Notes under the pieces: generated by a model | Databases searched by the model: none | What the model saw: the letters and a program-made list of their open reading frames with translations, nothing else | Told to the model about the DNA's origin: nothing | Position numbers and translations under genes: made by a program | Part shown: positions 1 to 64,000 of the stretch, piece by piece | Numbering within the stretch: the first letter of the stretch is position 1 | Layout: each line of letters starts with the position of its first letter | Source of the DNA: a virus | Direction: 5' to 3' (one strand) | DNA length: 64,000 bases | Virus record (IMG/VR): IMGVR_UViG_3300021079_000001 | Location: 32,001-96,000 of that record

Positions 1-1515
1 GAAGGAAACTTTAAAACACCATCGGATGCTATAACAGCTTATAGTCAAACTCCTCAAGGACAAAGATTAGAAAGTGCTGCTATAACTGCATTAGGTAATC
101 CAAATCTTTTAAGAAACCCTTGGAGAAATTTAGATGTAACTGCAGGAGAAAGAGCAGATGTTATTCCAAAGAGTGATTATGAATGGTATAATGATTTTAC
201 ATTGCCTCCAACTAATCAAAATATTGCTGCATATTTAAGAGATAATAGATCTGTAGGATTGGGCGCATGGAATAATAGACCTGATCTAAGATCAATATTT
301 GAAAATGCATCTAACGAACAGTCTGCATTATCAGATAGATTTAGTAACATTAGACATAATATTAGAAATACTATACCTCCTGGTGCTGAAAGAGAGGAAG
401 CAGAAAGGTTATCTGGTATACAACATGGGAAAGAGTATGAAACTATAAGTGCAAGACTTGCTAATCAGATAGAACAGGCACCTAATATGAGATTTAGACC
501 TGCTCCTTCTGAGTCTCCTGCTGCTACAGGATTAGAGTATTATAATAATAGAAACTTCCAGAATCTTCGTAGTATGGGGGATTTATATAGAGGAGAATAT
601 GATAGAATACTAAGAACTCCAACTACACCTCAATATAAATTTAGAACTCCTCCAGTTCCAGATAAACCTATAGAGGATATACTTAATGAAGTAGGAGTTA
701 GTAAGGAAGATGCAGATGCTTTCAAAACACACTTGAATAAGCCAAAGTCTGCACCTGGCATGTTGGATTACTCTGGAGGATTAAAAGAAGATATTCATAT
801 AAGTGATAAGAGTATACTAGAGAATACTGATGATATACCAAAACAGATAAAAACTTATGAAGATATAAAATCAAAGTTAAATCCTGATGATAGAAATCAT
901 GCTAAGGTGATAGCTCAACTTAACAGAAATCTATCAGATTTATACTCTACTAACTGGTTACGCAATGGTTTTCAGTATGAGTTAGCAAAAGAGGGAAAAG
1001 TTCCCACTAAGAAGAACTTATCTATACATACAATGGGAAGTGGTACAAAGTATCTGATAGATGAAGATGGTAAGGTATTAGGTAACATTTCAGGTATAGA
1101 TCCAAGTAGACCAAGAGTAGGAACTGCTGCTCTTTTAGAAGAGCATCACTCTGCAGTTGATCCTAATAACAATATGTCAGATGCTCTGTATAGAGGTATT
1201 AATCAAGGTCTAATGAAGGCTTATAATACTAATCTGGAAACTGCTAAGAACTTTGCATATACAGAACACTTTAATCCAACGACTGGAGAAGTAGAGAGAT
1301 TGCAAAGAGCAAAGAACTATTGGGAAAGTAGAATGAAACCAAGAAAAGGACTGAATGATTTACCTGCTGCAGAACCTACAGACTATGGAAACATTAAAAT
1401 GATTAGAGGATTAGCACCTTTTGTAGGAGTAGGAATAGGAGCAGCAGCAATGTCTCAACAAGATAATAAAAAATACGGTGGAGCAATTAACAAGAAGTGG
1501 TTATCAAAATATTAG
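1..1515 (+). CDS. Virion-associated/internal protein, 5'-truncated by the window edge
   Basis: Frame 1 is open from base 1 to the stop at 1515. It ends in a hydrophobic Gly/Ala segment plus KYGG...WLSKY and lies in the cargo-protein operon. Confidence 0.6.
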   Translation, partial: EGNFKTPSDAITAYSQTPQGQRLESAAITALGNPNLLRNPWRNLDVTAGERADVIPKSDYEWYNDFTLPPTNQNIAAYLRDNRSVGLGAWNNRPDLRSIFENASNEQSALSDRFSNIRHNIRNTIPPGAEREEAERLSGIQHGKEYETISARLANQIEQAPNMRFRPAPSESPAATGLEYYNNRNFQNLRSMGDLYRGEYDRILRTPTTPQYKFRTPPVPDKPIEDILNEVGVSKEDADAFKTHLNKPKSAPGMLDYSGGLKEDIHISDKSILENTDDIPKQIKTYEDIKSKLNPDDRNHAKVIAQLNRNLSDLYSTNWLRNGFQYELAKEGKVPTKKNLSIHTMGSGTKYLIDEDGKVLGNISGIDPSRPRVGTAALLEEHHSAVDPNNNMSDALYRGINQGLMKAYNTNLETAKNFAYTEHFNPTTGEVERLQRAKNYWESRMKPRKGLNDLPAAEPTDYGNIKMIRGLAPFVGVGIGAAAMSQQDNKKYGGAINKKWLSKY

Positions 1516-1518
1516 ACT

Positions 1519-4500
1519 ATGACACACAAATTCATGAAGTTAGCTAAGGTAAAGAGTGAGAAGGAATTCTATAAGAAGTTCCCAACAGAGGAGCACTTCT
1601 TCAAGGCTCACCCAATGGCTAGGTATGGGTATGCACTGAAGGCAGATGGAGGTACTCCTATGAACCTCAATGGTCCACAGCCCCCTGGGGAAAGATCCCG
1701 AACTGAATATGCTGGAGGTACTCCTATGGAACTCAATGGTCCACAGCCTATACAGAACCCACAGGGACTACCAACTAGGGATATAGAGGCAGGTATATAT
1801 AAATCTGGAGATATTCCACAACAGAACGTATACCAGGCACAGAAGCAGTATGATATGAGTATGCCAGTACAGGGTCAGCCAGGTAATGTTCCCGGTAGTG
1901 GACCTAGTGGTATGGCAGATGCTATGGATGATCCTAATGAACCTAATCAACCTGGTACTCCTCCTGATATGGGTGGTAATAATAATAAGGGACTTAGCAA
2001 GAGGCAACAAGCTGGACAGAGGTTCAAACAAGGAGCAGCTAAGGTAGGACAATGGGCTGGTGAACATGCAGGAGACCTATGGGCAGGAGCAACACAGGCA
2101 CTCAATATGGCTATACCACAGACACCGGTAAGACAAAATGTAAACCCGTATCAAATGGCTATCAACACTAACCCACAAGGTACAGGAAGTCATGCTGCTG
2201 CTAAGAATGGTACCAAGATGAAGAAGGGAAAGTATGCAGCAGATGGTACACAAATGCCTCAACAACCACTTAACTGGGACAACTTTAACGACTTCCATGC
2301 AGATCAGTCACGTAACAACCCACAGTACGGAACAGATACGCTTAACCATGGAAACTTCAACAATGAAGCTCTTTCTCAGTGGAACACTGTACATCCTGCA
2401 CAAGCTATACAACCAAACGACATATCAAGATATCAACAAGAAGGTAACGCAGATCCTACAGTAAGAAAACAGTTTGGGCCAAGTAACATAAAGGGTATAC
2501 TTGGCAGTAAGACAACTGGTTATAGTAAAATGGAGCATCAGTATGAACATTATGCCCCTTATACTGCTCCCGGAGGAGAAAGAAAATACGGGCTAGTTGA
2601 TCAGAAGGACTTTCGCACAGATGCTAATAAGGCAAACCAGTATATAGCCAGTCAGCAACCCAGAGATGAATATAAAGGATTCGGAGATCCCACACAAGAT
2701 GTAAACTACAAGGCACCTGGACAGGTAAGTGGGTTCAGTAACCCCTCACAACCTACTGCAGTACAGCCACAAGGACTGAAGGCGACAGGATTTCCCACAT
2801 ACGAACAATCAAAACAGAAGTACAACGAAAGGAAGGCATCAGGTAAGAAACTACCATCCAACTACTTTACAGGTAAGAGCAGTAGGCAATCAGGAGATCC
2901 TATAGGTGATGTACGTATGGGTAATGCTGATGAGGCATATACAGGTACCAAGATGTTCCCGGATAGTATCAACAGAGGTAAAAGGAACACCTACTTCGAT
3001 GATCCTGTGAAGAGTATACACATGGCAGAAGGTGGTGCACTATCTCCAGAGGATGCCGCTATATCCAAGGTGCTGATGGAACGTAATAGGGGTAAGAACT
3101 TTGTAGATAGGGCATTCTCTGCAGGTAATATACAGAAAGGACATATTGATAATGGCACTAAAGAGGATGATAAATATGAGCTACCATCACTTCCTAACTC
3201 ATCAGTTGCAGCATACCCATCTATACGAGATCCTCAGAATATGGGAGGGTATCAGTCACATAGAATGAGTTACTCAACAGGTGAGAAGTACGCTCCAGGT
3301 AAATATGCAGGACCTTATAGAGTGTATCCAGATATAGTACAGGACAAGTCAGGAAGATTGAAGAATCTTGGCAGAAAGGCTGAGGGATATGCAGAAGAGA
3401 CAGGTGAATATATAGAAGCTCCTACCCAACATGCTGCTGATGCTCTCTCCAATTACGGATACAAGAAGGCAACAGGTATACCTACATATGCTAATGGAGG
3501 CTATATGAAGATGGATGCAGGTGGATTCAGTAATACTCCAATACATGTACAAGGTCCTGCAGAGTACCTATCACTGGAGTCTATTGAACTACATGGTAAA
3601 TCACATGCAGCACATGGGCAGAAGATATATGCCAATGGTACACATGTAGAGGCTGAAGGACCTAATGGAGACGGTACAGGTGTAGGAGAGATAGTAGCCA
3701 ATGAACCACGTACAGGCACTCCACATGTACTGGGTAATCTACGCACATTACCGGAAACTGCTATGAAGTTAGCTGAAATGGGAGTGAAAGTAGGTAACAA
3801 CATGAAACACAAGGAAGTAGGTGAGATAATAGCCAAGGCAGAGAGAAATAACGACAAAATACAGACTAAGGTAAACTACCTGTTGAATACCAACCAACCT
3901 GGAGCTAACTATCAGGGTCCCTCATTCAACAGTGGTAAAGTGCTGGCAGATATACATGCTCAGAATAAAGTGAAGACAGATACAGCCAAACAGCTAGTAA
4001 TGGACGATATGAATATGCAGAATGATATAGCTGAGAAGATGGGTATGGACCCTAAGAAAGTAGGTAACTACATGAAGGATGCACAGAAGCTATCAGCAAA
4101 GTATGGAGTCAAGATGGCTGCAGGTGGGTCACTATACCAACCACTACAGATCACACCGGCAATGCCTACACAACACAGTCAGATAACACCACTATATGAT
4201 ATAGCACCTATGACTACCCGTAAGGATTGGGCTAATGATGGAAGTGCAGGTGGCAAACCTCGGTCATACATAACCAAGAGCCCTACTACAGTACCCGGTG
4301 ATATGATATTTGCTGCTAAAGGAGCTAAGGTTCCTGCAGCACAACGTGACAATACACCACTAACAGCTCAGGATATAGCAGAATTTGAAGATCTTAGGAA
4401 GAGCAACCCAGAGATGTTCACTGAAGACTATGGGCAGGGTAGAAAGAATGCTAAGTTACCAGGAGAAGGTAAACTGGCACTATGGGGACCTGGGTATAGG

Positions 4501-5544
4501 AATGTAAAAGAACATGCAGGAAAGTATACACAGACACCTAATCCTCCTGACTACATGAGTGTAGCATATCCTCCGTATATAGTACCAGTAGGTGATGACA
4601 ACCCACATATTACAGTACCTGAAGTAGACTGGAATAATAGAGAGAAACTGAATACACAACCGGGGCCAGATGTTAGTATGCTGAAGAACCCTAATGTAGA
4701 ACTCAATAAGTACACTCCAGCACAGAGACCAACTACCCATAAGGGAATACGGAACAGAGCTGGAATAACTGACTACCTACCGGAGATCATGAGTGCATTC
4801 GATCAGATAGAACCAGTACAGAGTCTACAGGCACGAACCAATCTGGAGGATACCTACACTATTGACTTTCAGAATGAGATTAATGATGTTAATCGGAGTT
4901 ATGATACTGCTATAAAAGCAGCTGCTAATAATCCTGGAGCACAAGCTACATTATTAGCACAAAAAAGCGAGGATCTCGGTAAAATACATACTAAAGCATT
5001 TCAGTACAACCAACAGAACCAAGGTGGTATAAGGGGTCGTAATATAGAAAGACTGGATAAAAGAGATGCAATGAACTTGCAACTGGACTCACAGAAACTG
5101 GATAGACAAGCCGCTGCTAAAGAAGCACATAGTGAGAGGATATTCGGAGCAGCATCTTCAATATCAAAAAATGAGCCACAGAGAAGGGCCCAGAACTGGA
5201 TGTTAGGTGCTGATGAAAAGGCTACAGGGTATATCATACAAGACAAAGATGGTAACTACCACAGGATAACACCAGATCACGAATATGCACACGATGGTCC
5301 ATATGGTATCAGTTCACTAGCTAATGATAAATCAACTACAGAAACAAAGTCATGGAAAGATCCAAAGACCGGAGAGACCTGGAAAAAAGTAACTAAAGAT
5401 GATGGTAATAACTACTACGGAGGTTATATGATGTCAGGTGGAGCTATGGGTGGAATGGCAGGAGGTACTATGGCTATGAGAGGTCCCAGTTACTTCGGTG
5501 TAGGTGGAGCAGATACTAAGAAGAAGAAAAAGAGAAAGAGCTAA
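1519..5544 (+). CDS. Modular low-complexity virion/ejection protein (1341 aa) punctuated by AxGG-type motifs
   Basis: Long ORF 3 nt after the previous stop; Q/P/G-rich; recurrent ADGG/YAGG/AEGG/ANGG/DAGG/AAGG/YYGG; GKSH..G..VEAEG segment; basic C-terminus KKKKRKS. Confidence 0.6.
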   Translation: MTHKFMKLAKVKSEKEFYKKFPTEEHFFKAHPMARYGYALKADGGTPMNLNGPQPPGERSRTEYAGGTPMELNGPQPIQNPQGLPTRDIEAGIYKSGDIPQQNVYQAQKQYDMSMPVQGQPGNVPGSGPSGMADAMDDPNEPNQPGTPPDMGGNNNKGLSKRQQAGQRFKQGAAKVGQWAGEHAGDLWAGATQALNMAIPQTPVRQNVNPYQMAINTNPQGTGSHAAAKNGTKMKKGKYAADGTQMPQQPLNWDNFNDFHADQSRNNPQYGTDTLNHGNFNNEALSQWNTVHPAQAIQPNDISRYQQEGNADPTVRKQFGPSNIKGILGSKTTGYSKMEHQYEHYAPYTAPGGERKYGLVDQKDFRTDANKANQYIASQQPRDEYKGFGDPTQDVNYKAPGQVSGFSNPSQPTAVQPQGLKATGFPTYEQSKQKYNERKASGKKLPSNYFTGKSSRQSGDPIGDVRMGNADEAYTGTKMFPDSINRGKRNTYFDDPVKSIHMAEGGALSPEDAAISKVLMERNRGKNFVDRAFSAGNIQKGHIDNGTKEDDKYELPSLPNSSVAAYPSIRDPQNMGGYQSHRMSYSTGEKYAPGKYAGPYRVYPDIVQDKSGRLKNLGRKAEGYAEETGEYIEAPTQHAADALSNYGYKKATGIPTYANGGYMKMDAGGFSNTPIHVQGPAEYLSLESIELHGKSHAAHGQKIYANGTHVEAEGPNGDGTGVGEIVANEPRTGTPHVLGNLRTLPETAMKLAEMGVKVGNNMKHKEVGEIIAKAERNNDKIQTKVNYLLNTNQPGANYQGPSFNSGKVLADIHAQNKVKTDTAKQLVMDDMNMQNDIAEKMGMDPKKVGNYMKDAQKLSAKYGVKMAAGGSLYQPLQITPAMPTQHSQITPLYDIAPMTTRKDWANDGSAGGKPRSYITKSPTTVPGDMIFAAKGAKVPAAQRDNTPLTAQDIAEFEDLRKSNPEMFTEDYGQGRKNAKLPGEGKLALWGPGYRNVKEHAGKYTQTPNPPDYMSVAYPPYIVPVGDDNPHITVPEVDWNNREKLNTQPGPDVSMLKNPNVELNKYTPAQRPTTHKGIRNRAGITDYLPEIMSAFDQIEPVQSLQARTNLEDTYTIDFQNEINDVNRSYDTAIKAAANNPGAQATLLAQKSEDLGKIHTKAFQYNQQNQGGIRGRNIERLDKRDAMNLQLDSQKLDRQAAAKEAHSERIFGAASSISKNEPQRRAQNWMLGADEKATGYIIQDKDGNYHRITPDHEYAHDGPYGISSLANDKSTTETKSWKDPKTGETWKKVTKDDGNNYYGGYMMSGGAMGGMAGGTMAMRGPSYFGVGGADTKKKKKRKS
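1648..1748 (+). repeat. Two imperfect 35-nt direct repeats encoding GGTPMxLNGPQP
   Basis: ggaggtactcctatgaacctcaatggtccacagcc (1648-1682) and ggaggtactcctatggaactcaatggtccacagcc (1714-1748). Confidence 0.9.
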
Positions 5545-5598
5545 CTAATCTGGTGAGGAATTTCCAGTAATCTATATATACAATCTAACTAAGTTCAC

Positions 5599-5606
5599 TA
5601 CCTTTG
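5599..5606 (+). promoter_or_regulatory. Bacteroidota-type -7 promoter element (TACCTTTG)
   Basis: Matches TAnnTTTG in the intergenic gap about 30 nt upstream of the ATG at 5639. Confidence 0.55.
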
Positions 5607-5638
5607 TAAAGAGAGGTCTGTGAACCTAATCATATAAT

Positions 5639-8434
5639 ATGAGTTCATATCTATCCCAACCACGTCAGTATAATGCATATGTTCCCGAAATCAACTCGGA
5701 AATGTATGGTAAATTACTTGAACAGAAAAAAGAAGCCTACGATAAAGGTGTACAGAAAATCGATAATACTATCACACAGGTAGCTTCATTACCAGTATAC
5801 AGGGAAGATGATAAAAAGCATCTACGAGATCTTGTAGAAGGGATAACAACTGAACTTAACCAGCAACATGGAGCAGACTGGAGTGACCAGCATCTCAATA
5901 ACCTAACTACCAGGCACATATCAGCTATTGCTAATGATCCTAGAGTACAAAGTAATGTCGCATCTACAATGCAAGCTAAGTCATACATGCAAAAGATGAA
6001 AGACGACTATGAAACTAATGGAAATAAGGCTGTATATAACCAGAAGGATGGAGAAGCAGAGATACAAAGTTGGTTACAGAACCCTGATGGTATGGCAAAG
6101 TTTAATCAGGACTATTTTGGTTATCATGATCCTGTTGGAGACTTTGGTAAATTCTTTAAAGACAAAAAACCTAATAGTAGAATATCTGTACAATATGCAG
6201 GTAATCATTATGATCAGAATGGTAATGTCATGAAAGATGCTAAAGGGAGGGCTATCATGGATACTAAATTAGCTGCACAAACATGGGAAGCTAAGATAGA
6301 GAAATGGAAGGAAATATCCCCCATAGAAGTACAACAAGAGTGGCAGGAATTCATAAAGACCAATCCAGCATATCAAAAACAATTAGAGATAAATGCCAAG
6401 TATACAACAACTTCTCCCCAAGAAGTTCTTAGTCTAGCTGTAAAGACAAAGACTAATGAAATACAAACACAGCAACGAGCTGTACAAGAAGCTAATCTAC
6501 AAATGGGATTACTTCCTGCTGGTGATCCTAATAGAGAGTCTCTTCAAAAAGATATAAACTACTATACTGCTAAGTTAGAAGATAATAAGAAGTTATTAGA
6601 TCCTAGCTTCCTGGAGAAAAAGAGAAGAGAGTTTGAAACTGATCCGTCAAGTATGGATAAGTTTAAGTACTCAGTATATGTAGATAGCCTAAATGATATG
6701 ATTGCCAGGAGATATTCATACGTAGAGGACCATGATGTGAAACTAGAAGGTATGTCTCCGGAACAAAGAAAGGATAAGAATGAGACACTGGAACAGGGAC
6801 GACAAAGGATAGCTATAGAACAGGAAAGATTGAAAATAGCAGAAAGACATGAACGACTATGGGAGTCTGCTGCTGCTGCTAAACAAAAAAAAGCAGAAGG
6901 TTTAGACCATGCCAGTGAATATGGGGCTAATACTAAAACAAAAGATAATGCTACAGAATTTACAAATCAAAAAGATGAAAAAGCATTGAATATAGTTAAT
7001 TCAACTAACGACTACATGTTCAACACATGGGGTAGAAAATATGCAGATGCTTTTGATGTAGATGAGAATAATAAACCACATCTTAAATCAGTAATACCTA
7101 GTCCTAAAACAGATAAAGAGAAGGAGATAAATGATGCTATATTCAATGTACAGGAATTATATAATCAACAGAAAGATGCATTCTCAGGTAAGACTAAATT
7201 GCAACTAGGACCTGTTACAAAAAACCATTTTAACAGTATTAGTATGCAAGACAGACTAGTAGATGCTATGGGTAATGTGTTAAAACAAGGTCAGGATGCA
7301 TTTACAAAAACTCCTGAATATCTGGATCAACAGCGTGGTATAAATGCAATTGCTGATCATGCTAATGAATTTGCCAGTGCGTATGGGTTTAATGGTACAA
7401 CTGTAAGGAAATTTGCATTAACTCTGAAGAATCTAAAGAAAGATAACCCTGTAGAGGCTAATAACTTTATAAATAGAGTTTTAAATAAAGGTACGGATAG
7501 TCTCAATCTCTGGGCGAGTAATCAACCTACTTCTGGTGAGATGATAGTAGTTAAGAAGTTGTCTCAAAATCTATTAGGTATTAGTAATCCATCATCTGCC
7601 GATATACAAAAATTAAAAGGAATGATAGGATCAATATACTCTATAGATAAGCTATTGAAAGGTACTGGTGCTGAAAGTCCATTAGATGTATACAATAAAG
7701 GGCTGGATAAGGAAAATAGCTTCATGGGTAATTACTTAACTGCTAATAATTACTTGGTTAACCAACAGTATATACCATGGTTAATTACTGAGAAATCAGG
7801 TAAGGAAGTAAGACCATCTGATGATTTAATAGTTCCTTTACTACATGGTGTACCTTCTAAGTTACTGCAGAGTAAAGAAGCACAAGGCGTAGGATTTGTA
7901 CAGGATGTAGGTACCGGGCAATTCAAAATGGTAATAAAAGGCTCTAAAGGAAAAGATGAAGAATTTCCTATAACCAGACAAGAGGCTATAGATAATGGAG
8001 CATCTGACTTACAGACTGAAGATGAATTAAGCCAATTAATAAGAATTAATAAAAACAGGACAGGTGGCACATCATCTACTACCAGTAAAGATTGGGACGA
8101 CAGATCATTTTCAGATGCAGTACCTCTTACTGAGAAAGTGCTTAATGGTTCTCTGCAGGATATAAGGTATCATGTTAAACAGGAGAGTGGGCAATATTAC
8201 ATGGAACTCTGGGTAAAAGATCCTAATAATGAAAATGATAAAGGGCATCCTTATATAGATCCTGCAACTAAACAGATACTAACCGCTACTAATTCAAGCC
8301 TAACTAATATCAGAATATCTCTTAATAACTTCGCAAGAGGCAATTCACTTGCTGTACCTGCACAGTATTATGACTTTAATGACCGTTCTTATATGAGTTC
8401 AGATCAAAATCAAGATAATAATGCCGGACAATAA
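5639..8434 (+). CDS. Internal virion cargo/ejection protein (931 aa)
   Basis: Helical/coiled-coil N-terminus (YNAYVPE...LLEQKKEAYD); lies immediately upstream of the virion RNAP, as in crAss-like phages. Confidence 0.6.
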   Translation: MSSYLSQPRQYNAYVPEINSEMYGKLLEQKKEAYDKGVQKIDNTITQVASLPVYREDDKKHLRDLVEGITTELNQQHGADWSDQHLNNLTTRHISAIANDPRVQSNVASTMQAKSYMQKMKDDYETNGNKAVYNQKDGEAEIQSWLQNPDGMAKFNQDYFGYHDPVGDFGKFFKDKKPNSRISVQYAGNHYDQNGNVMKDAKGRAIMDTKLAAQTWEAKIEKWKEISPIEVQQEWQEFIKTNPAYQKQLEINAKYTTTSPQEVLSLAVKTKTNEIQTQQRAVQEANLQMGLLPAGDPNRESLQKDINYYTAKLEDNKKLLDPSFLEKKRREFETDPSSMDKFKYSVYVDSLNDMIARRYSYVEDHDVKLEGMSPEQRKDKNETLEQGRQRIAIEQERLKIAERHERLWESAAAAKQKKAEGLDHASEYGANTKTKDNATEFTNQKDEKALNIVNSTNDYMFNTWGRKYADAFDVDENNKPHLKSVIPSPKTDKEKEINDAIFNVQELYNQQKDAFSGKTKLQLGPVTKNHFNSISMQDRLVDAMGNVLKQGQDAFTKTPEYLDQQRGINAIADHANEFASAYGFNGTTVRKFALTLKNLKKDNPVEANNFINRVLNKGTDSLNLWASNQPTSGEMIVVKKLSQNLLGISNPSSADIQKLKGMIGSIYSIDKLLKGTGAESPLDVYNKGLDKENSFMGNYLTANNYLVNQQYIPWLITEKSGKEVRPSDDLIVPLLHGVPSKLLQSKEAQGVGFVQDVGTGQFKMVIKGSKGKDEEFPITRQEAIDNGASDLQTEDELSQLIRINKNRTGGTSSTTSKDWDDRSFSDAVPLTEKVLNGSLQDIRYHVKQESGQYYMELWVKDPNNENDKGHPYIDPATKQILTATNSSLTNIRISLNNFARGNSLAVPAQYYDFNDRSYMSSDQNQDNNAGQ

Positions 8435-11400
8435 CACAACTATACCAAGCACTGACCGTGGAATGAATGACAGGTCTTTAGATATTAATACAAGTTTGGC
8501 ACAGACTCAATCCGCATTTGAACAAGCAACCCAAGTGCATGAGATGCTACCTGTAGTAACACCAGGATTAGCTAAAGCACAAGCACCTAGTGGTGGAAGG
8601 AAAAGAGATGAGATGTATGATGCTTTTAAAGGGCTTACAGATCAAGTAGATAATGCTACAGCAAGACACCCTGAAGACAATTCGTATATATCTAAAGTGG
8701 ACCTACCTAAAGACTACGATAGATACCCTGTATACTATCAAGGTCTTAATAATGAAGATAGAGAAGGTAAACGACAAGGTACTCTGGAGAAATTAGGATA
8801 TGGTCTTGCTAGAGGATTAAATTCTGCCGGTAAAGTATTTGCTGATAATACAATAGGGCTTGTTGCCAACACAGCATCTTGGTTATCTGGAGGAGGTTTT
8901 ATTGACACTGATTGGAATAAAATGTCTAAAGCATGGGGAGACTCTGTAGAGAAATCTACTCCATTATACATAACAGATGCTGAAAAAAATAAGAATTGGT
9001 ATGACCCTACAGGATGGATAACAGGAAACCATATAGCAGGTCTCATGGAAAATATGGGCTTTGTGGCAGGGATGGCAGGTTCTATGTATGCATTTGGAGG
9101 ACTTGGGAATGCTGCTGAAGGTATTAGTGTAGGTAAGACATCTCTGCAACTGGGAGAAGTTGAAACAACTCTTGGAGCTCGTCTATCTGGTAATGTTGCT
9201 TATAAAGAAGGTGTAGCTAATTTGGCTAAAATTAATTCTGTAATAGGAGATGTACCTGAAGGAAGTAAATGGGCAGCTCAGATAACAGAAGAAATTAATG
9301 GTGCTAAAACTGCACAAGATGTTGTAAAGGTAACTAAGAAGTGGAAAGATCTGGCAGAAACGTATTCTACTCAAGCTAAATTATATGGACAAGGTAAGAA
9401 TGCATTGATAACAGCTACTGCTAATTTGGGTATGGCAAGTGGTATGGGGTATGATGCTAATTTGAACTTTACCCAGAAAATGTATGATGAGATACGCACT
9501 AAAGAGAATAGAGAACCATCTGCTGAAGAAAAAGCTAAGATAAAAGAGTTGGCAGGAACTGTAGGTACAGTCACTACAGTACTGACTACATTAGCATCTA
9601 TGGTATCCTTTGGTGGTGTATTCAAAGGGTTATTGAATAAAGAAGGTACGGAAGTTGCACTCAGAGAGTCTATTGATGATATAATGATTAAAGGTGAGAA
9701 GGGGCAGCTATCAATGAAAGGTACACCTCATCTGGGAGAGACAGTCTATGAACCTTATAAATTCTCACCTACTGCTACTAGTAAGATTGGTCAATTTGGA
9801 CAGAAAGCCTGGGATGTTACTAAAAGAATAAGCGGAAAAGCTGGTACATTTATAGACCCTTGGGCAGGTGCAGGTATGGTAGAGTTTTCTACTATCTCAC
9901 CTACTGTAGAAAACTACTATGGTAAGAAATACATGACAGGTGAAGAAGATGTAGCTGGAGCAATAGGTAGCACTTTTAAAGATATGAGTATCAAGGATTT
10001 ATTGGGAACATTTGTAACCGGTATGCTGGCCCCTATGCCATTTGAAATAGCAGGTAAGTTAAGAGAAACTAAAGCTACAAAAGATAATACATCGGCTGCT
10101 GCAAAGGCATTTACTGATAACTATATGGGTGGTTATTTACATATGCTACAAGGCAGTATTAGCAGAGGTAAAGTAATATCCAGGGATATAGTAGAAAAAG
10201 AAAGAGTTGGAGATAAAGAAGGTGCCAATAATAGCAGAAGGGAGCAATGGGAAAGTTATTTATATCCTAGAATACGTCATGGTCAGAAATGGTTAGTTGA
10301 TCAAGATATACAGGGGTATCGTGAAGAAGTATCTACTGAAGAAGGTATACGTAGACTACAGGCCAAAGGAGAATTTCCTAAAGGGGATAATTTGTTGGAA
10401 CTGAAGGATAACTTCCTGGCACACTTGGATGAAATGAAGAAACAAGCAGATGCTGCTGAGAGTTATTATAAGGCTATTACACTGGAGTATGGTGGGTATA
10501 CAGATGCTGCAGGTAAAAGAATATTCAATGATGAGCATGTAGAGAAAATGATGTATCTCTCTGGCATGACAGATTACTCATCTGAAAGAATAGATAAAAT
10601 AGCTGGAGAACTTAGAACATCTGATGTATTAACCAGTTTATATAATGGTGCTGATAAAGACCTGAATAAGTTAATACTGGCACTTAGTAAACCGACAATA
10701 GATCCAGCAGTTGTTCGTGTAAAAGATATAGAAAGCAGTGCAAGAAGTATTGCTGATAAGTTATTCAAAGCTATTGCAGATAAGGTAAAAGATAATACAT
10801 TACCTATAGATAAAGCTAAAGAACTTAGAACTAAATTAGCTAATATAATAAGGTTCCAGGCAGATAAGAGTAACTATATCAGTGAGTATAAGAATATTAT
10901 TAATAACCCTGAAGCTCATACGGATAACATTAAAGAACAGTTAGTACCATCATCTACATCTGGTACTCCACAAGCAGCAGGAGAAACTAATGTTATCAAA
11001 GGTCCTACTATCAAGTTAATACATGGTAACAGTGTAAAAGATGACAAAGGAAAGACTGTACCCTCTGATATAGAAGTAGGTAAAGAGTACAGTGCAGGTA
11101 TGAAGATGGTACCAGCTAGTTACAAAGGGCATATAGGTAGTGTGGGGGAATTTGCACAATTTACAGTAGTAGGTGAACATTATAGAAAAGTGGAAGGACA
11201 AGTATACAGAGCAGGTCAGCCAGATATATCTCCTACACCATTACTTAATCCTGCAGGAGACCCTGTTATGAAAGGTCGTCATATAGATATCCAATATAAA
11301 CAAGGAGATTCTATATTACAAAAAGCAGTAAAAGCGGAACAGTTTGCTCAGTATAAACTGGTAAAAGTAGAAGACCTTGACAAGAATACCAACCTTAGTT

Positions 11401-14400
11401 GGTATATGAGAAATTATAAGAAAGGTGTGACTTTTCAATTTCAACATAATAACGACCTTGCTCGAAAAGAGGGATTTATTAAATACAACCCAGAAACCAA
11501 AGGGTTGGAGTTTGAGTATATAGGACCGGATGGAAAACCATTACGGAGACCTATAGATGCTAAAGATTTTAAACCAACACTAGATAAGGATGGTAATGTT
11601 CTGCATGAAGCCAGGATAAAATCTACAGGATTCAGTGTTCAGGAAATCCTCAGTAAGGAAGAGTATGAGAAAATGAAAAAGGATCAGGAAAGAAATGATC
11701 CTAATGGTCAGAAACGTGCACAGGCATTACTTACAATAGTCGGTGATCAATGGAGAGAAGCTGATAACAAATTAAGAGAAATCAATGAGAATATAGCAGA
11801 GCATGAAGAGTACTTAAAGTTAGAGAAAGAATATCTGGATAAATGGCAAGAAAGCATTAAGGGTGAGAAAACTTCCTCAAAGAAAATACAGACTGTACTA
11901 GGAAAGATTAGAGTAGCTAATGAAGAATACGATAAACTACAGGAGCATCTGGAGTCTATGTATGAACAGCGTGATGATCTTAAAGGCCAGTTAGAGTACT
12001 TGCAAGGAACATTGCGTGATATAGAAGATCTCGGTCTTGGTAAAGAAGTAATGGATAAGATACAAGAGTCTCAGGATAGTATGAAAGAGATGATTGGCCA
12101 TAATGAACTTGCCACAACTGCTTTAGAAACTGCTGTAGGAAAACTAAAGGATTTTATAAGTAAGTTATATAGTACAATTGCTAATAAAATAAAGAGGTTT
12201 ACTCGTGAATATATTAATGCTCCTGATAATGCCACTAGAGAACTGAGGGCTATTATGGTAGCATCTAAAGAAGCTATTGAAGAACAATCATATGAGCAAG
12301 GTGGCAGAAGAGAAGAAGACAAAGCTCTTCAGATGATTGACTGGTTTGAAAAATATCCAGATTATTTTAAAGACCGGGAAGAAATAGAAGGTGAAAGTTC
12401 TAAAGTAGATCTAACTGAACAGGAAATAAAAGACCTGCAGGATAAAATAGCTGAAGTACAAGCAGAGACTAAAAACTTCAGATCTCAGTTGAAAGCAAGT
12501 GAGAAACTGTTAAGTACTCTTAAAGAAAAGTGGGATGCTTGGATGAAAGAAGATGAAGTCAACAAGTTATTCAAAAGAGCATCAACCAGTGGTAATGTAG
12601 CTAATTCTATAGATTCTTTTCAATCCAGAATGAATGCTGGTATACAAGGTTCTGTAGAAGGTACCACCCAGGAACTACAAGAACAAAAGCATCCAGAGGT
12701 TACTGTATTCCAGACTAAACCCTCTGTAGAAAATTATGCATCTACAGTAGTTATACATGAAGATAGTGCGTTTCCAGATAGCCCTTTATTTACTGGTTAT
12801 GTAGGAAATGAGAATGTGTATCACACACTTACTGTAGATGGAGAACAGATACCCTGGTGGAAAAGAGAAGCGTCTTTATTCAATAAAGTATCCCAAGGTC
12901 ATCAACCTGAAGGTACTACAGGCACTGTAAAGGCTGTTCCTATACATGTAGGAAACCAAGAAGCTAGTGGGTATACAGGCTTTTTACCTGACTCTTATGA
13001 GTATGCTGGAGAAACTATACAGAACTCAGATGCAAAGAGAGGTACATTAGCAGTACTGTATGTGTATGAAGATGCAAATGATAGTAATGTATATTGGACG
13101 GTAGACAAAGAAGGTAATAAATTACGTAAAGTAGATGAAGTACCTACAGATGAAACAGAAAAACAAGAGTATTATAATAACCTAACATACGGTATATTAA
13201 GAAGTGGTGAACTGGAAGGTATCACTGAGTCTGCTAAAGGAAGAGATGCCGGTAAGAAGTTTAATGATGTACCATCTGATCCTGCAGAAAAGGCTCGTCT
13301 TCAGTTAATAATAGATGACTTCCGTGAAGGGCTTATGAAGAGGGATAATATATGGCCAGTTCTTGATGGCAATTTATCCCAGGGAATATTGAAGATAAGT
13401 AAAGACCAGAACGGTAAGACTGTTATCAGAAATCATTCAGTAGCAGATGCTGGTGTAATAACTACTGAACAACTTAGCATTCCTGGTACACTAGAAGTAG
13501 CTGTCAACCCAGATGCTGTTAGCCCTAAGATGGGTATACTATCTACAGGTAGCAGAGGGTTCTTAGGTCGTACATACATTAATACAGCTACAGGTAGTTA
13601 CATGGTTAATACCCGTAGAATACAGCCACATGAAGCACCTAATCTATTCAAGTTAATACAGAAGGTTGCTAAAGGGATGTATGATGCTTTTAACAAGGCT
13701 GCAGGTGATACAGGAAAAGAAAAAACAGCATTAACCACATATACAAATTCTGCAGAGGCAAAAGAGATACAACAATTCTTAGGTGATATGTTGTACTATA
13801 AAGCTCCTGCCAAAGGTACTTCCGGAGAACGTGGTATGATATACTTTGGCCAACATGCTGAAGTAAATGAGAGTGGTAACCAGGTACTTGTAAGAGGATT
13901 ATATATACATGGAGTAGACGATAAGGTCAATTTCTATCCAATTGCTGATTTACTAACTAATGAAGATGCTCGTATAAGAATAGAAGCTCTTATAGGTGGT
14001 ATAGAAGATGGTCAGCCTGGGTTATTCCACAATGTTAATAATGTAACATTAAAGAACCCTCTGGAAGCATGGAACCATTTAACAGTTAATGAAGATGGCA
14101 CCTTGTCCAGAGAGAAGTGGTCTAACTATCAACATTATCTACTATCTGGAGAACGTCCAGATGGTACTAAAAGAAAGACAGGTATAGGTGGTGATATACC
14201 TGTATCTACAAATGCTATTAAACCACAGGGTATAGAGAGCCCTATAGTAGGTAGAATGTTTAAAGTTAGACATACTGATCCTGCACATGAGTATAAAGCA
14301 CCAGAAAAGAAAGCACCTGAAAAAGCACCAGTCTCAGCACCACCATTACCATCTTTATCTGGAGATGTAAAAGAGGAACCTATTAAGATACAAGTAGCAG

Positions 14401-17400
14401 GTAAAGATAAATATGTACGTATAGGAGGAGACCCACAGGAACTCATAATGGCAGATGTTGTCAAGGATGGTGAGGTTATACCTGGTTCTAAAGTAGATGT
14501 TAAGGTATACAGAGGTGCTGATAATAAAATAGTTGTAGAACCTATTGCTATAAATGGTGAACGTGTACCAGAAGATCTTATAGCAATAAAAGCTACAACT
14601 AATGTATGGCAAGACCGACTTAATGCTAATGATAAGGCACCTATTGCTAAACAACCTACTACATCTGCAGTTATTAAGATTGATATAGCTGGAGAACTTA
14701 CTGATGTAAAAGTACAAGATGCTGTACAGTTCTTTCCAACGAAAGATACTGTAAGAGATGGAGAGACTATAAAAGGTGTTTCAGTAGGAGTTAAAGTATC
14801 AAGAGGTGTTGATGGTAAGATAATAGTAGATCCTGTATCTATTGATGGTGAATCCGTTCCAGAAGATTTAGCAGCAATTAGAGCTACTACAAATGTATGG
14901 CAAAGCAGATTACAAGATAAAGATGCAACTGCTGTAACACCGACACCTGTCACTAGTACACCTGTATCAGATATAGATGCTAAAAAAGCTGAGATAGAAA
15001 AAAGAAAACAAGAAGAATTAGCTATAGTTCCTACAAATAATAATAAAGATGTTTCTACATTTGTTTCTGGATTTAGAAATACTTTTGATAAATTAATGGA
15101 TAAATTAAATATAGATAAAAGTGATAAAACAAGTAGAGCTAAGATTAATGAAGTTTTTAGAAGATATGGTTATGGAACTACAGATGAAATAGATGAGAAT
15201 AAAGCAAATCAACTATATAAAGATTATGCTAAAAAAATACATCCTGATAAATTTCAAGATGAAAATATTAAAAATATTGCAACTGAGTTTATATCACAAT
15301 TAAATGAAGCTAAAAAAGAAGGTAATGTAACAGCTTTAAATAATATTTATAGATTATTTATAGAAGAAAAATATAATGCAGAACTAGCAGCATTAGATAA
15401 AGAAGAAGCAGGTACTACGGAAGAAGCTAAGAGAGGTGATATAGAAAAGTATAAAAAGCTAAAGGTAGAACTTACAGGACAAGGTAAAACTTTTGAGATA
15501 GAAGTTATAGGGGATAAAAGACCATTTTTACTCACTGTAGATATAGGAACTGGAAGGTTTACTCTTTGGGGAGATAAACAACCTGACGGAACATATAGAA
15601 CTACACAAGATCTCCCCTCTGCTGAGGATGTACAAAAACTTGTAGATAAGTATATACCAAAGGAGTTATCAGATGCCCTGACAAAATGGAGTCAGGAGAG
15701 AAACTCTGGTTCTTTAGAAACAAGACTTGATAGAGCAGATGTAGCAGAACAAGAAGTACTGAAACTTACAAAAAAACCTATAACTACAAATAGCTATGTA
15801 CCACCATCTGCACCATTTCCTGATGCTAATCTGAGGACTATACAACCAGGTGAAGTAGCTGTACAAGATGCTGCTAAGAAAGAACAACTTGGGCAATTCC
15901 TAAAAAGAGCATTACCACAACTTACTCTTCAGGAAAGTGATGATATTATCAGATTAGCAGGTAGACCTGAAGCATGGGGAATGACTAAAGGTAACCTCAT
16001 TACACTTTATAAAAGTGCTCCTGAAGTAGCAGGATATCATGAATCATTCCATCCGGTTATAGATCTTCTTGCTACAAACAGAGAGAAGAAGGATATGTAT
16101 AATGAGTTTAGAAATAGGAAGGGTGGTTTCTATGATTTGGAAAGTAGTAAGATGATCAGATATAAAGATGCTACTGATTTCCAGATTAATGACCAACTAT
16201 CTGAAGAGTTTGGAAAATTCAAAGTCACTGGGCAGTTGATGGATGTAGCACCTATGAAGAAGAATTTCTTCCAGAGGCTGTGGAATGCATTGAAAGCATT
16301 ATTCCATACACCTACTACTATACATGATATATTCCAGGCAGTAGAAAAAGGAGAGTTTGCTACAAGAGAACTTAGAGAATATAAAGGGACAGAAAACTTA
16401 TCAGCTATCAGGAGTCTGCAGGAGAAGGGTATATCAATGCAGACTATTAATACTACAGTAAGAGGTGTAGTGGGAATGGTAGGTGCCAGACTTAGGACAG
16501 AACCGGGTATATGGCAAAAGCTAAGGAAGGGTGAAATGACTGAAGATGATCTACTTAATCCTATAAAGGAAGAGCTTATCCGTACCAATTGGCATGATGT
16601 AGTTACTAACTGGGAAGATTTCCGTAAAGAGATCATAACTGTACTACATGCTAATGGTCTAAAATCAACTAAGGGTAAATTAGTAAAGGATGGTATCAAA
16701 AGCTCTGAAGATATTAAAGAGACGAGAGGGGAAGATGCTAACAACAAAGATTATGCTGTAGATAAATTAATGCTGGATTCTAAAGTTAATGCTGCAGCCG
16801 AAATAAGAGCGTTATACAATTTTAATATACACGCACAGTTTCCTCAAGATAGAAGGCATTCAAAGAGTAATAAACCATTACAGGAATATAATCCTGATAT
16901 GGAGTTACCACCAGCTATAAGAGAAACTAATGGTATGCCAAAAATGGTAGGAGATAATAAAGACTGGTATCTCACCATGTCAGCATTAGCTAATACTACA
17001 GGTCTGGAGAATATTAAAAAGAAGTTCAGAGAATTAGCTGCACAGAACCCTAATTTGGTACGTATATACAAAGCTGTATTCGGAGAAGAAGGGGCTCAGA
17101 TGACCATTGATCAGATCAAGTTGCAGAACTTATTTATAAAGACATTCAACAAGCAGAATATCAATGATATGATGACTGTTATTGAAGAGAATGGGAATGT
17201 CTTTGGTAATAATATTAATAAAAATGCTGCTGCTAGACAGAAAATAGGAGAGTTCTTATCTAATATCAGGGGAATGTACAATCCTGCCAAACCAAGTGAA
17301 AGTATTGTAGCAATAGATCGGTATGGTAATTACACTTTCAAAAAAGGCAGTGAACCTAAGTTATCTATAACTACTAATGCAGCACAAAATGAACGTAATG

Positions 17401-20400
17401 CTCTGCAGTTTCTAAAGAATATAGGATTTGAATTTCCTGAAAGTATATTCAAACGGTTAAAGAACCAGTCAGATAAAGAGAAAGTAGTAGGAGTTGCCAG
17501 TAAGATAGCAGGATTACTTCCTAAAATCTCCACTAAAGGCGGTGTATTCACTATGGAGTCTATGGATATACAAGGTCCTATTAATGAACTAGCCCGATTA
17601 TATGTAAAAGCTGCAGGTGATGATAAGTCTACTAACTACAGTAACATTAACAGTGAGTCTCAAAGTGCTTATACGGATTACAATAAAATAGCTGAAGTAG
17701 CTATTACTATTAACCAAGTTGGACATTGGGATCAATTACCTGATCACTACAAGACTGACCCATGGTGTCAAGAGTCTCAGTTAATGTCTAAAGGTGGTTT
17801 ATTGTTTCATGAAGATGGTAAGAAAAGAGATAATATGGATATTGTCCCTACTATTACCAGTGGCTTAAAAGTGGGTAACCGGGTAGTGACCAATGACCGG
17901 ATGAATATGGGTACACGTTTAGTACAAGGTATCAATATGAATGCTGAAGGTGTATTCTACAATATACTAAATGCAGATGCTAAAACTGAGTGGGGTCTAA
18001 ATATAGGTAATGGTAAGATGTATATATCTCCATCTACATATAGGATAAAGGCCGATAGAAATAAAAAAGTTAGCAAAATATTCAATGGTTACTTAAAAGC
18101 AGAGATAGAGACTATTAAAGATTTTGATAACCGTAGTCAATTCTCACAACTGAATAAGAAAGTAGGAGATACTGTTATAGGTAAACAGTTACGGTTCTTT
18201 AAGGATATGCTCCCTGAAGATATGGTCAAGAAGATAGAAGACTATGCTAACAGTGATAGTCCTATATCTACTTCCCAATTTGTAGAGTCTTTACCTGGTC
18301 TACAGGATGCTATAGAAGCACATATAGAAAAGCTGGTAAAATCCCAAAAAGAAGAACTGATAAAAGAAGGTGTTATAACTAACCACGAAAGTGGTATGTA
18401 TAACTTCTATGGGCTATCTTCAGATCATGTAGATAAAGAACTGCAGCTAGGTAAGAAACAAACAGAGGATGGTGTTACTGAAAGATTGTATAGTTCTGAA
18501 AACATTGATGATATCATTAGATTCAGAACACTTAACTACATGATTCATAATACTGAATTATTTAAAATGGTAGGAGGAGATCCTGGTATATGGACAGATA
18601 TAGCTAAAAGGTTTAAGTTATTCCAATCTGTTAAAGAGTTTACAGCTAATGGTACTAATACCGGCAGTTTAAGAGGAGTACAGGCAGACCATTACAACAA
18701 GGTGGGTGAACATCAGTTATTACCCGGACAAGCTGGATACACAGACTTTTCTGATACTTTGTATATACTTACTTATGCTGATGAGAAGAACATGCAGTCC
18801 TACAACCATGAACAACTTAATAAAGTTGCCGGTAGTGAGGAATACTCTAGCATGATTATCAACGATGGTCAATCTTATTTATCTCCTACAGCATATAGAC
18901 AACAGGGTATACGTAATGGTACATGGGATAATATTCCAGGGCAAGAAGATGCCTATCAGTATGATATGGCCAAATTCAGGCAAGATGCTGATAAAAGGTA
19001 TAAAGCAGGAGAAAGTAAGTTTGAAGGATTTCAATATACAGATGATGCTGCAGGTAAGTCATTGAGAACTGCAGATGAAAAATTAGTACAGAAAGGTGAC
19101 CCCGATATATATGGTTCTACATATATCAAGAAACCTATGGCTATAGGCAACTACGCATTAACTGATAGATTAACACCATACGCCATTAAGACCTCTTCAT
19201 TGGGACTTACCTGGGGTCTTGTAGAAGGTAAAATGCTAGAAGATAAATTCCTTTATATGTTAAAGGAAAATATAGGACATATGGGTTCTATTTCACAGTT
19301 GAAAATAGGTGGTCTTGTAGATCCACCTAGCCTATATAACAAGGAAGGTAAGTTTGGATTAACAGAGATGGATGCAAAGGCCCACAGGATGCCAATATCA
19401 TGGAGTGACTGGGGTATTATATCTGAAACAGCTGGTGAACACCATGAAGTAAGTATGGTAAGTCAAGCTAATAAACTGATTACACAGACATTATTCAGCA
19501 ATTCTACACCAGTCACTTTTAAAGGTACACCTGAAGATTGGTCAAGATTACCTGAAAATAAAAAACTAGAGAATGAACAATATCGTCAATATAAAGAGAT
19601 TAATAGTTCATTAAGTGCTTTATCTAAGAAAGGTGAAGAGGAGATAATGCATATAGCCGGACTAGTACAAGTAGCTGGAGGTTATAAGGTAGAACAACTG
19701 GGTAATATTGTTACATATATATCAGGTGAAGTAGCCAGAAGAGAACAAGCTGCTAATATTAAAGACGGGTTAGATGTAGAATATGATGAGAATACCGAGA
19801 CTGAAAAACTATTGAATCCTATAGAGTCATTGCCCAACTTCTCTCAGGTAAAGAATATTATCAATTCTCTAATAGATAAAAAGATAACCAGAAGAAAAGT
19901 TAATGGTGGCCAGAAAATAATAGTATCTGTAGTAGGATTTGAAAATAACGAAGATGGTATACGTAGAGATAAAGATACAGGTAAACTTATAGCAGACAGA
20001 TTAACATTCCATGAGTTAGTAGAAAATGGTAAAAAGGTTACCAGGATGCAGGTATTTATGCCAAACTTTATGAAGGCTAAGTTAGAAAAGAACTGGGCTG
20101 AAAAAGGTATAACACCACCATCTAAGAAGGCATTATTTAAATATCTGAGTTCTAAAGAAGGTAATGAATTATTAGTAGGTCTCGGTTTTCGTATACCTGT
20201 AGAAGGATTGAACTTCATGTCATCTTTTGAAATAGTTCCATTCCGAGAAGAAAATATTATTAAAGGTATAGAAGGTGAAATGTTTATGCCTTCTTCATAC
20301 GGAGATGCTATAGTAGTACCTGCAGAAATGTCTACTAAGGATAGCTCTGACTTTGACGTGGATAAGATATCTACATATCTACCTAATTTTTATACAGATG

Positions 20401-23400
20401 AAAAAGGATTGCCACGAATGTTCAAGTTTATTGATTATGATATTGCAGGTGATCATGATAAAGAACTTACAGCAATATGGGAACAGAAAAAACAGCTGTT
20501 GCCTGATAATATAGAAGATGCTGATGACTTATTTGAACAAGTATCAGAAGGTGTATCCGGTAAGACTATCCGTGAGTTATCAAGAATGGAAAAAGAGTTA
20601 GCTAAAAAGATAAAAGCTCTTGACCAATCATTAGAAGATTTCTTAAAGGAAAATAGAGGTAAATCTCCATATGATGTTAATAGCAAAGAAGCTATAGAAA
20701 ACAAGTTACAAATGGATATGGATGGTGTTCTTAGGCATCCTGATAACTTTGATCAGCTGGTGCATGTGAACAGTGCAGAACAAATGAAGAAGGCTACTAA
20801 AGATATCCAGAAGCTGAAAGAGAGTCAATTGCCTGATGACAAAAAGACACAATCCAGGGATAAGGATGATATCAATTATTCTGAAGTACTAGATCCTGTA
20901 TATGTATCACAACAACGTCAGGATATGTTGGATAGTAAGTATAGGATAGGTATAGGTGCACAGAATAATACTGGTCACTCTTTAGCTCAAAGTGCCAAGT
21001 ATCCTATAGTAGTAAGAGGTACTAAGTTAACAGAAAAAGATGCCGAATTAATACCAGTAGGTGCAGATGGTAAATTAGACTGGCAAATACATCTTCCCCA
21101 TAATGATGCTACTAAATTATGGTATGATAGAAACAGTAATACATGGAAAGATGCTGTAGCTACCTTATCTGGTAATAAAGTTAACAATCAATATATAGCA
21201 GAGTTACTTGCACAGTATATAGATGGTGCTGTTGATGGTCCTAAAGATCCATGGTTAATGAAAGTCTTCCCTTCACAAGATGCATTATCTACAGCAGTAT
21301 TTCTTACTCGTACAGGTGTACCTATTAATGATGTAGTATTGCTGATACACCAACCTGCAGTTCTTAAACTAATAGAAGAGCGTAATAAATACCAGACTCG
21401 TAGAAACCTTGATCCTAATGCCAGAGTACCTAGAAAAGAGGTAGTGAATAATGTAAGGAGTTTATATCCAGGTAATTGGATGCCTGTATCTGGTAACTTA
21501 GATAGGAATATCATGAAAGAGCAAGTGGCTCTGAGTGGTGCTAATAAAAAAGTTGATAATGCTTTCCAACAACAAGTGTTGACAGAATACTTAAAGTATG
21601 AGATGTATGCCAACCATGCTTTTAGAACACAAATAGGAACACCATATGATCTTATAAGTTCTCCAGATGCAGCTACTATGTATGCACAAAATAGAGCGTA
21701 TGAAAACTCTTTACAAAACAATGTAATATCCTCACCTATTAATATAGTAGAAGATAGTTTTCTAGCTGCTAGAAAGAAAAGTCTTAATGAAGCAGTAAAA
21801 ATGATAGGTGCTGTTATGGAAAGTTCTTCAGAAGCATTTATAAAACAAATTGAACCAATATGGAAAGCTCTTACTCATCCTGATGTAATAATGAAAAATG
21901 ATGACAGGATTGCATCTATGAATAAAGCCATTGTAAAATTCGTAGATTTTTTATCAAGTAGGTACCACATGCCTACAGGTATACCGATTGCTGATGGTAT
22001 AAAACAACTCATGATGAGTAATGCTATACCCAAGTTATTGAAAGAGGCACAGCTAAAACATCCTGATAATAAAGCTATACAAGCACTTAGTGTAGATATA
22101 CCTATATTCTCCAGGGACATGAAGAATGTGGTTATGTTCAAAAAACCAAAAGGTGCTGATGCTGATATGCTTACACAATACTTCAGAGAGTTTAGAGATT
22201 TTGGTCCTGAAGAGAAAAAGTTGTACGATAACCTTGTAATACTGGATAGACTACAATATGGTGCTACTGATAGGTTGAAAGCGTATGGCAAGTTCATACC
22301 TGCTGAAGATGCAGTTATTGCTCCTAAAGCTGGAATGAAAATGCTCAATGACATACCTTCAGCTGTACAGACATTTATAGAGACTAACCAATTCTATAAG
22401 AACGGTTGGAATGATGAAGAACTTGTACCATCTGTTAAGAAGTTTAATAGAAGTAAGAATATAGAAGGGTTAAAAAACAGAGTAGTTACACTAAAGAAAG
22501 GGAGTTGGGGTTCTACATCAGCGGCAGTTAAGATATGGGAATATATCAATCCGGATACAGGTAGGAAATACACAGATAGAGAAGTTGAAGAACTAGCACT
22601 AAAAGGGTTTAAACCTAAAACTGTACCTGAATTATACCGTAGAATAGAAAATAGTGAAGGAGAGCCTGTGATAATTAAAGATGCTAAAGGTGTAGAGTAC
22701 TACTCCTATAAACAGATTAATGCACTAGGAGATGGGCCTAACTTACAGGAATATTATGAAGATAATAGACCATCTGTACGTGATATGCATTTTAAAATAG
22801 AAGAAGAGGATAATAATAAAGTAAGATCAGCATTAGAAAAAGATGGATGGCAGATGGAAGAACCTGTAAAGAAAGAAGTGTTAGATGCTATGAAATCTCA
22901 ACAACCTGTAGTACCTTCACAGCGTATAACTAGTAGTAGAGTGAAACCTAACGAAAAGGGTGAGTATAATATATATGCAGGTACTGGAGAGAATGTAACA
23001 CTCTCTAATATGACTAATAGACCATTCACTATAGGAGGGTCTGAGTACAAGTCGGTTGAACAGTACTTCCAACTACAAAAGTATCAGATAGCTGGAGTAA
23101 TAGAACCTATAAGTGAGCAATACTCAGCACAAGTATACAAGAAGATAGGAGAGATGGCAGATGCTATAGATAAACCGAATATATCAGGATATGAAGCTAA
23201 GAAGCTAGGAGGCATTAGAATACCCAACAGTAAGTTCGATGAAGTATTCTGGGATAAGGAGGGTAAACAAGCTATGAAGACAGCTATGAAAGAGTCATTC
23301 AAGCAGAATCCAGAGTCACTCAGAGATCTACTGGCTACCGGGGATGCTAAGTTGACTCATACACAGGATAAAGGGAAATGGGGTGCTGAATTCCCTAGAC

Positions 23401-23504
23401 TACTGACCGAAGTACGTGATGAACTACGTAAGACAGAGAAACTACTAGAACCTTCGAACCTGAAGGAACAGAATAAAGCAGATGAATGGAAACCTAAGTG
23501 CTAA
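8421..23504 (+). CDS. Giant virion-packaged DNA-dependent RNA polymerase (crAss-like, fused two-barrel), polyvalent
   Basis: 5027 aa. Catalytic DFDVDK at 20349-20366, preceded by GFRIP and NDGQSY motifs. Also N-terminal Gly/Ala hydrophobic segments, coiled coil, zincin YHESFH, HPD J-domain-like insert and C-terminal NADAR. Confidence 0.88.
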   Translation: MPDNNTTIPSTDRGMNDRSLDINTSLAQTQSAFEQATQVHEMLPVVTPGLAKAQAPSGGRKRDEMYDAFKGLTDQVDNATARHPEDNSYISKVDLPKDYDRYPVYYQGLNNEDREGKRQGTLEKLGYGLARGLNSAGKVFADNTIGLVANTASWLSGGGFIDTDWNKMSKAWGDSVEKSTPLYITDAEKNKNWYDPTGWITGNHIAGLMENMGFVAGMAGSMYAFGGLGNAAEGISVGKTSLQLGEVETTLGARLSGNVAYKEGVANLAKINSVIGDVPEGSKWAAQITEEINGAKTAQDVVKVTKKWKDLAETYSTQAKLYGQGKNALITATANLGMASGMGYDANLNFTQKMYDEIRTKENREPSAEEKAKIKELAGTVGTVTTVLTTLASMVSFGGVFKGLLNKEGTEVALRESIDDIMIKGEKGQLSMKGTPHLGETVYEPYKFSPTATSKIGQFGQKAWDVTKRISGKAGTFIDPWAGAGMVEFSTISPTVENYYGKKYMTGEEDVAGAIGSTFKDMSIKDLLGTFVTGMLAPMPFEIAGKLRETKATKDNTSAAAKAFTDNYMGGYLHMLQGSISRGKVISRDIVEKERVGDKEGANNSRREQWESYLYPRIRHGQKWLVDQDIQGYREEVSTEEGIRRLQAKGEFPKGDNLLELKDNFLAHLDEMKKQADAAESYYKAITLEYGGYTDAAGKRIFNDEHVEKMMYLSGMTDYSSERIDKIAGELRTSDVLTSLYNGADKDLNKLILALSKPTIDPAVVRVKDIESSARSIADKLFKAIADKVKDNTLPIDKAKELRTKLANIIRFQADKSNYISEYKNIINNPEAHTDNIKEQLVPSSTSGTPQAAGETNVIKGPTIKLIHGNSVKDDKGKTVPSDIEVGKEYSAGMKMVPASYKGHIGSVGEFAQFTVVGEHYRKVEGQVYRAGQPDISPTPLLNPAGDPVMKGRHIDIQYKQGDSILQKAVKAEQFAQYKLVKVEDLDKNTNLSWYMRNYKKGVTFQFQHNNDLARKEGFIKYNPETKGLEFEYIGPDGKPLRRPIDAKDFKPTLDKDGNVLHEARIKSTGFSVQEILSKEEYEKMKKDQERNDPNGQKRAQALLTIVGDQWREADNKLREINENIAEHEEYLKLEKEYLDKWQESIKGEKTSSKKIQTVLGKIRVANEEYDKLQEHLESMYEQRDDLKGQLEYLQGTLRDIEDLGLGKEVMDKIQESQDSMKEMIGHNELATTALETAVGKLKDFISKLYSTIANKIKRFTREYINAPDNATRELRAIMVASKEAIEEQSYEQGGRREEDKALQMIDWFEKYPDYFKDREEIEGESSKVDLTEQEIKDLQDKIAEVQAETKNFRSQLKASEKLLSTLKEKWDAWMKEDEVNKLFKRASTSGNVANSIDSFQSRMNAGIQGSVEGTTQELQEQKHPEVTVFQTKPSVENYASTVVIHEDSAFPDSPLFTGYVGNENVYHTLTVDGEQIPWWKREASLFNKVSQGHQPEGTTGTVKAVPIHVGNQEASGYTGFLPDSYEYAGETIQNSDAKRGTLAVLYVYEDANDSNVYWTVDKEGNKLRKVDEVPTDETEKQEYYNNLTYGILRSGELEGITESAKGRDAGKKFNDVPSDPAEKARLQLIIDDFREGLMKRDNIWPVLDGNLSQGILKISKDQNGKTVIRNHSVADAGVITTEQLSIPGTLEVAVNPDAVSPKMGILSTGSRGFLGRTYINTATGSYMVNTRRIQPHEAPNLFKLIQKVAKGMYDAFNKAAGDTGKEKTALTTYTNSAEAKEIQQFLGDMLYYKAPAKGTSGERGMIYFGQHAEVNESGNQVLVRGLYIHGVDDKVNFYPIADLLTNEDARIRIEALIGGIEDGQPGLFHNVNNVTLKNPLEAWNHLTVNEDGTLSREKWSNYQHYLLSGERPDGTKRKTGIGGDIPVSTNAIKPQGIESPIVGRMFKVRHTDPAHEYKAPEKKAPEKAPVSAPPLPSLSGDVKEEPIKIQVAGKDKYVRIGGDPQELIMADVVKDGEVIPGSKVDVKVYRGADNKIVVEPIAINGERVPEDLIAIKATTNVWQDRLNANDKAPIAKQPTTSAVIKIDIAGELTDVKVQDAVQFFPTKDTVRDGETIKGVSVGVKVSRGVDGKIIVDPVSIDGESVPEDLAAIRATTNVWQSRLQDKDATAVTPTPVTSTPVSDIDAKKAEIEKRKQEELAIVPTNNNKDVSTFVSGFRNTFDKLMDKLNIDKSDKTSRAKINEVFRRYGYGTTDEIDENKANQLYKDYAKKIHPDKFQDENIKNIATEFISQLNEAKKEGNVTALNNIYRLFIEEKYNAELAALDKEEAGTTEEAKRGDIEKYKKLKVELTGQGKTFEIEVIGDKRPFLLTVDIGTGRFTLWGDKQPDGTYRTTQDLPSAEDVQKLVDKYIPKELSDALTKWSQERNSGSLETRLDRADVAEQEVLKLTKKPITTNSYVPPSAPFPDANLRTIQPGEVAVQDAAKKEQLGQFLKRALPQLTLQESDDIIRLAGRPEAWGMTKGNLITLYKSAPEVAGYHESFHPVIDLLATNREKKDMYNEFRNRKGGFYDLESSKMIRYKDATDFQINDQLSEEFGKFKVTGQLMDVAPMKKNFFQRLWNALKALFHTPTTIHDIFQAVEKGEFATRELREYKGTENLSAIRSLQEKGISMQTINTTVRGVVGMVGARLRTEPGIWQKLRKGEMTEDDLLNPIKEELIRTNWHDVVTNWEDFRKEIITVLHANGLKSTKGKLVKDGIKSSEDIKETRGEDANNKDYAVDKLMLDSKVNAAAEIRALYNFNIHAQFPQDRRHSKSNKPLQEYNPDMELPPAIRETNGMPKMVGDNKDWYLTMSALANTTGLENIKKKFRELAAQNPNLVRIYKAVFGEEGAQMTIDQIKLQNLFIKTFNKQNINDMMTVIEENGNVFGNNINKNAAARQKIGEFLSNIRGMYNPAKPSESIVAIDRYGNYTFKKGSEPKLSITTNAAQNERNALQFLKNIGFEFPESIFKRLKNQSDKEKVVGVASKIAGLLPKISTKGGVFTMESMDIQGPINELARLYVKAAGDDKSTNYSNINSESQSAYTDYNKIAEVAITINQVGHWDQLPDHYKTDPWCQESQLMSKGGLLFHEDGKKRDNMDIVPTITSGLKVGNRVVTNDRMNMGTRLVQGINMNAEGVFYNILNADAKTEWGLNIGNGKMYISPSTYRIKADRNKKVSKIFNGYLKAEIETIKDFDNRSQFSQLNKKVGDTVIGKQLRFFKDMLPEDMVKKIEDYANSDSPISTSQFVESLPGLQDAIEAHIEKLVKSQKEELIKEGVITNHESGMYNFYGLSSDHVDKELQLGKKQTEDGVTERLYSSENIDDIIRFRTLNYMIHNTELFKMVGGDPGIWTDIAKRFKLFQSVKEFTANGTNTGSLRGVQADHYNKVGEHQLLPGQAGYTDFSDTLYILTYADEKNMQSYNHEQLNKVAGSEEYSSMIINDGQSYLSPTAYRQQGIRNGTWDNIPGQEDAYQYDMAKFRQDADKRYKAGESKFEGFQYTDDAAGKSLRTADEKLVQKGDPDIYGSTYIKKPMAIGNYALTDRLTPYAIKTSSLGLTWGLVEGKMLEDKFLYMLKENIGHMGSISQLKIGGLVDPPSLYNKEGKFGLTEMDAKAHRMPISWSDWGIISETAGEHHEVSMVSQANKLITQTLFSNSTPVTFKGTPEDWSRLPENKKLENEQYRQYKEINSSLSALSKKGEEEIMHIAGLVQVAGGYKVEQLGNIVTYISGEVARREQAANIKDGLDVEYDENTETEKLLNPIESLPNFSQVKNIINSLIDKKITRRKVNGGQKIIVSVVGFENNEDGIRRDKDTGKLIADRLTFHELVENGKKVTRMQVFMPNFMKAKLEKNWAEKGITPPSKKALFKYLSSKEGNELLVGLGFRIPVEGLNFMSSFEIVPFREENIIKGIEGEMFMPSSYGDAIVVPAEMSTKDSSDFDVDKISTYLPNFYTDEKGLPRMFKFIDYDIAGDHDKELTAIWEQKKQLLPDNIEDADDLFEQVSEGVSGKTIRELSRMEKELAKKIKALDQSLEDFLKENRGKSPYDVNSKEAIENKLQMDMDGVLRHPDNFDQLVHVNSAEQMKKATKDIQKLKESQLPDDKKTQSRDKDDINYSEVLDPVYVSQQRQDMLDSKYRIGIGAQNNTGHSLAQSAKYPIVVRGTKLTEKDAELIPVGADGKLDWQIHLPHNDATKLWYDRNSNTWKDAVATLSGNKVNNQYIAELLAQYIDGAVDGPKDPWLMKVFPSQDALSTAVFLTRTGVPINDVVLLIHQPAVLKLIEERNKYQTRRNLDPNARVPRKEVVNNVRSLYPGNWMPVSGNLDRNIMKEQVALSGANKKVDNAFQQQVLTEYLKYEMYANHAFRTQIGTPYDLISSPDAATMYAQNRAYENSLQNNVISSPINIVEDSFLAARKKSLNEAVKMIGAVMESSSEAFIKQIEPIWKALTHPDVIMKNDDRIASMNKAIVKFVDFLSSRYHMPTGIPIADGIKQLMMSNAIPKLLKEAQLKHPDNKAIQALSVDIPIFSRDMKNVVMFKKPKGADADMLTQYFREFRDFGPEEKKLYDNLVILDRLQYGATDRLKAYGKFIPAEDAVIAPKAGMKMLNDIPSAVQTFIETNQFYKNGWNDEELVPSVKKFNRSKNIEGLKNRVVTLKKGSWGSTSAAVKIWEYINPDTGRKYTDREVEELALKGFKPKTVPELYRRIENSEGEPVIIKDAKGVEYYSYKQINALGDGPNLQEYYEDNRPSVRDMHFKIEEEDNNKVRSALEKDGWQMEEPVKKEVLDAMKSQQPVVPSQRITSSRVKPNEKGEYNIYAGTGENVTLSNMTNRPFTIGGSEYKSVEQYFQLQKYQIAGVIEPISEQYSAQVYKKIGEMADAIDKPNISGYEAKKLGGIRIPNSKFDEVFWDKEGKQAMKTAMKESFKQNPESLRDLLATGDAKLTHTQDKGKWGAEFPRLLTEVRDELRKTEKLLEPSNLKEQNKADEWKPKC
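14382..14912 (+). repeat. Tandem duplication of an about 80-aa beta-rich domain inside the RNAP
   Basis: IKIQVAG...VPEDLIAIKATTNVWQDRL (14382-14621) versus IKIDIAG...VPEDLAAIRATTNVWQSRL (14673-14912). Confidence 0.9.
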
Positions 23505-23507
23505 TAT

Positions 23508-23897
23508 ATGGACGGTACTAAGAACATACGAATAGAGTTCCTCGAACCCCATCAAATGAGGTATATTACCGTTGGTGACTATTTCGAAACTGATACTGAA
23601 ATCGTATTTCAGATAGTGAAACAGAATGACCCCCGTAAGAATCTACTAATAGCACTACATGAGTATATTGAGTACACACTATGCACTGATCGGGATATAA
23701 CAGAGCAGGAGATCATGGAATTTGATCTGCAATGGGAAAAGAATCACCCAACAGGGTTAGATGACGGTATAGAGCCCGGAGATGACCCCAAGGCACCATA
23801 TCGAAATGAGCACAGAATAGCAGAGAATTTCGAGAGACAACTGGCAGAGTACCTTGGAATAATATGGAAGGAATATGAAGACAACTTAATATACTAA
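23508..23897 (+). CDS. Small HExxE(+H) putative metallohydrolase
   Basis: ALHEYIE motif with distal EPGDDP.APY..EH..AE; 3 nt after the RNAP stop and 1 nt before the ATP-grasp gene. Confidence 0.55.
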   Translation: MDGTKNIRIEFLEPHQMRYITVGDYFETDTEIVFQIVKQNDPRKNLLIALHEYIEYTLCTDRDITEQEIMEFDLQWEKNHPTGLDDGIEPGDDPKAPYRNEHRIAENFERQLAEYLGIIWKEYEDNLIY

Positions 23898-23898
23898 T

Positions 23899-25185
23899 AT
23901 GGCTAATCTCAAAGACAAAACACTGTTATATGTCTGTTCGGGTGGATTTTTTGAAACTGCTCTATCTTTGGCTGACTACTATAAGGAGGTACTATACTAT
24001 GTACAGTGGACATCAGGGTTCCCGGGTATGGATAAGTGCGTGGTAGGTAGTGAATATAAGAACGGCAAGGTACTGGATACATTCGATGGTAAACCACTAC
24101 GAAGAGTGTACGACATATATAGTCATCTGGAGGAAGTTGATATCATCATGTACTCTGATGTCTATGATGGTGAACAGGCAGAGTTCTTCAGGGGTCTGGG
24201 ATATCCTGTAGTATCAGCAGGTAAAGGAGCTGAACTGGAACTGGATAGGTGGAAGTGTAAGATGGAGTTCAAGGGAGCTGGAATGGATGTTAACCCTGCT
24301 AAGAGAGTAATAGGTATAGATGCACTCCGTGAAGAACTCATGAAGGTAAAGGACAGGTATGTAAAAATTTCCAGGTTCCGGAAACAGACTGAGACATTCC
24401 ACCATAATGAGTATATACTTACTGAACCATTGTTGAGCAAGATGGAGCACGAAATGGGTCCCATGAGTAAGATCATAGAGTTCATTATCGAAGAGCCTAT
24501 AGATGCTGTAGTAGAGGAAGGTTGTGATATGTACTCAGTCTCAGGTAAGTACCCTCAGATGCTACTAGCAGGTGTAGAGATCAAGGATACTGGATATGCT
24601 GGTATGATAATGCCCTATGATAAGTTATCCAAAGGAGTTAAAGAGACTAATGCACAGATATCTGGTATTCTCAAGAAGGTAAAGTATCAAGGATTCATCA
24701 GTACAGAAGTACGTACTACTAAGAGCAAGGAGCACTACCTTATAGATATGAGTTGCAGATTGCCTCAGCCACCTTCAGCACTGTATGGAGAGATGTTCGA
24801 TAACCTAGGTGATATAGTATGGGCACTAGGACAGAGAGAGGTCATAGATGTGAAACCAAAGGCTGTATACGGGTTATATTGTACTATATATAGTGAATGG
24901 TATCAAAAAGATCATCAGGCTATTTACTTTCCAGAAAAATACCGTAATAATGTTAAATTGTCTCAACCATTGAAAATAGACGGACAATACTATTGTCTAA
25001 ATTTCAATAACCATCCAGAATGTGGGTCAATAGTTACTGTAGGTGGTTCATTTGAGGATTGTAAGAAACAGATGGAAGAAATAGCCAAAGAAGTAAAAGG
25101 GTATGGGGTATCAGTGAAGACAGATAGTATAGATACTGCTATTGAGGAATTTGCTAAAATGATGAAAGGAAATGGCACTAAATAG
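23899..25185 (+). CDS. PurD-like ATP-grasp ligase
   Basis: AELELDRWKCK (PurD AxLExSK-like), YVKIS, FIIEE.I...EEG, FISTEVR...YLIDMSCRLPQP (E-x-x-x-R ATP-grasp core); 428 aa. Confidence 0.75.
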   Translation: MANLKDKTLLYVCSGGFFETALSLADYYKEVLYYVQWTSGFPGMDKCVVGSEYKNGKVLDTFDGKPLRRVYDIYSHLEEVDIIMYSDVYDGEQAEFFRGLGYPVVSAGKGAELELDRWKCKMEFKGAGMDVNPAKRVIGIDALREELMKVKDRYVKISRFRKQTETFHHNEYILTEPLLSKMEHEMGPMSKIIEFIIEEPIDAVVEEGCDMYSVSGKYPQMLLAGVEIKDTGYAGMIMPYDKLSKGVKETNAQISGILKKVKYQGFISTEVRTTKSKEHYLIDMSCRLPQPPSALYGEMFDNLGDIVWALGQREVIDVKPKAVYGLYCTIYSEWYQKDHQAIYFPEKYRNNVKLSQPLKIDGQYYCLNFNNHPECGSIVTVGGSFEDCKKQMEEIAKEVKGYGVSVKTDSIDTAIEEFAKMMKGNGTK

Positions 25186-25552
25186 TACTACAGTCAATGC
25201 GCAGATGTTCCAGAAACAACCTAAGAAGGAGGTTATGGGTCTACGTCAACTCTCCAGGGAATTGATGATGAGTGAGTATACTGTAGCTGAATATCCCGGG
25301 TTAGTGCTAAAGTTCCTACATGGAGGTATACTACAGGTAAAAGGAAAAGAAAGTACCCCACGTATATACCGGTATACCCTAGCCCATACTGAAGGGGTAT
25401 ACAGGATGACTACAGCCCCTCATCTGCTCAATGAACCCTGTACTATGGACATGAAGATAATGAAGAACCACATGACCCTCAGTAACACAGATGGTACAGA
25501 AATAATACATCTTAACAAAATTAAAATATGTGCATACGATAACTCAAAATAG
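25172..25552 (+). CDS. Hypothetical protein (host gene of the downstream homing endonuclease insertion)
   Basis: Overlaps the ATP-grasp stop; its C-terminus AYDNSK is repeated at the end of the next gene. Confidence 0.6.
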   Translation: MALNSTTVNAQMFQKQPKKEVMGLRQLSRELMMSEYTVAEYPGLVLKFLHGGILQVKGKESTPRIYRYTLAHTEGVYRMTTAPHLLNEPCTMDMKIMKNHMTLSNTDGTEIIHLNKIKICAYDNSK

Positions 25553-26525
25553 TTCTATAAGAAAGTTATCAGGAATATATAAGATAACCAATTCTATAAC
25601 TTTAGATTCTTACATAGGAAGTAGTACTACAATAGGTATTAGATGGGCTACTCATATACGAGAGGTAAAGTCTAATACACATGATAATGCCCATCTGCAA
25701 CGAGCAGTTAATAAATATGGAGTACAGAATTTTAAATTCGAAATACTTGCTACATGCCCCAATGAGTATCTATTCAGCCTAGAACAGTGGTTCATAGATA
25801 ACTTAAATCCGAGCTATAATATTGAACGTAATGTAAAGAAGTATATTACATGGAGTAAAACAGATGTACAAAAGAAAAATAGCACAACTATTGTACCGGA
25901 TCAAATAAATAAAGTTAGATATCTAGCAAAATCAGGAAGCAGTATTAGGGAAATAAGTAAGAATGTAAACATTAGTACAAGAAGTGTGTGTGATATTATA
26001 AATGCAAAAGGCAGATTCAAAGATTATACCCCTATTATAACAGGAAAGCTAAATAAAAAACTAAGTACTGCAGATAAAGAAAGTATAATAAAACTCTATA
26101 TAAATGAGGCTCATTCATACCAATCTATTGCTGACCTATATAAAGTCTCTAAGGCTACTATATTTTATATACTAAAGGATATAGACATTACTATTAAAAT
26201 GCAAGATCATGTATCTACATTAAATACTGCTATAGATGCAGTAAGAAAACAGGAAGTTGTTAAATTACTAAAAGGAGGAAAAGGCAATCATAAAAGTAGT
26301 AGAAGAAAAAAAGTATACCTCTATTATATTAATTCATATGATTTACTTGCTACCTTTGAATCTCAAGTAGAAGCTAGTAAAGTATTAGGTATTTCATCTT
26401 CTGGTATATCGCACAATATAAAAGGGTTAACTAAATTTATGACGTTATCAGGTAAAAGTATTATACAAGGTAAGGTCCAATTCACTGATAAGATACGAGT
26501 TAAAGCATACGATAATAGCAAGTAA
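25530..26525 (+). mobile_element. Free-standing GIY-YIG homing endonuclease with HTH/NUMOD1-type DNA-binding modules
   Basis: SGIYKITN...YIGSS...RWATH...FEIL...EQWFID...YN; C-terminal FESQVEASKVLGI; A-rich composition. Confidence 0.88.
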
Positions 26526-26526
26526 C

Positions 26527-29500
26527 ATGGGAATAGCCAGAACTGAATGTGGATTAGTATTCACAACAGGTAAACAGATAACTAAGGTGTTAGCAGATAA
26601 TAGGGAGGAATCCAGGTTATTTAAGGACCTTGTGGAACGTGTTACTGATATGAAGTCAGAGGACAAGGAGAAACTCCGAGAAGGGTATAGTGAATGGAAA
26701 AAAGAAGGTAAGGTATTCGATCTGGATAATAACCGTAATCTGGCACACGCAATATGGGCACAGACATCATCAGAGAAGTTTAATGAACTCTATAAAGGGG
26801 AAAAAGATGCTAATGGAGAACCACTAGCTGACAAGGCACTGGAAGTTATACAAGGCGCAGATACTCATATGCCAGTAAAGGATAAGGCTGCAGTAGCAGG
26901 AGAACTAGTATTTCCTGTAGTAGATCGTGTAAAGGAACTGAGTGGTAAAGAGGTCAAAGTACTAGATAGAGAAGGTAATCATGCCAGAATAGAGGTACGT
27001 GGAGAAAGTAAGGAAGCACAGAGAATAATCAAGGAGATTAACAAGGAATACCCTGGAGTAGCTGCTGAAGGTAGGCCGGGTGTTATAACACTCAATATAC
27101 CAGATGTTGAAGTAACCAGAAAGTACAATCAGTATGCAGATCAATACAAAGAGTCTACAGCTGATACATTTTACCAAAAATCAAATGAGAAGACATTACC
27201 ATCAAAAGCTAATCCTGCTACAGTAGCTGAATATGAAGAGTTTTTAAAGAGAAAGGGTGTTCCTATAATTACTACAGGTATATTAGATAAAGATGGTAAA
27301 CCCATACCAGCTAAGAATGCTGTAGACCTTGCACAGAATCTTGTATATATAGTAGATGGGGAAAAACCTACAGCACTAGGAGAAGAGACATTTCACTATG
27401 GCTCTCGTATTATACAAGCTCATGATCCTAAGCTATGGAAAGAGATGATGAATCGTGTAGGGAACTATAAGCTCTACGGAGATATAGTAGACCTATACAA
27501 GAATGATAAAAAATATCAGAACCCAGATGGTAGTATCAATATCCCTAAGATGAAAGAGGAAACTATTGGTAGGTTACTGCATGAGCATTATGTACAGGAG
27601 AGAGAAGGGTTGACAGAAAAACCAGAATTATTAGAACAACTACAAGGATGGTGGAAGAAGTTTGTAGAAGGGTTGAAATCGTTTTTTTCAGGTACAGGAT
27701 ATGACCCATTCAGAAAAGCGGCTAAACAGTTTGCAAGAGATAGAGGTGCATTCAAAACAGATAGAAAAATACATGAAGCTGTACACAAGCTAACAGATCA
27801 ATCAGAGAAAGAGTCATATAGTAACTTCAAAGACAGGACAATATCCAGTCTAAAAGACATAGCATCTAAAGTAAAAGATAAGACAGTCGTAGTAACACAT
27901 GGTACTGTATTGGATATGGCTAGGTCATGGAAAGAAAACATGTATAACGATAATATATCTGAAGATAGTTATAACAAGAAAGAAACAGAGAATGGTCATG
28001 TATTAGAACTTCAAGTAGGTGATAAGACTTTGTATTTGGTAAGACATGGTGAATCTACTGCTAATGTATTGGAAGAACCCTCAACTGATGAAACGCCTTT
28101 AACTGGTAAAGGACAGGAAGATGCAGTAATGGCTGCACAAGAATTAAAAGAAAAAGGTGTAACAGAAGTACTTAATACAGATACAGAAAGAACAGATCAT
28201 ACAGCAGCTATTATTAGAAAAGAATTGCAAGGTGAAGACACCTTCTTACAGAAGAAAGAAGAGACAGGTGAAGAAAAAAGAGACAACGCTTTCGATAAAA
28301 TAACTGAAGTAGGTAGTAAAGTGGTAAGACCTACTGAGCCAGGTAAAAAATACACATATGCTGGTGCTGAAGTTCCTACCAGGGTACATGATAAAATAGC
28401 TGCTGAACAAAAGAAGAAAATGGGGAAAATGACATTCTCCAGTAAAGAAGAAGAAGAGAAGTATACTAAACATACAGAAAAGGCTATTCAATTAGGTACA
28501 GATATATCTTCAGATCTTGATCAAATTGTGTCTGAAGTAGTAGATAAGAGTACTGGTTTAAAAAGAGACAGAATAGAAGAAGATCATGGTTATATACCAA
28601 TAACAGATAAATATCAATCAGATATGGATAAAGCTGTAAATGGTTCTATCTATGATAATCTAAAATTGATGATAAGGGGATGGGATGAACCTAATAAAGC
28701 AGATATTCATAACCCTATACATCATAATGGTATACTAGACTTATATCCTGAAGGTACTAAGTTTATCTGGGATGTATCTTTATATGATCCTAATGCAGCA
28801 TTCCAAGGAAAGAGTGGTATGGCCGGTACACCTGACTTTATAGCTATTACTCCAGATGGTATTGCACATCTACATGACTGGAAATCAGTTGGTCGTACAG
28901 GAGAAATAAAAGGGTATACTAAAGAAGCCTACAACCTACAGATGAAAGCATATGCTAAGATGTTGAAAGATGCATATGGAGTGGAGGTACAGACAGCTCG
29001 TATGGATATTATGGGTGTTAAATGGGGAGAAGGTGATAGTGTAAAAGGTGTAAATATACACGGTATAGATCTTTCTATGTCAGCTGGTGAACTGTATAGA
29101 CCTTATCTGACTGATATACATAAAACAGGAGATAAGGTGATAGATGACTATGCAGATCGTCTTATAGGAATGCTCAATGCCTTACAGGCTAAGGATATGT
29201 CAGATGCAGAAAGGGTAACAAGAAGTAGAAGAGCTGCTGATTTAGAAAAAGCAATACTCAGATTACGTCTTGAAAAGTCATTTGCTCCTATTATGGAACA
29301 AGGTGATCAGTTTATTAAGTATGCTGATAGGGAACAAGCCAGAATAGCATCAAGTAACGTGGACTTCTCTAATATGGATATGAAGGAGTTCAGTAAAGAA
29401 GCTGGTAATCTTATTGTTCTAAAAGACAATCTGCAGATATATAAAGACCTTAGTAAGTTTAAAGGGTATATGCAAGATGCTGATAAACTACAGGCATTAG

Positions 29501-32310
29501 AACAGTTAATAACTAAAGCTGAGAATCTCTATAATAAACAGATAGAGATGAATATGAAAGTAGCTTCAGAATGGTTTAAAGATAAAACTATAGATGATAT
29601 AGCAAAAGCACAAAAACAATACGGGGCAATTGCAGGTACAGTAAGGGAAAGAAGTAATCAAGAACTAACTACTGTACAAGGTCTGCAGGATGTACTACAA
29701 AATCTGAGTAACCGTAGTCAGAATAGGATAAACGACACACTTTATGACTTTACTAATGATATTGGTACAGGTATATACGATGAAGTTAGCAAATGGGGTG
29801 ATGAAAAAAAGTTATGGAGTGTTATAGGTGCAAAAGATAAGAATAAATTGATTAGCCCATTTAAGTCAGAATTTTATGAAGAGTTAGATAAAGCTAAAGA
29901 AGCTAAAGATATTCAATGGGTAAAAGATCATACTGATAATAAAGCATTAGAAGATTATCTTAATAAGAAAAGAGAAAGTCAACTCAGAGATCTTTATGAA
30001 TATTATCATCTAGCATCTCAGGGTATGACAATGGATAAGCCATGGGAATGGGGTAGAGGTGTAGATACTAAACTGGAAGAATCGGTTGAAAGAATACTAA
30101 AATATACAGAACATGCAGGAAAAGAAGGTAATCAAAACTGGTACAGTAATGCCCATAAGTTTCCAAAGAAACTTAATGCAGATGGTTCTTATACTAAATG
30201 GGTAAGTGAAGAGATGAAAAACTTAGAACGTCCAGGAAATGCACCTGCTAAAAAGTTCTATGATTATATTCAAAAATGGAATAATCAGTTTGCTACATCT
30301 GGATACCTACAATGGGAAGGTGCTCGTACATTCTTACCACATGTACCTAAAGAAACTGTAACTAAAATATTCTCAGGAGGATTTAATATTAAAGATGGGT
30401 TATTGAGTCTATATACTAGTAAAGTGATAGAAGACAGAGATCCATTGAGAGATCCTCGTACAGGTGAAATTATTAATAGTCTACCTAAATCTTTTCAAAG
30501 TAGATTATCTGAAAAAGAAGTATCTAAAGATCTTATCAAAAACCAACTCCTTCACATAATGAAAGGAATAGAGTGGGAAGAAAAGAATGCTGTAGAGGAT
30601 ATAATATATCTACTGCAGGATATAGAACGATCTAAGGGTATGTTAGAGCCTACTCAAAAAGGAATGGTGACAGGTAAAGTAATAGGTATTGGAGAAAAGA
30701 CAGATAATGTGAAACTGCTTAACGACTTTATTGATATAGGATTTTACAATATACACGATCTCGGTAATGATGCCCAGTTTGGTAAAGTAAAAATGACTAG
30801 TGATGGAAAAGAGGTAAAAGCCTCCGGTAGCAAAATGTTAAGCACAGTTACAGGTGCGGGGTCAATGGCTATATTATCCTGGAAACCATCTATTATAGCA
30901 TTTCGTTCATTGGAGACTACTTTACAAGGTTTATATAATGCCAATAAGTATTTCTCAGCAAAAACTCAATTACAAGGTTTATATGACTTTATAGCATCTA
31001 GGGCATTTAAAGGAAGTAATGAACTTACAATAGGATTATTGAAATCATTCTTACCTGAAGAAGAACAACTACATATAGCTGCTAAAGGACTATCTCTTAA
31101 TAAATTGAATAATCTGAATGTACAAGAATTTCTGATGAAGGGAGTGAAGTCAGCGCATAATATAGTAGTATATAGTAACTTTTTTGCACACATGGAAAGT
31201 GCTATTGTTATAGATGGTAAGATACACAATGTACGGGAGTATTACAGATCTTTACCTGAGAGTGCTAATCGATATAAAGATATAACTAAATATGAAAAAG
31301 AGTTACCTACTAAATGTAAAGAACTACTAGATAAGTACGGTCTCATGAAATTTGCCAAGTATAATAAAGAAACAGGTAAAATGGACTATCCGGGACTTGA
31401 TCTTAACGATAGGTCAGTTGCTGCTTTTAAACAGCTTATACGTGTAACAGGAAGAGAGATGTCGGGTAATATTAGTCATGAAGATCAGTCTCGTATGAGA
31501 TCTAATGTATGGTGGAGACAAATGTTAATGTATAATAACTGGTTACCCAGACAATGGGATGTACGTGCAGGTAATTTAGCATATAACAAAGGTAAAGATT
31601 CATATGAATGGGGGCGTACTCGTGTATTTGCTCAAGTAGTATTTGCTGAAGGATTTTTACCTGCAGCTACTAAAATATTAAAGACACTGGTAGGTATGGA
31701 TGAGGTTACTCGTGGTACTGAAAAAGGGTTGGGACAACTACAAGAGATGTATAACAAAACTGTAGAAGATCAGTTAAAAAAAGGCGTAGAACTAAAAATG
31801 ACAAAAGAAGAGTTCTATGATCTAGTAAGGGATAAAGTAAAGAACCAAGTAAGAGAATTTCAAGTAGTATTAGCTGTATGTGCTGCATATTGGGGACTTA
31901 TGGCAATGTTGCCTAAGAAAGGTGATGATGATTATGAAGAAACAGTTGCTCAATTTGGATTATTAAAGAAAACTATGTTGAAAGCTAAAGAGGCTATGAC
32001 TTCTTATTACAATCCTTCTTCTTTTCTTGAGTTTGGAGGTGGTACTAAGTTCCCTGTAGTTAGTTATATTAAAGATGCTGTAACTGCTACTGAAAGTACA
32101 TTAGGTGCTGTATGGGGTATGTCTGCATCAGCAGCAGGATGGGATGAGTATGGCGATAATATAATACACAAGGATCATGTTATTAAAGATTGGGGAAAGC
32201 TGTTTCCTATAATAAGAGCAGGAGAACAGGAAATATTACCTATATTGGATAAAGATATGGCTGATTATCTTGGTATAAAATCTTATCAAGGTCAAGCATT
32301 TTCTAAATAA
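26527..32310 (+). CDS. Polyvalent virion cargo protein (1927 aa): zincin-like, permuted histidine phosphatase, PD-(D/E)xK nuclease, long helical C-terminal region
   Basis: EETFH (27382-27396); VVVTHG and LYLVRHGES (27751-28233); GTPDFIA...HDWKS...YNLQMKAY (about 28825-28965). Confidence 0.75.
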   Translation: MGIARTECGLVFTTGKQITKVLADNREESRLFKDLVERVTDMKSEDKEKLREGYSEWKKEGKVFDLDNNRNLAHAIWAQTSSEKFNELYKGEKDANGEPLADKALEVIQGADTHMPVKDKAAVAGELVFPVVDRVKELSGKEVKVLDREGNHARIEVRGESKEAQRIIKEINKEYPGVAAEGRPGVITLNIPDVEVTRKYNQYADQYKESTADTFYQKSNEKTLPSKANPATVAEYEEFLKRKGVPIITTGILDKDGKPIPAKNAVDLAQNLVYIVDGEKPTALGEETFHYGSRIIQAHDPKLWKEMMNRVGNYKLYGDIVDLYKNDKKYQNPDGSINIPKMKEETIGRLLHEHYVQEREGLTEKPELLEQLQGWWKKFVEGLKSFFSGTGYDPFRKAAKQFARDRGAFKTDRKIHEAVHKLTDQSEKESYSNFKDRTISSLKDIASKVKDKTVVVTHGTVLDMARSWKENMYNDNISEDSYNKKETENGHVLELQVGDKTLYLVRHGESTANVLEEPSTDETPLTGKGQEDAVMAAQELKEKGVTEVLNTDTERTDHTAAIIRKELQGEDTFLQKKEETGEEKRDNAFDKITEVGSKVVRPTEPGKKYTYAGAEVPTRVHDKIAAEQKKKMGKMTFSSKEEEEKYTKHTEKAIQLGTDISSDLDQIVSEVVDKSTGLKRDRIEEDHGYIPITDKYQSDMDKAVNGSIYDNLKLMIRGWDEPNKADIHNPIHHNGILDLYPEGTKFIWDVSLYDPNAAFQGKSGMAGTPDFIAITPDGIAHLHDWKSVGRTGEIKGYTKEAYNLQMKAYAKMLKDAYGVEVQTARMDIMGVKWGEGDSVKGVNIHGIDLSMSAGELYRPYLTDIHKTGDKVIDDYADRLIGMLNALQAKDMSDAERVTRSRRAADLEKAILRLRLEKSFAPIMEQGDQFIKYADREQARIASSNVDFSNMDMKEFSKEAGNLIVLKDNLQIYKDLSKFKGYMQDADKLQALEQLITKAENLYNKQIEMNMKVASEWFKDKTIDDIAKAQKQYGAIAGTVRERSNQELTTVQGLQDVLQNLSNRSQNRINDTLYDFTNDIGTGIYDEVSKWGDEKKLWSVIGAKDKNKLISPFKSEFYEELDKAKEAKDIQWVKDHTDNKALEDYLNKKRESQLRDLYEYYHLASQGMTMDKPWEWGRGVDTKLEESVERILKYTEHAGKEGNQNWYSNAHKFPKKLNADGSYTKWVSEEMKNLERPGNAPAKKFYDYIQKWNNQFATSGYLQWEGARTFLPHVPKETVTKIFSGGFNIKDGLLSLYTSKVIEDRDPLRDPRTGEIINSLPKSFQSRLSEKEVSKDLIKNQLLHIMKGIEWEEKNAVEDIIYLLQDIERSKGMLEPTQKGMVTGKVIGIGEKTDNVKLLNDFIDIGFYNIHDLGNDAQFGKVKMTSDGKEVKASGSKMLSTVTGAGSMAILSWKPSIIAFRSLETTLQGLYNANKYFSAKTQLQGLYDFIASRAFKGSNELTIGLLKSFLPEEEQLHIAAKGLSLNKLNNLNVQEFLMKGVKSAHNIVVYSNFFAHMESAIVIDGKIHNVREYYRSLPESANRYKDITKYEKELPTKCKELLDKYGLMKFAKYNKETGKMDYPGLDLNDRSVAAFKQLIRVTGREMSGNISHEDQSRMRSNVWWRQMLMYNNWLPRQWDVRAGNLAYNKGKDSYEWGRTRVFAQVVFAEGFLPAATKILKTLVGMDEVTRGTEKGLGQLQEMYNKTVEDQLKKGVELKMTKEEFYDLVRDKVKNQVREFQVVLAVCAAYWGLMAMLPKKGDDDYEETVAQFGLLKKTMLKAKEAMTSYYNPSSFLEFGGGTKFPVVSYIKDAVTATESTLGAVWGMSASAAGWDEYGDNIIHKDHVIKDWGKLFPIIRAGEQEILPILDKDMADYLGIKSYQGQAFSK

Positions 32311-32367
32311 TGACCTATATAGGTTACTAAATTAACTACATACTGAGTGTAACTAAGAATAACTGTA

Positions 32368-32375
32368 TACATTTG
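32368..32375 (+). promoter_or_regulatory. Bacteroidota-type -7 element (TACATTTG)
   Basis: TAnnTTTG in the 32311-32438 intergenic region upstream of the structural cluster. Confidence 0.5.
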
Positions 32376-32438
32376 TACTGTTAGCTTCGTTATACTCTTT
32401 CTTTTATGAGTATTTCACATTCTAAATGTTAAGGCTAT

Positions 32439-32855
32439 ATGATACAACCAGGTACCCAATTCGGTAAGAGAGGTAGAGTAACTACCAGATCATCTTCAGA
32501 AGAGTCTAAATGGCTTGAACTGATAGTAATGGCTATGAATAATGAGGGTGGACAGCTCTCAGCTATATTAGCAGCACTAGTAAGTTCACCTACTCCATAC
32601 AATACAGCAGCACAGGCTATAATGGTCACTACAGACAGTCCCATTACCTATACTGCAGGTAGTATACATTCCATATCATTTCAGGTTATTAGTGGTAATA
32701 TGTATGTGTCTATGGATGGTGGATTTACTACTATTAAATATCCTGCAGGTAGTAATATTAATCTACAGGCTGATAGCTTATTCAACACCGATATATCATT
32801 CACTATACCGGGTACTAGAACTAATACTACGCTCATACAAACAACTGCTATATAA
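32439..32855 (+). CDS. Putative structural protein (beta-rich C-terminal domain)
   Basis: First gene after a promoter; coupled to the next gene by TAATG; S/T-rich. Confidence 0.5.
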   Translation: MIQPGTQFGKRGRVTTRSSSEESKWLELIVMAMNNEGGQLSAILAALVSSPTPYNTAAQAIMVTTDSPITYTAGSIHSISFQVISGNMYVSMDGGFTTIKYPAGSNINLQADSLFNTDISFTIPGTRTNTTLIQTTAI

Positions 32856-34051
32856 TGGCATACACTAATTCTATATATATTCCACCTACTATATCTATAG
32901 AAGATATGCAAGTAGATACGTCTGGTGGCGATGTAACTATAAATGATGGTGTAAGAGGGTTGTATTATGATCCTGCAACTATAGTTGCCGTTGCTACTAT
33001 TACAATGATGGCAAACCCTGTAGATGGGCAAGAAATTATCATACCTTTTGGAGGAACTATAACATCAGGCACTGTAATTACTTCTGTTACATTTTCACCT
33101 AATACAGGACAAACTATTGTATATACACCTTTTTCTTTTGGTATTAACGCAGGTGATACTTTAATGTGTAAGTATAAATATAATACATTACAATGGTATA
33201 TATCTTTAGTTACAGATGGATCTAACATACCAACATTAGATGAAGTGTTAACAGTCGGTAATACATCTGCAAACTATATTCAAATAGTAAGTGGAACTAA
33301 TTCAAATACAATTGAAAATAATAAAACAACTATATCAGATGCTTCTTATGGACTTAGATTAGATACCAATAGTTTATTATTTAGTCAAGTTGGTGCAGCA
33401 GCACAAGGCGTACTTAGTTCAGCAGCAATGACTGCAAGTGCATCATGGTCTTGGGTATTACCTGATAAAAGTGGTACTATTGCAACAACTGGTGATATAC
33501 CATCACAAGCTACTATAAGAGCTTATATAAGTGGGGCATCAGGAGTTTCTTATAATAATACAACTGGTGTGGCTTCCATAAATGAAGGTTATATTAATCA
33601 ATGGACTATTGTTCAGAGATTTAATGCGGGATTGAATTGTAATTATGCTTCTTTTATACCTGCTGCACCAGCTTCTGGTTTTGAACTATTTACAAATGCA
33701 AGTAATGACCTAGCTTGGAAAAACCCAGATACATATACAAGGTCAATAAAAAGTACCCTAACTGCTGATAGAAATTATACATTACCAAATAGTAGTGGTA
33801 CAATAGCCTTGGTAAGTAATATTCCTGTTATAGTAATGGGGTTATATACTACTACAGCAGGAGCATTAGATACTTCGTTTGTGTTTGCACATGGACTTGG
33901 TTATACTCCCACACATGTTAATGTTACTGCTAAAACAGCGGGAGCTGCATTACCTTATTATGTAACTTGGGATGGTACTAATATAACTGTAACCACATTG
34001 TCAGCACCGGGGATTGTGTCGGTCTCCTATAGTTGGGAAAGCATTAAATAG
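32855..34051 (+). CDS. Tail fibre/spike-like protein
   Basis: S/T/G-rich; PTLDEVLTVGNT; repeated LPDKSGTIA/LPNSSGTIA; C-terminal FAHGLGYTP...V (fibre-tip-like). Confidence 0.7.
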   Translation: MAYTNSIYIPPTISIEDMQVDTSGGDVTINDGVRGLYYDPATIVAVATITMMANPVDGQEIIIPFGGTITSGTVITSVTFSPNTGQTIVYTPFSFGINAGDTLMCKYKYNTLQWYISLVTDGSNIPTLDEVLTVGNTSANYIQIVSGTNSNTIENNKTTISDASYGLRLDTNSLLFSQVGAAAQGVLSSAAMTASASWSWVLPDKSGTIATTGDIPSQATIRAYISGASGVSYNNTTGVASINEGYINQWTIVQRFNAGLNCNYASFIPAAPASGFELFTNASNDLAWKNPDTYTRSIKSTLTADRNYTLPNSSGTIALVSNIPVIVMGLYTTTAGALDTSFVFAHGLGYTPTHVNVTAKTAGAALPYYVTWDGTNITVTTLSAPGIVSVSYSWESIK

Positions 34052-34057
34052 TAATAG

Positions 34058-34360
34058 ATGAACTTAAAAGACTTCAACATATTACCAGTATTCAAGGACG
34101 GAGCACTATCACTGTTCAGTGATGGAAAGTTCTCAATGAAAAGGCTATTAGCATTCATATTCGGAATAGCTATACTGTGGATGACTCGTCACCTACTTTA
34201 CAATGTGATACCGAAAGACAACCAGATGGTATTCATGCACTGTTTCGATATCATAGCAGGACTCATTGGTACATTACTGGTAGCAGCTACTGTAAAGGAT
34301 GCGTATGTACAGAAGGGAACTACCACTACAACAGATACTAAGATAGAAGATAATAAATAA
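34058..34360 (+). CDS. Putative holin (2 TM)
   Basis: DGKFSMKRLLAF followed by two hydrophobic helices and a charged/Thr tail. Confidence 0.55.
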   Translation: MNLKDFNILPVFKDGALSLFSDGKFSMKRLLAFIFGIAILWMTRHLLYNVIPKDNQMVFMHCFDIIAGLIGTLLVAATVKDAYVQKGTTTTTDTKIEDNK

Positions 34361-34388
34361 CATTCATAAACAATTAAACACTAATAAC

Positions 34389-34766
34389 ATGACACGTTCA
34401 TTTTCAGACAGTCCAGCATTTCAGCCACAGAACTTCCTTGACTTCATAACTGTTACTAACCTGGCATCTGGTGGTGCTATTGGTACAGCTATTGCTACTG
34501 TAGATCAGTATCAGGGGGCGTATATCAGTCAGACTACTGCTGGTCAGACACTTTCATTACCAGCAACTACAGGAAGTACTCCTAAGAGCTTCTGGATAGT
34601 GAATACCGGTAGTGTATCATTCACAATAGGGCAAAAAGTAGTGTTCCCTGGTACATCGTTGATGGCTATATTCTCTGGTATTTCTATCCCTAACCAGGGT
34701 AAGGTATGGGTGTATGGAGCAGCTTCAGCAACAATAACTACAACTACGACTACCACAGCACCATAA
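34389..34766 (+). CDS. Small structural/decoration-like protein with C-terminal poly-Thr tail
   Basis: S/T/G-rich beta-type sequence ending ATITTTTTTTAP. Confidence 0.6.
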   Translation: MTRSFSDSPAFQPQNFLDFITVTNLASGGAIGTAIATVDQYQGAYISQTTAGQTLSLPATTGSTPKSFWIVNTGSVSFTIGQKVVFPGTSLMAIFSGISIPNQGKVWVYGAASATITTTTTTTAP

Positions 34767-34770
34767 TTAA

Positions 34771-34815
34771 TTTGGTAGTTTCGTAGTAATAGTGTAAATT
34801 TACAGAAACTACCAA
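34771..34815 (+). promoter_or_regulatory. Promoter (TTTG-N20-TAAATTTA) with an 11-bp inverted repeat upstream of the HNH gene
   Basis: ttggtagtttc (34772-34782) and gaaactaccaa (34805-34815), ending just before the ATG at 34817. Confidence 0.55.
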
Positions 34816-34816
34816 T

Positions 34817-35635
34817 ATGTCTACAACAAGACAACAGGCTCCTGTAGTAGAGGGAAGAAGAGTCTGTAAAGAGTGTAAAGAAAACAAATTAATAGACGAG
34901 TATTACAGCAGACACAACTGTATATCTCAGACATGTATAAGTTGTTTTAATATAAAAAGAAAAGCAGCATATAGGTTAAAAAAGGAAGAGCAGGGTATAG
35001 AGTTAAGGAATTTGAAAGTGAAAAAATGCCTATCCTGTGGTGTAGAAAAAGAAAGAACTATAGATAACTATACAACAAGAGGTAGAAATTTCTCTAATAT
35101 TTGCAGAGCATGTACCGATGATGTATTCGAATCTATAAAACAGAATAAAATAAATAAGGGACCCTTACCAGAGAGTAGTACAAGACTGTGTACTAGATGT
35201 ATGGAAGACAAATTAATAGGAGAATTCTATTATTCTGTATCGCATCAAGTATATAGAGATCCTTGTAAAAAGTGTTGGGGATTGAAGTACTATAATAGTG
35301 AAAAAAGAAAAAACTGGTCGAGTGGTAATGTGAATAGAGCAACACGATTATTATCCTCTTATAGGGTATTTGATATAAAGAGGGGATTGGAGTACGGATT
35401 GAGTAAAGAGTATATAAATGATCAGCTTCAAAAGAGTTGCACATACTGTGGGTATCCTGCTACAGGACTAGATAGAATAGATAACACAAAAGGTCATACA
35501 GATGAAAACTGTATACCATGTTGTTGGGAGTGTAATACAGCCAGGATGAGCAACTTCACAGTAGATGAGATGAGAATAATAGGAAGAGGAATAAAAGAAG
35601 TAAAAGACAACAGGTACAAGACAACGACAGTATAA
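34817..35635 (+). mobile_element. HNH (His-Me finger) homing endonuclease with N-terminal Zn ribbons
   Basis: Repeated CxxC pairs; CTYCG...GLDRIDNTKGHTDENCIPCCWECN. Confidence 0.82.
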
Positions 35636-35669
35636 CATACTCATTATCAACTAATTACAACTACATATT

Positions 35670-36704
35670 GTGAAGGAACTAGTAACAGTGGTATCTGTAC
35701 CACATGATCTATACTGGGTAGCTGAGATAGAGGTACAATGTGCCAATTTTCAACGACTGGGATATACCGGTGCATATCATGTACTGGTACTTGTAGAGGG
35801 GGAATTTCCTTATAAGTGGTATTGGGGTCAACTTGCTAAGAGGTATCCATGGGCCAGCTTCTTCTTCTATAGAGAGGATCATATCAAGAACCTGATAGCC
35901 ATATATCCACCGGTACAGAGGGTTAGATGTCTGAAAAGGCATTGGACTGAGCACCCTGAACTGCAAGAGAAGGTGATACTGTATATAGATGGTGATGTAT
36001 TATTTACCAGGTTACCTGATTTCTCTGAGTATATGGATGATGATATCTGCTACCTATCTAAGACGGAGTACATATCAGCAGAGTACTTTGCTAGTAAGGT
36101 GAAGGACATATACCCATTCAAGAAGAAGGAATATGCCCAAGAAGATGTACTAGGAGACCTCTGTAGGATAGTAGGTATAGATAAACAGGTAGCAATAGAT
36201 AACCAGGATAATACCGGTGGTTGTCAATATCTACTGAAGGACATTGATCTTAAATTCTGGGAAGATGTTGAAAAGAATTGTATAGAACTCCGATTACGTA
36301 CTGTTAATTTCAATGCACAATACTTTAGTAGTGAGGATAAGGGATTTCAGTCATGGGCTATAGGAGATATGTGTGGACTACTCTGGAACCTATGGAAACG
36401 GGGTAAAGAGACCAGATGCCCGGAGTATATGAATTTTGCATGGTCTACTAATCCTATAGCAGAATATGATAATAACATATTCCTTCACAATGCCGGTGTA
36501 AATGCTAAAGTGATGGAGATAGATGGTAAGAACATTCGAATGTTCTATAAGTCGGATATCCGGTTCCGTACTAGTTCATTAACATGGTTCGATATTAATC
36601 CAGATAGCTGGAGAGTAAGTGACAAATATTGCAGCTACATGTATCTACAGGAAATACTTAGTATTAAGAACCCTGTATGCATTACAAAGAGCATAAATTA
36701 CTAA
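35670..36704 (+). CDS. GT-A glycosyltransferase, resembling protein O-glycosyltransferases (HPAT/SERGT-like)
   Basis: YPPVQR, LYIDGDVLF (DxD), GGCQYLLK, W..GDM..LLWN, FLHNAG. Confidence 0.65.
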   Translation: MKELVTVVSVPHDLYWVAEIEVQCANFQRLGYTGAYHVLVLVEGEFPYKWYWGQLAKRYPWASFFFYREDHIKNLIAIYPPVQRVRCLKRHWTEHPELQEKVILYIDGDVLFTRLPDFSEYMDDDICYLSKTEYISAEYFASKVKDIYPFKKKEYAQEDVLGDLCRIVGIDKQVAIDNQDNTGGCQYLLKDIDLKFWEDVEKNCIELRLRTVNFNAQYFSSEDKGFQSWAIGDMCGLLWNLWKRGKETRCPEYMNFAWSTNPIAEYDNNIFLHNAGVNAKVMEIDGKNIRMFYKSDIRFRTSSLTWFDINPDSWRVSDKYCSYMYLQEILSIKNPVCITKSINY

Positions 36705-36706
36705 CA

Positions 36707-36800
36707 ATGACTAGTGGAGGAATATATACAATAACTAATACTATAAATGGTAAAATGTATGTAGGATACACTACTAATTACAAGATTACAAAACAAATTA
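36707..36800 (+). pseudogene. Remnant of a GIY-YIG endonuclease
   Basis: ATG at 36707 reads MTSGGIYTITNTINGKMYVGYTTN, after which the domain is lost. Confidence 0.75.
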
Positions 36801-36813
36801 AAATCTATGCAAA

Positions 36814-37326
36814 ATGGCTAATCAGAATTATAACAAACTTGTGGCGTGGATGAAGTTCACAGGAGAAGGCTTTATGATAGGCGGTACCAACACATGGAGG
36901 CCGATTGGCGTTATACCTAGAGACGGATACTGGAGACAGATACCAGGAGATCTTAGCTCATTATGCTGCGGTGTAGGTAGTAGTTTGCTTATAGTGCAGA
37001 ACAATAGCACTAACAGTAATAATCCAGGAGCTACTGTAACATCATTAACTACTGCAGATGGTGCTATACAGTGGACCGGTACTATAGCTCAATCTGGTGG
37101 TATGCATGTATTTGTCATTCCTAATGGATATGATGAGACTTTTACACTTACCATAGGTATGGTAGGTACTCATGATGGTGTGGATATTGCAACATCTACT
37201 ATAGTAGGTTCCGGTACAATATCAGCAGCTACTCCTAGCTTCCTTAACAGTGGTACAGTATCTGCAGTATTTAATACCAGTGCTACACCAGCATCACAAT
37301 ATCTTGTAGTATTATCAGACGACTAA
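36814..37326 (+). CDS. Putative structural protein, S/T-rich
   Basis: N-terminal W/R-rich module ending LCCG, then an S/T/G-rich beta domain. Confidence 0.55.
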   Translation: MANQNYNKLVAWMKFTGEGFMIGGTNTWRPIGVIPRDGYWRQIPGDLSSLCCGVGSSLLIVQNNSTNSNNPGATVTSLTTADGAIQWTGTIAQSGGMHVFVIPNGYDETFTLTIGMVGTHDGVDIATSTIVGSGTISAATPSFLNSGTVSAVFNTSATPASQYLVVLSDD

Positions 37327-37340
37327 TATAACTACATAAT

Positions 37341-37661
37341 ATGTTATTACTTGACATTACCGTGAGTACTCCCATTATTGTATTAGTTATAGGGGCTATC
37401 ATTACAGTGTTTCTGACTCTTACGAAATTCGTATGGAACATAGTAGAAGGAAAGCACAATGAGGCCATGAAGAGATTGGATAGGATAGTAGATGAGCAGA
37501 AGGTTATTGAACAGGACCTGAAACCCCTTACAATGAAAATAGCTGAACATACTATAGAGATACAGACTATTCGAGATAAACTCCATGATCAGGAAGGTTG
37601 GCTAACAGCACATGGTAATCAACTGCAGCTTATTAATAAAACCCTCAGAACAGCATCATGA
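37341..37661 (+). CDS. Membrane protein with coiled coil (lysis-related, holin-like)
   Basis: N-terminal TM helix plus heptad repeats. Confidence 0.5.
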   Translation: MLLLDITVSTPIIVLVIGAIITVFLTLTKFVWNIVEGKHNEAMKRLDRIVDEQKVIEQDLKPLTMKIAEHTIEIQTIRDKLHDQEGWLTAHGNQLQLINKTLRTAS

Positions 37662-38059
37662 CAATAGAACAAGGTATACAGGATATTAAGAACTCCCACA
37701 ATAAGTTGTGGTACATAGTTATTGTACTGGCTATATTGATAGGGATCTTGTTATTCAGATTATTCTATGGTGGTACTGATCCTGTTATAGTACGGGATGA
37801 TATCAAGGTACGTAACTCTCTGGATAGTCTCCGCATATGGACACAGCAACAGTATGATGTACAACAATACAATGAACTACGATATCATCAGGATTCTATT
37901 AGAATAGCTGGTATGGCATCTGCAGTAGCTAGGGTACCAGGTATATTACAGACCATTAATAATAAAAGAGATGCGCAACTACATACTATTGATAACATGT
38001 CTGCTGATCAGCAATTTATGCTATTCTCAGAGTGGTTATCCCAGGCAGATAGTCTATAA
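37658..38059 (+). CDS. Spanin-like membrane protein 1
   Basis: N-terminal TM, helical domain, overlaps the next gene. Confidence 0.45.
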   Translation: MTIEQGIQDIKNSHNKLWYIVIVLAILIGILLFRLFYGGTDPVIVRDDIKVRNSLDSLRIWTQQQYDVQQYNELRYHQDSIRIAGMASAVARVPGILQTINNKRDAQLHTIDNMSADQQFMLFSEWLSQADSL

Positions 38060-38405
38060 TAAGGATACAGTAGTACTCATTACTGTACACCAGGAGAAGA
38101 TGCTGAACAGGGCCCATGAGACATGGTTAGCCTGTGCACAGGGGAATGACTCACTATTAACAGCTATTGATAGTTGTGCAGCATCTTATATATTATTTGA
38201 CAGTGCTACCCAGGCACTTCGTAATGAAATTGCATCACTTTATTTCCTTAGTAGTCACCAGGTAGCAGTTATAGATACGCTGCAGGGGGTTATTAAGGAT
38301 CAGAAGAGGTACATACAGCAGCTCAGAGTACACAGGGGTCTTATGGGAGTATTGGATGGGGTATTAGTTGCAGTTATAGGGTACTTATTGATTACACATG
38401 GATAG
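37971..38405 (+). CDS. Spanin-like protein 2 (signal peptide plus C-terminal TM)
   Basis: Signal-like N-terminus, coiled coil, C-terminal hydrophobic helix; 89-nt overlap with the previous gene. Confidence 0.45.
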   Translation: MRNYILLITCLLISNLCYSQSGYPRQIVYNKDTVVLITVHQEKMLNRAHETWLACAQGNDSLLTAIDSCAASYILFDSATQALRNEIASLYFLSSHQVAVIDTLQGVIKDQKRYIQQLRVHRGLMGVLDGVLVAVIGYLLITHG

Positions 38406-38718
38406 GATACGATATGTAGGTCCCTCACGTCTTACTGATAATGAGCTGCATCTGCTACAAGAGATTGTTACTATAGTTGAATACACTGACCCAGGCTTCA
38501 TTATATCTATCTGTAAAAACCCAGAGAATATTATAGCTCATATCACACCGTCTTCACAGGATTTTCGACAGGGAATTATTGATAACTTACTGTATGTTAA
38601 CAAGGTACTGAAAGTGCGTATACACTTCTCTAGTAGCCTTGGTATATCCCGTATTATTTCTTTTACTGTCAATTTGGATATCACAGTATCTGATGTATCT
38701 TTGCCTTTACATAATTAA
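38398..38718 (+). CDS. Hypothetical protein
   Basis: Coupled ORF in the + operon. Confidence 0.55.
   Translation: MDRIRYVGPSRLTDNELHLLQEIVTIVEYTDPGFIISICKNPENIIAHITPSSQDFRQGIIDNLLYVNKVLKVRIHFSSSLGISRIISFTVNLDITVSDVSLPLHN
38673..38703 (+). promoter_or_regulatory. Bacteroidota sigma-A-type promoter TTTG-N19-TATCTTTG
   Basis: Both -33 and -7 elements at canonical spacing upstream of the ATG at 38725. Confidence 0.6.
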
Positions 38719-38724
38719 CTACAT

Positions 38725-38982
38725 ATGAGCAATTTAAAGGCAGGTACCAAGTACCAATGGGCTGAGGATGCAGTATTTACACTGACCTCTAAGGAGTTTA
38801 GCACCTTGTATAATGGATTAACTAACATTGTAGCATCTCCGGTATTCCAACAGCAGATGCAGAAGGGTACAGCTATTATCCAGTTGCACCAACTGATGAA
38901 TGGTATGTTGGATGCTGCAGTAGGAACCGGTATAGCATATGAGGCTACGGAGTCGGTAGTTACTGCTGATGTACCTGCTTAG
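38725..38982 (+). CDS. Hypothetical protein (last gene of the + arm)
   Basis: Has its own promoter; its stop overlaps that of the convergent gene. Confidence 0.6.
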   Translation: MSNLKAGTKYQWAEDAVFTLTSKEFSTLYNGLTNIVASPVFQQQMQKGTAIIQLHQLMNGMLDAAVGTGIAYEATESVVTADVPA

Positions 38983-39164
38983 TTCTTTCTTACCTTAGAT
39001 TGATTATCATCTACCCACAGGGGATCTGTCATGGATACTGCTACTGACCAATAGTCTTTGCATTGGTTAAGCATGTCCATGACAGTATACTCATCATACA
39101 CCCTTATCTGAGTATCTGTATAACCTATTGGCATATGGGCATTGAGTATCTGTTCATTGGTCAT
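38979..39164 (-). CDS. Hypothetical protein
   Basis: ATGA-coupled to the upstream exonuclease. Confidence 0.5.
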   Translation of the reverse strand: MTNEQILNAHMPIGYTDTQIRVYDEYTVMDMLNQCKDYWSVAVSMTDPLWVDDNQSKVRKN

Positions 39165-39916
39165 ACTGGTTGCTTTATATCTTTGAATATTCTGTCTACT
39201 GCCAATTCCAGATAGGGTACCTTGATGGGTGTGACACTTTCTACTATATACTGGTCATTCTTATCTACCAACATTACCGGGTATCCTATACCATCATAGT
39301 GGGATACTTTCATTTTCACATGCTCTATTACTAATGAATCTACTACCATATGTGGGTTATGGTACTGCAGCATCTTTGCATATAGTGATAGTTGGAGACT
39401 ATAGTGGTTGAGGTTATGATCCTCTAGTGAGAATAATGGTCCCAACATCTTCTTGCCTCTGAATGACTTGCTCTTTATCTCTTTACTGGTTTTATAGTCT
39501 CTTATTATTATCTTATTACCACGCACTTCCAGATAATCTATCTGACCTGCTATTTTGTATTCTGGGTGGTATACTATGAACTCCGGGTATATACCATTCT
39601 GTAGTTCCTGTGGCAGTGACATTTTCACACCATCTACTATTGGACATTGTATACCCTCTACCAGTTCATCCTCACGTAACTTGTGGTACCATGTTCCGAG
39701 TGTAGTTGATCTATCTCTTTCATCCTGCCATATCTTACGTACTTCTGCAGGTACCATACCATACCATTTTCCATCCTCCCGTAATACACAACTCTCTGAT
39801 GCTCTTATCTCATTGAACTTCTCCTTGTATTCCCCCAATAATGTAGTGATACTGGTATATTGTACACCAGCATCATCTACATATTTGTGGTCTTTTTCTG
39901 TGAATGCTACATGCAT
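39161..39916 (-). CDS. PD-(D/E)xK exonuclease (Cas4/RecB-like fold)
   Basis: YTSITTLL, GTWYH, AGQIDYL...IRDYKTS, YSLQLSLY. Confidence 0.85.
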   Translation of the reverse strand: MHVAFTEKDHKYVDDAGVQYTSITTLLGEYKEKFNEIRASESCVLREDGKWYGMVPAEVRKIWQDERDRSTTLGTWYHKLREDELVEGIQCPIVDGVKMSLPQELQNGIYPEFIVYHPEYKIAGQIDYLEVRGNKIIIRDYKTSKEIKSKSFRGKKMLGPLFSLEDHNLNHYSLQLSLYAKMLQYHNPHMVVDSLVIEHVKMKVSHYDGIGYPVMLVDKNDQYIVESVTPIKVPYLELAVDRIFKDIKQPV

Positions 39917-39943
39917 ACCACGAAGGTACTACACATATTAGTA

Positions 39944-40135
39944 TTATACAAGTTGTTGCTTAACTTTGTATATCTTTTCTTTATCTTCCCACTTTTCCAC
40001 CTCACACGCACATGCATCTATTACATGTATTGCATACCTTTTCATTAGACTACGTACCATTTCCGGAGTCCATTCTAATACTCCACTATTCAGGTAGTCT
40101 ATATACTCTACCATAGTTGATGCTGTACTTATCAT
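39944..40135 (-). CDS. Small hypothetical protein (YAxxVIDxC family)
   Basis: MKRYAIHVIDACA...VKQQL. Confidence 0.55.
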   Translation of the reverse strand: MISTASTMVEYIDYLNSGVLEWTPEMVRSLMKRYAIHVIDACACEVEKWEDKEKIYKVKQQLV

Positions 40136-40503
40136 TTCTTACTATTTAGTAGTTCCAGTGCGAATGTGAATGCAGCTACTTCAGCATCTGTACGGCATTT
40201 GTACCACTCAGTCCCTTGTAGTGTTCCTATACCATAGTTCCAGCCACTATCTTCTGTCCAGTGGATGCTGATATATATACCTTCTTTATCGAGTATATCG
40301 TACATCATTCTGGGTGCAGCACCTATACTATTCTGTACTATACTGTCTACAGGTACTGCGCTCATTATCTCTGGTGATAGCTTACCACTCTTGTTGAGCT
40401 CTGTTAATATCTGTTCTTTTATCTTGATGTACGCCTTTGGGTACTGTGTCTTGATGTCTATCATAATGTTTTGTCTTTTACTTTCTGTTTCCATTCCTCC
40501 CAT
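40132..40503 (-). CDS. Hypothetical protein
   Basis: Coupled ORF; YDILDKEGIYI...RTDAEVAAFTFALELL. Confidence 0.6.
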   Translation of the reverse strand: MGGMETESKRQNIMIDIKTQYPKAYIKIKEQILTELNKSGKLSPEIMSAVPVDSIVQNSIGAAPRMMYDILDKEGIYISIHWTEDSGWNYGIGTLQGTEWYKCRTDAEVAAFTFALELLNSKK

Positions 40504-40648
40504 GTTAGGGAACGTTCTTCCATGTCCTTCTTTATCTCTTCGAATAGTTTTGCAGTTAGTCTAGGATCTCCTGCTATACTGTCTAATAGTTCCTCTATGA
40601 ACTTTTTCGGTTCTTTTGTTATCATATTCTACATTGTTATGGTGCCTA

Positions 40649-41227
40649 CTACTGTATTTTAGTTTTTTCTTCTTGTTCTATTAGTGCAATAATCAATGTT
40701 TCTTTATTGAGATCTGGTATTGGCCACACTTCTCCATCTGCAATAGGTTGACCTTCTTTATAATTATTACAATATACCAGTACATTTTCATCCCTATTTA
40801 CTATCCTATATTGTGGGCTAAGTATTTGTTCTGTATTACCCCATTGATCTACCCTTGTTATATACATCATGTAACAACTTATCAATTTGCTGCTAAAGTC
40901 TCCATATTTTCCCTGCAGAAATAGCTCAAAGTCATGTTCATAATCTTGTGGTATTTTTAATACAGCTACATGATAACCTTCATCATGATTATACACATCT
41001 ACCAACACTTGCATGTCATTATATTCACTCATTAAATCATGGAACATATCTTGTTGATTATCTTCCGGATGAAATAGTAATGACAATGTGATATATGAAG
41101 AATCTGCAGGTCTACTGCTATCTCGTAGATAGCATTGTATAAATCCTCCCATTTTTAGGTATGAAGGTGCTATTCCATATATGTCTAATAACATCTTACC
41201 ACTTGTATTCATTTCTTGTTTGCTCAT
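40649..41227 (-). CDS. Hypothetical replication-region protein
   Basis: 192-aa ORF; DFELFLQGKYGDFS. Confidence 0.6.
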   Translation of the reverse strand: MSKQEMNTSGKMLLDIYGIAPSYLKMGGFIQCYLRDSSRPADSSYITLSLLFHPEDNQQDMFHDLMSEYNDMQVLVDVYNHDEGYHVAVLKIPQDYEHDFELFLQGKYGDFSSKLISCYMMYITRVDQWGNTEQILSPQYRIVNRDENVLVYCNNYKEGQPIADGEVWPIPDLNKETLIIALIEQEEKTKIQ

Positions 41228-41395
41228 ATTTATTTCTAGTTTATTAGTTACTTACTCTACCTCTGATTATTTTACATAGCAATGCATCATACTTGACCAG
41301 TATTTGCTTCAACTCTGTAATTTGGGCTACTGTTGCATTGTCTATTTCTTCCATGTCCGGTAGTACTACTGTACGTACTAGTGATTTGTTGTCTG

Positions 41396-41833
41396 TCATA
41401 CTCCGAATTGTTTGTGTGCTTGTTCTGTTCTCTCTATTACCTTGTCTCCTGGATTACTGTCTACGTTCGAGTGACACTGCCAACAGAGCATCATCAGATT
41501 ACTGTACTCATACTTCAGGTGTTCATACCTGTCCAACCCTTTGGGAAGGAGGTGGTGGTGATACAGTGACTTGTTCTCTCCCCATATACCTTCACCACAC
41601 TGCTCACATCTATGGGGCTTTTTCTGCCAATGTTCCTCGAACAGTGCCCACATTCTCATTGTGTCTTCTTTGTTCTGCTGTATCTCCTCTGGAGTCTTTG
41701 GTCGGCTCTTCAGTTTGCTGCCTCTGGTGAGCCTCCCAGTACCCTTGCTGAGTGGTTTACCCTTCTTCAGTGTTCCTGTTCTCTGTAATGGAGTCTTCCT
41801 AGATAGTGCCATTCTGTTGTATATATGCGCCAT
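41396..41833 (-). CDS. HNH/NinG-like nuclease
   Basis: Basic N-terminus (RKTPLQR); CEQCG...HHHLLPK...NLMMLCWQCHS. Confidence 0.7.
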   Translation of the reverse strand: MAHIYNRMALSRKTPLQRTGTLKKGKPLSKGTGRLTRGSKLKSRPKTPEEIQQNKEDTMRMWALFEEHWQKKPHRCEQCGEGIWGENKSLYHHHLLPKGLDRYEHLKYEYSNLMMLCWQCHSNVDSNPGDKVIERTEQAHKQFGV

Positions 41834-42629
41834 TATTGATACTGCGTTGTACCTTCATAGCCAGTTCCTGTATGGTTATCTCTCTGGTCTGTATCTTCCA
41901 TATATCTGCTAGTATCTGTTCCAGTGTGTTGTATACATCGAACTCTCTCATGTCATGTTGTATAGCTTCATCTGCAGGTACTTTCTCCAATAATTCCTTT
42001 CCTAGTTCACTGATATCTACTAGTGGTATGGAGAATTTCCACTCATCAGTTGATTGTACATTACCCATATCTCGGAGCCCTTCCAACTTACTCATATCTG
42101 CTGAACCTGTCATACTGGTAGCTGCTTTGATGAACTTGTCTGTTATTTCCTTCTCTAGTTGGCCGCTGACTTCTGGTACATTCCTCTCTCGTATCTTCTC
42201 TATCTGTTCCTGTAGCAGATCACCACCAACACTCAGGTTACTCACTACTGTATCTACTATAGCATCTGGTACTGGTAGTTGTACTGGTGTAGCATTCTCT
42301 GCTGGCATTGTACCATCTCTCTTCATCTCTGCTACTTTCCTGATCATTGCCTGTGCTACTGTGTCTGGTACTGGTTCATCTACTAGTTGTACTATAGTAT
42401 TATTTGGATACCACACATTATTCTTTCTATCCTCACTGACACATACATATCCAGCTTGTGGTACATCTTCTTCTGTCATCACAGGTCCACCATTCCAGAA
42501 TGTCCCTACCTGTCCATCTATGTAGAACCTTTCCATTCCATGTATATCTCTCAGCTTCACTAACCTCTTTCCCTGCTCATCTGCGTAGTCACTGTTGGAC
42601 TTGTCTGTGTATTCTATACTGTCATTCAT
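41799..42629 (-). CDS. Hypothetical protein
   Basis: 276-aa ORF in the - operon. Confidence 0.55.
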   Translation of the reverse strand: MNDSIEYTDKSNSDYADEQGKRLVKLRDIHGMERFYIDGQVGTFWNGGPVMTEEDVPQAGYVCVSEDRKNNVWYPNNTIVQLVDEPVPDTVAQAMIRKVAEMKRDGTMPAENATPVQLPVPDAIVDTVVSNLSVGGDLLQEQIEKIRERNVPEVSGQLEKEITDKFIKAATSMTGSADMSKLEGLRDMGNVQSTDEWKFSIPLVDISELGKELLEKVPADEAIQHDMREFDVYNTLEQILADIWKIQTREITIQELAMKVQRSINNGAYIQQNGTI

Positions 42630-42885
42630 CTGTTTTCTGTATTAGTTGTTCAAATTGATTACCATGTATCAATGGCTTTTCTTCGTTGTCCTCATAGTGC
42701 TCTTTACTAGATAAATGGTAAAACCCGCATAGAGGGCACATGTATACGTAACTGGTTTCCCTATATGTTCTACGTCTATGAGCACCATTCTGTAGATATT
42801 GGAGATTGGTATATGCCTCTTTCTTCGTATACATCGGCTTACCAATACTACACTTGTGCCTCTCTAGATCTACCCATGGGTCCAT
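42622..42885 (-). CDS. Small Zn-binding hypothetical protein
   Basis: C..GK..Y...EA...VYMCPLCGFYHLSS. Confidence 0.6.
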   Translation of the reverse strand: MDPWVDLERHKCSIGKPMYTKKEAYTNLQYLQNGAHRRRTYRETSYVYMCPLCGFYHLSSKEHYEDNEEKPLIHGNQFEQLIQKTDE

Positions 42886-42886
42886 A

Positions 42887-43918
42887 TCATTGTTTTGTCT
42901 CTGGTTGTAACTTCGATATTACTATACCCTGTATATCAATATATAGGTCCTCATTATCTCGCATAAATTGCAATAGATTATCAAATCCCTGTGCTACTTT
43001 CTGGTCATTGTAACTGTACCAACTACCCGATCTCTCGAATATTCCTAGTTCCTCAGCCATATTCACTGTCTCTTTGAACTTATCTATACCCTCACCGAAC
43101 AATATATCGAATTTGTGCTCTCTATATGGTGGGAACATTTTGTTCTTGATTGTTTTGAACTTTGTCTCATTACCGGGCTTCAATTCTCCATCTGGGGCTT
43201 TGATTAATGTTTTACTGACTTGTGCTCTAACATCTGCTGTAAATTTCAAACAATGTCCTCCCTGGGTAGTAGTAGGGTCTCCAAACATTTGCCCTATTTT
43301 TTCTCTATACTGACTAACTACTATTATAGCACAATTGTTGTTATGGGCTGCTATTTTCAATTTCGGGTAACTAGTGCTATTCAATGATGCTTTCTTGCCT
43401 ATCTTGGATTGTTCTCCCACTGCAGCCTCCATCACTATTTTCGGTATTAGCCCACTATCACTGTCTAGTACACATAGAGCTATTTCTCCTGTATTGATCA
43501 ATTCCTCTGCTATATTGAAACCTTCTTCACCATATGATGGCTGATTCAGTAGTAATGCATCTGTATCTACTCCTAATTTCCGGAAGTAATTCATATCTAC
43601 AGCATGTTCACTATCTATGCAAAGTACTTTCTTATCTGGATATGCTTTCTGACAATTAGCTATTAATGTTCCACATAGTGTTGATTTTCCAGTACCTTCC
43701 CACCCCATGAATTCATACATTTTGCCTAGAACTATACCACCTACACCTAAAACTACATAATCCATACCGAGAGAACCTGTACTGATTACATTGTATATAC
43801 CACTTTCTTTCTTTCCCATAGATATAACAGAACCTGCACCATATGCCTTGTTCAATCTACTCATTGTTTCCTCTAACTTTGATAACTTTTCTTCTCCTTC
43901 TTTTTTTACCTTGGCCAT
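42887..43918 (-). CDS. recA: RecA-family recombinase
   Basis: ISTGSLGMD, Walker A GWEGTGKST, IDSEHA, QYREKIGQMFGDP.TT.GG..LKF, KNK..PP, GSWYSY. Confidence 0.95.
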   Translation of the reverse strand: MAKVKKEGEEKLSKLEETMSRLNKAYGAGSVISMGKKESGIYNVISTGSLGMDYVVLGVGGIVLGKMYEFMGWEGTGKSTLCGTLIANCQKAYPDKKVLCIDSEHAVDMNYFRKLGVDTDALLLNQPSYGEEGFNIAEELINTGEIALCVLDSDSGLIPKIVMEAAVGEQSKIGKKASLNSTSYPKLKIAAHNNNCAIIVVSQYREKIGQMFGDPTTTQGGHCLKFTADVRAQVSKTLIKAPDGELKPGNETKFKTIKNKMFPPYREHKFDILFGEGIDKFKETVNMAEELGIFERSGSWYSYNDQKVAQGFDNLLQFMRDNEDLYIDIQGIVISKLQPETKQ

Positions 43919-43921
43919 ATT

Positions 43922-44377
43922 CTATTGTTGTTGTGTGATTTTATTTGCTCTGTTCTCCTGGTATAGTCGTAGTATCTCTTGCTTACAATGGTCAGAAAAT
44001 GCTTTGTATTTGGCTCTATAGGTTCTGTCTACTTTGCAATAGTCTTTCAGTTTCTGCAGTGAGTAGCCTACTGTAGTGTGGTCCTTATCTCCTAGTATCT
44101 GCGCTATTTCTTCGAATGTGATCTTGTATATTCTCATTACACCTGCTATCATACGTCTGGCATCTACCAGATCTGTTTTCCTGGATTTGCTAGTTATCTG
44201 CTGTACTGGTATCTCTATGTACTCTGCTGCTATCTGTAATACATTCTTCCTGCATATGGATTTACATCTGGACGGTTGTATTTTCCCCTGCTCCATACAC
44301 TTGAGAGCTACACCTGTACGTATTCTATATTCCTTGCAGTAAAATGCTCTCAACTCACTACGTTCTTCTGTTGTCAT
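43922..44377 (-). CDS. Stand-alone DnaA domain IV (DnaA-box-binding HTH) protein
   Basis: SKSRKTDLVDARRM...FEEIAQILGDKDHTTV.YS. Confidence 0.8.
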   Translation of the reverse strand: MTTEERSELRAFYCKEYRIRTGVALKCMEQGKIQPSRCKSICRKNVLQIAAEYIEIPVQQITSKSRKTDLVDARRMIAGVMRIYKITFEEIAQILGDKDHTTVGYSLQKLKDYCKVDRTYRAKYKAFSDHCKQEILRLYQENRANKITQQQ

Positions 44378-44602
44378 CTACTCTATTTTGCTGTGTTCAT
44401 ACACCCATACCATACTATCAGTTCTATTTGTATATAACAGTATCTGTATAGTACTATCTTGTACTGCATCATTCTCCTGTAGCCGTATCAGGGCCTTCTC
44501 CAGTGTGTTCATCCTGCAGTGTTCATTCCATTGACTGATAGCTGTGAGTAGTGACAATGTTCCTACTACTATCAGTACTTTGATTATCCAGTGGTGCTTC
44601 AT
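44378..44602 (-). CDS. Small membrane protein
   Basis: N-terminal TM; A/C-rich leader. Confidence 0.5.
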   Translation of the reverse strand: MKHHWIIKVLIVVGTLSLLTAISQWNEHCRMNTLEKALIRLQENDAVQDSTIQILLYTNRTDSMVWVYEHSKIE

Positions 44603-44624
44603 ATTGTGTGTGTTTGTTGTTTAT

Positions 44625-44828
44625 TTATTCCTTCACTAGTTCTATTTCCATATTCCAGTGTGCTCCCCACATTGTTCTACCATTCTCATCGTACATATCT
44701 CTATGTGTTTGTCCGGGTTCTATGTACCATATACTCCTTTCATCTACATCTCTAGTCTCCATGTGCCACACCTCATTCTGGTTGTGGATAGTGAACCTCT
44801 GACCGTCTTCTACATCTTTGGGTGTCAT
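44625..44828 (-). CDS. Hypothetical protein
   Basis: Coupled ORF. Confidence 0.5.
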   Translation of the reverse strand: MTPKDVEDGQRFTIHNQNEVWHMETRDVDERSIWYIEPGQTHRDMYDENGRTMWGAHWNMEIELVKE

Positions 44829-44979
44829 ACTATCTCATTGATTGTTCTTGGATATTTGTATAGTTCACAGTTCAGGTATAGAGCATCATCCAGTGTACTT
44901 GCTACCAACTCATGTAGTTCTGCATCTGCTCTCTCATGTGCATCTGCTATCTGCTTGTACAGTTCTTTTACTCTCTGTA

Positions 44980-45225
44980 TCATAGTTGTTGCTTTACTCG
45001 TTCTATAGATTCTCTATCTACATGTATACTTTCATCATCATCTACTTCATACCATGTGAGTGATACCTGCTGTTTTCCTCCATATCCATGTTTATCTATC
45101 ATGATATTCGCCTTCATAGCACACTCATCTATTATCTCCTCTGCCCATGCTTTCAGTATTGGCTCATATGAACCTTTGTGAGCACCATACCGCATACTCT
45201 TGATTACTTTTTCTATTGATTTCAT
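44980..45225 (-). CDS. Small hypothetical protein (YAxxVIDxC family)
   Basis: WAEEIIDECA...VDRESIERVKQQL. Confidence 0.55.
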   Translation of the reverse strand: MKSIEKVIKSMRYGAHKGSYEPILKAWAEEIIDECAMKANIMIDKHGYGGKQQVSLTWYEVDDDESIHVDRESIERVKQQL

Positions 45226-45234
45226 ATTTATCTA

Positions 45235-45501
45235 CTATTTTACCAGTTTCACACTATATACCCAACATTGTTCTACTTTCTGAGTCTTTGTTATTTTTCT
45301 CCACCAGTTTACTAATTTCCATCTGGAATATGCTATACTTATTTTCTGTTGTGGCTCATCTGATAACACTTGCAGTTTGACACCACAGTCTACTATATCT
45401 CCGGTAGTGAGTTCTTTCTTATTCATATCTAACTGGAATGGTTGTCCATCTATTCCTATACCTACTTTCATTTTCTTTTTCATATCATTCTGTTTCTTCA
45501 T
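45235..45501 (-). CDS. Hypothetical protein
   Basis: ORF with A/C-rich leader. Confidence 0.5.
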   Translation of the reverse strand: MKKQNDMKKKMKVGIGIDGQPFQLDMNKKELTTGDIVDCGVKLQVLSDEPQQKISIAYSRWKLVNWWRKITKTQKVEQCWVYSVKLVK

Positions 45502-45532
45502 TGTCTGTTTGTTGTTCTTTTTACCTTGTTAT

Positions 45533-46642
45533 CTATATCCGTGACCCATAGTCTAGTCGTAACTGTATATATCCATTGTTCTTCCATACATCATATGGAG
45601 TACTCCAGTCACCGGTACTGATGTGCCATGCAATTTCCTGCAGTAGTGTATCTACTCCCTTGTACCTCTTTCCACGCAGTCTGAACCCCCTTCCTGCCCT
45701 CTCTATATCATCCATGGATAGTTGCAGGATCGTAGGTGCTGAGAACCCCTGTGTATCACAGAATATGAACTCCATGGGTTTTATCACATACTCTCCTAAC
45801 CCACTTTCCTTTGCCCAGTACATAACTGCTTGACAGTACATCCATGCCTGGATATAGTACCCGAACTTCACATATGCATACTCCGGATTCTCATTATCCC
45901 ATGATGTTTTCCAGTCATATGTACATATCTCCTTCTTATCGTGATGAATTATCAGCTTATCGACCATGCTCTTGCATTCTACACCATCTATCATGAACAT
46001 GATCGGCCATTCATTGTAGACTTCCATATCATGAGATTCCTGCATATTGGCTATACTGGCTGTATACGGATGCTCTTTGATTTTCTGTACTATCTTCTCT
46101 GCTGTCTCTATATTACCTACACTGACTATCTGCTTACCCACACACTCTATCTTCTCCTTGTACCATTGTTCTGGAGTAACTCCCTTCTTGTCTGTAGTGG
46201 TGAATAGTGCAATGATCTGTTCCAGGTTCTTTCCTACGAACTTCACTTCTTTCATGTTATAGTCATACTTCACACTATTGACTGCATCTGTGAACAATGT
46301 TTCGAACTTGTCTTTCTGCACACCATCACTAATGGATTTCAGTGCTCTACTGTACAGGGCCTCACATAATTCCAGCATCTGTCCTGTAGGTTCCGGTGCA
46401 CTAGCTATATGGAATTTCTCATCGAATGATTGTGGGAGAGAGAGTAGCAGATGCACCATACTACCCATGATTGTGGCTATTGTTTCCTTTTCCCTTCTTG
46501 GTTCCCCCAGTACATATTCCTGATAGAATTTCCTCCTGTCAGTGTCGAATGTTTTGATGCTACTGTAGCTGAGTCGATCTTTGATTGCTCTGTAGTGGTT
46601 CTCTGATATTCTGCTATCTGTAACTTTCTTACCTATGTTCAT
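45533..46642 (-). CDS. PD-(D/E)xK exonuclease (RecE/ExoVIII-like)
   Basis: LSYSSIKTF, GSMVH, CKSMVDKL...YDWKTS, YYIQAWMY. Confidence 0.85.
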   Translation of the reverse strand: MNIGKKVTDSRISENHYRAIKDRLSYSSIKTFDTDRRKFYQEYVLGEPRREKETIATIMGSMVHLLLSLPQSFDEKFHIASAPEPTGQMLELCEALYSRALKSISDGVQKDKFETLFTDAVNSVKYDYNMKEVKFVGKNLEQIIALFTTTDKKGVTPEQWYKEKIECVGKQIVSVGNIETAEKIVQKIKEHPYTASIANMQESHDMEVYNEWPIMFMIDGVECKSMVDKLIIHHDKKEICTYDWKTSWDNENPEYAYVKFGYYIQAWMYCQAVMYWAKESGLGEYVIKPMEFIFCDTQGFSAPTILQLSMDDIERAGRGFRLRGKRYKGVDTLLQEIAWHISTGDWSTPYDVWKNNGYIQLRLDYGSRI

Positions 46643-47178
46643 TGTATGTTCTTTTTGGTTCTTGGTTTCCGTGGTGTACTCCTCATCTTCTCTTTGTGCT
46701 CATTGTACAGGTGTCTATCAGTATCATACCTGTACAGACTACCGTTGATGTTGTTGTTGTACGTTCTATTCTCTAGCACATTGTACTGGAATTGGTACTT
46801 CAGTTCGAGGTATGTGGCATTCTTCTTGCTGTAGCACCATTCCAGCACTTGTCTAGTGAATTGTTCCGGATACTGTTTCTGGTCCTCTATGAGCTCTTTG
46901 CAGCTTCCCCAGTACTCTGGCCAGTTGCTCTGTTTCACTGTAGTCTCGTATGTCTTCCTGGTACCACTTGCTTTTTTTGCTCGTACTCCTATCTTCTTTC
47001 GTCTGGTACTGGTGAGCATCTTCTTACCTATATATACCTGTACCTGATGACCTTTCATATCATCCCACCACATACGGGTTATCTTGTACACCATAGCTAC
47101 TGCCCATTCCGGTACTACTTCTGGTGTTATCCATTCACCACACCATGTCCATGGTACTTCTTGCCTAGTACTTTCCAT
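46639..47178 (-). CDS. GIY-YIG-fold nuclease (short type, no homing modules)
   Basis: MVYKIT...YIGKK...WPEYWGS...YLELKYQF...YNNNI. Confidence 0.75.
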   Translation of the reverse strand: MESTRQEVPWTWCGEWITPEVVPEWAVAMVYKITRMWWDDMKGHQVQVYIGKKMLTSTRRKKIGVRAKKASGTRKTYETTVKQSNWPEYWGSCKELIEDQKQYPEQFTRQVLEWCYSKKNATYLELKYQFQYNVLENRTYNNNINGSLYRYDTDRHLYNEHKEKMRSTPRKPRTKKNIQ

Positions 47179-47428
47179 CTTTCTGTAGGTTTATCGCTGT
47201 TTCTATATCCTGTTGTTTCACCTTCACTACCTTCTTCAGTAACACTTCACTGTATCTGCTGGAGAGTACCTGTAGTACTTCTTTCGTGATACCTGCATAC
47301 TCTTCTACACTGGCAGGAGGTTCACCCATCTTGACTTCATGAAGGTACTTCACTATCTCCATAGCCAACTGAGTGAACACTCCTGTCTTCATCATTTTGA
47401 TCTTCTTCTTTGCTTCTACTGGTGTCAT
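47165..47428 (-). CDS. Hypothetical protein
   Basis: Coupled ORF. Confidence 0.5.
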   Translation of the reverse strand: MTPVEAKKKIKMMKTGVFTQLAMEIVKYLHEVKMGEPPASVEEYAGITKEVLQVLSSRYSEVLLKKVVKVKQQDIETAINLQKDGKY

Positions 47429-47432
47429 ATTA

Positions 47433-48380
47433 TTACCATTTTCCTTCTGGAAACAGTTCTGCAGGTTTTTTGGTATGTACCTCTTTCATACAATGCTCCA
47501 TACATGTATCACATATCATCTCTGTTTCATCTATTATTTTGTATTCATTACATCCCCAACAGTGGTCCATATACTTGTCTCCAGTTTCTGTCCACTTGTA
47601 TTCTCCATATCCTGCATATCGGTCATTGTAATCACGATCTATTTCATATCGGTCATTGACTCTTTCCAGTATATGCAGTACCATCTTCTTACACCTTTCA
47701 TAGTCTTCCAGCACAATATACTCATTTTCTGAGTGAGGGTTGTAGTATCCGCATTCTATGTTGGCACATGCTACCTGGAGACCGTTACACACTAATTGAT
47801 ATACATCTGTAAACATACCACTCACTGTGGCATACCCATAAGTATCTATAATAGGCCCTACAGCTTCCTCAAATGCCTCATCGAACATGATCTCACCGTA
47901 TATCTCCTGTACAAACCCTGAGTTACCTTTTCTGTCACACTGAAGTACATAGTTACAATTATCAAACCATTCCATATCTGCCTCTTGTGAGCCTAAGCCA
48001 CCCACTTCTTCATCACGAAAGAATGCAACTTTCAATACATCTAACTGCATCAATGCCTGAAGACATATTGCTATACCGCACTTGTCATCTCCACCTATAC
48101 CTGTAGCTTTTCCTTTTCCTTTATCATACGCAAACACACGATCTTCCATCTGCACTACTTTGTAGTCTTTCTTGGCTATAATCCTATGTACTGTGTCTGT
48201 ATGTGATACTATGCAGTTGTATGCATCTGCTACACCCTTTGTCACGTATATATTCCCATTGTCTTCATGCACTACACACCCGGGTATAGTTTTCACTATT
48301 CCCCGGATGGTCTTGTGCATTTCTTTACTGTTGTATGTTTCTGATTGTGTCCACAGTATCTGTTCTAGTATTTTATCCAT
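47433..48380 (-). CDS. M28/M20-family zinc peptidase
   Basis: SHTDTVH, GGDDKCG, RDEEVG, QCDR, GYYNPHSENE. Confidence 0.85.
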   Translation of the reverse strand: MDKILEQILWTQSETYNSKEMHKTIRGIVKTIPGCVVHEDNGNIYVTKGVADAYNCIVSHTDTVHRIIAKKDYKVVQMEDRVFAYDKGKGKATGIGGDDKCGIAICLQALMQLDVLKVAFFRDEEVGGLGSQEADMEWFDNCNYVLQCDRKGNSGFVQEIYGEIMFDEAFEEAVGPIIDTYGYATVSGMFTDVYQLVCNGLQVACANIECGYYNPHSENEYIVLEDYERCKKMVLHILERVNDRYEIDRDYNDRYAGYGEYKWTETGDKYMDHCWGCNEYKIIDETEMICDTCMEHCMKEVHTKKPAELFPEGKW

Positions 48381-49834
48381 TACATTTCCAGTATTAGTTG
48401 GTTATCGGCTATCACTATTTCATTACCTTCTGCTATACAGGCTTCCAGATTTGTCTGTGCTACACTATTTCCACTGTATAACGGTACTGTATCTTCTGTT
48501 AGGAACCATGTATCAACATACACACACTTAGTACAACAATCTTTCTTCCAGTATATGTTATCCCCATAACTGCTGTCCATTTCTACTATCTCTCTGCTAT
48601 CTTCATGAGTTCTGTCACCATCATACAACTCTACTGACTCACTTTCCAGTATATACTCATCTGTCAGACTATCCAGAACGCAGTCATCTTGCCTATTGTA
48701 GTATGTACCATTAATGCACTCATAGTTATCCAGATCATCATCATGCACCCATCCATCTTGTGTCTTATTAGCATTGTTTTCATGACACCATTTGCCATTT
48801 TCCAATCTCTGAGCATCCCTTCTCCTGATATAATTGTCTGTATAGTCATCTAGCACTGCATTGTCACGATGAACATTACCATATCCTTCTATATACTCTG
48901 CATCCCCTTCATCTATATACTCCTCATTTTCCTCATCCCAACATTCATTATCGTGATTATCTTCTTGCTGCTCCCAACTTCCTGATGTACTTCTGAGCTC
49001 CTTGTCATTGTATCCACTATCATTAGATATCTTGCCAGTATCACTTAGATAACACAATGTATCTACATATGGATATTCATCGAACTCGTACTCATCCAGT
49101 TCTACTATCAGTGTTCTACTGCAGGATTCTCCATTTCTCACTATATGACCATCTACATCATTTGAATGTACTTTCTTGTACATCCAACCTTTCTCCTCTG
49201 CATAGTTCTCAAACATCTTCTGGTGAGCATCTGTAGCATACACCCTGTCCATGAACATTCCTTTGTTGGTATTCCATACAAGAGCTCTACCTACAGTATT
49301 GTTTTCACAGTCTATCATCACCAGCATAGATATCTTGTCTGGATTCTTTACGTATATATCCAGATATCTCTCACAATTTTCATACCTCATACAACTATCC
49401 CCCAGTTGTCCGAGAGTATATAGTTTGCTGTGATTTTCCTCATTATACCTGTATCTGATATCCTTTCCTGTCACTTTTATGAACTGTACCTGACAATCTT
49501 CATCATTGATCTTATCTGCTTTTATCAGATTACTGAACAATTCAAAGTCTGTATCTTTCAGCTCTAGTGTGTCTATATGTGTACTATCTATCAACTTTCT
49601 TGCTAACTTCCCTGCTCTTGATATCTGCCTGTTCTCTCTCTTCCAATCTCCATTGTCATTCACTGTATGCTCTTTACCTGCTGGAAGGAACGATATCATA
49701 TCTCCTCTACGTGCTATATAATTTGCAAACTCTGTAGTTGTGTATGTATCCTGCAGCAATATATTCGCTATCTTACTTTTGCTCCTATTTACCTCGAAGA
49801 ACCTCTTGAACGATTCTGCTATTATTAGTCCCAT
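48380..49834 (-). CDS. Phage protein of the type found near amidoligase/peptidase clusters, with acidic degenerate repeats
   Basis: SCMRY...GRALVW...FMDRVY...YPYVDT, followed by D/E-rich repeats; coupled to the M28 gene by TAATG. Confidence 0.6.
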   Translation of the reverse strand: MGLIIAESFKRFFEVNRSKSKIANILLQDTYTTTEFANYIARRGDMISFLPAGKEHTVNDNGDWKRENRQISRAGKLARKLIDSTHIDTLELKDTDFELFSNLIKADKINDEDCQVQFIKVTGKDIRYRYNEENHSKLYTLGQLGDSCMRYENCERYLDIYVKNPDKISMLVMIDCENNTVGRALVWNTNKGMFMDRVYATDAHQKMFENYAEEKGWMYKKVHSNDVDGHIVRNGESCSRTLIVELDEYEFDEYPYVDTLCYLSDTGKISNDSGYNDKELRSTSGSWEQQEDNHDNECWDEENEEYIDEGDAEYIEGYGNVHRDNAVLDDYTDNYIRRRDAQRLENGKWCHENNANKTQDGWVHDDDLDNYECINGTYYNRQDDCVLDSLTDEYILESESVELYDGDRTHEDSREIVEMDSSYGDNIYWKKDCCTKCVYVDTWFLTEDTVPLYSGNSVAQTNLEACIAEGNEIVIADNQLILEM

Positions 49835-49992
49835 ACTACTGTTATTTATTTAGTAACTCATCATCTGTAGGTTCATACACTTCCAGCTCTTCTTCATCGA
49901 ATTCTACCGGTATATCCACTATCTGATCATCCCATATCATTTCACCTTCCTTCACTATATCCTTGGTGGTAAGTTTCTTTTTGCTCATCTCT

Positions 49993-50343
49993 CTACAGAT
50001 TGTCTCGCCAACTTTTCAATGTTGTTTCTATTATTGTCCCTTTGATGATCATACCGGGAACTTCCGGAGAATCCCACTGCTGGTATACTACTATACTGCC
50101 ATCCTCTGCTATCTCTATCTGTGCTACTGTGTACTCATCTGGCCAGTGTATCTCATCCCATTCACGTTCTCCACTACGAAATTGCTCTATATCACTCTGC
50201 AGGTCATCGAGTATCTCTAGCTGTGCTGCTCTTTCACTCTCGAATACCTGTGGGAGTGTCTGTTCTCCTTCTACTGTTCTCCACACTAGTTCTGGTGAAC
50301 CTATCGTCTCCGAGAGCACTGCATATCCCTTTATTGTTTCCAT
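49993..50343 (-). CDS. Hypothetical acidic protein
   Basis: 116-aa ORF. Confidence 0.55.
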   Translation of the reverse strand: METIKGYAVLSETIGSPELVWRTVEGEQTLPQVFESERAAQLEILDDLQSDIEQFRSGEREWDEIHWPDEYTVAQIEIAEDGSIVVYQQWDSPEVPGMIIKGTIIETTLKSWRDNL

Positions 50344-50346
50344 ATG

Positions 50347-51171
50347 TTATCGTTTTTGTTGCCATGGTAATTCACCAATGGTCTGATTCTCATCTACTGT
50401 ACTCCAAGGTACTTTTTCATCCTTGTTTTCGTTCTTTTTTCTCACCCATCTAATCTCATTCTGATACCCACTACTATTGTTAGCTGCCAGTATTCTGTTA
50501 CAAAATGAGAACATTCCATCTGATTTCCAGGGCCTATTGTATTGTACAGCTGTCTGTGGATCTTCTACTTTCAGTACATGATGTAACATTGGTGCGATAT
50601 ACTTCTCCAGTTTACCAGCTTGTAATCCTATCAGTACAATAGGTAATCCTCTGTAGTACTGGTTGATTATTTCCTCTATAATGTACTTCCACATGGGTTC
50701 CCATAATTGTGCATGTATTTCCGGTTTCTGGGTTTCAACTGTCAAACTACTACCTATCAGTAATACATGTTCCTGAGTTAGCAGATAGCTGAGATCTAGT
50801 GATAGGTCATTATCTGGATCAAACCCATAGTCCTTCTCATACGCCTGGTACCAGTTGTATAGTACAGGTTGATCATACTTCACATTTGAACTGTCATATG
50901 GAATGCCATTGGCTATGATTTTCCCCTGTAATTTGTTTGCATATGGCCCACCTGTAATCACTATTGCTTTCAACTTGTTCCTGTTACAGAGGGCAAATGA
51001 TTTGAATAATTCGCTACTAGCTGGATAAACCTCTTTGTTAGCTGCAGTAGTTGCTTTCAATGTGCCTATTATAGAATCCCATGCTGTTGACTCAATAAAT
51101 GGAGCTATGAGTTCGAGCCAGGTACCAAATTGTGCTTGTAGTTTACCCCTGTTTGCATCTGTAATTGTCAT
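50347..51171 (-). CDS. Uracil-DNA glycosylase family-1-like protein, catalytically degenerate
   Basis: VYP...LFKSF...LKAIVITGGPY...ANGIPY...QEHVLLIGSSLTV...H...W...F..CN.IL...IRW match the UNG architecture, but the GQDPY and HPSP motifs are altered. Confidence 0.75.
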   Translation of the reverse strand: MTITDANRGKLQAQFGTWLELIAPFIESTAWDSIIGTLKATTAANKEVYPASSELFKSFALCNRNKLKAIVITGGPYANKLQGKIIANGIPYDSSNVKYDQPVLYNWYQAYEKDYGFDPDNDLSLDLSYLLTQEHVLLIGSSLTVETQKPEIHAQLWEPMWKYIIEEIINQYYRGLPIVLIGLQAGKLEKYIAPMLHHVLKVEDPQTAVQYNRPWKSDGMFSFCNRILAANNSSGYQNEIRWVRKKNENKDEKVPWSTVDENQTIGELPWQQKR

Positions 51172-51473
51172 AGCTCTTGTTCTTTTATTGCCTCTCTGTA
51201 TTCATTACACGCTGTAGATAGATGATATATTGACCACTCATCTGCACTGATAACAGCGTCATAGAGTTTCTTAGCTATATTCTTCCACTTATCTGCTTCA
51301 GGGTTCGATATCTTCCAACTTCCTATACATAGTACCATATTCTTCATCCATAGTCTTTCTGATGCATAACCTTGTCTGATATCATTTTCTATCTCTTCGG
51401 TATCTATAGTATCTCCGGTATGGTTGTCATACTCTACAGTATGTCCTAGTACTGTCATTGTTCCATTGCTCAT
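51168..51473 (-). CDS. Hypothetical protein
   Basis: Coupled ORF. Confidence 0.5.
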   Translation of the reverse strand: MSNGTMTVLGHTVEYDNHTGDTIDTEEIENDIRQGYASERLWMKNMVLCIGSWKISNPEADKWKNIAKKLYDAVISADEWSIYHLSTACNEYREAIKEQEL

Positions 51474-51497
51474 ATCTCTATTCCTTGTTACCTGTGA

Positions 51498-51701
51498 TCA
51501 ATTACCTGTGACAGTATATTCCTTGTCGAATCTCTGACATAGTTCTGTTTCTAGTTCCAGATTGTTCATTTCCTGGTATCCTACATGGCCCTGTATCAGT
51601 ATATCTACCAGATAGCATGGTTCTCCTCTCCCCTGTAGTTCTTGACGTATATCATCTATATCATCTTGTACTATCTTGTCTATTGCTTTCTTGCGTGTCA
51701 T
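51498..51701 (-). CDS. Hypothetical protein
   Basis: 67-aa ORF in the operon. Confidence 0.5.
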   Translation of the reverse strand: MTRKKAIDKIVQDDIDDIRQELQGRGEPCYLVDILIQGHVGYQEMNNLELETELCQRFDKEYTVTGN

Positions 51702-51705
51702 ACTA

Positions 51706-52023
51706 CTACTGTTTACCTGTGATCAATTTGATTGCCTGTACTACTATTGGATGTAACTTCTCTATATCACATGTCAGCAGTGTATTTTCTAGTTTGTCTC
51801 TGGTGCGTCTCAGTTCTTTTTTCCTCTCATCATCCCCTCCCAATATTGCTAGTGGGTCTTCTGATATCTCCATACGTATCTCGAACATTGCTCTTTTCAC
51901 TATGGGTATCAGCCACGTCCAGTCACTATCATATTCCATATCTGACAGTTGTTTGGGGCCATCTCGTAGTTCCATTTCCTCATATTTTTCATAGTACATC
52001 CAGTATCCATCTGGCTTCTTCAC
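51706..52023 (-). CDS. Hypothetical protein (Y.SDW.WL.P.V type); start uncertain
   Basis: MEYDSDWTWLIPIVK motif. Confidence 0.5.
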   Translation of the reverse strand: MKKPDGYWMYYEKYEEMELRDGPKQLSDMEYDSDWTWLIPIVKRAMFEIRMEISEDPLAILGGDDERKKELRRTRDKLENTLLTCDIEKLHPIVVQAIKLITGKQ

Positions 52024-52349
52024 ATTCTTCTCTGAACTCTGCTATCAGGTTGCTATCACCTTCTAGTACCTCTAACTCATATACAGTAATATATCCCATA
52101 ATTTGTTTGTTTGTATTGTTTTTCTATCTGCAGCATATAGCAGATATATCCAGTATACCACAGCAGCTAGTAATTTCCTCCAGTATACCATATAGCCTAT
52201 CCCATCATCAGCAATTTGATTGTCAACCTCCTACAGAATCTAACCAGTATTATCTGCTGATATGTATAGTTGTCTACTCATGTACCTGGATAATTCATTG
52301 TGTCTGCTTGTGTCTGCTTGTATCTGGATATATCTGTATATGAACTTGT

Positions 52350-53036
52350 CTAGTTCTTGCTGATTGTTGGTTTATATTTCCAGGTATACCCACCTGTACT
52401 TTTTATCTTTCCTTTACATGCATTACTTACTCCACTTCTATGCAATTTTAATTCACTACATGCGATAGCAGCACTTTCCCATTCTTTTATCTTTATACCG
52501 CCTATAGTCATCTGTATAACAGGTCGTATTAACCCTCGTTCTTGTTTTGTTCGATAACTCTTTTGATATTCTTCTTTAGTTCTTTTATAACCTTTTAAAC
52601 CTTGGGATATTCTATCTTTATGTTCTTGGGTTATAACTTGTAATTTTCTAGCTGCTCTTATTTTCTCTTTACTTTCTTTGGAATGTTCAGACACCCCATA
52701 TTCTCCGGTCCCTCTTAAATTGTACCCTATTTTATTATTATGAGTATTAAGTAACTTACACCAGTAATTTTCTCTAGCTTTTAATTCGCTTTTTGAACAG
52801 AGTTCTATTCTTTCAAACTTAAACATCTGTTCACCGTACAAATCCCATGCAGATTGTAGATGAGGGTTTCTATGATAACCATATCTCAACTTCTTCTTAT
52901 GGCTATCCCATCTTTTATTAAAGTGATTTGCATAACCTATATACACTTTATTATTCACTTTACAGGTTATACTATAGATACCGGTCTTATCAACATTCTT
53001 ACTAAAGAACTTTTCCTGTATATATACTTCTCTCAT
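52350..53036 (-). mobile_element. GIY-YIG homing endonuclease with NUMOD3/NUMOD1-type modules
   Basis: TGIYSITC...VYIGYA...RWDSH...ARENYW...GYN; HSKESKEKI; WESAAIAC...GGYTWKY. Likely start is ATG 53036, after the structured leader. Confidence 0.88.
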
Positions 53037-53039
53037 AAC

Positions 53040-53145
53040 AAAAATTTGGCCTGTAGAACTTTCACTGCGGTAACAGATCCAGCTCAACAGGCCATGAATT
53101 TCTTTGTATAGTTGTTACCGCAACTTATCTATACAAAGGTACTAA
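53040..53145 (-). ncRNA. Structured 5' leader (kissing-loop/pseudoknot) with TACCTTTG promoter
   Basis: Complementary pairs 53047-53060/53081-53094, 53066-53074/53114-53122 and 53102-53111/53129-53138. Confidence 0.6.
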
Positions 53146-53152
53146 CTTTTCC

Positions 53153-54286
53153 TTAGTTTTTACTAATTATCTTATCGAAACTTTTCATTTTCGGGAGAAT
53201 TTCAAATGCATCTGATTCTATCTCGAATTGCATATCAGGACTCATTTTCTGACTTTCACGGGTAATTGCATTATATACACCAAACGCACTATTATCCCCA
53301 TCTTTCAGAAAATAACGAAGTATATTCTGTCGATATTGCTCTGGTATATTTATTGCATTTGACACATTCTCGATAATAGCTACCTCATTTTCAATCAATA
53401 TATCTTTTGCCCTCTGTAGTTTTGTAGTAAGTTGCCCCAAATATTCTTTGCTCAGATAAAGTTTTACACTATCATGGATTTGTGACATTATTAATTCATA
53501 ATTCTTATTGATAGTATTACCAGACCATTCTACTATACCGTCATTCATTACTCCACCTAGATGGACTTTACGGAATCTAGCCATTCTATCGTGCATTCCA
53601 TTCTTACATTTCAGTATTTGAGCACGAGCTGATATTTCAAAACCTGAAAGACCCACCTCACTATTACTGATTACCAGTCCTGATATGATACCATTACCAG
53701 TAACTGCATTTGCTCTATCTGCCAGATATCCATCCAATAACTCCGTTGCTTCTATATGTATCTGTGGTGCCACTACGTGGAGATACATTCTCTTATCTGT
53801 AACTTCTGCTTTCACTATTTCCACGTCTATACCTGCATTCCTGATTGCTTCCAGTGCTGCTATCAGTACATCATAGTTGTCCAGTATATTGTATTTGTTA
53901 CTCAACATTGCTCTACATATGTTCTCTGTTCCCTCTTCTCCATAGTTGAATGTCCGTAACAAGTACTTGGTCTGTTCCTTCTTGCTCAACCACATATTGA
54001 TATTACTGGCCAGTAGTTCTGGGTATGTAGTTCTCAACTTTCTATAGTACGCTGCTGGTATTTCTAACTTCTGTCCTATCTGGTCATGTGCCAGGTCTGA
54101 TATACTATATTCACTATCCAATACATGTAGCAGACCACTAACTGCATCATATCGTATATGTCCAGATGGTACTACTAGATCTTGTTTCACTTTCTTTTGT
54201 TTCTCCAATACTTCTACCAGACCCTGCAATGGAGACCTGTCTTGTCTATCCAGTATTTCCTGTGCTCGTTCTATTGCTGTATTCAT
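53153..54286 (-). CDS. DUF932-like phage/plasmid protein
   Basis: AH.QI...L.IP..YY, RAMLSNKY..LDN, G..ISNSEVG......CKNG. Likely start is ATG 54286 after an A/C-rich leader. Confidence 0.75.
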   Translation of the reverse strand: MNTAIERAQEILDRQDRSPLQGLVEVLEKQKKVKQDLVVPSGHIRYDAVSGLLHVLDSEYSISDLAHDQIGQKLEIPAAYYRKLRTTYPELLASNINMWLSKKEQTKYLLRTFNYGEEGTENICRAMLSNKYNILDNYDVLIAALEAIRNAGIDVEIVKAEVTDKRMYLHVVAPQIHIEATELLDGYLADRANAVTGNGIISGLVISNSEVGLSGFEISARAQILKCKNGMHDRMARFRKVHLGGVMNDGIVEWSGNTINKNYELIMSQIHDSVKLYLSKEYLGQLTTKLQRAKDILIENEVAIIENVSNAINIPEQYRQNILRYFLKDGDNSAFGVYNAITRESQKMSPDMQFEIESDAFEILPKMKSFDKIISKN

Positions 54287-54311
54287 TGTTGTTCGCTTTG
54301 AGTATTGTGAC

Positions 54312-54434
54312 CTATTCTTGTTCATGGTGATTCTCTCTATATTGTTCTATAAACTCTTCCTTTGCTTGTTTCAGGCCATCTGCTATAACTTCTCTATACC
54401 AGGTACCTGATTTCTCTGCATGTTCTTGTGTCAT
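54312..54434 (-). pseudogene. Displaced 3' half of the 55200-55385 gene (40-aa ORF)
   Basis: MTQEHAEKSGTWYREVIADGLKQAKEEFIEQYRENHHEQE aligns with SEEQAKDSGGYWRVIEADDYKSAKDKFIEIYHENHIESE. Confidence 0.7.
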
Positions 54435-55057
54435 ATTTCATTGTCTTTTATGTGTTTCCAAGTTCTGTTATATAGTATACAATCCAATGTAGGTTTCTTT
54501 ATATTGTATACTTTCATTATTTCCATTCTATTTTTTCCTTCTTTGTGCATTTTTCTCATTCCTATTACATCACGATCTGTCCATATAGATGTAGCTGACT
54601 TTTCTCCTCTGGGTCTATTGCTATAGTTTCGAAATGGAAATGTCCTACAGGCATGCTGCATATTTTCAGAATGTGTACACCACTCCAGATTCTCTACACG
54701 ATTATTGTCTCTTACCTTATCTATGTGATTGATTTCTGGTTTGTTCTCCGGATTCGGTATAAATGCTATAGCAACAAGTCTATGTACTCTATAATTTGAC
54801 TGCTTATCGTTTTTCGTTAGTGGTAGATACTTATATCCATCTGCATCTATAAGACGTAATAATCTACCTTCTCTTATATGTATGAGAGGCTTGTCAGGAT
54901 TCCATCTATTTCGTCTTGTTACAGTTCTGGTTAGTGACCTAACTCTACCTTGATTGGATACTTCATAGAATTTCTCATATCCAGTTACCGGTTTCCATAT
55001 TTCAACAGCATCGGAGACTGTATTCATCTCTCCGTTTTCTATTCTGCAATTTTCCAT
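54431..55057 (-). mobile_element. NUMOD4-HNH homing endonuclease
   Basis: EIWKPVTGYEKFYEVSNQGRVRS; VHRLVAIAFIPN...INHIDKVRDNNRVENLEWCTHSENMQHA. Confidence 0.92.
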
Positions 55058-55059
55058 AA

Positions 55060-55195
55060 CGTAACATGCACTACATACACAGAAGGCTCATCACCGATAC
55101 CATAGAGGTATGATGCATCTGTGCTGTAGTGCGTATTGTTGAATGGTTATTGACTATGTACATGGTATTCGGTAATGAGCAGTACGAAGGTACGA
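55060..55195 (-). ncRNA. Structured 5' leader (pseudoknot) with TACCTTCG promoter
   Basis: Complementary pairs 55068-55083/55118-55132 and 55086-55103/55162-55180, interleaved. Confidence 0.6.
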
Positions 55196-55199
55196 AATT

Positions 55200-55385
55200 C
55201 TATTCAGATTCTATATGATTTTCATGGTAGATTTCTATGAATTTATCCTTTGCAGATTTGTAATCATCGGCTTCTATTACTCTCCAATATCCCCCAGAAT
55301 CTTTTGCTTGCTCTTCTGAATTGTAGGTCACAACTTTCCCCTGATATCTGTTGTAGCCTAATATGTAGTTCTTTGTTTCTTTCAT
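55200..55385 (-). CDS. Small hypothetical protein (homing endonuclease target gene)
   Basis: Follows the primase; its 3' half is duplicated at 54312-54434. Confidence 0.6.
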   Translation of the reverse strand: MKETKNYILGYNRYQGKVVTYNSEEQAKDSGGYWRVIEADDYKSAKDKFIEIYHENHIESE

Positions 55386-55392
55386 TGTGTAT

Positions 55393-56406
55393 CTATATTA
55401 TCTGTTTGTTCTTGAAGTGCTCTACGATCTGTTCCTTCATACCAGCTGCATACATCTCTGCCCAGTCCTTGTAGGGGCTGTAGTTGTCTGGTACATTCAC
55501 ATGTCTCATCCATGGGTGTTTCTCATTGACTCTTCTGGATGCCTGTTTCCCCGGACTATCACTATCATATGATATCCACACCTGTCTACCCTGTAGTATC
55601 TGTAGTAGATCATCTGTCCATGCACTAATGGATTCATTCTGCACTGATATGAGCCCTATAGTATCTGGTAGTATCTGCTCGAGAGTACATCTATCCTTGC
55701 GGCTTTTGCATACAACTACCTTCTCATGACCATTCAATCTGTCTAGCCCTTCTACAACTCGTGTACTGATATTACTTGCTGGCCATTTTTCTCCCTTTCC
55801 TCTCATTGGATAGTACAGCTTGAACTTATCCTCATCTGGTGTACTACCTGGATATCTATAGCAATAGCACAACTCTCCATCATATATAGGTTGCCGTACT
55901 CTATTCAGGTACCATTCTCGAACTGGATATATCTGTTCTCTATCCAGTTGCTCTCTATTGATACCAAACTGCTGCCAGTATCCGAGTGTTCTATCAGACC
56001 ACCTGACAGCAGTAACTTGTATCAGTGCAGCCTTTTTAACAGTGGGAACCCTATCAGAATTGCCTGGAATTACCCTTTTACCCATATCCTGTCCAGATAC
56101 ATCTATCAGGCCCATGTCAGTGGCTATACGAGTGAGAGTCTTGTCATAACTATCCCCATACATCTTCATCACCAGATGGAACACATTACCTCTCTCTTCT
56201 GTTGCAAAATCCTTCCACAATATTGTTCCATCTGATTCGAATATACTCCAACTACCTTCATGTTTATCTGTGCGAATAGGACTTTTCATTTTCCCATGTA
56301 GCACTATATCTGATACGTATTGGGTGTATATCTGCATGACCGATAATCTATCTAGTAACCACTCTGCTGTGATATTCACAACTTCTTTGCGTTTCACCAG
56401 ATTCAT
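55393..56406 (-). CDS. DNA primase (Toprim, crAss-like)
   Basis: SPIRTD...WKDFAT..RGN.F; KLYYP; CKSRKD; QNES; YDSDSPG; KDWAE. Confidence 0.85.
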   Translation of the reverse strand: MNLVKRKEVVNITAEWLLDRLSVMQIYTQYVSDIVLHGKMKSPIRTDKHEGSWSIFESDGTILWKDFATEERGNVFHLVMKMYGDSYDKTLTRIATDMGLIDVSGQDMGKRVIPGNSDRVPTVKKAALIQVTAVRWSDRTLGYWQQFGINREQLDREQIYPVREWYLNRVRQPIYDGELCYCYRYPGSTPDEDKFKLYYPMRGKGEKWPASNISTRVVEGLDRLNGHEKVVVCKSRKDRCTLEQILPDTIGLISVQNESISAWTDDLLQILQGRQVWISYDSDSPGKQASRRVNEKHPWMRHVNVPDNYSPYKDWAEMYAAGMKEQIVEHFKNKQII

Positions 56407-56429
56407 ATCATCAGTTTGTAACTTGTTAC

Positions 56430-56684
56430 CTATTCTTTTCTGCGAAATTCATCTATCAGTATCATATATGAGCTATACAGGTTGAACATCAGTGTACTCC
56501 ATCTGTCTCTGATCTCTTTCACTATTGTTCTCTCACCTGTTATTGGGTCTACTGCCCATCCAATCTGATATAGATCTTGCTCTGGTATTCCATTTGTTTC
56601 TTTCTTCCAATCCTCAGTAGCCAAACACTTCGCTAGTCCTTCACAATCAATTTCACTATATTCTACCTGTTGTCCGTTCTCCAT
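56430..56684 (-). CDS. Hypothetical protein
   Basis: ORF with A/C-rich leader. Confidence 0.5.
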   Translation of the reverse strand: MENGQQVEYSEIDCEGLAKCLATEDWKKETNGIPEQDLYQIGWAVDPITGERTIVKEIRDRWSTLMFNLYSSYMILIDEFRRKE

Positions 56685-56707
56685 TCTGTTGTATTTGTTG
56701 TTATCTA

Positions 56708-57394
56708 TTATAGTGCCTGTATTGACTGTATTGCTTCACCCTTGGCCGTATCTATAGCTTTCTGCATCTGGATCAGTATTTCCCTAGCACTCTTGCTAAG
56801 AGCCTCTGGTAGCTCTATATCTGCTATTGCATTATCTACATACTCTATCAGTGTTATTTTCTCTTTCATAGCTGCAACTAGATCCTTTGTATCTACCTTA
56901 CCTGTACTTCTCACTGTAGTAGTACGAGGTGTCCTGGATTTCTTTCCATCTGCTGATAGGGATAATGGTTTTGTTACCGAGTCTATCAGTTGTTGCCTTT
57001 CTGCTATCTGTGTTGTATCTTCTATCATATCTGTTTGTTTGTTGGTTATCTGTTCTGCTATGGTAGTGAGTGTATTAGCTACTTCATTCGGTGTCATTGT
57101 ATCCACACCTATCTGGACATTTGCTGCTATCTGGTCACCTTCTACTGGCGGATTCAATTGTATCCAGTTCTCTATTTGTTCTACTACATAGTCACTTTCA
57201 TCTAGGGTAACTCGTGGATCTTTGTCCAGTGTTTTCTGTATTGTATTTACATCTGCTCCACTATTCCATAATTTCACTATATCTGCTACTACTTCCTTGT
57301 TCAGGTCATCTATATAGAATACTACACTATCATCGCTAATTAGTGATACTGCCTGGTCACCATTCTCGGAAATATACTGCCATTGTTTGTTCAT
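56708..57394 (-). CDS. Hypothetical protein (likely start ATG 57394)
   Basis: ATG preceded by acaaacaaacaaatagaatagat; helical C-terminus. Confidence 0.55.
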   Translation of the reverse strand: MNKQWQYISENGDQAVSLISDDSVVFYIDDLNKEVVADIVKLWNSGADVNTIQKTLDKDPRVTLDESDYVVEQIENWIQLNPPVEGDQIAANVQIGVDTMTPNEVANTLTTIAEQITNKQTDMIEDTTQIAERQQLIDSVTKPLSLSADGKKSRTPRTTTVRSTGKVDTKDLVAAMKEKITLIEYVDNAIADIELPEALSKSAREILIQMQKAIDTAKGEAIQSIQAL

Positions 57395-57515
57395 ATCTAT
57401 TCTATTTGTTTGTTTGTCAGAGTATATGAGAGTAGTACTGCTCACAGATTCACAATCTATAGATTACTGCCCTGGATCTTGCAATACTACATCTCTTCTA
57501 CTCCTTGGTTGTGAA

Positions 57516-58448
57516 CTAGTAATCTGTATCTGCTATTATATCTGTTGCTGGTATGAAGGTATTGTTAGTTGATTGCTGGAATGTGGCTGCATCAAACTCT
57601 GTCAGTAATCCCATTGTATAACTGCCTTTACAACCATGCTCTACATCTGTAATTTGCTTGTGCCATTTTTCTAGTCCACCTTTCCAATTACCTGTACTAA
57701 CAGCACTATTAACAACCTGCATAGTAGGTGAATAACGGCTACCATCTTTTACCTGCCGACCTAGTATTTCTGGCCAGAATTTCTGTTGGTGTACCAATTG
57801 ACCATCCTTTTCTTTTGTTTGTACATATGCCAGTATCACTATCTCACCTGTTAGAGAATCTTCCTTTGACAGTTTCAACAATGCACGATATTCATCTGTA
57901 ATATACTTATCTACATTGCGAAATAGTTTCTTAGAGTCAAATAGTATATTGGTAGCTGGATCAGAAAACTTCACATTGGATAACCAGGGTTTCAGGAATT
58001 TGTACCAGTCTGCCTCACCAGAGAGCCCTTGCCTAACTATTTTGTCTGCTGTATTCTCCTTGGATTTGAAATCCTGGAAATGTGTGAACCAATCCTGTAG
58101 GTTCTCTAGACTATCTGCACTACCGTTATCTCCAGTCTGAGATACGAACTGCAGTTTTTTCGATGTTGGCCATATCATCAGTTTGTCTGTGATATAGTAT
58201 GGTATACGGAATTTCTGACCAGTGAACTCACTACTAGTAATTTCTACCCATGGTACTATCTGTATCTGTTCATCACCATCTTTCGATTTTCCCTCATACT
58301 CCAATTCCTTCTTCTCTGGATCTACAGTACTATTGTACATTTCTGCAACTGCTGCCCTATCTGGATTAATAGCAATGACCTTTGCCGAGAATATGCCAGT
58401 GAATAATTTACCACCACTTCCTGTATTTGTTTGTTTCACTAATTCCAT
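57516..58448 (-). CDS. Putative single-stranded DNA-binding/annealing protein (crAss-like)
   Basis: KLFTG...KVIAINP N-terminus and acidic aromatic C-terminus (DTDY); lies between the Sak4-like ATPase and the primase. Confidence 0.55.
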   Translation of the reverse strand: MELVKQTNTGSGGKLFTGIFSAKVIAINPDRAAVAEMYNSTVDPEKKELEYEGKSKDGDEQIQIVPWVEITSSEFTGQKFRIPYYITDKLMIWPTSKKLQFVSQTGDNGSADSLENLQDWFTHFQDFKSKENTADKIVRQGLSGEADWYKFLKPWLSNVKFSDPATNILFDSKKLFRNVDKYITDEYRALLKLSKEDSLTGEIVILAYVQTKEKDGQLVHQQKFWPEILGRQVKDGSRYSPTMQVVNSAVSTGNWKGGLEKWHKQITDVEHGCKGSYTMGLLTEFDAATFQQSTNNTFIPATDIIADTDY

Positions 58449-58471
58449 GTGTCTATTTGTTTTGTTGTTTG

Positions 58472-58657
58472 TTATTTGTAAATTGACTTTTCTATGTGTT
58501 TATCGAATTCTTCTCTGCTAATTACTTTCACTTTGCTATGTTTACATAACCATACTATATATGAGAATACCTCGTCTGTACTGACAGTATCACTCTTTCC
58601 TTTCATTGTATCACGTATCATCTTACCTATATCTGTACGTATTAGTGATTGACTCAT
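58472..58657 (-). CDS. Hypothetical protein
   Basis: Coupled ORF. Confidence 0.45.
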   Translation of the reverse strand: MSQSLIRTDIGKMIRDTMKGKSDTVSTDEVFSYIVWLCKHSKVKVISREEFDKHIEKSIYK

Positions 58658-58896
58658 ATGGATTTCATTACTGTTATTATTGAATTTCTGTCTATTTCAT
58701 GTATTTTCACCGTTGCCATCATACTCACGTTGTCATCATATTCACATACTGCTTTACCTGCACATTCTATCACTATACTCTTCCCATATGTACGTAATAG
58801 TAGGGCCAGTGTTTTCGGTGATATTGCATACATATTATCACCTGTTTTGGGTTCTCCTAGCATTTCTTGTATATACTGTTCTGCTGTCTGTATCAT
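58654..58896 (-). CDS. Small hypothetical protein (YAxxVIDxC family)
   Basis: TAEQY...RTYGKSIVIECAGKA...IDRNSI. Confidence 0.55.
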   Translation of the reverse strand: MIQTAEQYIQEMLGEPKTGDNMYAISPKTLALLLRTYGKSIVIECAGKAVCEYDDNVSMMATVKIHEIDRNSIITVMKSI

Positions 58897-59114
58897 TGTA
58901 ATTCCTGTTTGAATTTCTCGAATGTATCATAACTATATTCAGCAGTACCATCTTCATCATCTACATATATCATATCTGGCCTAGAGAGTATATGGTCTAT
59001 AACCCCCTTGGCATATTCTCGCATAGCTGCATATACAATACTATCTGTCCATACACCATCTGATTGGTCATGTGCGTATAATAGTCCCATTGCTACTTCT
59101 TTTGCTGTTCTCAT
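58893..59114 (-). CDS. Small hypothetical protein (YAxxVIDxC family)
   Basis: MRTAKEV...AMREYAKGVIDH...FKQELQ. Confidence 0.55.
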   Translation of the reverse strand: MRTAKEVAMGLLYAHDQSDGVWTDSIVYAAMREYAKGVIDHILSRPDMIYVDDEDGTAEYSYDTFEKFKQELQ

Positions 59115-59118
59115 ATAT

Positions 59119-59958
59119 CTACTTCTTGTCAGGTGAGATGAAAATTTTGCCCCAGTTTAATGGCCCAGAAAATCCTGTCAAATGTGTAGCACGTACACCA
59201 CCTAATTGTTGGTCATTACCCTTAAATGAAATCATGAATGTACCATCTTCATTCCACACATTAGCAGTTCCGTCCACAAGTCGGGGAAGTATATCGCGCG
59301 TTTTTCCAACCAGGGCTAAATCCTTGATCATTACCTGTTCCTTGTTCTTCTCGGCTATCATCTTATCGGCCACATGGCACACGAATATAGTACATATCTT
59401 TCCCAGATTCTTCAATGCCTCAAATATGTCCAATATAGCAGTCCTACTGTACTGATAGCCAAAACCGTTCGGGAGAGATAATACACTCTGATAATTTGGA
59501 TCAGATGGTGGTAGCATAATTGATTTCTTTGTATTTGGATCTATAACTATCTGCCCTTGGTCATCTGTAACCCGATTGAAATTCTTACCAGCTACACTAT
59601 GCATATATGAAAATGTTCCTACAGCCTCAGCATCAATGTCTAACTGTGAAATAGTATCTATAATTACATAGTCATATGGATATCCTGCTTCTCTGATAGT
59701 CTTTGCTAGTTCTTTTAACCACTTGAATCGGGATACTGGCCCATATGCAGATGGTGGCAGCATTACATTCGCTGTAACAAACTCTGCCCCATCTTCTACA
59801 TCTATCAATAAATGGTTCGGTAATTGACTACATGCAGTTGTCTTACCCGATTTCTCTTTCCCATATATTAGTAGGTTTCTCGGATTCACTGCAGTTGCTT
59901 TTCTTGGTGCTGTAGGTAGAACGATACCTCCTTTCTTTTCTTCTTTGTTTGTTTCCAT
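59119..59958 (-). CDS. Sak4-like / AAA_24 P-loop ATPase
   Basis: LLIYGKEKSGKTT, LIDVEDG, VIIDTIS, IFVCHV; likely start ATG 59958. Confidence 0.85.
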   Translation of the reverse strand: METNKEEKKGGIVLPTAPRKATAVNPRNLLIYGKEKSGKTTACSQLPNHLLIDVEDGAEFVTANVMLPPSAYGPVSRFKWLKELAKTIREAGYPYDYVIIDTISQLDIDAEAVGTFSYMHSVAGKNFNRVTDDQGQIVIDPNTKKSIMLPPSDPNYQSVLSLPNGFGYQYSRTAILDIFEALKNLGKICTIFVCHVADKMIAEKNKEQVMIKDLALVGKTRDILPRLVDGTANVWNEDGTFMISFKGNDQQLGGVRATHLTGFSGPLNWGKIFISPDKK

Positions 59959-59969
59959 ATGTTGTTTGT

Positions 59970-60176
59970 TTACTTGTTCTTCTTGTCTGTAATGGCTATG
60001 AATGTTTTCCATCGTTCTGCATCTAGCTCATACTCTTCCTGTGCAGCTTTGTATCCGGCTTTCCATGCTCTATATACCTCATTCTCGTTGTACCCATCAG
60101 AGAGTTCGGGAGTCATCCAGTTCTCTGCTTGCTGTATATGAGCCCAACAGGCTGCTTCTATTTCTTGTTCTGTCAT
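59970..60176 (-). CDS. Hypothetical protein
   Basis: AWKAGYKAA motif typical of small phage ORFs. Confidence 0.5.
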   Translation of the reverse strand: MTEQEIEAACWAHIQQAENWMTPELSDGYNENEVYRAWKAGYKAAQEEYELDAERWKTFIAITDKKNK

Positions 60177-60178
60177 GG

Positions 60179-60397
60179 TTATTGTAATTCATTTTTCAGT
60201 GTTTCTACTATTTCATCCATATCACTATAGTCCCTATCTGATACTACACTAATAGTTAACCTATCCCGTAGTTCGTCTATAGCTTCTCTGGCATACCGGT
60301 GACATATTTCTGACATCTCAGCATTTCCTATATCTTCCGAATATTTCACATGCATTTCTTTGAACACTTCCTGTGTAATTTCTATCACTGATCTCAT
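60179..60397 (-). CDS. Small hypothetical protein (YAxxVIDxC family)
   Basis: CHRYAREAIDEL...LKNELQ. Confidence 0.55.
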   Translation of the reverse strand: MRSVIEITQEVFKEMHVKYSEDIGNAEMSEICHRYAREAIDELRDRLTISVVSDRDYSDMDEIVETLKNELQ

Positions 60398-60618
60398 ATC
60401 TGCTCTGTTTTACTGTCTATGTACTGCTGATACAGTTGCTCCCGAGTGTTAGTTTCTTGTTCGAATGTAGAGCATTTTGTAGTTACCCATTCCAGTACTG
60501 CTATACACTCTTGCCTGGAGTACTTTTCCATATATATTTCAATACTTTCTGTCATTCCATGCTTCTCGGAGATATTCCATAATAGCTTATCCTCTCTTAT
60601 TATCTGTTCTGCTGTCAT
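60394..60618 (-). CDS. Small hypothetical protein (likely start MTAEQ)
   Basis: ATG overlapping the HNH stop; MEKYSRQECI. Confidence 0.5.
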   Translation of the reverse strand: MTAEQIIREDKLLWNISEKHGMTESIEIYMEKYSRQECIAVLEWVTTKCSTFEQETNTREQLYQQYIDSKTEQI

Positions 60619-61379
60619 TCTGTTACTGCTTTTACCTCGTTCATAATACGTTGTCTGGCATTTCTTTTCTTTCTGTAATTGTTTGCACATAATCTACAAT
60701 ATGAGTAGAGACCATCTCCTTTTCTATTTTTTCGACTATGTTTATTGAATTGATCATACAATTTATTTTCACTACACATTCTACATTTTTTGTAGCCTTC
60801 TTTTGGTAAACTGCTTATATAATCTTCATACTCTTTCAACTTTTCAGAGGTCAATACATTCAATCTTGCAAATTCCCCATGGTATTTCAATGCCATTTCA
60901 TTGTATACTACAGCAGCTTCTACTTCTAATTTGCAATTCTTTCTATATGTTACATTATTACAATCTAACTCAGCTACCCAATAACTATATTTTTCACGAT
61001 TCTTTTGTAATGATACACCTTTGTATATGGAAGTAACTTTATCGCTGATTTTTCTTTCACTATTAGCTATATTTTGCCCATTAGTAGCTACTCTCAGATT
61101 ACTTCTCTGATTGTTCAGTGTATTTCTGTCTATATGATCTCCGAATAATTTGGAATCAGTTATAGACAGTATCATTCTATGCATTCGAATAGTTGTATAT
61201 TTTTGTTTACCTTCAAGGTACTCTTTACAGCCACGTCTAGTAACATATATAGCCTCTGTATGATGGTGCTTATAACCACTCCAATTATACTGATTCAACC
61301 ATTCGTAGTCTTCATCATCTACCATTGCATAATTCTCAATAACTGAACCATGTTTTCCACCTAACCATATTTCTTTCAT
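60615..61379 (-). mobile_element. HNH-AP2 homing endonuclease with C-terminal Zn ribbon
   Basis: AMVDDEDY, RMHRMIL...DHIDRNTLNNQRSNLR; S.YKGVS...EAAVVYNEMALKYHGEFARLN; CRMC...CRLC. Confidence 0.92.
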
Positions 61380-61490
61380 TCCTATAGACTATTATGGCCT
61401 ACCAGAACTAACTGTATGGTACACAGCTTTGTCCTAATAGGCCAATATCTTGATAACGGGTACCATCCGTTTTGTCTATACAAATGTCGT
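61380..61490 (-). ncRNA. Structured 5' leader (kissing loops) with GACATTTG promoter-like element
   Basis: Pairs 61395-61407/61432-61444, loop-loop 61416-61422/61460-61466, 61455-61459/61467-61471 and 61383-61389/61474-61480. Confidence 0.6.
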
Positions 61491-61521
61491 ACATTTCACT
61501 GGGATTTCCAACTATTTGGTT

Positions 61522-62730
61522 CTACTTTTCTTGTATTATCCTATCTCTATTTGAAGGAAATCCCTGGAAGGGTTTGCTCATTATCTGTTTCTCTTCCCGT
61601 TCTATCTCTGTAGGTAGGAAGTAGCGACCAGTGGTTATCTCCCCATATATAGCATTGTCTATAGGACTCTCTACTGTGATACGGGGCATAGTCTTCAATA
61701 TTCCATATGTTGGGTGCATAGCTATTGGCCATTGTATATTCTCACCATCGAAGTTGTTCTTCAGCATATGTAGTGACCGGTAATAGGTACGTAACTTCTT
61801 GTCTCGTAACTTCTGTAGATCATATCCATTGTGGTCTGCCCTTTCCCCTGCAGGTATATGTGGATATGGGTTGAACATTGCTAATACTATATCTGCTGAT
61901 TTCTGAGTCTGTGAGCTATCTGCGAAGTCACTGAGTTTCGGTACCAGATCCCCTACCAACTTCCGTCTACTGGTATCTGATATAGCCCTGTTCAAGTGCT
62001 GTACTATGATTGGAGAGAATCCGTATATATCTCTAGCTTCATACATAGTTCTATTGAACTTGTCTACTAGTCCTTTTTCTTTCAGGTCCTTCTCCTGATC
62101 CAGTACACTTGCATTGTCCCCTACTATCAGTACTATATGGTTGGGGTGATGTGGTTTGTACTCCCTCTTTGCCAGTATATTGTCCATACTGGTATCTGAC
62201 CTATCCTTGTCTATTATAGTACCGTGTTTCCTGGCGAATGCTTCTATATACTTGCTGATACCTGTAGGGTTGTGACTTCCTTGGAATGCTATCAGTAGAT
62301 CATCCTTCTCCCACTCATCTAGTATTTCACTGTACTTTTCCAACAGAGCATATTCCTCATCAGATAGCTGTTCATTCACCTTTCTACCCAGTATCCGTTT
62401 CGGATGTATCTCTCTACCTGTTTCTTCATATATCTTTCTGGAGATCCAGCGGCTACTGTATGCCGTCATACGCCTTTCCATCAGGAACGATATCACAGAT
62501 AACTTCATCCCTACCGGTTTGTGTTTCAGGTACCATTCTATAGGATCTATGATGAATGTAGTCTGTGCGAGAGTTGTCTTACCTGCAGTAGGCTCTCCAC
62601 CTATCAACACCATAGTACTCTTGCCTATCTCCATATAGTCACATACCCTATCTAGATTTATCGGTATAGTGCCTCCACCTGGTGCTCTACCAGCTTTGAT
62701 CTCTTCTAATAGGTCCTGTCTGAGGCTCAT
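61522..62730 (-). CDS. Replicative SF4 (DnaB-like) helicase
   Basis: GGEPTAGKTT, FLMER, IVGDN, IIVQHLNR, P.LSDFADS...ADIVLAMF, LKN. Confidence 0.85.
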   Translation of the reverse strand: MSLRQDLLEEIKAGRAPGGGTIPINLDRVCDYMEIGKSTMVLIGGEPTAGKTTLAQTTFIIDPIEWYLKHKPVGMKLSVISFLMERRMTAYSSRWISRKIYEETGREIHPKRILGRKVNEQLSDEEYALLEKYSEILDEWEKDDLLIAFQGSHNPTGISKYIEAFARKHGTIIDKDRSDTSMDNILAKREYKPHHPNHIVLIVGDNASVLDQEKDLKEKGLVDKFNRTMYEARDIYGFSPIIVQHLNRAISDTSRRKLVGDLVPKLSDFADSSQTQKSADIVLAMFNPYPHIPAGERADHNGYDLQKLRDKKLRTYYRSLHMLKNNFDGENIQWPIAMHPTYGILKTMPRITVESPIDNAIYGEITTGRYFLPTEIEREEKQIMSKPFQGFPSNRDRIIQEK

Positions 62731-62734
62731 AGTT

Positions 62735-63322
62735 CTATTGCTTGTTTGCTAACTTGTTCATTGCTATTTGACGTATTTGCCATACCAGTTGCTCACTATT
62801 CCATTTCTGTATTGTCCGAGGAGCTTCTAATCTACCATCTATCAGTATCTGTAATTCCCGGTAACTGAACATTGGTTTGTTATCCGCTATGTATATATTC
62901 AATACATCAGCATTCTTCCAGTATTGATAATTGTCTACATCGTATGAGATACATTCTGGGCATGGTTCTATGGTTTCTGTTGTCCAGTCATTCACATTCA
63001 GCCTTTCCAACCATATACTGTCTCCCTGATATACTTGTACACCATCCATAGTAGACATCAGCCATTTCTTTTTCTCACTATCATTCCTCGTACCTTCCTG
63101 CTGTAGTATATTGTGTATAGTATCTGCTACTGCCGGTGTCACTATATAGCATACACCATCTATCTGCATATCTACCTTTTCCTGTACTGGTTCTTGTTGC
63201 TGATCCCATAACCCCTGTTCCTGTAGGTACTGTATGATTTCATCTATACATTGTCCATCTGATTTTCTACCATTATCTTGTACTATACTGCGGATAACGG
63301 CTGCTAACTTTGTTGTTTCCAT
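62735..63322 (-). CDS. Hypothetical protein
   Basis: 195-aa ORF; TMDGVQVYQGD. Confidence 0.55.
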   Translation of the reverse strand: METTKLAAVIRSIVQDNGRKSDGQCIDEIIQYLQEQGLWDQQQEPVQEKVDMQIDGVCYIVTPAVADTIHNILQQEGTRNDSEKKKWLMSTMDGVQVYQGDSIWLERLNVNDWTTETIEPCPECISYDVDNYQYWKNADVLNIYIADNKPMFSYRELQILIDGRLEAPRTIQKWNSEQLVWQIRQIAMNKLANKQ

Positions 63323-63324
63323 AT

Positions 63325-63882
63325 TTATGCACAGTTGTTATTAGTTTCTGTATATTCTTCCTCTTCTTCAGTACCTATCATAGCCTCATAACGGGCCTGT
63401 CTGATCCACACTTCGAGACTTGGAAGGTACTGCATACCATTATTACCACTCTCATAGCTCTCTTCCTTGACCATCTGTATCTGTTTCCTTACTGCTCCTA
63501 GTATCTGGTCATGTGTTACACTACCTACAGCTACTGCTTTTAGATATAACATCTCACACACTTGGTAGTTAGCACGTAACACTCTAGAACTTTTCCAACT
63601 TATTCCTCTGTAGGAAAATGATGCACTAGATGGATATGCATCCCAAATGGTTTGAAATTTACTATCTACTACTATTGGTTTCTTTTTCTCTTTGACTGTA
63701 CCTGTATCTACCAGATATTCATCTAATTTCAAACTCATCAATATACCACTAATAGTACCTACGGTAACTGCTCTGGTTGTTTTTCCATTGACCAATGTAG
63801 TTACATCCAGAGAACCTTCATTCTTCAATTTCTCTGCTATATATTGCATCAATTTGGCAAAATCACTATTTGTTATTTGCAT
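63325..63882 (-). CDS. Putative replication initiator/DNA-binding protein (start may be GTG 63942)
   Basis: FQTIWDAYP...YLPSLEVWIRQARYE, an initiator-type C-terminal domain, upstream of the helicase. Confidence 0.55.
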   Translation of the reverse strand: MQITNSDFAKLMQYIAEKLKNEGSLDVTTLVNGKTTRAVTVGTISGILMSLKLDEYLVDTGTVKEKKKPIVVDSKFQTIWDAYPSSASFSYRGISWKSSRVLRANYQVCEMLYLKAVAVGSVTHDQILGAVRKQIQMVKEESYESGNNGMQYLPSLEVWIRQARYEAMIGTEEEEEYTETNNNCA

Positions 63883-64000
63883 CTGTAATTTGATTTGTTG
63901 TAGAAGAAATTGGGTACACAATGTACATAATTTCTCCCACAATTGCTAGTAAATTATTGCATATTTTTCACTATTATCTGAACCATAAATACCTAATCAG

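Follow-up and report, generated by a model that had tools for sequence, protein, structure and literature searches.

What is a stretch resembling DnaJ doing in the middle of a phage RNA polymerase, how did it get there, and could it act on the chaperones of the host? We addressed these questions in a viral DNA of 64 kb (the window, meaning the whole stretch that was analysed), for which a sequence-only reading had proposed a swappable J-domain-like cassette, inserted between helical motifs of a virion RNA polymerase (RNAP).

The giant RNAP protein and its AT-rich cassette

The site lies in one very long open reading frame (ORF), which encodes, in order, an N-terminal region (about 2170 aa), a module bay, an RNAP module of the crAss type and, at the C terminus, a NADAR domain.

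8421..23504, + strand: giant ORF, 5027 aa (program-made ORF list)
20349..20363, + strand: DFDVD, catalytic motif of the crAss-type RNAP, at aa 3977 (regex match)
22989..23393, + strand: C-terminal NADAR domain (Pfam PF08719, E=9.7e-11)

The identification of this protein as an RNAP was borne out by the DFDVD motif and by homology to phi14:2 g066. In a tblastn search, aa 3700-4400 matched crAss-like RNAPs, in 84 phage records; among these were phi14:2 g066 (E=5e-10, with 87% of the 701-aa query covered) and, at E about 1e-16, crAss phages of Bacteroides. The motif rule for crAss-type RNAPs is DFDxD with I or V in the fourth position (bioRxiv 10.1101/2020.03.07.982082). The giant protein shares V at position 4 and a homologous RNAP region with phi14:2 gp66, but gp66 has 2180 aa, whereas here an N-terminal region, a module bay and NADAR are fused into a chain of 5027 aa. 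Judged by its sequence, then, the giant protein is a crAss-like phage RNAP; its packaging into virions and its passage into the host are inferred by analogy with its homologues. NADAR was the sole Pfam match above cut-off on both halves of the protein, and in the relative P0003 it is swapped for a tail bearing PF12694. A phmmer search of both halves against PDB sequences returned no RNAP match and no J-domain match.

Within the bay lies a block whose composition and homology limits set it off from the rest of the ORF.

14966..15404, + strand: imported cassette (unit 1), made of opener helix, spacer, J-like domain and closer helix (composition and homology limits)
14970..15020, + strand: opener bracket helix DIDAKKAEIEKRKQEEL (DNA identity, silent sites, AF2)
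15360..15398, + strand: closer bracket helix IEEKYNAELAAL (KYDAELAAL pattern, silent sites)

The cassette corresponds to aa 2184-2330 of the giant ORF and contains KKIHPDKFQ. The peptides quoted for it in the earlier reading are all in frame in 8421-23504, with DIDAKKAEIEKRKQEEL at aa 2184-2200, LYKDYAKKIHPDKFQ at aa 2265-2279 and ATEFISQLNEAK at aa 2287-2298; KYNAELAAL spans aa 2317-2325 (nt 15369-15395), and aa 2335-2343 read EAKRGDIEK. The AT-rich block is thus present, opener and closer peptides included, and a GC profile revealed it as the extreme of the whole window, with a GC content of 0.23 versus 0.376. In 300-nt segments GC fell to 0.223 in the cassette, the window averaging 0.376 (sd 0.037). 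GC at third codon positions (GC3) was 0.034 in the cassette and 0.238 on average over the ORF (sd 0.06), whose GC3 minimum lies at nt 14961. The GC content expected from the amino acids of the cassette and the codon usage of the ORF is 0.309 and the observed value is 0.234, so amino-acid composition alone does not explain the low GC; this test and GC3 together argue against a mere richness in Lys, Asn and Ile.

Homology has the same limits. At the DNA level the cassette is 76.6% identical over 440 nt to the viral locus L127, and the blocks in L127 and in L126 share the cassette limits. Protein homology to five other proteins (P0017-P0021) is confined to aa 2172/2183-2328, and the cassette is the only part in common with P0017, P0018 and P0019 (identity 57-70%). 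When the 64-kb window was compared with about 130 viral loci, DNA matches occurred only at the cassette and the opener, and the nearest DNA copies of the cassette sit in phage contigs of 26-28% GC. The cassette (nt 14966-15404) was horizontally acquired and is an in-frame insertion of foreign composition. An intein or homing-endonuclease insertion was rejected because Pfam found no Hint or endonuclease domain in aa 2182-2453, the insert being a plain in-frame domain. Several other searches were empty: blastn with a 3-kb query around the cassette (14000-17000) and tblastn with the cassette protein gave no match in the phage collection, a search of viral and metagenome contigs with window peptides found no related loci, PHROGs gave nothing for the cassette, and phmmer with the cassette against PDB sequences found no J-domain.

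Bracket helices and exchange of cargo

The flanking motifs had been suggested to serve as recombination joints, and the DNA agrees with this. The opener is 86-92% identical over 52-63 nt to seven otherwise unrelated viral loci, and silent sites are conserved both in the opener, across the family, and in the closer (ATC, GCA, CTA). In the AF2 model the opener forms a helix at residues 2-19 (pLDDT 85-88). The KYDAELAAL pattern of the closer occurred in at least 120 IMG/VR contigs, in 119 of them within very long ORFs, and 17 contigs with the pattern carry DFDxD about 1400-2000 aa downstream, as does the window. A search for the motif pair, with a catalogue of what lies between, revealed at least 23 clusters of unrelated cargo enclosed by opener and closer in other giant proteins of phages. 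Some of these cargos carry HExxH motifs, minimal hairpin units of 41-43 aa also occur, and Pfam reported nothing significant for 10 other cargos. We found no paper in the literature that mentions the closer motif. That the brackets are protease sites is a separate possibility, and a less likely one; the closer in the window reads AALDKEE, without the ALE(G) ending found elsewhere. The opener and closer helices probably pair and hold the two ends of the cargo together, and their DNA probably provides short homology arms for cargo exchange.

A second bracketed unit follows directly.

15423..15776, + strand: unit 2, with degenerate opener EAKRGDIEKYKK, beta-rich cargo beginning LTGQGKTFEIEVIG and degenerate closer RADVAEQEVLKL (homology to bracketed units)

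The opener-like EAKRGDIEK, said earlier to start the next module, indeed belongs to this unit. Its homologues are bracketed units with NAELAALEG at their ends, in four other proteins (P0004, P0005, P0009 and P0010). In the close relative P0003, aa 2341-2457 are missing as one unit. Three relatives with flanks 94-100% identical differ in their loads: the window carries the J-like domain and unit 2, P0003 the J-like domain only, and P0027 an unrelated cargo X+Y. The exchange breakpoints, located in the protein by comparing the window with P0003 and P0027, fall within the opener and at the closer. The proposal of a swappable cassette between helical motifs is strongly supported by these near-identical relatives with different cargo. 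No J-domain is present in P0004-P0016, which comprise most of the homologous giant RNAP proteins, or in P0027; its absence from P0027 indicates that the J-domain is dispensable for this phage type.

The J-like core

The domain carried by the cassette is delimited as follows.

15141..15359, + strand: J-like core, with putative helix I AKINEVFRRYGY, helix II ANQLYKDYAKKI, HPD loop and helix III IATEFISQLNEAKKEG (Pfam DnaJ positions 13-50, PDB profile, AF2)
15240..15248, + strand: HPD tripeptide, aa 2274-2276, cat cct gat (direct reading of the sequence)

HPD occurs four times in the giant protein, so the tripeptide alone is not significant; its weight comes from conservation in relatives and from profile matches. 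It is kept in 20 of 20 family sequences (19 distinct, identity down to 28%), and the invariant columns of the family comprise HPD itself, a Q and two helix-II lysines (-7 and -3 relative to H). Pfam DnaJ was the recurrent top match, in the right register, with 13.6-16.4 bits for the window sequence, below the gathering cut-off for DnaJ (PF00226) of 27.8 bits. Nine of 11 family members matched it, all below cut-off (best member E=8.4e-4), and DnaJ was the only Pfam family matched by more than two of the 11. When the family profile A4 was run against PDB (hmmsearch), J-domains came out on top: 2qsa (E=0.0023) was followed by E. coli DnaJ 1bqz (E=0.014), then 5nro, DNAJA3, auxilin, Sis1 and T. 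thermophilus DnaJ2, and about 19 of the 43 matches were J-domains, every one aligned HPD on HPD. An hhalign comparison of the family with E. coli J-domains gave P=2.6e-5, versus P=0.1 for the reversed control. Profiles with long flanks were too diluted: against PDB, A2 retrieved no J-domain and A3 only 2qsa, at E=1.3. The A4 profile had no match in cellular genome contigs, and the ESM Atlas gave a weak lead (score 0.84, one cluster 19% DnaJ).

The AF2 models, which are of moderate confidence (pLDDT 72-77) with helix I of low confidence, place four helices in the right order, with helices at 12-22, 32-46 and 54-73 and HPD between the last two. Foldseek searches with two models listed J-domains at rank 2 for the first and at ranks 21, 22, 38 and 44 for the second, all at E>1. 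In Foldseek and VIA-align, generic three-helix bundles outranked J-domains, the best bundles reaching Z 7-7.8, and there was no J-domain in the VIA-align top 50.

Compared with PF00226 and with class III J-domain proteins, which have only the J-domain, within an unrelated protein, the phage domain shares the order helix II-HPD-helix III, the invariant HPD, a lysine at the position of DnaJ K26, an aromatic residue at Y25 and the conserved helix-III Phe. It differs from PF00226 in its score below the Pfam cut-off, in a weakly predicted helix I, in a long helix IV that runs on into the closer bracket helix, and in being embedded mid-chain in a 5027-aa protein. The basic helix-II positions R22 and R27 of E. 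coli DnaJ presumably correspond to N and D/E in the phage domain. At sequence level the J-domain claim is supported: the HPD is invariant and the profile finds solved J-domains first. The Pfam score stayed below the threshold, and a canonical J fold was not confirmed by Foldseek and VIA-align. On these grounds the core is a probable divergent J-domain, better called J-domain-like than a curated member of PF00226.

Possible working of the domain

Translocon-tethered J-domains act in Pam18/Tim14 with mitochondrial Hsp70 and in Sec63 with BiP, where Hsp70 grips the emerging unfolded chain and biases its movement. By analogy, the working proposed below would likewise put a J-domain at the exit point of an unfolded chain; there the J-domain sits on the channel, whereas the phage J-like domain would sit on the translocating chain. 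HopI1 of Pseudomonas syringae is a type III secreted effector whose C-terminal J-domain acts on plant Hsp70. As is proposed for the phage, it delivers a J-domain within an injected protein to engage the Hsp70 of the target, but it is a bacterial effector, uses another delivery machine and lacks cassette brackets. Polyvalent proteins of phages and conjugative elements, reportedly described by Iyer, Burroughs, Anand, de Souza and Aravind in 2017, are also giant, probably injected and built of exchangeable modules; here, unlike there, the modules are framed by one helix pair conserved in DNA. Such proteins are marked by domains such as MuF or zincin-like MPTase together with variable effector modules; the giant protein does have variable modules, and Pfam found no such marker domain in either of its halves. 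Among phages, the first functional J-domain protein to be described is Rki (ORF 057w) of the T4-like phage RB43, which targets DnaK and sigma-32 (PMC3486835). Both Rki and, as predicted, our domain are phage-encoded and directed at host DnaK; Rki is small, stand-alone and made after infection, while the present domain is part of a pre-made, presumably injected polyprotein. No sequence relationship to Rki was detected (tblastn, cassette protein against the phage collection).

The reading that we favour, with confidence somewhat above even, is that the module bay acquired a cassette with a divergent J-domain, exchanged via its brackets, which engages host DnaK in cis after ejection. Lying between the roughly 2170-aa N-terminal region and the RNAP module, the bay would take up in-frame cassettes, and co-infecting phages would exchange, add or delete cargos by using the brackets as short homology arms. 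The giant protein would be pushed through the tail partly unfolded; partial unfolding of crassvirus cargo proteins in the tail, and a need to refold them in the cytoplasm, have been proposed (PMC10172136). The J-domain would then most likely bind host DnaK-ATP and trigger ATP hydrolysis, whereupon DnaK would clamp onto unfolded stretches nearby in that chain. Such clamping may prevent back-sliding and aggregation and may help the polymerase to refold. The phage itself has no gene for an Hsp70. The contact with DnaK, its timing and its purpose are what we infer from the domain and its place in the chain.

It is unlikely, in our estimation, that the brackets form a dedicated cassette-exchange system with DNA-conserved arms of about 50 nt and that the J cargo is an import-motor adaptor on the Pam18 or Sec63 principle, by which host DnaK would ratchet the polymerase into the cell, together with the leading genome end, and refold the polymerase.

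We give still less credence to a true J-domain that works as a host-takeover effector and not in cis, capturing DnaK to alter the heat-shock response or divert chaperones, possibly after being freed by proteolysis at the brackets upon entry. A phage J-domain protein with such a role is documented in Rki of RB43 (PMC3486835), the cargos of the bay are many, unrelated and effector-like, HExxH motifs occurring in some of them, and the close relative P0027 does without the J cargo, as would be expected of an accessory effector. Against this, no conserved protease site follows the closer in the window (AALDKEE, versus ALEG elsewhere), and the domain immediately precedes the RNAP module within a chain thought to require refolding.

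Lower again we place an action in the producing cell, where the J-domain would have DnaK keep the new 5027-aa chain in solution and fit for packaging. Hsp70 typically serves very long multi-domain chains, and a J-domain in cis suits either stage equally; gp66 has, moreover, been described as held in a self-inhibited state before packaging (bioRxiv 10.1101/2020.03.07.982082). The J-domain is absent, however, from most homologous giant RNAPs (P0004-P0016) and from P0027, which argues against a general need of assembly, an objection that hits the refolding model equally.

Least probable of all is that there is no J-domain and that a helical bundle keeps the HPD loop as a turn or for another partner, as a spacer or docking module: the Pfam scores below the curated cut-off and the three-helix bundles (Z 7-7.8, no J-domain in the VIA top 50) favour it, but three results are not accounted for by chance, namely that roughly 19 of 43 PDB profile matches are J-domains, all in register, that DnaJ alone among Pfam families recurs in more than two of 11 members, and that the invariant columns are exactly HPD plus the helix-II lysines.

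Crassvirus cargo proteins, the RNAP included, measure several hundred kilodaltons and would have to regain their fold after passing the tail. In the structural atlas of crAss001 (PMC10172136), which puts forward their partial unfolding and their refolding in the cytoplasm, no chaperone is named. In the literature we found no paper linking crAss-like phages to a J-domain in the RNAP, and a J-domain cargo in a bracketed bay is new. If the favoured reading is true, a J-domain within the chain would offer a concrete, testable explanation of this refolding, with host DnaK recruited in cis. The site also displays cassette exchange directly, in three near-identical phages with three loads between the same DNA-conserved brackets, and the brackets provide a way to catalogue which payloads are injected by one of the most abundant groups of phages.

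Giant RNA polymerase protein and its AT-rich block

The source record is a complete virus genome of 111.4 kb with terminal repeats. The features discussed here are as follows (nt, window; aa, giant protein).

nt 8421-23504, + strand: giant ORF of 5027 aa, with the cassette inside it
aa 2184-2200, + strand: opener DIDAKKAEIEKRKQEEL, in frame in the giant ORF
aa 2265-2279, + strand: LYKDYAKKIHPDKFQ, in frame in the giant ORF
aa 2287-2298, + strand: ATEFISQLNEAK, in frame in the giant ORF
aa 2317-2325, + strand: closer KYNAELAAL, in frame in the giant ORF
aa 2335-2343, + strand: EAKRGDIEK, in frame in the giant ORF
C-terminus of the giant protein, + strand: NADAR domain (Pfam E=9.7e-11)

Every peptide quoted in the sequence-only reading was thus located in frame within this ORF, and its identification of the product as a virion RNA polymerase (RNAP) was borne out. 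The giant protein carries DFDVD at aa 3977; the hallmark of crAss-like phage virion RNAPs is DFDxD, whose fourth residue is I or V (bioRxiv 10.1101/2020.03.07.982082). A tblastn search with aa 3700-4400 matched 84 phage records. Among them are g066 of Cellulophaga phage phi14:2, which carries the annotation 'catalytic RNA polymerase subunit' (E=5e-10), and numerous Bacteroides crAss phages with entries for a 'putative RNA polymerase' (E about 1e-16). Because of this homology to crAss-like RNAPs the name 'virion RNAP' is justified, and from it we infer packaging.

The AT-rich block that had been noticed at the cassette has the most extreme composition anywhere in the 64-kb window: its GC is 0.22-0.23, whereas the window averages 0.376 (sd 0.037). 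Its third-position GC, 0.034 versus 0.238 (sd 0.06), is the minimum of the entire ORF. The amino-acid sequence and the ORF's own codon usage together predict a GC of 0.309 for the block, whereas 0.234 was observed; therefore, the anomaly sits in synonymous sites, as expected of imported DNA. The next-lowest GC in the window (0.263, near nt 26051) falls inside a homing-endonuclease-like ORF with GIY-YIG and HTH domains at nt 25530-26525 (Pfam E=1.3e-6 and 5e-8). Next to it, at nt 26527-32310, lies the second giant ORF, 1927 aa long. It encodes a histidine-phosphatase domain (His_Phos_1, aa 502-568, E=1.2e-14), and its product is probably a further cargo protein equipped with an enzyme module.

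A probable divergent J-domain in the cassette

Pfam DnaJ was the top match for the window segment, covering profile positions 13-50 (helix II, HPD, helix III) in the register originally proposed, but the score of 13.6-16.4 bits stayed under the cut-off of 27.8. As a single sequence, the segment is weakly consistent with a J-domain. Only 10 relatives of the cassette turned up in an exhaustive HMMER search of 1.84 billion representatives; scans of viral contigs brought the set to 20 sequences, of which 19 remain distinct at 95% identity. HPD is present in 20/20, at pairwise identities down to 28%. In the trimmed family alignment, two lysines of helix II, the H, P and D of the tripeptide and a glutamine three positions further on are invariant; these would be the J-domain surface that faces Hsp70. 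Pfam DnaJ was matched independently by 9 of 11 members (best E=8.4e-4), and no other Pfam family was matched by more than two of these 11.

When the family profile was compared with all PDB sequences, J-domains ranked first: C. elegans dnj-2 led at E=0.0023, E. coli DnaJ followed at E=0.014 (and again as 5nro, the DnaJ-DnaK complex), and then came DNAJA3, auxilin, Sis1 and T. thermophilus DnaJ2. J-domains made up about 19 of the 43 matches, always with HPD on HPD. Against four E. coli J-domains hhalign gave P=2.6e-5, versus P=0.1 for a reversed template.

AF2 models (pLDDT 72-77) predicted four helices arranged as in a J-domain; HPD falls in the loop between II and III, and the long final helix continues into the closer. 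Foldseek and VIA-align, however, placed generic three-helix bundles first (Z 7-7.8) and J-domains only at E>1. The moderate-confidence predicted structure is compatible with a J-domain without deciding the matter. A non-J helical module would accord with this ranking of folds, but the profile search ranks J-domains first. We consider it very probable that the domain is a divergent J-domain, though under Pfam's curated threshold.

The only short protein with this J-like domain, at its C-terminus, is a 246-aa protein labelled Ferruginibacter sp. (MBC7867390.1; Pfam DnaJ E=0.0084). Its 1.8-kb contig was binned to a Bacteroidota MAG, and it could be a phage fragment.

Exchange of bracketed units

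The strongest result of the analysis is the cassette between its joints, and here the proposal of a swappable cassette held. Two related proteins, P0003 (4929 aa) and P0027 (5163 aa), match the window protein at 94-100% identity over nearly their whole length and diverge in three patches: aa 1201-1400, the bay that holds the bracketed units (aa 1900-2460) and the C-terminal tail. All three share the bay flanks, '...TPVTSTPVS' and 'PITTNSYVPP...', and carry different loads between them (breakpoints read at protein level).

Contents of the bay in three close relatives
Window protein: J unit and second unit
P0003: J unit alone (81% identity), with nearly all of unit 2 (aa 2341-2457) absent
P0027: unrelated non-J cargo and a different second unit

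The first unit of P0027 shares with the other two only 'SDIDAQRAEI' at its start and 'ELAALGKEGTGTTEE' at its end. Since this close relative and most distant homologues are without the J cargo, it is an accessory rather than a core requirement. EAKRGDIEK indeed opens a next module: unit 2 (aa 2335-2452) is a degenerate version of this architecture, with homologues among the bracketed, beta-rich units of four other relatives (P0004, P0005, P0009, P0010).

The C-terminal tail (nt 22880-23504, aa ~4825-5027) is a second swap site: NADAR in the window protein, a different tail with PF12694 replacing NADAR in P0003, and an extra ~160 aa followed by NADAR in P0027. The patch at aa 1201-1400 (nt 12021-12620; 64-88% identity to P0003, 9-aa gap), in an N-terminal region otherwise 96-100% identical, may be another exchanged module.

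In three distant proteins (P0017, P0018, P0019) the cassette, at 57-70% identity, is the only part common with the window protein, save one weak N-terminal match (27%) in P0019. When the whole window was compared by blastn with about 130 fetched viral loci, only the cassette and the opener matched. The cassette (nt 14966-15404) matches locus L127 at 76.6% over 440 nt, and L126 too; both belong to contigs with a GC of 26-28%, in which it is compositionally at home. Opener DNA matches at 86-92% over 52-63 nt in seven loci. Bracketed units also stand in tandem arrays: P0021 (aa 1040-1280) has an unknown cargo, a J cargo and a minimal 43-aa hairpin in a row, and P0023 (aa 1460-2125) a beta-rich bracketed unit with a J unit ~400 aa further on.

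At least 120 IMG/VR contigs contain the back-translated closer KYDAELAAL (about one expected by chance), in 119 of them inside a very long ORF; in 17, DFDxD follows 1400-2000 aa downstream, a layout as in the window. As the sequence-only reading had anticipated, the opener DIEAKKADIERRRQEEL and closer INAKYDAELAAL frame different cargos in other phage giant proteins: 32 non-redundant units yield at least 23 cargo clusters that are unrelated to one another, in loci sampled by the exact closer motif, among which a recently spread subfamily may be over-represented. Minimal units of 41-43 aa are a helix-loop-helix alone, and some cargos carry HExxH motifs. Two of these (L041, 14094-14930, - strand; L105, 2371-2985, + strand; HEFIH, HELIH) gave no Pfam match and could be zincin-like metallopeptidases. 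Both brackets are also conserved at synonymous positions, contrary to local codon bias.

Codon use in the brackets (observed; background)
Closer, Ile ATC: 65%; 11%
Closer, Ala GCA: 83%; 34%
Closer, Leu CTA: 59%; 11%
Opener, Ile ATA: 95%; 40%
Opener, Leu TTA: 91%; 49%

Possible working of the J unit

These results show a foreign, exchangeable unit with a J-domain-like module just upstream of the RNAP module in a giant crAss-type protein. Our literature search found no paper on a J-domain in a crAss-like virion RNAP, nor on the bracket motifs; what this analysis adds is the J-domain as a cargo and the allelic comparison of three relatives. The two bracket helices probably pair and hold the cargo ends together, so that any cargo could be plugged in, and because they are conserved in DNA they are likely to serve as homology arms for exchange between co-infecting phages.

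The HPD of J-domains triggers ATP hydrolysis in Hsp70/DnaK, locking it on a nearby client, and J-domains are known in injected bacterial effectors (HopI1) and on import channels (Pam18, Sec63). A phage J-domain protein, Rki, is already known (PMC3486835), and the J-domain might similarly act in trans as a host takeover factor; alternatively, it might act in the producer cell, before packaging. Crassvirus cargo proteins, RNAP-associated ones included, must partly unfold at tail constrictions, and their cytoplasmic refolding has been proposed with no chaperone mentioned (PMC10172136). Because no Hsp70 encoded by the phage itself was found, we favor recruitment of host DnaK in cis by the J-domain. 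DnaK would then grip the emerging chain, keep it from sliding back or aggregating, and help the polymerase to refold.

What the first reader, a model, noticed from the sequence alone, without database searches (positions are those of the whole stretch)
53040..61490. Three unrelated homing endonucleases share one promoter plus pseudoknot/kissing-loop leader architecture
Seen: upstream of the GIY-YIG (53040-53145), NUMOD4-HNH (55060-55195) and HNH-AP2 (61380-61490) genes, the sense strand reads -7 promoter-like element, segment A, stem arm B, A' (complement of A, inside the B hairpin), B', then ATG within about 10-15 nt. GIY-YIG: A=TGCGGTAAC, A'=GTTACCGCA, B=TGGCCTGTTGAGCT, B'=AGTTCTACAGGCCA. 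HNH-AP2: A=ATGGTAC in hairpin AACGG/CCGTT, A'=GTACCAT, B=TGGCCTATTAGGA, B'=TTCTGGTAGGCCA. NUMOD4-HNH: A=GCTCATTACCGAATACCAT, A'=ATGGTATCGGTGATGAGC, B=GCACTACAGCACAGA, B'=TCTGTGTATGTAGTGC. The sequences differ but the topology is conserved, and two share TGGCCT/AGGCCA. Known: T4-type endonuclease genes use simple RBS-sequestering hairpins. Inference: this is a portable cis-regulatory RNA switch (or RNA cofactor) that travels with mobile nucleases of different families, possibly timing toxic nuclease expression.
Basis: partly seen in the sequence, partly recalled or inferred. Interest (0 to 1): 0.85.

Follow-up and report, generated by a model that had tools for sequence, protein, structure and literature searches.

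The report
Folded leader RNA of homing-endonuclease cassettes
Three selfish DNA-cutting-enzyme genes of this uncultured lake phage each carry their own promoter and a folded RNA leader of about 110 bases whose start pairs with the tip of a long hairpin; relatives keep this pairing through matched mutations, it matches no catalogued RNA family, and it probably doses how much nuclease is made.

Summary

- **Architecture.** Two leaders (GIY, AP2) are homologous two-hairpin leaders whose apical loops are complementary (kissing). The third (NUMOD4) is a variant in which the first transcribed bases pair inside the long hairpin.
- **Conservation.** A leader in a related phage is about 84% identical in DNA while its nuclease is 39% identical in protein, with 4 double compensatory changes, one of them in the kissing helix. 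The NUMOD4-type leader recurs in front of an HNH-AP2-type gene in another contig.
- **Enrichment.** Across 189 loci of nuclease homologues, strong interleaved stems occur upstream in 12, against 19 of 4426 control windows (p = 1e-9).
- **Relatives.** Most end the long hairpin in a U-run, like a terminator.
- **Databases.** There is no Rfam match and I found no paper describing it.
- **Function.** This is inferred, not shown: a portable expression-limiting leader. No RNA data were available.

Notes of this scan report the same module in at least nine other genomes.

The parts
53134..53141 (-). GIY leader: promoter-like box of Bacteroidota -7 type (TAnnTTTG)
   Evidence: This box type is depleted in the window (27 found against 59 expected).
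53102..53138 (-). GIY leader: first hairpin. The outer stem is 53129-53138 with 53102-53111. Its loop carries the kissing segment 53114-53122.
53047..53094 (-). GIY leader: long hairpin P2. The arms are 53081-53094 and 53047-53060. The tip carries 53066-53074, complementary to 53114-53122. It is followed by AAA and then five T, 10 nt before the ATG.
   Evidence: Kissing duplex -16.0 kcal/mol.
52350..53036 (-). GIY-YIG homing endonuclease gene (228 aa)
   Evidence: Pfam GIY-YIG 3.6e-12 and a NUMOD-like domain; PHROG 314.
55185..55192 (-). NUMOD4 leader: promoter-like box with one mismatch to TAnnTTTG
   Evidence: The homologous box in L144 is a perfect match.
55162..55180 (-). NUMOD4 leader: 5' arm A, pairing with A' at 55086-55103
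   Evidence: -27.5 kcal/mol. The pairing is kept with a different sequence in L144 (-21.0).
55068..55132 (-). NUMOD4 leader: long hairpin with arms B 55118-55132 and B' 55068-55083. A' (55086-55103) lies inside its loop, 2 nt from B'.
54431..55057 (-). NUMOD4-HNH homing endonuclease gene (208 aa)
   Evidence: Pfam NUMOD4 1.2e-13 and HNH_3 8.1e-12.
61474..61488 (-). AP2 leader: variant promoter-like box (61481-61488) overlapping the 5' arm of the outer helix P0 (61474-61484)
61455..61471 (-). AP2 leader: small hairpin P1 with the 7-nt loop 61460-61466
   Evidence: 2 compensatory pairs against L137.
61395..61444 (-). AP2 leader: long hairpin P2. It has a 14-bp lower stem, a 4-bp upper stem, and the 7-nt loop 61416-61422 complementary to the P1 loop.
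61379..61389 (-). AP2 leader: 3' arm of the outer helix P0, reaching the first base of the start codon
60615..61379 (-). HNH (AP2-like) homing endonuclease gene (254 aa)
   Evidence: HNH_3 9.4e-5, below the Pfam cut-off; PHROG 99 1.4e-22. It is homologous over residues 17-176 to proteins that carry Pfam AP2 plus HNH_3.

Best explanation
Each of the three genes is a self-contained mobile cassette of promoter, structured 5' leader of about 105-125 nt, and nuclease ORF.

In the leader RNA, a 5'-proximal element pairs with the top of a long hairpin that ends 10-15 nt before the start codon. In GIY and AP2 that element is the loop of a small hairpin. In NUMOD4 it is the first transcribed bases.

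I infer that this compact fold keeps nuclease output low and independent of the insertion context, through two routes:
- In most relatives the long hairpin is followed by a U-run, so it would act as an intrinsic terminator inside the leader (attenuation), with the 5' contact tuning it.
- In the window's AP2 leader and its closest homologue, an outer helix instead covers the start codon (translational occlusion).

Shown: the structure, its conservation by compensatory change, its link to nuclease genes, and its movement with them.

Inferred: transcription from the box, and the direction and mechanism of control.
For: 1. Homologue L137 has 84% identical leader columns against 39% protein identity.
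   - 41 pairs are 98.8% paired, against 30-45% when the partners are slid.
   - There are 4 double compensatory changes, one of them in the kissing helix.
2. Twelve kissing leaders carry twelve different loop pairs (the AP2 and L137 loops differ at a single compensatory pair), and all are perfectly complementary.
3. Loop-loop complementarity of 7 or more upstream of HNH-AP2 homologues: 4/79 against 3/3692 controls, p = 6e-6.
4. Interleaved stems of score 24 or more: 12/189 against 19/4426 (p = 1e-9), and against 2/562 upstream of other ORFs in the same loci (p = 3e-6).
5. In those relatives, a canonical -35/-10 or TAnnTTTG box sits 5-8 nt before arm A, and A' abuts B'.
   - In the 12 kissing leaders, a U-run follows the hairpin at once in 8, and after 2-3 A in 2 more.
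   - A U-run followed by an SD and the ATG is also seen in most of the interleaved-stem leaders.
6. The sense strand folds better than the antisense strand in 12 of 14 leaders, by 5.2 kcal/mol on average.
7. The leader moves with the nuclease.
   - The L137 phage is a relative (PolA 69% identical).
   - It carries leader plus HEG at another place.
   - Its helicase gene is followed by the next gene after 13 nt.
8. The box-to-ATG distance is 112 nt in 5 of 8 leaders.
9. A model built from AP2 and L137 finds the GIY leader full-length as the next best hit in 381 kb (21.6 bits, E = 0.07).
10. HEG expression is known to be limited by hairpins and terminators in T4 (PMC2988022).
Against: - There are no expression data: no RNA run holds the region, and no start site or 3' end is mapped.
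- The window's own three leaders lack a canonical U-run. GIY has five T after AAA; AP2 and NUMOD4 have none. Attenuation is therefore extrapolated from relatives.
- In GIY nothing visibly covers the start codon.
- The role of the 5' contact could be to strengthen, weaken or merely organise the hairpin.
- Only about 10-15% of HNH-AP2 homologue loci show the module.
- There is no enrichment of kissing leaders in the 80 loci from cellular genomes (1/78).
- The NUMOD4 leader folds better on the antisense strand in a nested-only prediction.
Confidence: 0.6

Rival explanations
1. The leader raises or secures expression rather than limiting it. A base-paired 5' end and a compact fold would protect the mRNA from 5'-end-dependent decay. 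They would also insulate the A/U-rich ribosome landing site from whatever sequence the cassette lands next to.
For: - Arm A or hairpin P1 begins a few bases after the promoter box, so the 5' end would be paired.
- The 10-18 nt between the long hairpin and the ATG are A/U-rich and left unpaired in most members.
- The cassette occurs in different contexts.
Against: - The U-run right after a GC-rich stem in most relatives is what a terminator looks like, not an insulator.
- In AP2 and L137 the outer helix covers the start codon.
- Homing nucleases are generally kept at low levels (PMC2988022).
Confidence: 0.15
2. The promoter-to-U-run unit is a small RNA gene in its own right, about 90-100 nt with both ends paired. 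It would act in trans or bind the nuclease as inhibitor or cofactor, and the nuclease would be made only by read-through. This resembles type III toxin-antitoxin loci.
For: - Many relatives have a promoter, a pseudoknotted RNA, a terminator-like hairpin with a U-run, and only then an SD and the ATG.
- In the AP2/L137 pair the leader DNA is more conserved than the protein.
Against: - The same leader type serves unrelated nuclease folds (GIY-YIG and HNH), which argues against a protein-specific partner.
- No orphan copies were found in the phage's own genome or in five member contigs.
- The spacing to the ATG is tight and constant.
- The window's AP2 and NUMOD4 leaders have no terminator.
- There are no tandem repeats as in ToxI, judged by reading the sequence.
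Confidence: 0.15
3. The repeats act in DNA: operator half-sites for autorepression, or a cruciform or recombination site of the cassette.
For: - The complementary segments are inverted repeats that flank or overlap promoter-like sequence.
- I-TevI represses its own promoter (PMC2988022).
- In L218 a second -10-like box lies between the two hairpins.
Against: - 49 of 423 predicted pairs are G-U, which would be A-C mismatches on the other strand.
- The sense strand folds better in 12 of 14 leaders.
- The complementary segments sit precisely in hairpin loops whose stems covary themselves.
- The loop sequences differ in every member.
Confidence: 0.06
4. Chance complementarity in A/T-rich intergenic DNA.
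For: By a crude ungapped measure the AP2 pairing (7 bp) and the NUMOD4 stems are not outliers in the genome.
Against: Compensatory changes in homologues and 15- to 65-fold enrichment upstream of nuclease genes.
Confidence: 0.02

Closest known systems
Regulatory RNA structures of T-even phage homing endonuclease genes (I-TevI/II/III, segB, Aeh1 mobE hairpins; terminators in T4 mobE and segF; hairpin before seg43(25)); review PMC2988022
   Same: - RNA structure just upstream of a free-standing nuclease gene limits its expression.
- A promoter lies in or next to the 5' arm.
- The AP2 leader's outer helix covers the start codon, as those hairpins cover the RBS.
   Different: - The T4 elements are single hairpins or simple terminators without a conserved tertiary pairing.
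- They are not known as a portable module shared between nuclease families and phyla.
- Here, a 5' element pairs with the hairpin top, and that pairing covaries.
Guanidine-IV (mepA) riboswitch: kissing loop between a first hairpin and the terminator loop (PMC11611296 and papers cited there)
   Same: Two hairpins in a leader. The loop of the first pairs with the loop of a terminator hairpin, and this contact is proposed to set termination.
   Different: - There is no Rfam match.
- The loop sequences here differ in every member, so there is no conserved ligand pocket.
- The downstream genes are nucleases, not transporters.
- No ligand is implied.
Type III toxin-antitoxin loci (ToxIN type) and HEARO/omega RNA of IscB
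   Same: The order is promoter, structured (pseudoknotted) RNA, then a nuclease ORF. In ToxIN a terminator lies between the RNA and the nuclease gene. This rests on my own knowledge.
   Different: - There are no tandem RNA repeats.
- The protein is a DNA homing nuclease with its own DNA-binding domain.
- The same RNA type serves unrelated nucleases.
- No Rfam HEARO match was found.

Membership tests
T4-type RBS/AUG-sequestering hairpin with promoter inside | A stable helix covers the RBS or start codon | tested here: inconclusive
   Met in AP2 and L137: the outer helix reaches the ATG. Not met in GIY. In NUMOD4 the long hairpin ends 6-10 nt before the ATG.
T4-type RBS/AUG-sequestering hairpin with promoter inside | Transcripts from the gene's own promoter lack the 5' arm and are translatable | not testable with these tools
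   The box overlaps the 5' arm of the outer helix in AP2 and L137, but no start site is mapped and no RNA run was found.
Intrinsic-terminator attenuator in a leader | GC-rich stem directly followed by a U-run, between promoter and start codon | tested here: inconclusive
   In the window, GIY has five T after AAA, and AP2 and NUMOD4 have none; the scan tool flags none of them. Among the 12 kissing leaders (which include GIY and AP2), the run is immediate in 8 and offset by 2-3 A in 2. L218 is flagged by the tool. Most type-2 members also have it.
Kissing-loop / pseudoknot RNA | Interleaved complementary segments kept by compensatory change | tested here: met
   enrichment.
Any Rfam 15 family (incl. 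guanidine-IV, HEARO, hammerhead, group I intron, tRNA) | Covariance-model match | tested here: not met
   No hit at the gathering score in the window. No hit at E up to 5 in 52000-62000. No hit on the leaders of 20 member loci at E up to 1. ARAGORN finds no tRNA.
Type III toxin-antitoxin RNA | Tandem repeats of the RNA unit upstream of the nuclease gene | not tested
   Each leader reads as a single unit. No tandem-repeat search was run.

The most novel reading that the evidence does not exclude
The leader is not only a cis control element. It would be a stable small RNA, with paired 5' end and terminator 3' end, that works with or against its nuclease: as an antitoxin-like inhibitor, as a cofactor, or through intermolecular loop-loop pairing between copies. 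It would then be a new RNA partner class for classical homing endonucleases.
Probability: 0.07. Interest if true: 0.9.

Novelty: new variant of a known kind. Interest (0 to 1): 0.66.

Why it matters
How free-standing homing endonucleases keep their toxic activity in check outside T4 is largely unknown. A portable promoter-plus-leader module would have several consequences:
- It would be a general solution to that problem, if its tertiary pairing covaries and it is shared by unrelated nuclease families from Bacteroidota-type to sigma-70-type hosts.
- It would be a new RNA family for annotation.
- It would be a natural example of a context-independent expression-dosing part.
- It would give a marker for the boundaries of mobile nuclease cassettes in phage genomes.

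Tried and rejected
- **tRNA remnant or mimic.** A pattern scan hit a phage tRNA-Asn whose acceptor and T-arm ends equal the ends of the AP2 long hairpin. My pattern forced 18 of those positions, ARAGORN and Rfam see no tRNA, and I judge it chance.
- **Hammerhead or other ribozyme, and group I intron.** No Rfam hit, and there is no three-stem core by reading.
- **Megablast and blastn against 50,697 phage records.** Neither the region nor the leaders match.
- **Exact-pattern scans of IMG/VR and JGI metagenomes for the shared hairpin ends.** Only L137 (the same contig as L138) is a true homologue.
- **RNA evidence.** No RNA holder is listed for the region, so no reads were laid.
- **MAFFT alignment of 8 leaders (A3).** It is structurally unusable.
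- **Model R1, built from two sequences.** It finds only the GIY leader beyond its own inputs, so no family-wide covariation statistic was obtained.
- **HEG-less allele.** Synteny next to the helicase homologue of the L137 phage is not conserved, so exact cassette ends could not be drawn.
- **NUMOD4-HNH and GIY-YIG homologue loci (L122-L131, L222-L254).** These gave no further leaders.
- **Extra leader copies.** A pattern search in five member contigs found none.
Full report
**What is there.** The window is bases 32001-96000 of a 111.4-kb viral record with direct terminal repeats. A lake-water metagenome run holds part of the stretch. Genes in 50-64 kb lie on the minus strand. Pfam and PHROG confirm three homing-endonuclease genes:
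- GIY-YIG at 52350-53036.
- NUMOD4-HNH at 54431-55057.
- An HNH_3 protein at 60615-61379. It misses Pfam AP2 itself but is homologous over residues 17-176 to proteins that carry AP2 plus HNH_3.

I refine the anatomy as follows.
- **GIY leader:** a promoter-like box is followed by a hairpin whose loop holds the segment 53114-53122. Then comes a long hairpin (arms 53081-53094 and 53047-53060) whose tip holds the exact complement, 53066-53074.
- **AP2 leader:** a 5-bp hairpin carries the 7-nt loop 61460-61466. A long hairpin follows, with a 14-bp lower stem, a 4-bp upper stem, and a 7-nt apical loop (61416-61422) that is the exact complement. An outer helix (61474-61484 with 61379-61389) closes everything and reaches the ATG.
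- **NUMOD4 leader:** a linear 19-nt arm lies right after the box and pairs with 18 nt inside the loop of a 15-16-bp hairpin, 2 nt from its 3' arm. The duplexes are -27.5 and -23.3 kcal/mol.

So GIY and AP2 are kissing-loop leaders, and NUMOD4 is a pseudoknot variant of the same plan.

**Is it more than chance?**
- MFE z-scores are -4.1, -2.3 and -6.4.
- An exact 7-nt loop match has p about 6e-5 at this composition.
- In the phage's own genome, MFE-defined loop pairs with 7 or more complementary bases occur in 3 of 6546 windows.
- Among 110 ORF upstream regions the GIY leader ranks first and NUMOD4 ties for fourth of 110 (score 20) for interleaved stems.
- A crude genome-wide scan shows that ungapped interleaved stems of moderate score are common. 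The case therefore rests on comparison with homologues.

**Homologues.**
- *L137.* An exact-pattern scan found L137 in IMG/VR.
  - Its leader has the same 112-nt length from box to ATG and is identical at 94 of 112 columns (84%). The nuclease behind it is only 39% identical in protein.
  - On my structure, 41 pairs are 98.8% paired, against 30-45% when the partners are slid. There are 4 double compensatory changes: 2 in the small hairpin, 1 in the upper stem, and 1 in the kissing helix.
- *Kissing leaders among HNH-AP2 homologues.* Searching with the nuclease family gave 80 IMG/VR loci and 80 loci from cellular genomes.
  - Twelve leaders (GIY, AP2, L137, L121, L155, L165, L169, L261, L209, L218, L187, L193) share the two-hairpin plan.
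  - They carry twelve different loop pairs, and all are perfectly complementary. The AP2 and L137 pairs differ at a single compensatory base pair.
  - By an MFE-based test, 4 of 79 non-redundant upstream regions have 7 or more complementary loop bases, against 3 of 3692 control windows (p = 6e-6).
- *NUMOD4-type leaders.*
  - The NUMOD4-type leader recurs in L144, in front of an HNH-AP2-type gene. The box and the hairpin arms are conserved, and the A:A' pair is rewritten but still complementary.
  - A further pair, L178 and L278, shows 2 double compensatory changes in A:A'.
- *Enrichment across all loci.* Over all 189 nuclease-homologue loci, interleaved stems of score 24 or more lie upstream of the nuclease gene in 12.
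  - This compares with 19 of 4426 control windows (p = 1.1e-9) and 2 of 562 upstream regions of other ORFs in the same loci (p = 2.7e-6).
  - These members come from several phyla, and they show one plan:
    1. A canonical -35/-10 promoter, or TAnnTTTG in Bacteroidota.
    2. Arm A, starting 5-8 nt later.
    3. Hairpin arm B, then the loop.
    4. A', abutting B'.
    5. In most members, a U-run, an SD and the ATG.

**RNA rather than DNA.**
- The sense strand folds better than the antisense strand in 12 of 14 leaders, by 5.2 kcal/mol on average.
- 49 of 423 predicted pairs are G-U.

**The leader belongs to the cassette.**
- The L137 phage is a relative of this one: its PolA is 69% identical to a gene just outside the window.
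- Its leader plus nuclease lies upstream of PolA. In the window, they lie downstream of the helicase.
- In the L137 phage the helicase homologue is followed by the next gene after 13 nt.
- A model made from AP2 and L137 finds the GIY leader full-length as the next best hit in 381 kb. The two window leaders are therefore homologous, although their nucleases have unrelated folds.

**The promoter box.**
- TAnnTTTG is strongly depleted in the window, with 27 found against 59 expected.
- The extended form occurs before two late-region genes (5599 and 32368, +) and at the GIY leader. One-mismatch variants stand at the other two leaders.
- Transcription from these boxes is inferred; no RNA data were available.

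**Mechanism.**
- The known precedent is T4, where nuclease genes are held down by RBS-sequestering hairpins with a promoter inside, and by terminators (PMC2988022).
- In most relatives here, the long hairpin plus U-run looks like a terminator placed between the promoter and the RBS. In AP2 and L137 the U-run is missing and an outer helix covers the ATG instead.
- I therefore read the module as an expression-limiting leader with either a transcriptional or a translational output.
- I read the 5' contact as the part that tunes or locks the hairpin. This is architecturally like the kissing loop of the guanidine-IV riboswitch (PMC11611296), but without a conserved ligand pocket.
- The sign of the effect is unknown.
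- The window's own leaders have weak (GIY) or no terminator character.
- The rivals, scored separately, are an mRNA protector or insulator, a stand-alone small RNA, and a DNA operator.

**Novelty.**
- No Rfam 15 family matches the window at E up to 5, or 20 member loci at E up to 1.
- Full-text searches found no description.
- A catalogue of phage structured-RNA candidates could not be checked, because its tables are not held.
- Notes of this scan report the same kind of leader in at least nine other genomes. I treat these as leads.
  - I tested their central claim here: the 5' end or first hairpin pairs with the tip of a terminator-like hairpin before nuclease genes. It holds.
  - One note says the module also precedes non-nuclease genes. 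In my loci the few non-nuclease hits look like chance, but my flanks were short.

**Limits.**
- No start sites, 3' ends or expression levels are known.
- The family-wide alignment was made by eye and by scripts, not by a structure-aware aligner.
- Only 10-15% of homologue loci show the module.
- The fourth endonuclease gene of the window has none.

Noticed in passing
window 25530-26525 (+): A fourth homing endonuclease gene (GIY-YIG, 7.9e-9). Its GTG start lies at the end of the upstream reading frame, and it has no structured leader. The 345 nt before it are not significantly structured (z = -1.4). Other first-reader notes describe a duplicated C-terminal tail here.
   Followed up: partly
window 36716-36781 (+): A weak GIY-YIG match (E = 0.004) in a 61-aa open frame just before the ORF at 36814. 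It may be a nuclease remnant.
   Followed up: no
window, whole: TAnnTTTG is strongly avoided, with 27 found against 59 expected from shuffles. This fits a Bacteroidota-type host promoter signal under selection. Extended boxes stand at 5599 (+), 32368 (+) and 53141 (-).
   Followed up: partly
window 8421-23504 (+): A single ORF of 5027 aa. This would fit the giant virion proteins of crAss-like phages (my recollection). It was not analysed.
   Followed up: no
G000:C1:100755-100877 (-), outside the window: A 42-aa stretch 40% identical to the L137 nuclease (tblastn E = 5.5e-4). It may be a further AP2/HNH fragment.
   Followed up: no
L222, L224, L228, L231, L244 (upstream of the match): Homologues of the NUMOD4-HNH protein in other viral contigs are preceded by sequence that reads like a group I intron core. 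This was judged by eye, with no Rfam run on these loci. If correct, this nuclease family is intron-borne there and free-standing here.
   Followed up: no
L009 2439-2509 and L012 (minus strand): A phage tRNA-Asn(GTT). Its first 8 and last 15 bases equal the ends of the AP2 leader's long hairpin. I judge this a by-product of the search pattern.
   Followed up: partly
L218 1379-1407 (+): A second extended -10 promoter-like site lies in the linker between the two hairpins of that leader, with its -35 in the first loop. If it is used, some transcripts would lack the first hairpin.
   Followed up: no
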